NCBI GenBank assembly: GCA_038257035.1
Contig: JBBSJT010000042.1
Span: forward strand, 1-18,280
Source: Chlamydiia bacterium
Lineage (GTDB): Bacteria; Chlamydiota; Chlamydiia; Chlamydiales; Parachlamydiaceae
Length of the DNA stretch: 18,280 bases
Reading direction: 5' to 3'
How positions within the stretch are numbered: the first letter of the stretch is position 1; every line of letters begins with the position of its first letter. The notes beneath the pieces are model-generated. The model saw only the letters and a program-made list of their open reading frames with translations. It was not told where the DNA came from and did no database searches. This document shows, one piece after another, positions 1 through 18,280 of this stretch. Both the position numbers and the translations under genes were made by a program.

Positions 1-38
1 CGTGCATATCTTGTAAAAAAAATCTGAGATATTATATT
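1..38. repeat. Right-arm end of palindromic element family A, truncated by the window edge
   Basis: cgtgcatatcttgtaaaaaaaatctgagatattatatt closely matches 10997-11033 (cgtgcatatcctgtaaaaaaatcgaagatgttatatt) and the region from 15663. It lies 3' of the DUF151 gene. Confidence 0.85.
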
Positions 39-149
39 GATATTTATTGGTATTTGTTTTTATTTTTTCGACTGTACTAGGGTTGTTGGATCTTATTTTG
101 CTTCTCTTGTGTTCTCGATGTTAAAAAATTCGTGGGTGTAAAATCCGTG

Positions 150-563
150 CTAGTCTTCGACGGCGATGGTTTTGTCAAAGACTTCGCGGGTGCAAAAGAC
201 GGGAACATCGCGCATGAGCGCAAGTGAGATGCAATCTGATGGCCGTGCATCAATTTCAAGAATTTGGATGAGGTCACCTCGTTTTTGTTCTAGGAAGAGT
301 TTGGCAAAATAAATAGTGTCTTGAACATCGTTGATGACAACTTGTTTGATTTCAATTTCAAGGCCATTAAATATGGAATCGATAAGATCATAGGTCAAGG
401 GTCTTGTTCTTTCGGTTTCTGTTAAATACATTTGTAAGATATGGCCGATATTAGGCTCTGTATAAATTGCAAAACGTTTATCCTCAGCGCTTAAGACAAT
501 AACTGTGTATGTTTTCGTTTGTAGGATTTTGTCGAAGTTAAGTTGAATAAGCTCTGATAACAT
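150..563 (-). CDS. Bifunctional nuclease family protein (DUF151/BFN)
   Basis: 137 aa with RPLTYDL, FAKL and the IDARPSDCISLAL motif typical of DUF151. Confidence 0.9.
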   Translation of the reverse strand: MLSELIQLNFDKILQTKTYTVIVLSAEDKRFAIYTEPNIGHILQMYLTETERTRPLTYDLIDSIFNGLEIEIKQVVINDVQDTIYFAKLFLEQKRGDLIQILEIDARPSDCISLALMRDVPVFCTREVFDKTIAVED

Positions 564-585
564 AAATTAATTGCCCCGTATAATT

Positions 586-1275
586 TTATTCTCGTATTTC
601 GACATGGCCATCTTCATGCCCAATGATCACTCGGCCTGCGATTCCTAAAAATAAGCCGGTTTCACAAACTCCCGGAATTTCCTTTATTTCATGATTTATC
701 TTTTCAAAGTTGATATCGCTGTTTTTTAATTGAAGATCAACAATAAAGTTGTGATTATCAGTAATAAAAGGGGAACCGTTATCAGATTTTCGCAAATCAA
801 GAGATTTTGCAAATTTTAACAATTTATCAGAGGTGACCTTATAAGCAAAAGGGGTGATCTCTATGGGAATTGGAAATTTACCAAGAGTTGTCACAACTTT
901 TGATTCATCAACAAGGACAATCGTCTCTTTACTCATGCATGCAATGATTTTTTCTCGGAAAAGGGCACCGCCTCCGCCCTTGATCATTTGTTTTTTTTGA
1001 TCAATCTCATCAGCGCCATCTACACAAATATCCAAAAAATTGACTGAATTGACATCTATCATCTTAATCCCAAGACTTTTTGCAAGCTGATCACTGGCAT
1101 AAGAGGTGGCAACAGCATTTATTTTTAGGCCGTTAGCGACAAGAGCCCCTAATTCTTTAATAAAATAAGAAGATGTAGAACCTGTTCCAAGACCAATCAT
1201 CATTCCAGGTTTTACAAATTTAACAGCAAGCTTGGCTGCTGCCATTTTTGCAATTTCATTTTTTTTTAAGTTCAT
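586..1275 (-). CDS. rpiA: Ribose-5-phosphate isomerase A
   Basis: Signature motifs GLGTGST, DGADE, KGGGGALFREK, TDNHN and IPGVCETGLF. Confidence 0.97.
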   Translation of the reverse strand: MNLKKNEIAKMAAAKLAVKFVKPGMMIGLGTGSTSSYFIKELGALVANGLKINAVATSYASDQLAKSLGIKMIDVNSVNFLDICVDGADEIDQKKQMIKGGGGALFREKIIACMSKETIVLVDESKVVTTLGKFPIPIEITPFAYKVTSDKLLKFAKSLDLRKSDNGSPFITDNHNFIVDLQLKNSDINFEKINHEIKEIPGVCETGLFLGIAGRVIIGHEDGHVEIRE

Positions 1276-1331
1276 TTTTTGCTATTATATAAGAAAATAT
1301 TTTTGATGCATTTTTAAAGAGATTAACCCTT

Positions 1332-2087
1332 ATGATTACTTTACAAGAATTGTGCCTTTATTTAAATGACCTTTTGCAAAATCAAGGTTTCAATGACTAT
1401 TGTAAAAATGGTTTGCAGGTTGAAGGGGCATTAAATATTTCAAAAATTGCAACATCTGTATCGGCAAGTCTTGATTCAATTGAGCGGGCGGTTCAGTTAA
1501 AAGCCGATGCTTTAATTGTTCATCATGGGCTTTTTTGGAATCATGATGATTACTCAATTATTGGTGTTAAAAAGAAAAAACTAGAGCTTTTATTAAAACA
1601 TAATATCTCATTGATCGCCTATCATTTACCTCTAGATGCCCATCAAACATTTGGAAATAATTGGAAAGCGGCAAAAGACCTAGGCTGGACAGATTTAAAA
1701 CCTTTCGGTCTATTTAATGGAACTCACATTGGTGTAAGGGGTAAAGTTAAGGAGCAAACAAGGGATCAATTTCAACTAAGCCTTGAAACTTACTACGCAC
1801 ATCCTGCACATGCCGCTCTTTTTGGAAACGAAACCGTAAAGAGCGCTGCACTAATTTCAGGGGGGGCCTATAAGTCCATTGATGAGGCCATTTTAGAAAA
1901 AGTGGATTGCTTTATTACTGGAAATTTTGATGAGCCTGTTTGGAATATTGCTCAAGAAGAAAAAATTAACTTTTTTGCCCTTGGACACACAGCAACAGAG
2001 CGGATCGGTCCAAAGGCCATAGGGGAGCATCTCCAAGAAAAATTTAAATTGGATTATCGGTTTATTGATACTGCTAATCCTTTTTAG
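1332..2087 (+). CDS. Nif3-like dinuclear metal centre protein (YbgI/DUF34)
   Basis: DYCKNGLQVEG, IVHHGLFW, YHLPLDAH..GNN and GHTATE motifs. Confidence 0.95.
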   Translation: MITLQELCLYLNDLLQNQGFNDYCKNGLQVEGALNISKIATSVSASLDSIERAVQLKADALIVHHGLFWNHDDYSIIGVKKKKLELLLKHNISLIAYHLPLDAHQTFGNNWKAAKDLGWTDLKPFGLFNGTHIGVRGKVKEQTRDQFQLSLETYYAHPAHAALFGNETVKSAALISGGAYKSIDEAILEKVDCFITGNFDEPVWNIAQEEKINFFALGHTATERIGPKAIGEHLQEKFKLDYRFIDTANPF

Positions 2088-2096
2088 TGACTAAAG

Positions 2097-2273
2097 AAGG
2101 GATTTTAAAGGACAAAAAGGACATAAAGGACACAAGGGACTAAAAGGACATTTCCACCCTTTTGAACAGTATTTATGATAAGTTTATTAGCCTGGGAATT
2201 ACTTTCAAGACGGTGGGCATGTCCCTTTTGTCCTTTAAGTCCTTTTTGTCCTTTAAGTCCTTTAAAATCCCTT
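2097..2273. repeat. 177-bp palindromic element (family B) with five 9-nt AAAGGAC-NN units per arm
   Basis: GGAC at 2110/2119/2128/2137/2146 is mirrored by GTCC at 2221/2230/2239/2248/2257. Ends are aagggattttaaaggac ... gtcctttaaaatccctt. It sits between convergent genes. Confidence 0.95.
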
Positions 2274-2318
2274 AAAAACGTTCAATGACCCAATTTCACA
2301 ATTTTTAAAAGTCTACTT

Positions 2319-2645
2319 TTACAGTTTTTTGGCTTTGAACTTTCTAGGCGTTGGTTTTCTTACGCGGTCCTTTTTTAATTCGGATAATAAATGATTGATG
2401 AATTTACTTTTAGGGGCTGCGGGGTGGCGATTTTCATCGAAGAGTTCGATATCTTTGAGCTTTAAATCAATGCGTTCATCAGCATGTTTATCAATCCACT
2501 GATGGATGGAATCTTTCATTTTTTTAATGGCTTCAGGATTGATCAATTTTTTTTCTTCAAGAATGGACTCTTCCAATTTTTTTCGATATTTCTTAACTTG
2601 ATTGCTTTCCTTGGCCTTTACTTTTTCTTTTGAAGACATTAGCAT
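2319..2645 (-). CDS. Small Lys-rich hypothetical protein
   Basis: 108-aa ORF with a GGAGG RBS upstream (cctcc at 2649-2653). No family recognised. Confidence 0.7.
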   Translation of the reverse strand: MLMSSKEKVKAKESNQVKKYRKKLEESILEEKKLINPEAIKKMKDSIHQWIDKHADERIDLKLKDIELFDENRHPAAPKSKFINHLLSELKKDRVRKPTPRKFKAKKL

Positions 2646-2769
2646 GAACCTCCGGTATATTTTTTTTGATAACAGATCAAAAAGATAAAGTAAAGTATAA
2701 GAGAATTTTTACTTATATTGATCTAAAGAGGAGTGTACGATTTTTTTGATCTTGAAATGTTATAGACTG

Positions 2770-2798
2770 TTGACAGAAAATCACTTAAATCGGACAAT
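2770..2798 (+). promoter_or_regulatory. Putative sigma66/70-type promoter of tyrS
   Basis: TTGACA(2770)-17 bp-GACAAT(2793), upstream of an AAGGA RBS and the ATG at 2832. Confidence 0.55.
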
Positions 2799-2831
2799 AG
2801 CGGAACTTAAAAATCAAGGAATGAAAGATCT

Positions 2832-4106
2832 ATGCGCAATGTAATTGAAATTTTAAAAGAACGTGGCTTCATCGATGCGATGACAAATGATGACATGGCA
2901 ATGATTACAAATACTCCTGTTAAAGTTTATTGCGGTTTTGATCCAACAGCAGACAGCCTACATCTTGGCAATATGGTGGCCATTATGGGCCTTGCTTGGT
3001 TTCAAGCGTGCGGTCACATTCCGGTTGCCGTTGCAGGTGGCGCTACCGGAATGATTGGCGATCCTTCAGGAAAACTTGCTGAAAGACAATTGCTTAATGC
3101 TGAAACGATTGAAAATAATTTAGCAGGCATTAGAAAAAATTTAGAACAAATTTTAAATCAAGGTCAAGATAAAGCAAAGCCATTATTTTTAAACAATTAT
3201 GATTGGTTTAAAAATTTTTCTTTTCTTGATTTTTTGCGCGATGTTGGCAAAAATTTTAGAATCGGTCAAATGCTTGCAAAAGATAGCGTGAAATCAAGAT
3301 TAAATTCTGATGAAGGAATGAGTTTTACCGAATTCTCCTACCAGCTTTTACAAGGTTATGATTTTCTTTATTTATATGAAAACCATGGAGTCACAATCCA
3401 AATGGGTGGAAGTGATCAATGGGGAAACATTACGGCCGGAACAGACTTAATTCGTAAAGTGCATGGCAAATCAGTTTGCGGTATCACATTTCCTCTAATG
3501 ACCAGAAGTGATGGGCAAAAATTCGGTAAATCTGTAAAAGGAGCGATTTGGCTATCAGCTGATAAATTATCTCCTTATGAATTTTACCAATATTTGGTCA
3601 GGGTTTCTGATGATGATGTAATTAAACTGATGCGTTTTTTAACATTTATGGAAATGAGTGAAATTCAGGACATTGAAAAAAGCATGAAGTCATTGGATTA
3701 TGTTCCAAATACTGCTCAAAGGCGCCTTGCAGAAGAAGTTACAAGGATTGTCCATGGGGATGAAAAATTGCAGCTTGCCATCAAGGCAACAGTTGCAGCT
3801 GCACCAGGCTCTAAAACTGTTCTTGACGCGGATGTATTGGAAAATATTGCTAAAGATATACCTTCAGTTACTTACAGCCGAAGTGAAGTTGTCGGTTCAA
3901 AGCTTGTTGAACTTTTTGTAAAGACACAATTAGCGCCTAGCAAGAGTGAAGCTAAACGCCTCTTAAATAATGGTGGGGCCTATTTGAACAATGAAAAAAT
4001 AAATGATGAGAATTATTATATTTTAGAAAAAGATTTGATCGCAAATCATATGATTCTTTTGGGTGCCGGCAAAAAAAACAAACTCCTTATCCGAGTAGAA
4101 AATTAA
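2832..4106 (+). CDS. tyrS: Tyrosine--tRNA ligase
   Basis: YCGFDPTADSLHLGN (HIGH), GGSDQWGNI, KFGKS (KMSKS) and a C-terminal S4-like domain. Confidence 0.98.
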   Translation: MRNVIEILKERGFIDAMTNDDMAMITNTPVKVYCGFDPTADSLHLGNMVAIMGLAWFQACGHIPVAVAGGATGMIGDPSGKLAERQLLNAETIENNLAGIRKNLEQILNQGQDKAKPLFLNNYDWFKNFSFLDFLRDVGKNFRIGQMLAKDSVKSRLNSDEGMSFTEFSYQLLQGYDFLYLYENHGVTIQMGGSDQWGNITAGTDLIRKVHGKSVCGITFPLMTRSDGQKFGKSVKGAIWLSADKLSPYEFYQYLVRVSDDDVIKLMRFLTFMEMSEIQDIEKSMKSLDYVPNTAQRRLAEEVTRIVHGDEKLQLAIKATVAAAPGSKTVLDADVLENIAKDIPSVTYSRSEVVGSKLVELFVKTQLAPSKSEAKRLLNNGGAYLNNEKINDENYYILEKDLIANHMILLGAGKKNKLLIRVEN

Positions 4107-4215
4107 AAAATATTATATATATCAAGAAATTTCTTGAAACCAATTCTGGATTGCTTATGATAAGAAATTACGAAAAAAAGCAATCTATACAAAACTAACT
4201 AAGGGAGTTACCTAA

Positions 4216-4524
4216 ATGACAACTATGACAAAACCGAAAACCATGACTAAAAAAAAGCTGATCAATACGATCTCGCAGGAAAGAGGGATACATCCAAACG
4301 ATGTTCGTCATGTAATCCAAGCTTTTCTTGATAAAATGATCGATAGTTTATCGAGCGGCGATAGACTTGAATTTCGTGATTTTGGCGTTTTTGAAGTTGT
4401 ACAGCGCAAACAAAAAATTGGACGCAATCCTAAGAAGGCAGACCAACCCATTGTTATTCCGGCTCGTAGCGCAGTTAAATTTACACCGGGCAAAAAAATG
4501 AGAAAGCTTATTGAAGCTCCTTAA
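4216..4524 (+). CDS. ihfA: Integration host factor / HU family DNA-binding protein, chlamydial type
   Basis: MTKKKLI..IHPNDVR.., LEFRDFGVF, GRNPK and IPARSAVKFTPGK. AAGGGAG RBS at 4201. Confidence 0.93.
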   Translation: MTTMTKPKTMTKKKLINTISQERGIHPNDVRHVIQAFLDKMIDSLSSGDRLEFRDFGVFEVVQRKQKIGRNPKKADQPIVIPARSAVKFTPGKKMRKLIEAP

Positions 4525-4545
4525 AGCCTATCAAAAAATTAAGCT

Positions 4546-4596
4546 TTTTTTTACCAAAGGAGAAAATTAAAAACTCTCTCTCTATTGGTAAAAAAA
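4546..4596. terminator. Imperfect hairpin downstream of ihfA, terminator-like
   Basis: tttttttaccaa ... ttggtaaaaaaa is a perfect 12-bp outer stem with weaker inner pairing. Confidence 0.45.
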
Positions 4597-4977
4597 TGCA
4601 TAATTTTTTGAACTTATTTCTTAAGAACAAAAAGAATTGAAAGCGTCAAAATCAGTCTTTTTATGTTTGGTTATTTTTTTATCAATTTTTTTAAGAAAAT
4701 CATTCCTAAAATTTTCAAAAAAATCTATCATTAATGTTATAAACTCTCCTTACTAGAATAATGATCTATGTAAGTTAAGTTGCACTCTGCTCTAAGAATG
4801 TCTTTTTTGTCGGCCTTCTTAAGTAAACTAGAAGTCCATAGAAGACCACTTACGCTTCCATTATCAGGAAAGGGTTCGCTTAGGCTTTCATAAAATTATT
4901 TTTTTGCGTAAGATGAGTTTTTTATATCTCAAATGATATTTGTAATAAAGAGCTTTTTTTTAAATTGGGGTCATTAA

Positions 4978-6018
4978 ATGTCGTTTCCTAAATTATTGGT
5001 ATTGATTGGTTTAGTTTTATTTGGTACAATAGGCGTTGCTGCCATTTTTAAAACTAAAAAACCAAAGGAAGTTGTCCTTGAATCGGGATCTTTACCTTTG
5101 ATTGAAGTGGAACTTAAGGGCGAAGTAATAGTAGCAACGAGTAAAAATACGATAAAAAAAGATGATCTCAAAGAAAAAAACCAGGAAGTTGAAAAATCTC
5201 TTGATGTAGCGGAATTTGAGCTTAAGCCTAAAAATGACGAAGCCTTAAAACCTTTGCCGGAAGCTAATCGAATTGCTGAATTTTTTAATAGGCATGATCC
5301 TAAGTTCCCGATCGTTGAAACGGTGACTTATAAGCCAAGAGTAGCTTGGCAAAAAGGTCGACCTGCATGGCTGTCAGATTATGCTAGTCACTATGCAACT
5401 TCAAGACATTTTATTGCTCGCAGCTTAAATCAGAAACCTGACTATTTTAAGCAGGATATTACGGAAGGCGATCAATTTAATGTTTTAAAGCCGGATGTTA
5501 ATTTAAACTTTTATTTGCTGATTGATATTTCAAGAAGTAGAATGTGGTTTTATTACCATGATTTGGATAAAAATGAACGCACTTTGGTAAAGACTTATAA
5601 AGTTGGCCTAGGACGTCCAGATCCGTTAAAGATATCGGGGCTTTTAACGCCGATTGGAAAATATTCGCTTGGAAACAAAATCGCGATTTATAAACCAAAA
5701 GCGATGGGATTTCATGGCGGTGAGCAAATTGAAATGATCAGGGTGTTTGGTTCAAGATGGATACCATTTGAAAAAGAATTATCCACCTGTAGTGCACCTG
5801 CCAAAGGATTTGGAATCCATGGGGTACCTTGGGTTATCGATAAAAAAGGAAATTTTGTCGAAGATATTATGAGTTTAGGAAAATATGAGAGCGATGGGTG
5901 CATCAGACTTGCAACATCAGATATTGAAGAGTTATTTGCGATCATCATTACAAAGCCTACGTACGTTGAGCTTGTAAAAGATTTTTACGATGCCAAGCTA
6001 CCTGGCATAGAAAAATAA
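4978..6018 (+). CDS. Membrane-anchored L,D-transpeptidase (YkuD) family protein with a LysM-like domain
   Basis: N-terminal hydrophobic anchor, YKVGLG, TPIGKY, FGSRWI and GIHG...SDGCIRL (catalytic His/Cys). Residues ~116-170 are LysM-like. Confidence 0.85.
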   Translation: MSFPKLLVLIGLVLFGTIGVAAIFKTKKPKEVVLESGSLPLIEVELKGEVIVATSKNTIKKDDLKEKNQEVEKSLDVAEFELKPKNDEALKPLPEANRIAEFFNRHDPKFPIVETVTYKPRVAWQKGRPAWLSDYASHYATSRHFIARSLNQKPDYFKQDITEGDQFNVLKPDVNLNFYLLIDISRSRMWFYYHDLDKNERTLVKTYKVGLGRPDPLKISGLLTPIGKYSLGNKIAIYKPKAMGFHGGEQIEMIRVFGSRWIPFEKELSTCSAPAKGFGIHGVPWVIDKKGNFVEDIMSLGKYESDGCIRLATSDIEELFAIIITKPTYVELVKDFYDAKLPGIEK

Positions 6019-6037
6019 GCCACCCTTTAGGGGGGAT

Positions 6038-6190
6038 TTTTTTTACCGCGAAGAGCGCGAAGAAAGACGCGAAGAGACGCGAAGAAGCGCGCTAATAGCG
6101 CGATAAGAGGAAAGAGCCTCATTATTCGCGCTTTAGCGCGCTTCTTCGCGCCTCTTCGCGCCTCTCTTCGCGTTCTTCGCGGTAAAAAAA
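6038..6190. repeat. 153-bp GC-rich palindromic element (family C) with four CGCGAAG units per arm
   Basis: CGCGAAG at 6047/6056/6068/6078 is mirrored by CTTCGCG at 6144/6154/6166/6175. Ends are tttttttaccgcg ... cgcggtaaaaaaa. Confidence 0.95.
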
Positions 6191-6252
6191 GGAAAAAATA
6201 CTGGTATATAAGCTAAGCTTTTTTAAGACGAATATAATATAGAGGTTTTATT

Positions 6253-7209
6253 TTGAAGGACATGTTACCACACGAAAAGCAAATTTACGAATATTTAAAG
6301 GCTATCGAACATTTGAAAAAGCAAAATCAGGACAACCCCTTATTTAATAATGAAATTAAAAAATTGGAAATGAAACTTGAAGAGTTAAAGAAAAAAACTT
6401 ACTCAGAGCTTACTCCCTGGCAGCGCGTGCAGATTTGCCGTCACCCTTCAAGACCTCACACTATTGATTACATTAAAAATATTTGCCAAAATTTTCATGA
6501 ATTGGCAGGAGATCGCACTTTTTCAGATGATCAGGCAATTGTTGGTGGTCTTGCAAAAATTGGCGACATGAATTGTGTTGTGATCGGACAAGAAAAAGGA
6601 AACGATACGGAAAGCAGAGTTCATCGCAATTTTGGAATGTTAAACCCTGAAGGGTTTAGAAAGGCTTTAAGGCTGATGCGCCTTGCCGAAAAATTTAATT
6701 TACCCGTGGTTTCATTTTTAGATACTCCAGGTGCTTATCCTGGCCTTGGAGCTGAAGAGCGCGGTCAGGGCTTTGTGATTGCTAACAATTTGCGCGAAAT
6801 GTCCCGCATCAAAACACCGATTATTGTTTTAGTCATCGGAGAGGGCTGCTCAGGCGGCGCGCTTGGAATGGGCGTTGGTGATGTTGTTGGAATGTTAGAG
6901 CATGCTTATTACTCTGTTATATCGCCTGAGGGTTGCGCTTCCATTCTTTGGAAAGATGCCTCCAAAAGTGCACTTGCAGCTGATAGCTTAAAGCTTAATT
7001 CAGAAGATTTGTTAAAGCTTGAAATTATTGACTCGATTGTGCCTGAGCCTCTTGGAGGGGCCCATCACGATCCTGAAAAAACTTACGCTAACGTGAAAAA
7101 ATTTATTTTAGAACAATGGCAGACTCTAAAAAATATCCAACCGGACATTTTAATTGAGCAACGCTATTTAAAATTTAGAAAAATCGGCAAGTTTACAGAA
7201 ACTGTTTAA
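6253..7209 (+). CDS. accA: Acetyl-CoA carboxylase carboxyltransferase subunit alpha
   Basis: [35 protein letters not shown] and [13 protein letters not shown] start with an AGAGGT RBS; ATG at 6262 is an alternative. Confidence 0.97.
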
Positions 7210-7227
7210 ACTAACTTTCAGGGACGA

Positions 7228-9162
7228 ATGAAAAAATTATTTAAAATTGCGTTTGAAAATCGCAAAAATCGCAAGATGCTATTTTTGACGGTAGTTGCCA
7301 TGTGTTTATTTACGGTAGCCTCCCAGCTAGAAATATTAGCTATCGGCATGATCACTCAAAAAGGGCCTGAATTGTTCAATGTCTTTTCAGAACCATCTGT
7401 TATGCAGGATGAAATTTTTGAAACTCAAATCATGGAGCGCATTCATGAAATTGATAGTGATCATAAAGGTTTTATCACAAAAACAGACGTTAATAACTAT
7501 TTAGCAACAAGAAATAGCGGTGGAACGATTGAAAAGTTCATTTTGCGCATCAATCAAACTTTTCCTATTTCCGGTAATGTTGTGGGTTTGGCCTTTATGT
7601 TGGTTTTTGTAGCTTTTTTTAAGTCATTGACGCTATTTGCCCACCGCTTTACAACACGGGTTGTTTCGATCTCTGTTAGTCAGGACTTAAGACAAAAATA
7701 TTTTGAGCATATTCAATCACTTCCCATGACATTTTTTCAAAAGTATAATATTGGTTCATTATCATCAAGGGCAGTTGGCGATGCCTCGCAAATAGCAGAG
7801 TCGATCAATGCCTGTCTTGTTAATTACTTGCAAACACCATTTACAGTGCTTACAACCCTTGTTCTCTGTTTTTTGACATCATGGAAACTTTCTCTGATTA
7901 TTTTCTTAGGCTTTCCATTGATTGTTTTTCCCATTGTGTTTTTGACAAAACGTGTAAAGAAGGTGTCCAAACAATTGCAGCAAAATCAGGAAAAATTCGC
8001 CTCTGTGCTTATTGATTTTTTAGCCGGCGTTCAAACGGTTAAAGTTTTTGCAATGGAAGACTTTTCTTTAAAAAAATACCGCGAACAAAACGAACATATG
8101 GCCAAATTAGAGAAAAAAAGTGCACGCTATGACTTGTCGACAAGCCCTGTAGTTCATATGATCGGCATGTGCTTTTTGGCAACAGCACTTTTGTATGGTC
8201 TTTATATTTTGAATATGACCATCACTGAAGTCTTCTTTTATTGTGGGATGCTTTATTTCTTTTATATGCCGATCAAGAAGTTTGCTGAAGAAAATGCACA
8301 TATTCAACGCGGGATCGCAGCAGCAGAACGCATGTTTGAAGTATTGGATTTAAAACCGCAGATTCAAGACAATGAAGATGCATTTAACATGACCGAATTT
8401 AAAGATTGTATTGAATTTGATGATGTTTGGTTTCGCTATGAAGATAAATGGGTGTTAAAAGGGTTAAATTTCACCATCAAAAAGGGTGAAACTGTTGCCA
8501 TTGTAGGACCTACCGGAGCCGGAAAATCGACCATTGTTCAGCTTCTTCCAAGACTTTATGATCTTGAAAAAGGAAATATTAAAATCGATGGAAAAAACAT
8601 CACGTCTTTAACTCAAAAATCTCTTAGAGACAATATTGCTTTTATCCCACAAAAACCTTTTCTTTTCTTAGATACTGTTGCGGCTAATATTTCTTATGGA
8701 AAAATGTATTCAGAAGAAGAAATCAGACAGGCGGCAGTTAAGGCACATGCAGAAGACTTTATTTTAGAGTTGCCGGATGGGTATCAGACAGAGTTATCAG
8801 AAACAGGGAAAAACCTTTCAGGTGGCCAACAGCAACGTTTGGCAATTGCTCGTGCGCTCGTTAAAAATGCACCGATTTTAATTATGGACGAGGCAACCTC
8901 ATCACTTGATAATGTAAGTGAAAACCATATCAAGACAGCAATTAAAGAGCTTCGCGGACAAGTGACGCAAGTGATCATTGCCCACCGTTTATCAACTATT
9001 GAAGATGCAGATAAAATTATATATCTTGATAAAGGTGAGAAAATTGCAGAAGGCACCAAGGAAGAGCTTTTACGAACATGTGATGGCTTTAGAAACATGT
9101 GGGAAATGATGCATATCCAAAAAACAGACCTTCCCAATATCAACTTGATTCACACACCATGA
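7228..9162 (+). CDS. msbA: ABC exporter, TMD + NBD fused (lipid A flippase MsbA-like)
   Basis: Hydrophobic TM segments, Walker A GPTGAGKST, LSGGQ signature, ILIMDEATS and IAHRLST. Follows accA as in chlamydiae. Confidence 0.85.
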   Translation: MKKLFKIAFENRKNRKMLFLTVVAMCLFTVASQLEILAIGMITQKGPELFNVFSEPSVMQDEIFETQIMERIHEIDSDHKGFITKTDVNNYLATRNSGGTIEKFILRINQTFPISGNVVGLAFMLVFVAFFKSLTLFAHRFTTRVVSISVSQDLRQKYFEHIQSLPMTFFQKYNIGSLSSRAVGDASQIAESINACLVNYLQTPFTVLTTLVLCFLTSWKLSLIIFLGFPLIVFPIVFLTKRVKKVSKQLQQNQEKFASVLIDFLAGVQTVKVFAMEDFSLKKYREQNEHMAKLEKKSARYDLSTSPVVHMIGMCFLATALLYGLYILNMTITEVFFYCGMLYFFYMPIKKFAEENAHIQRGIAAAERMFEVLDLKPQIQDNEDAFNMTEFKDCIEFDDVWFRYEDKWVLKGLNFTIKKGETVAIVGPTGAGKSTIVQLLPRLYDLEKGNIKIDGKNITSLTQKSLRDNIAFIPQKPFLFLDTVAANISYGKMYSEEEIRQAAVKAHAEDFILELPDGYQTELSETGKNLSGGQQQRLAIARALVKNAPILIMDEATSSLDNVSENHIKTAIKELRGQVTQVIIAHRLSTIEDADKIIYLDKGEKIAEGTKEELLRTCDGFRNMWEMMHIQKTDLPNINLIHTP

Positions 9163-9821
9163 AAAAAAAAGCAATCGTAGTCCATTCCGGTGGAATGGAC
9201 TCCTCCATTTGTTTAAAACTTGCAATTAACGAGTTTGGTGCAGAAAATGTTTTAAGCTTGTCTTTTCAATACAATCAGCGACACATTGGAGAATTAAAAC
9301 AAGCAGCTATTATTGCGGCGCATTTTGGAGTGGACAATTTGGTGTTGCCAATTGATTGCCTGCAAAAAATTACAACAAATGCCCTTACAAATAAAGAAAT
9401 GATGATTGTCAAAGAAGGGCAACTACCTCCAAATACGCTTGTTGTTGGAAGGAACGGTCTTATGGCACGAATTGCTGCCATTCATGCGGAAGAATTAGGG
9501 GCAAGCTGCATCTACATGGGAATTATTGAGGTTGAGGCTTGTAATTCCGGTTATCGTGATTGTACAAGACATTATATGAATCTTATGGAAAACATTTTAC
9601 GAATCGATCTGAATGATCCACAATTTGAAATCCGCACGCCTCTTGTTTTTATGACAAAAAAAGAAACAATGGAATTGTCGGAAAAACTTGGGATTTTAGA
9701 TTATCTTTTGGAAATGACCATCACTTGTTATGAAGGGATTCGAGGGGAGGGTTGCAAGGTCTGCCCAGCTTGTAAACTTCGTAATGAGGGCTTGGAGCTC
9801 TATTACGCGTCGTTAGTTTAG
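9159..9821 (+). CDS. queC: 7-cyano-7-deazaguanine (preQ0) synthase
   Basis: HSGGMDS PP-loop, YNQRH, VVGRNG, GYRDC and the TITCYEG..GCKVCPACKLR zinc site. Likely start is ATG 9159, overlapping the msbA stop (ATGA). Confidence 0.93.
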   Translation: MKKKAIVVHSGGMDSSICLKLAINEFGAENVLSLSFQYNQRHIGELKQAAIIAAHFGVDNLVLPIDCLQKITTNALTNKEMMIVKEGQLPPNTLVVGRNGLMARIAAIHAEELGASCIYMGIIEVEACNSGYRDCTRHYMNLMENILRIDLNDPQFEIRTPLVFMTKKETMELSEKLGILDYLLEMTITCYEGIRGEGCKVCPACKLRNEGLELYYASLV

Positions 9822-9908
9822 AAGACTATTTGTTTTCATTTGGTAAAATAAATCTTTGACTTAAATTAAAAGTTTGAATTAGACGTTTAAAAAAAAGGAG
9901 TCTTTTTT

Positions 9909-10340
9909 ATGAATTCAGTTTCCTACCTTCCGGCAACCTTATATAAAGTAAAAATTAGTTACAAAATAAATGATTGCATCTATGAATTAAATAAGAAAAT
10001 CAAGCTTATTACTATTCAAACTGAAGCCAATTCAAACGTTTCTGCAGCCACTTCTCAAATGTTCAAAGATTTGTTTTCTGAAAGTGACTTTATTGGAATG
10101 GATTCTGATTTAAACTTTTTGTCAAAACGTGAATTTGTAATCCTTCAAGAAAACTCTTTTGCAATCCATCTTAAAAGTATTCTAATACCAGAAGATTTAG
10201 TTGAAAAAATTGGGCTTTTGGAGGATTTTAGTATAAGGAATGGTAATAAATCAGAAACCATAGAGATGTTTAAGGAAGAACTAGACCCTGTAAAAGAAGA
10301 AATCCGAATTGGAATGGAAGAATTTTTTAAAGTTGATTGA
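9909..10340 (+). CDS. Hypothetical protein, paralog 1 of a local three-member family
   Basis: AAGGAG RBS. Shares MDSxxNF, EF, HLKxxxxPExLxEKI and LDPVxEE motifs with the genes at 10400 and 12626. Confidence 0.85.
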   Translation: MNSVSYLPATLYKVKISYKINDCIYELNKKIKLITIQTEANSNVSAATSQMFKDLFSESDFIGMDSDLNFLSKREFVILQENSFAIHLKSILIPEDLVEKIGLLEDFSIRNGNKSETIEMFKEELDPVKEEIRIGMEEFFKVD

Positions 10341-10399
10341 CAATATTTAAATGGTTATGTTAGAAAGTACTCTCAAACACTGTTAGGAGTACAAAATTT

Positions 10400-10816
10400 G
10401 TGAATCCAACTTCTGATTATCAAGCTGCTTTATATGAAATTCAAGTCGGCAAGAAGCTTTCTAAGATCATTAGTGTATTGATTCCTGAAGGGATTGAATA
10501 TGCTGAATACAATATTTTTAAATTCTTAAATACACCGATATTTAAAGAAGTCTTTTCAAAGCCTGTTTGCCTCATTATGGACTCTAATTGGAATTTTCTT
10601 TGCCACTGTGAATTTGAATCAATTAGAAAAAATTCATCTACAAATCATTTGAAAAATATTTTTTTATCCAAAGAATTAGTCAGGAAAATTTTTTTAGTTT
10701 CCCAAGTAAGTTTTAAAAATGATGATAATAAGACTAAAATCTACCCGATTTATAGCCAAGAGCTTAATCCTATTCAAGATGAAATCAAAGCAGAAATGGC
10801 TCACTTCTGGCAATAA
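10400..10816 (+). CDS. Hypothetical protein, paralog 2
   Basis: GTG start with AGGAG RBS. Motifs MDSNWNFL, HLKNIFLSKELVRKI and ELNPIQDEIKAEMAHFW. Confidence 0.85.
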   Translation: MNPTSDYQAALYEIQVGKKLSKIISVLIPEGIEYAEYNIFKFLNTPIFKEVFSKPVCLIMDSNWNFLCHCEFESIRKNSSTNHLKNIFLSKELVRKIFLVSQVSFKNDDNKTKIYPIYSQELNPIQDEIKAEMAHFWQ

Positions 10817-10848
10817 CCCTCCCCCCTTTCATAAGACGTTCTCAAGCA

Positions 10849-11031
10849 GAAAAAATTTAGACCCCTACAAGTTATAACATTTTCGACTTTTTTACAGGAT
10901 AAGCACGATCGCTTCGCGGCACTAAAGCCAAGATAATATCAACCTTCAGTAATTCAGGAGGTTGATAGTATCCTGCTTATCGTGCCGCGAAGCGATCGTG
11001 CATATCCTGTAAAAAAATCGAAGATGTTATA
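10849..11031. repeat. Palindromic element family A, copy 2
   Basis: Inverted arms 10873-10944 / 10960-11031 around a 15-nt loop. 10849-10870 also matches the outer arm of the 15491-15745 copy. Confidence 0.95.
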
Positions 11032-11164
11032 TTAAGTAGCTTTATTAACATTGAAGGTTTTATTTTGTATAGCACAGTATATGTAGAGGGGTTGATAAAA
11101 TAATCTTGCGATCTAAATCTTAAATCAGCTATCCCTGTTTTTTTTAAAGTTGGCAGGAGATGCT

Positions 11165-12556
11165 ATGTTTGTCGGAAGTACACCGTTTCAAGGGATTTAC
11201 AATTACTTTTACGGAATCAATCCTGTTAGTAATATTGCGGAATGTAAATTAACAACTGATGATGATATTAAATTTTTCAGCATAAAAGCCTTCTTCCGAT
11301 ATGCAGACGTTTGTGATTTTAAAGATTTTTGGAAAAGGGCTAACACTTGTGATGCTTGTCTTGTACTCTTAGAGCCTTTTTTGGAACAAAAATTTTGTGA
11401 CAAGGAAGTTGAAGGGATGTTTGTAACCATCCAAAAAATTCTTGAAAAGAATCTTTTTTTTTATAATGAGAGCGATCTTAAAAAGATGTGGATTGATGAT
11501 TTTGGCTGGTGGGGATTAATGGGGCTTAATGCTTTTAAGCTTATGGAAAAAATTGGAAATTATGAACTTTCTCAAAAATATTTAAATCTTTCCAAGGATT
11601 GTTTTAAAAGGATGATTGATTTTGGTGTGGATATCAATAAGAACGATAAGCCTGTACCTTTCGGATGCCGCAATACCACCCAAATTGAGCCCAATTGCGG
11701 AGTAAAAAATACAGTTGTCAACGCTTTATTGATGCTACTTTCAACAAAATTGTACCGGCTTCATGTTGAGAGGGATTTTAATGGTTCAGATGATTATCTT
11801 AAAATGGCCTATGAGCAATGGATCTTTTTTTCAAAGTGGTTTGAGCATAAAGATGATAAATATATGTATTTCAAGTCTTTTATAGGGGATGATAGCGCAG
11901 CACTTGTAGGAGAGCGGCCTCTGGATTTTTCTGATGGTTCTAGTTACAGAGAAACAGGGCATCCTGATTGGTCTCCAGGTTGGGTTTGGTCGGGCGATAA
12001 TGGGCTTCTCATTGGAGCATTTGGCGATCTAATATCTTATAAAGATAATCTTGCAAAGTATGCCTTTCAATATCAGCCGAAGTGGAGATTTAATGCACGT
12101 GACTTTGAAGCAAAAATCACAAATTTCACAAAAAAATTGATCCAGGGAGTTCATAAGGGAATGATTGGAAATGATGGGATTTTTCATGAACTTGCCTGCG
12201 TAGCAAGTTATAATTTGAATGGAAATGATTATTTAGCTGGACGGGGTATATTGCTGCGTTACATGGATCTTGAAGTCGTAAAAAAATTAACAGGGATTGA
12301 TTTTAAAGATAATATTTTAAAAACGGTTTTTGCCCTTTGGTCCACAAGAGATGAAAGCAATAACCAATTTAGAGAAGATTTTACACCAACACAAGCTAAT
12401 TTAGATTTTGCCAATCAATGCGGCGCTCTTTTGGGAATTTCCGATAGAGCCACATGCTGGATCTTAAGTCATGAAAAGCAAAATGAAGTAGAAGCCATTA
12501 CACAGGCTCTAGGAATAGATTTTTTGGCCGCTGCAGCTAAATTTAAGTCATGTTAA
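11165..12556 (+). CDS. Glycoside hydrolase family 76 (alpha-1,6-mannanase/Dfg5-like) protein
   Basis: WIDDFGWWGL (adjacent catalytic Asp-Asp), KNTVVNALLMLLSTKLYR, WSGDNGLLIGA (cf. WTYNQG) and RGILLRYM (cf. KGIxxRYL). AGGAG RBS favours ATG 11165. Confidence 0.8.
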   Translation: MFVGSTPFQGIYNYFYGINPVSNIAECKLTTDDDIKFFSIKAFFRYADVCDFKDFWKRANTCDACLVLLEPFLEQKFCDKEVEGMFVTIQKILEKNLFFYNESDLKKMWIDDFGWWGLMGLNAFKLMEKIGNYELSQKYLNLSKDCFKRMIDFGVDINKNDKPVPFGCRNTTQIEPNCGVKNTVVNALLMLLSTKLYRLHVERDFNGSDDYLKMAYEQWIFFSKWFEHKDDKYMYFKSFIGDDSAALVGERPLDFSDGSSYRETGHPDWSPGWVWSGDNGLLIGAFGDLISYKDNLAKYAFQYQPKWRFNARDFEAKITNFTKKLIQGVHKGMIGNDGIFHELACVASYNLNGNDYLAGRGILLRYMDLEVVKKLTGIDFKDNILKTVFALWSTRDESNNQFREDFTPTQANLDFANQCGALLGISDRATCWILSHEKQNEVEAITQALGIDFLAAAAKFKSC

Positions 12557-12562
12557 TTTACT

Positions 12563-12591
12563 TGGACAAATTCTACTTTGAAGGTTATAAT
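12563..12591 (+). promoter_or_regulatory. Putative sigma66/70-type promoter of paralog 3
   Basis: TGGACA(12563)-17 bp-TATAAT(12586). Confidence 0.55.
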
Positions 12592-12625
12592 TGTTTATTA
12601 TAAACTAAAAAAAGGAGATTTGTTT

Positions 12626-13018
12626 ATGAATCCTAATCCATCTGTTAAAAAATCTTTATATGATCCGACTGTTTCTTTTGAATTTAATTATAAGAAAAAT
12701 GTAGACAATGGAATTTATGAAAATAAAAGATTTAAAATACTAAGAATTGAATTTAAAGTTCCAGGTAGTTTTTCAAGTTCAGCGCTTTATATAGATTCTA
12801 ATTTAAATTTTTTTCCTGACACTGAATTTGATAAATTTAAACGAACTTCTATCCGTACCCCAATGAAGCATGTTTCAGTGCCTGAGGAATTGTTAGAAAA
12901 AATTTCCAAATTTACCAATTTATTAAATTTAAAAGCGATACTTAAACCTGAACTTAAAAGTGTCCTTGACCCTGTTCAGGAAGAGCTTAAACTAGAGCTT
13001 GCTAAATTCTGGCATTAA
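12626..13018 (+). CDS. Hypothetical protein, paralog 3
   Basis: AAGGAG RBS before ATG 12626. Motifs IDSNLNFF, MKHVSVPEELLEKI and LDPVQEELKLELAKFW. Confidence 0.85.
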   Translation: MNPNPSVKKSLYDPTVSFEFNYKKNVDNGIYENKRFKILRIEFKVPGSFSSSALYIDSNLNFFPDTEFDKFKRTSIRTPMKHVSVPEELLEKISKFTNLLNLKAILKPELKSVLDPVQEELKLELAKFWH

Positions 13019-13035
13019 TATCTAGTTTCTGTTCT

Positions 13036-13080
13036 AAAACAATTATAAAGCAGGCTGTAGGCCTGCTTTATAATTGTTTT
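13036..13080. terminator. Perfect 20-bp inverted repeat, probable bidirectional terminator
   Basis: aaaacaattataaagcaggc-tgtag-gcctgctttataattgtttt, starting 17 bp after the paralog 3 stop. Confidence 0.75.
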
Positions 13081-13236
13081 CTAGCTTAATGCCTATGCAG
13101 AAAAGCGTCAGTTAGTCCAATACCTCATCCACCTTAATGCCGCACAGGTAAAAAAAAAGCATCTGAGGCCCCCTGCATTTTTTTGGCTTGTGAAAAAAAG
13201 TGTTTAGGATTACAACTTTAAGTAATTCAACAAAGG

Positions 13237-14187
13237 ATGTTTCCTATGATGTCATTAAAGAGTATGATTCCGCCAAATTGCTATTCAAGAATAGCGCTAC
13301 ACCCATTCAAAAGAGCACATTCAACATCGGGTGATTTATTCAAAAATATTGAATGCATTCAAAATGCACTCATAACTATTGCAAAGCCCGATCCCTTTAA
13401 TGGCTGCATGTTTGATTTTACTGCACTAAAAGAAAATGGTATATTTGAAGAAACTGAGGTTTTCAAAAATATTTTTCGAATCCAAATTGAAATAGCAAGG
13501 GAAAATGGAACTCATGTTCTTGGATTAAAGGTCCCTGCAGCATGGGGCACTGTGATGAAGACTGCAATAGATTTGGGCTTCAGACATCATCATGCAAATG
13601 GCGAATATTCCTTGTTAAATTTATGTTTAAGTGGACATGGGCCTAAGGAATGCAGTTTTCCTGCCTTTAGAACTATTTCTGCAGGTGTTACGGCTGTTGT
13701 TTTTGATCCTACTTTAGAAAAAGTGCTTGTCGTCACAGAAAAAACAGGTATTAAAAAACCAAAACCTGTTACCGGTGGTATTGAATATGGTGAAAAGGGA
13801 GATACTCCTCTTAAAACTGTGATCAGAGAATTAGAAGAAGAAGTTCAAATTCATTTAAAACCAGAAGACATGGTGCTTGTGGGTACAGGTTGGGTAAATG
13901 AATACCGTCAAAAAAATCCTGATACCCAATATATTTTTGCCACTCGTTTAAAGAAAATGCAAGAACCTGTCATTCAACAAAGCGAAATTGCAAAAGCTGA
14001 ATGGGTATCAATAGAGGAGTTTATAAAAACAGCTGATGATGAAAAAGAAAAACCTTGGCTTTTAAGGCAGGTGGTTGAGGTTGCCTATAATACGCTCAAA
14101 AACCAAAAAGGGGAGTGGGGTCAAAAAACCTTATTTTTAACCAACGGTAAGCCTGTAGAATTTTATAGCTCGAGGAATAGGGAATAA
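13237..14187 (+). CDS. Nudix hydrolase, NUDT6/plant NUDX7-8-like with a pre-Nudix domain
   Basis: LKVP...AIDLGFRHHHA..YSLL (pre-Nudix), GVTAVVF..KVLVVTEK and a variant Nudix box GGIEYGEKGDTPLKTVIRELEEEVQI. Confidence 0.85.
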   Translation: MFPMMSLKSMIPPNCYSRIALHPFKRAHSTSGDLFKNIECIQNALITIAKPDPFNGCMFDFTALKENGIFEETEVFKNIFRIQIEIARENGTHVLGLKVPAAWGTVMKTAIDLGFRHHHANGEYSLLNLCLSGHGPKECSFPAFRTISAGVTAVVFDPTLEKVLVVTEKTGIKKPKPVTGGIEYGEKGDTPLKTVIRELEEEVQIHLKPEDMVLVGTGWVNEYRQKNPDTQYIFATRLKKMQEPVIQQSEIAKAEWVSIEEFIKTADDEKEKPWLLRQVVEVAYNTLKNQKGEWGQKTLFLTNGKPVEFYSSRNRE

Positions 14188-14190
14188 TCC

Positions 14191-15426
14191 ATGATTGATT
14201 TTGATCATAAAAATAAGATGAATGAGGAATTTATCAGTTGTATGATCGAATTGGATATGTTCTCAAGGCTTGGAAGCAATACTTATATTCGGTATAATCG
14301 AATAACCGGTTTTGCGCCAACAGGGGGTGTTTATAGCTCAATGCCCCTTGTTCAAACATCTGTAACAATTTGGCATGGACACTCTTTTTCTTATATTATC
14401 ACTCAATTTGAAAATTTTTGTGAGAAAATAAAAAAGTGTGCTGAAAACATCCTGCAAGAAGGGCTATATACTCCTGATGACAATCTAAAAAGAAGAAAAT
14501 TCAATGAGGTTCATTTGTTGCATGGTGCAGTTGAATCGGCACTTGGCGGAGCAGAAGAAAATGGCGGAATGTATGGATTGCTTCTTACCTACTCCCAAGA
14601 AACGATTGCTAAACAGTTAATCAATGCCATTTCACACATGAAACATGCGGTGGTTAATGTCAAGCGCCAAGCTGACTCTTGGTATCCGGAAACTCTTTCA
14701 CAATTTGGATTTTTGTTAGAAGAACCATTACCCTATTGTCCTGAAAAATATTTTAGTGAGATCGAATGGGACCAAGCCTTGAGAATCAGTAGAGGTTTAA
14801 AAATCGAGTCTCCAAGCTTATACAGTTATTATGGAAATTTTTGTACTGCTATAAATTTTAATCTTGGAAAGAATCTTTTAGGCAATTGGAACATTTGGGA
14901 TGAAATTATTGAGGTAAACGGGGCAAAAGGTACAGCTTCGCTTGTTCTTGGCTCTTTGCCATTGAAAATAGAATCTCTTAACCGAAATGATGCAATTGAT
15001 TTGGAGGCCATCGGTATTCAAGCAGTCTTAAGTGTTGTTGAAGTGTATGAAAATCATTCGCCTGGAAATGTTATTTCACCGATTAATTCGGATGATTGGG
15101 AAAACTTAAAAATTAAGCAATTACAGCTTCCATCTGCTGATTTAAAAACATTATCATTTGAAAGGATCCAAAAGGGAGTTGAATTTATTCGTTGGAATTT
15201 AGAAAATGGACGACCTGTATACGTGCATAGCAGAACAGGGAGGGGCTTAAGTGCTTTGATTATTATGTGCTATCTTATTCAATATCAAGAATTTACAGCA
15301 GAACAAGCTTTGGCCTATGTAGCTTTAAAGCGCATCCAGGTAAGTTTTTTAAGTGAATCTGCCAAATACAATACTTTAATGAGCTTTGAAAAAAAACTTA
15401 AAGCTCAAGACAAAACCCTTCTATAG
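14191..15426 (+). CDS. Unknown N-terminal domain plus PTPMT1-like dual-specificity phosphatase domain, predicted inactive
   Basis: LVLGSLP, IQAVLSVVE, LPSAD and VYVHSRTGRGLSALIIMCYLI, where VYVHCxxGxxRS is expected. Confidence 0.85.
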   Translation: MIDFDHKNKMNEEFISCMIELDMFSRLGSNTYIRYNRITGFAPTGGVYSSMPLVQTSVTIWHGHSFSYIITQFENFCEKIKKCAENILQEGLYTPDDNLKRRKFNEVHLLHGAVESALGGAEENGGMYGLLLTYSQETIAKQLINAISHMKHAVVNVKRQADSWYPETLSQFGFLLEEPLPYCPEKYFSEIEWDQALRISRGLKIESPSLYSYYGNFCTAINFNLGKNLLGNWNIWDEIIEVNGAKGTASLVLGSLPLKIESLNRNDAIDLEAIGIQAVLSVVEVYENHSPGNVISPINSDDWENLKIKQLQLPSADLKTLSFERIQKGVEFIRWNLENGRPVYVHSRTGRGLSALIIMCYLIQYQEFTAEQALAYVALKRIQVSFLSESAKYNTLMSFEKKLKAQDKTLL

Positions 15427-15490
15427 TGTTTGCGACAATTTGGGTGAGGTTGATGCATAACCGTCCCAATCAAGATCGTTATTGCCCCAA

Positions 15491-15745
15491 AATATATACT
15501 AGCTCTACTTCAATCTGAAAATTATAGACCCCTACAATTTATCACGTCTTCAATTTTTTACAGGATATGCACGATCGCTGCGTGGCACGATAAGCAGGAT
15601 AATATCAACCACATGTATTACTGAGGGTTAATATTATCCTGCTTATCGTGCCGCGCAGCGATCGTGCATATCCTGTAAAAAATCGAATATGTTATGCATT
15701 GTAGGGGTCTAAATTTTTCAGATTAAAGTAGCACCAGTATATATT
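15491..15745. repeat. Palindromic element family A, copy 3 (255 bp, most complete), MITE/REPIN-like
   Basis: 120-bp arms at 15491-15610 / 15626-15745. The inner 58 bp have only 2 mismatches. 15-nt loop; located between convergent genes. Confidence 0.95.
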
Positions 15746-15803
15746 GGTTCTACTTGAAGCGGTAAACAGATCCCTCGTATTGATTCAGTGGTTGAAGTAG
15801 CGG

Positions 15804-18182
15804 TTAGTAGGGCCAAATCCAGTCACGGATTTCAGGAATGTCATCACCATGTTCTCTGATATAATGTTTATGTTCTACAAGCTTATTTTCACATAAATCG
15901 CGCAAGTAACCGCGATCTTTTGCAAATCTTGGAATACGTTCAACAACATCGAGGGCTAAGTGATAACGATCCAGATGATTTAAAACCACCATATCAAATG
16001 GGGTAGTCGTTGTTCCCTCTTCAATATAGCCACGAACATGTATATTATCGTGATTATGTCTTTTGTAGGTCAATCTATGAATCAGCCAAGGATATCCATG
16101 GAAGGCAAAGATGACCGGTTTATCGGACGGGAAAAGATCATCATAATCGTTATCAGATAAACCATGAGGATGCTCATGTGGCATTTGCAGGGTCATTAAA
16201 TCAATCACGTTGATCATGCGTATTTTAATGGAGGGAACGTTTTTTCTTAAAATATCAATTGCCGCCAATGTTTCAAGGGTAGGAACGTCTCCAGCACATA
16301 CCATAATTACATCGGTCTCTTCACCAAAATCATTGCTTGCAAAACGCCATATGCCAATTCCTTTTGTGCAATGCTGAATGGCAGCATCCTTGTCAAGGTA
16401 TTGCAAAGCAGGTTGTTTTCCTGCAATAATTACGTTGATGTTATTTCGGCTTTTTAGGCAATGGTCTGTGACGGCAAGTAATGTATTGGCATCAGGCGGA
16501 AGATAAATTCTGACTACTTCCCCTTTTTTATTGACGGCAACGTCAATAAATCCTGGATCCTGATGAGAAAAACCATTATGATCTTGGCGCCACACATGGG
16601 AGGTTAAAAAATAATTGAGGGAAGCAATCGGACGTCTCCAGGAAATATGCCGTGTCGTTTGTAACCATTTGGCATGTTGATTAAACATGGAGTCGACAAT
16701 ATGAATAAAAGCTTCATAACATGAGAAAAATCCATGACGTCCAGTAAGAAGGTAACCTTCCAGCCAACCTTGACACATATGTTCGCTTAAAACTTCCATC
16801 ACGCGCCCATCTTTTGACAAATTGGTGTCATACTCGTAAATATCGGCCATAAAAACCCTGTCCGTTACTTTAAACAGATCAGAAAGCCGATTGGATGCTG
16901 TTTCATCAGGTCCCATGACTCTAAAATTTTTGGCTGTCATGTTGAGTTTCATGATTTCTGTAAGATAGCTACCTAATACACGTGCCGATTCAACAGTAAC
17001 AGTTCCCGGTCTCTTGACATCGATGGTAAAGTCTTTAAAGTTTGGCATACGAAGATCTTTTAATAAAATACCCCCGTTGGCATGTGGGTTTGCCCCCATT
17101 CTACGGTTGCCTTTAGGTGCAAGTTCGGCAAATTCTTCAAACAACTTCCCATCATTATCAAATAGCTCTTCGGGTCTATAGCTTTTTAGCCATGCTTCAA
17201 GTAGTGCTAAGTGATCATTGTTTTTACCGATTTCTGAAAAAGGAACCTGGTGCGAGCGCCAAAAATCTTCGGTTTTAAGGGTATCAACATCTCTTGGGCC
17301 GGTCCAGCCTTTAGGAGTTTTTAAAATGATCATGGGCCATTTTGGATAGGTTTTAATACCATTTTGACGCGCATCTTGCTGAATGGATCGAATTTCTGCT
17401 ACTACTTTATCCAAAGTCATAGCCATTAATTGATGTGCATCTTTAGGATCGCTGCCCTCCACGAAATAGGGCTTATATCCGTAGCCTAGCATCAAATCTT
17501 CAAGTTCGGATTTTGGGATTCGGGCTAAAAAGCTTGGATTGGCAATTTTGTAGCCGTTGAGGTGTAAAATCGGTAAAACGGCGCCATCCCTTTCTGGGTT
17601 TAAAAATTTATTGGAATGCCAGCTACCGGCAAGTGGGCCCGTTTCAGCTTCACCATCTCCGATAACAGTGCATGCAATAAGATCAGGATTATCAAAAACA
17701 GCACCATAAGCATGAGCGATTACGTAACCAAGCTCGCCCCCTTCATGGATTGATCCTGGGGTTTCAGGAGCAACGTGGCTTGGAATACCTCCGGGAAAAG
17801 AAAATTGCTTGAATAGTTTTTGCATTCCGAAAGTATCTTCTGAAATATTTGGGTAGACTTCGCTGTAAGTGCCTTCTAAATAAACGTTTGCAACAATTCC
17901 AGGCCCGCCGTGACCAGGGCCTGCCAAATAGATCATATCCAAATCATATTTTTTTATGATCCGATTCATATGAACATATATAAAGTTTAGCCCGGGTGTT
18001 GTTCCCCAGTGACCCAAAAGTCTTGGCTTAACATCTGATATTTCTAAAGGTTCTTTAAGGAGGGGATTGTCTAACAAATAAATTTGACCGACCGAAAGGT
18101 AATTGGCGGCTCTGAAGTAGGCATCAATTTTCCGAAGTTCTTCGCTGTCTAGCATTTGGTCTGTCTTATCTTCAAATTCCAT
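15804..18182 (-). CDS. xfp: Xylulose-5-phosphate/fructose-6-phosphate phosphoketolase
   Basis: [31 protein letters not shown], the [11 protein letters not shown] motif and [21 protein letters not shown] favours ATG 18182. Confidence 0.96.
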
Positions 18183-18280
18183 ACCACCTCCAAAAAAATA
18201 CATAAATTGTAGCGTAGGTTTTAACTTAGCGATGTTTTTAACTGGTTTTAACCCGTTTTCTAGGTTAAGCAGGTTAAAAC

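Follow-up and report, generated by a model that had tools for sequence, protein, structure and literature searches.

In REPIN-RAYT systems, inverted doublets that lack a gene of their own lie in intergenic spacers, and one or a few copies sit around a small gene whose product is believed to act on the others in trans; the REP unit is a single imperfect hairpin of 20-40 nt with a GTAG/CGTC head, and the enzyme is a Y1 HUH transposase. Rickettsia palindromic elements are found in-frame within open reading frames (ORFs). Intervening sequences (IVSs) of 23S rRNA are known in Coxiella, Leptospira and Salmonella, some with an S23p four-helix-bundle ORF, and in the published account they are described solely inside 23S rRNA helices, present once or a few times, with excision from the RNA by RNase III as their defining trait (PMC4990558).

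The window analysed here, the whole 18,280-nucleotide stretch from a member of the Parachlamydiaceae, contains five palindromes with arms made of tandem short words (Table 1). All five are intergenic, between protein genes. Unlike the REP unit, they have arms of 58-120 nt that carry three to five tandem words of 6-7 nt behind a T-run. The first-pass annotation had described them as three sequence-unrelated families of facing arrays, each array entered through a T-run and each element placed just 3′ of a gene. All five were recovered at the same coordinates and with the same word spacings; the T-run is TTTTTTAC in families A and C and GGGATTTT in family B, and family B starts 10 nt past the stop of nif3, family C 20 nt past that of an L,D-transpeptidase gene, while A3 sits between two convergent genes. 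Their lack of relatedness held for the words, which differ, but not for the whole elements: families A, B and C have the T-run/AC lead-in in common, and elsewhere in the genome the outer modules of family A recur in three further families, CGCAGAG, CAGTGAG and CGCAAAG. The outer inverted repeat of A3 reads TATATACT(A/G)G..CTACTT and is likewise carried by other word families; the outer modules of family C are weakly conserved and extend to ~6019 and ~6215. Just two words are still intact in the left arm of A2. As single DNA strands, the family C and family B elements fold at −78.2 kcal/mol (z −14.4) and −46.6 kcal/mol (z −9.7), respectively, and for each of them none of 200 shuffles folds as well. 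An intrinsic terminator was ruled out, as the annotation had held, because, whichever strand is read, the T-run comes before the hairpin and an A-run after it, the reverse of the terminator order.

Table 1. Word-array palindromes of the window, with the geometry of their inverted repeats.
Element	Position	Strand	Description	Inverted repeat (arm length, complementarity, distance between arms)	Word positions	Found by
Family A, right-arm end	1..38	.	CAGGAT/CACGAT palindrome, truncated where the contig ends			match to right arms of 10849-11031 and 15491-15745
Family B	2097..2273	.	gene-less palindrome, AA[AG]GGAC x5 per arm, period 9, 37-nt centre, TIR AGGGATTTTAAAGGAC	2097-2166/2204-2273 (70 nt, 83%, 37 nt)	2107, 2116, 2125, 2134, 2143 (n = 5)	inverted-repeat and word search
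Family C	6038..6190	.	gene-less palindrome, CGCGAAG x4 (spacing 9/12/10); each arm also has an inner GCGCGCTAATAGCGCG hairpin	6038-6095/6133-6190 (58 nt, 93%, 37 nt)	6047, 6056, 6068, 6078	inverted-repeat and word search
Family A (A2)	10849..11031	.	gene-less palindrome, CAGGAT/CACGAT words; outer module TAGACCCCTACAAGTTATAACATTTTCGA confined to the left side	10873-10945/10959-11031 (73 nt, 88%, 13 nt)		
Family A (A3)	15491..15745	.	gene-less palindrome, CA[GC]GAT x4 (spacing 9/16/9), nested in an outer inverted repeat	15491-15610/15626-15745 (120 nt, 88%, 15 nt)	15561, 15570, 15586, 15595	

The genome to which the window belongs (G000; 2.37 Mb, a 95.8%-complete assembly) was surveyed de novo for long palindromes. 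A total of 320 were found, representing 2.76% of the genome, and at least 201 of them are word-array types that fall into six word families (CGCGAAG, 79; CAGGAT/CACGAT, 43; CAGTGAG, 36; CGCAAAG, 19; CGCAGAG, 16; AAAGGAC, 8). The terminus pattern of family C has 164 matches in this genome and none in 40 relatives, and 88 facing terminus pairs span 86-657 bp; family B forms 21 facing array pairs by a three-word array search, a looser terminus pattern having given chance pairs. Both families, which the annotation had proposed to count, are therefore multi-copy. Copies of family A are found at many contig ends. Spacers at the 3′ ends of genes are their main location: the six families have 62 copies in 257 convergent, 88 in 1211 tandem and 23 in 294 divergent spacers, and the closest gene 3′ end is a median of 24-77 nt away. 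Whereas Rickettsia palindromic elements sit within ORFs, 3 of the 201 copies here are contained in ORFs of at least 150 aa, and in contrast to the IVSs described in 23S rRNA, these elements are intergenic, number in the hundreds, have tandem-word arms and are mostly gene-less. Small GC hairpins lie inside the arms of family C. Arms vary in unit number, and 16 of the 63 classifiable family C elements are of mixed types, which fits arrays that act as sites on each arm and not as a mere stem. Among the longer pairs, C4:32345-33819 proved to be a family B copy whose loop has taken in an IS3-family element, and neither C37:14411-14850 nor the pair on C100 has a convincing gene inside.

To follow the annotation's proposal of comparing orthologous sites, a relative ~91-92% identical to the genome was examined via syntenic contigs of runs X3, X4 and X5, from three other metagenome studies. 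Family B is absent from all three (2084-2313 skipped, with 23 other letters there), as is family C (6021-6229 skipped, 62 other letters); A3 is absent from the contigs of X2-X5 (15321-15802 skipped, 130 other letters), and A2 is missing from X3-X5 together with the next gene (10810-12356 skipped). Two congeners (G001 and G002) are also without families B and C at the orthologous sites, the spacer at the family C site being ~28 bp in G002 and ~0 bp in G001. The window elements were thus inserted recently, after the split from the ~91-92% identical relative. The one readable empty site of family B, with its 23 replacing letters and diverged flanks, suggests a target duplication of none or at most 1-2 nt; an intragenomic search for empty sites yielded internal-deletion copies (C78 and C8) and no empty site. 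As a separate observation, positions 11591-12200 have almost no cover in four runs.

These comparisons also bear on whether the palindromes are domesticated structural elements, selected at gene 3′ ends, possibly to stabilise transcripts, to serve RNase III processing, to separate convergent genes or to bind nucleoid proteins, with mobility in their past only. The enrichment in convergent spacers and the short distance to gene 3′ ends would agree with such a role, as would a palindrome at the HU 3′ site that three congeners and also the ~92% relative possess, and the excision by RNase III of the similarly built 23S rRNA IVSs (PMC4990558). However, all four readable window copies are missing from the ~91-92% relative and so are not conserved parts of these operons, the word families turn over between congeners, divergent spacers hold copies too, and the order of T-run and A-run is opposite to that of a terminator; domestication is therefore quite improbable.

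Copies with arms that enclose an ORF, which the annotation had suggested looking for, do exist. On contig C7 of the same genome (925-1589), CGCGAAG arms of family C surround a gene for a GxxExxY protein of the PD-(D/E)XK type (TIGR04256, E 1.3e-40), and a second GxxExxY gene (C17:14838-15215) is flanked by a decayed array to the left and an entire CGCAAAG palindrome to the right. The gene-less copies and the filled copy have the arms alone in common, and no gene remnants were found in the gene-less ones. Families B and C are thus neither single-copy nor fixed, and family C has a filled copy, the opposite of what the annotation had named as refuting its reading. Elsewhere, in the genomes G005 and G257 (loci L039 and L164), GxxExxY genes lie between CAGGAT arrays, bearing out what the annotation had put forward for ACAGGAT-type arrays, and a GxxExxY gene with family A arrays was not found in the genome under study.

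Four residues, E37, D76, E86 and K88, are invariant among 25 GxxExxY sequences, and the structure model (pLDDT 92.7) has a PD-(D/E)XK fold. A sequence search of solved structures with the protein gave nothing at E ≤ 0.01 and Foldseek with the model nothing at E ≤ 0.001; the best structural match was the N-terminal domain of BpuSI (VIA Z 7.9), followed by generic PD-(D/E)XK structures, and no specific subfamily can be named. The family (TIGR04256/PF13366) comprises at least 602 stretches, of which 588 are confirmed relatives, at one genome per species; in a 2012 survey of PD-(D/E)XK proteins, its function is entered as 'Unknown'. In one genome (G035) the many copies of the GxxExxY gene have spread inside an IS5-like element, not independently; truncated cassette copies are present there as well, and a cassette-free copy of the IS5-like element was not found.

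For the words of family B, the partner gene is a different one. AAAGGAC arrays bracket a gene for a ~185-aa four-helix-bundle-like protein in G019 and G098 (loci L174 and L180), as the annotation had put forward. Ten genomes have 10 or more AAAGGAC-array hits, and 9 of them hold the gene, compared with 21 of the 389 other genomes; at 19 of 27 loci of this gene at least three GGAC-type words lie within 300 nt. It was not found in G257, which has 211 AAAGGAC-array hits, nor was one with AAAGGAC arrays found in the genome under study.

The association of arrays and genes extends well beyond this lineage. By eye, 18 of 25 loci in relatives have arrays on both sides, the other seven being one-sided or decayed. 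Among 105 distinct GxxExxY genes drawn from many phyla, 70 have inverted arrays with at least two class words in both flanks, compared with 0 of 112 shuffled flanks; the score of the inverted match between upstream and downstream flanks (76 loci, many phyla) has a median of 19.5 as opposed to 9.75 for mismatched pairs, and exceeds the control maximum at 31 of the 76 loci. The same grammar thus brackets GxxExxY and four-helix-bundle-like genes across many genomes. Words also track protein clades, in keeping with the annotation's idea that each repeat word has its own cognate protein: the protein tree requires 23 word changes, while 300 shuffles of the labels required 33.7 on average and never fewer than 29, and the AACGAT/CAGGAT genes form one clade (SH-aLRT 99), an agreement to be expected from co-inheritance alone since gene and arrays are physically linked. 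In the genome under study, a candidate helper gene is available for families C and CGCAAAG, that is, for just two of the at least six word families; no cognate gene was found in the 95.8%-complete assembly for families A, B, CAGTGAG and CGCAGAG.

Taken together, in a full cassette a 6-7-nt word forms two arrays in inverted orientation that enclose a small gene; each array repeats the word three to five times, every 8-10 nt, and is entered from outside through a T-run. With CRCRRAG-type and (A/C)A(C/G)GAT-type words the gene encodes a ~125-aa GxxExxY PD-(D/E)XK nuclease, and with (A/T)GGAC-type words the ~185-aa four-helix-bundle-like protein. The annotation's view of the window elements as empty, non-autonomous forms of a mobile system is supported. 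That they belong to the cassettes and are mobile is highly probable, and the three families of the window are probably gene-less, non-autonomous copies of word-array palindrome cassettes, with the nuclease as the proposed mover.

In having many gene-less intergenic copies, one or a few copies with a gene, and repeat and protein that are family-specific, the cassettes resemble REP/REPIN-RAYT, although their gene encodes a nuclease or a four-helix-bundle protein and not a Y1 HUH transposase; they share with bacterial MITEs and Rickettsia palindromic elements a palindromic, non-coding, multi-copy make-up of 100-300 bp, variability between close relatives and abundance in a small-genome, host-associated bacterium. 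As the annotation had stated, the window has no transposase, a Pfam scan of its 17 ORFs having found none; the genome does carry, besides the IS3-family element, a pair of IS200/RAYT-like genes (NF033573, E 9e-25 and 4e-17). Short hairpins flank each of the two genes, small GC hairpins occur within family C arms, and an outer inverted repeat, TATATACTGG..CTACTT, with TA-rich bounds encloses some copies, all of which could speak for derivatives of REPIN or MITE type that depend on a conventional transposase of this genome, an IS200/RAYT-like Y1 enzyme or a DDE insertion sequence. The hairpins flanking both RAYT-like genes are, however, of other families and without word arrays, for which reason RAYT is rejected as the mover. 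Moreover, no insertion sequence sharing the terminal inverted repeats of the cassettes, as expected of the DDE parent of a MITE, was found among the 17 largest repeated ORF families of the genome, and word arrays bracket GxxExxY or four-helix-bundle genes in dozens of genomes. Service by a conventional transposase is thus extremely improbable.

A different relation between gene and palindrome would make the palindromes the primary repeats, spread by another enzyme or by host recombination or replication, and the GxxExxY and four-helix-bundle genes secondary invaders of their centres, as homing-type genes or cargo, so that gene-less copies are empty targets and not derivatives. Consistent with this, one slot holds two unrelated gene families, palindrome loops do take insertions (the IS3-family element in a family B loop), gene-less copies are without gene remnants, some genes adjoin a complete palindrome instead of lying inside it (C17, L032, L035, L170 and L172), and G257 and G000 are rich in AAAGGAC arrays yet lack the partner gene. 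Yet a homing gene should occupy most empty sites, whereas family C has one filled copy to ~88 gene-less ones; no alternative mover came to light, with no transposase among the 17 largest families of repeated ORFs inspected, and the two RAYT-like genes have different hairpins. Secondary invasion is accordingly regarded as unlikely.

In the preferred reading, in which the cassettes themselves are mobile, the encoded protein would bind, as an oligomer, the tandem words of its own arms; the left array abuts the start codon, so binding would regulate the protein's own gene too. The A/T-rich base would ease extrusion of the palindrome as a hairpin or cruciform, at the base of which the GxxExxY nuclease might cut, leading to the element being copied or moved, and gene-less copies would be served in trans. 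That the nuclease is the mobiliser is tentative, and somewhat less likely than not. Two unrelated proteins in one slot, one of them without a known catalytic fold, suggest that the mover could be something else.

The closest known elements, along with the REPIN/RAYT systems, are the 23S rRNA IVSs, which are small selfish-looking elements with terminal inverted repeats pairing into a long stem, an optional central ORF of the PF05635 four-helix-bundle family and a patchy distribution that suggests horizontal transfer (PMC4990558); most full cassettes carry a PD-(D/E)XK nuclease instead. A published description of such cassettes was not found in the papers searched, all outside subscription journals and database family descriptions: six array strings returned none, GxxExxY was mentioned in passing only, and work on PF13366, TIGR04256, PDDEXK_3 and palindromic repeats or MITEs of Chlamydiae held no account of them. 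Word-array palindrome cassettes are thus a widespread and seemingly undescribed kind of small selfish DNA. In a broader and rather doubtful view, they could be transposase-free mobile DNA in which a minimal PD-(D/E)XK nuclease, or a four-helix-bundle protein together with host enzymes, reads a tandem word on both arms of a hairpin and moves the hairpin by a cut at its extruded base; word and protein would co-evolve as a simple, re-targetable recognition code, with the 23S rRNA IVSs as one special case.

The cassettes explain intergenic palindromes that break assemblies and create spurious ORFs. This genome is a good test bed: its six word families comprise ~200 copies, two candidate helper genes are present, and close relatives are without the insertions. 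GxxExxY is a large orphan family for which the link to a repeat grammar offers a testable role; the four-helix-bundle family related to S23p/Avd proteins likewise gains one, and the IVSs of 23S rRNA, long unexplained, are thereby offered an origin.

The five palindromes that the first-pass annotation had described in the window were all confirmed at the stated positions, as were its word arrays for families A, B and C (table below). Their arms span 58-120 nt at 83-93% complementarity, with a gap of 13-37 nt between them; each starts 10-65 nt past a stop codon, thus just 3' of a gene as had been claimed, and a transposase is indeed missing from the window (0 of 17 ORFs). In single-strand DNA folding, families C and B (z of -14.4 and -9.7, respectively) both lay far beyond all 200 shuffles. 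The window makes up all of contig C42 in a genome of 2,366,241 bases in 210 contigs (GC 36%; completeness 95.8%, contamination 0.7%).

Coordinates of palindromes, enclosed genes and related features in the window and in other contigs (C numbers) of the same genome
Feature	Position	Word array	Skipped in X3-X5 contigs	Letters instead
Family A copy, contig end	1-38
Family B palindrome	2097-2273	AA[AG]GGAC x5, period 9, from 2107	2084-2313	23
Small T-run palindrome	4531-4611
Family C palindrome	6038-6190	CGCGAAG x4, spacing 9/12/10, from 6047	6021-6229	62
Family A2 palindrome	10849-11031		10810-12356 (with next gene)
GH76-like gene	11150-12556
Family A3 palindrome	15491-15745	CA[GC]GAT x4, spacing 9/16/9, from 15561	15321-15802	130
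Filled family C copy	C7:925-1589
Second GxxExxY gene	C17:14838-15215
Enclosed Y1 transposases	C29:8925-9566; C105:2162-2811
IS3-family insertion	C4:32345-33819
PF05635 locus L001	C166:470-890 (gene 500-850, minus strand)
Spurious frames	C104:4134-4568; C19:20617-20952; C71:7065-7370
Array-free palindromes	C1:53149-53379; C45:17702-17918; C51:2151-2373; C196:1074-1291

Families B and C are neither single-copy nor fixed: both are missing from the orthologous sites of relatives, and BLAST against the genome found 43 loci of family B on 29 contigs, 178 of family C on 73 and 121 of family A on 78. A de novo scan detected 320 long palindromes, which together cover 2.76% of the genome; 201 of them are word-array types with CGCGAAG (79), CAGGAT/CACGAT (43), CAGTGAG (36), CGCAAAG (19), CGCAGAG (16) or AAAGGAC (8; 21 facing pairs by a looser array search) as the dominant word. 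Family C termini face each other in 88 pairs, almost all of them 145-315 bp long. All six word families follow one grammar, GATTTTTT(C)A(A)C and then 3-5 words with a period of 8-10. The window families, which had been called sequence-unrelated, do have distinct words but are not fully unrelated, as they share this grammar and as family A shares outer modules with other word families: TATATACTGGTGCTACTT...GTTTCTGA and TAGACCyCTACAAT...TTCGA precede the T-run in family A, CGCAGAG, CAGTGAG and CGCAAAG alike. Small GC hairpins also lie inside family C arms, which are of two types (2/2 in 34, 1/1 in 13 and mixed in 16 of 63 classifiable elements); likeness between the arms of one element was 0.78 vs 0.71 for random pairs (reached in 0 of 2000 permutations), and unit number may differ between arms (for example, 4 vs 2 in C24:17874). 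The other 119 palindromes are hairpin families of other kinds; those without word arrays include TGGGGTCAGGCTTTACA...CAATCCAGACCCCA (5 copies) and GGGGACRGTTC...TTAATCGA (4 copies).

Convergent spacers hold 62 of the 201 word-array copies, with 88 in tandem and 23 in divergent spacers, 25 at contig edges and 3 in ORFs of at least 150 aa. With 257 convergent, 1211 tandem and 294 divergent spacers counted from a rough gene set, convergent spacers are each enriched about threefold. Many of the short 'ORFs' across elements are repeat artefacts. Spurious 90-140-aa frames arise over CGCGAAG elements and group together as a 'protein family', and many contig ends, including that of the window, carry family A copies; thus the repeats fragment the assembly and may lead to false gene calls.

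Comparison with relatives revealed the presence/absence differences that had been sought at the nif3 3' and L,D-transpeptidase-accA sites. The family C terminus pattern had 164 matches in the window's genome and none in 40 relatives, two of the same genus (G001 and G002) included; the spacer between the L,D-transpeptidase gene and accA measures 234 bp in the window against ~28 bp in G002 and ~0 bp in G001, and no AAAGGAC element follows nif3 in G002. Contigs from runs of three other metagenome studies (X3, X4 and X5), syntenic with the window and ~91-92% identical (for example, 166 differing letters of 1935 in one piece), skip families B, C, A2 and A3. The word-array elements are thus recent insertions. 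A purely structural role is unlikely for them, given their absence from this ~92% identical relative and their reversed T/A-run orientation. The gap at A2, which covers the family A copy plus most of the GH76-like gene, may be a gene-sized indel beside the element; bins 11591-12200 had almost no cover in the metagenome runs. In X4 and X5, read depth peaks over the bins of families B and C, which suggests that those organisms carry both families at other sites. At the one family B site, where the flanks have diverged, the replacing letters tentatively suggest an insertion point between CTAAAGA and TAAAG, and the element would end in AGGGATTTTAAAGGAC...GTCCTTTAAAATCCCT, possibly lacking any evident target duplication. 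The small palindrome directly 3' of the HU gene (TTTTTTTTACCAAAGGAGA...TCTCTATTGGTAAAAAAA) is kept in the X3-X5 contigs with a 4-nt deletion; in its place, G001 carries an ATGGAC-word palindrome and G002 yet another one, TTTTTTTTTAACGCAAAGGAAGACAG..., whose centre coincides with a contig break.

Three palindromes in the genome enclose ORFs of ~150 aa. One is a filled family C copy of the kind that the first-pass annotation had looked for, its arms surrounding a GxxExxY gene (TIGR04256 'GxxExxY protein', E 1.3e-40; also PF13366 PDDEXK_3). Gene-less family C copies have only ~100 nt (left) and ~85 nt (right) in common with it, and no gene remnants were found in them by this comparison. The only other GxxExxY gene of the genome is directly preceded by a decayed CGCAAAG-like array and directly followed by a complete CGCAAAG palindrome. 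The remaining two ORFs are IS200/RAYT-like Y1 transposases (NF033573, E 9e-25 and 4e-17), flanked by short GC hairpins that are unlike word arrays and form multi-copy palindrome families of their own; they constitute a REP/RAYT-like system separate from the word-array one. Movement of the word-array elements by RAYT or DDE enzymes is unlikely, as the flanks of those genes differ from word arrays. Among the 17 largest repeated ORF families inspected, no transposase was found; repeated ORFs include Sel1, F-box-like and GroEL-like ones. An IS3-family element (orfA plus DDE orfB) is inserted in the loop of a family B palindrome.

The GxxExxY protein retains G32, G34, E37, Y40, D76, E86 and K88 in all 25 aligned members, indicating a complete PD-(D/E)XK site. 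Its confident structure model (pLDDT 92.7) resembles only generic fold members (VIA Z of 7.9 for the BpuSI N-terminal domain, 7.5 for Cas4, 7.1 for BglII and 6.5 for Hjc); Foldseek returned nothing at E <= 0.001, and the protein has no sequence match to solved structures. PF13366 was listed as 'Unknown' in a 2012 survey of the superfamily, and a literature search outside subscription journals and database family notes found no published link between GxxExxY/PF13366 and flanking repeats.

Among 41 related genomes, 26 have TIGR04256 matches (0-67 per genome, many of them fragments). At 25 loci read by eye, arrays flank the gene on both sides in 18 and are one-sided or decayed in 7, with the words CACAGAG, CGCAGAG, CGCAAAG, CACAAAG, AACGAT and CAGGAT; the array TTACAGGATATGCAGGATCGCAAGCGGCAGGATATG of locus L039 is close to window family A. 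The first-pass suggestion of CAGGAT-type arrays beside GxxExxY genes in other bacteria is thus borne out. A scan of one genome per species found at least 588 relatives, in many bacterial phyla and one archaeal MAG. For 76 of these loci, the best inverted flank-to-flank match had a median of 19.5 vs 9.75 for mismatched pairs (31 above the control maximum), with matched segments being mostly (T)TCACC plus CRCRRAG words of period 8-9; at least two class words were found inverted in both flanks of 70 of 105 distinct genes vs 0 of 112 with shuffled flanks. The association between GxxExxY gene and word array is general. On a quick maximum-likelihood tree with many unresolved forks, the exact word changes 23 times vs a mean of 33.7 (minimum 29) in 300 label shuffles, and AACGAT/CAGGAT genes form one long-branched clade (SH-aLRT 99). 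As gene and arrays are linked, this agreement indicates co-inheritance at least, and not by itself recognition. In another genome (G035; L050-L062), a cassette with CACAGAG arrays lies inside an IS5-like element, between transposase stop and IS end, and has spread together with it; in ~30 other copies, all that is left is the two arrays and, between them, the final third of the gene.

In a sample of 401 genomes from the phylum, 18 had AAAGGAC arrays, patchily over five families, and G002 had none; GxxExxY genes in genomes rich in these arrays carry other words. A ~185-aa protein with a weak match to PF05635 (the four-helix-bundle S23p/Avd family) adjoins GGAC-type arrays. As query it matched 30 of 400 genomes, being present in 9 of the 10 that have ten or more array hits vs 21 of 389 others, related genomes not being independent; 19 of 27 loci have, within 300 nt, three or more words of the GGAC type. 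AAAGGAC arrays lie on both sides of the gene in L174 and L180, in agreement with the first-pass suggestion of such arrays beside four-helix-bundle genes, and the word is ATGGAC in a ~47-50% identical clade (L193, L195 and L199). The window's genome has no such ~185-aa gene; its sole clear PF05635 gene (L001), on a 2.3-kb contig putatively of the same organism, lies between rimM and a methyltransferase gene with facing ATTCCAA-type words on either side.

In many genomes, genes of two small protein families are thus enclosed by arrays whose words are specific to the clade, and the word-array elements are non-coding, mobile in evolutionary time and alike in their arms to gene-bearing copies. We propose that the encoded protein would bind the tandem words of its own arrays, that the A/T-rich base would favour palindrome extrusion and be cut by the nuclease, and that gene-less copies would be served in trans. 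Such binding would also control the protein's own gene, as the gap between the left array and the start codon is usually 0-35 nt. This mechanism is weakened by the presence of a protein without a catalytic fold in the same slot and by four word families that lack a partner gene in the window's genome. In the leading alternative, the palindromes would have spread in some other way, and the genes would have invaded their centres later.

The closest described systems are REPIN/RAYT and the 23S rRNA intervening sequences, which, according to PMC4990558, are stem-bounded, in some cases carry an S23p four-helix-bundle ORF and are cut from RNA by RNase III; the word-array elements fail the defining tests of both. 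They likewise fail those of an IS-derived MITE and of a terminator. The proposal that they are empty, non-autonomous forms of a mobile system is supported by their copy number, their absence from close relatives and filled copies elsewhere, with the mobilizing role of the proteins being putative. Three features set this genome apart: the size of the expansion, at ~200 copies from six word families; a clear-cut presence/absence difference from close relatives; and helper-bearing and orphan word families that exist side by side.
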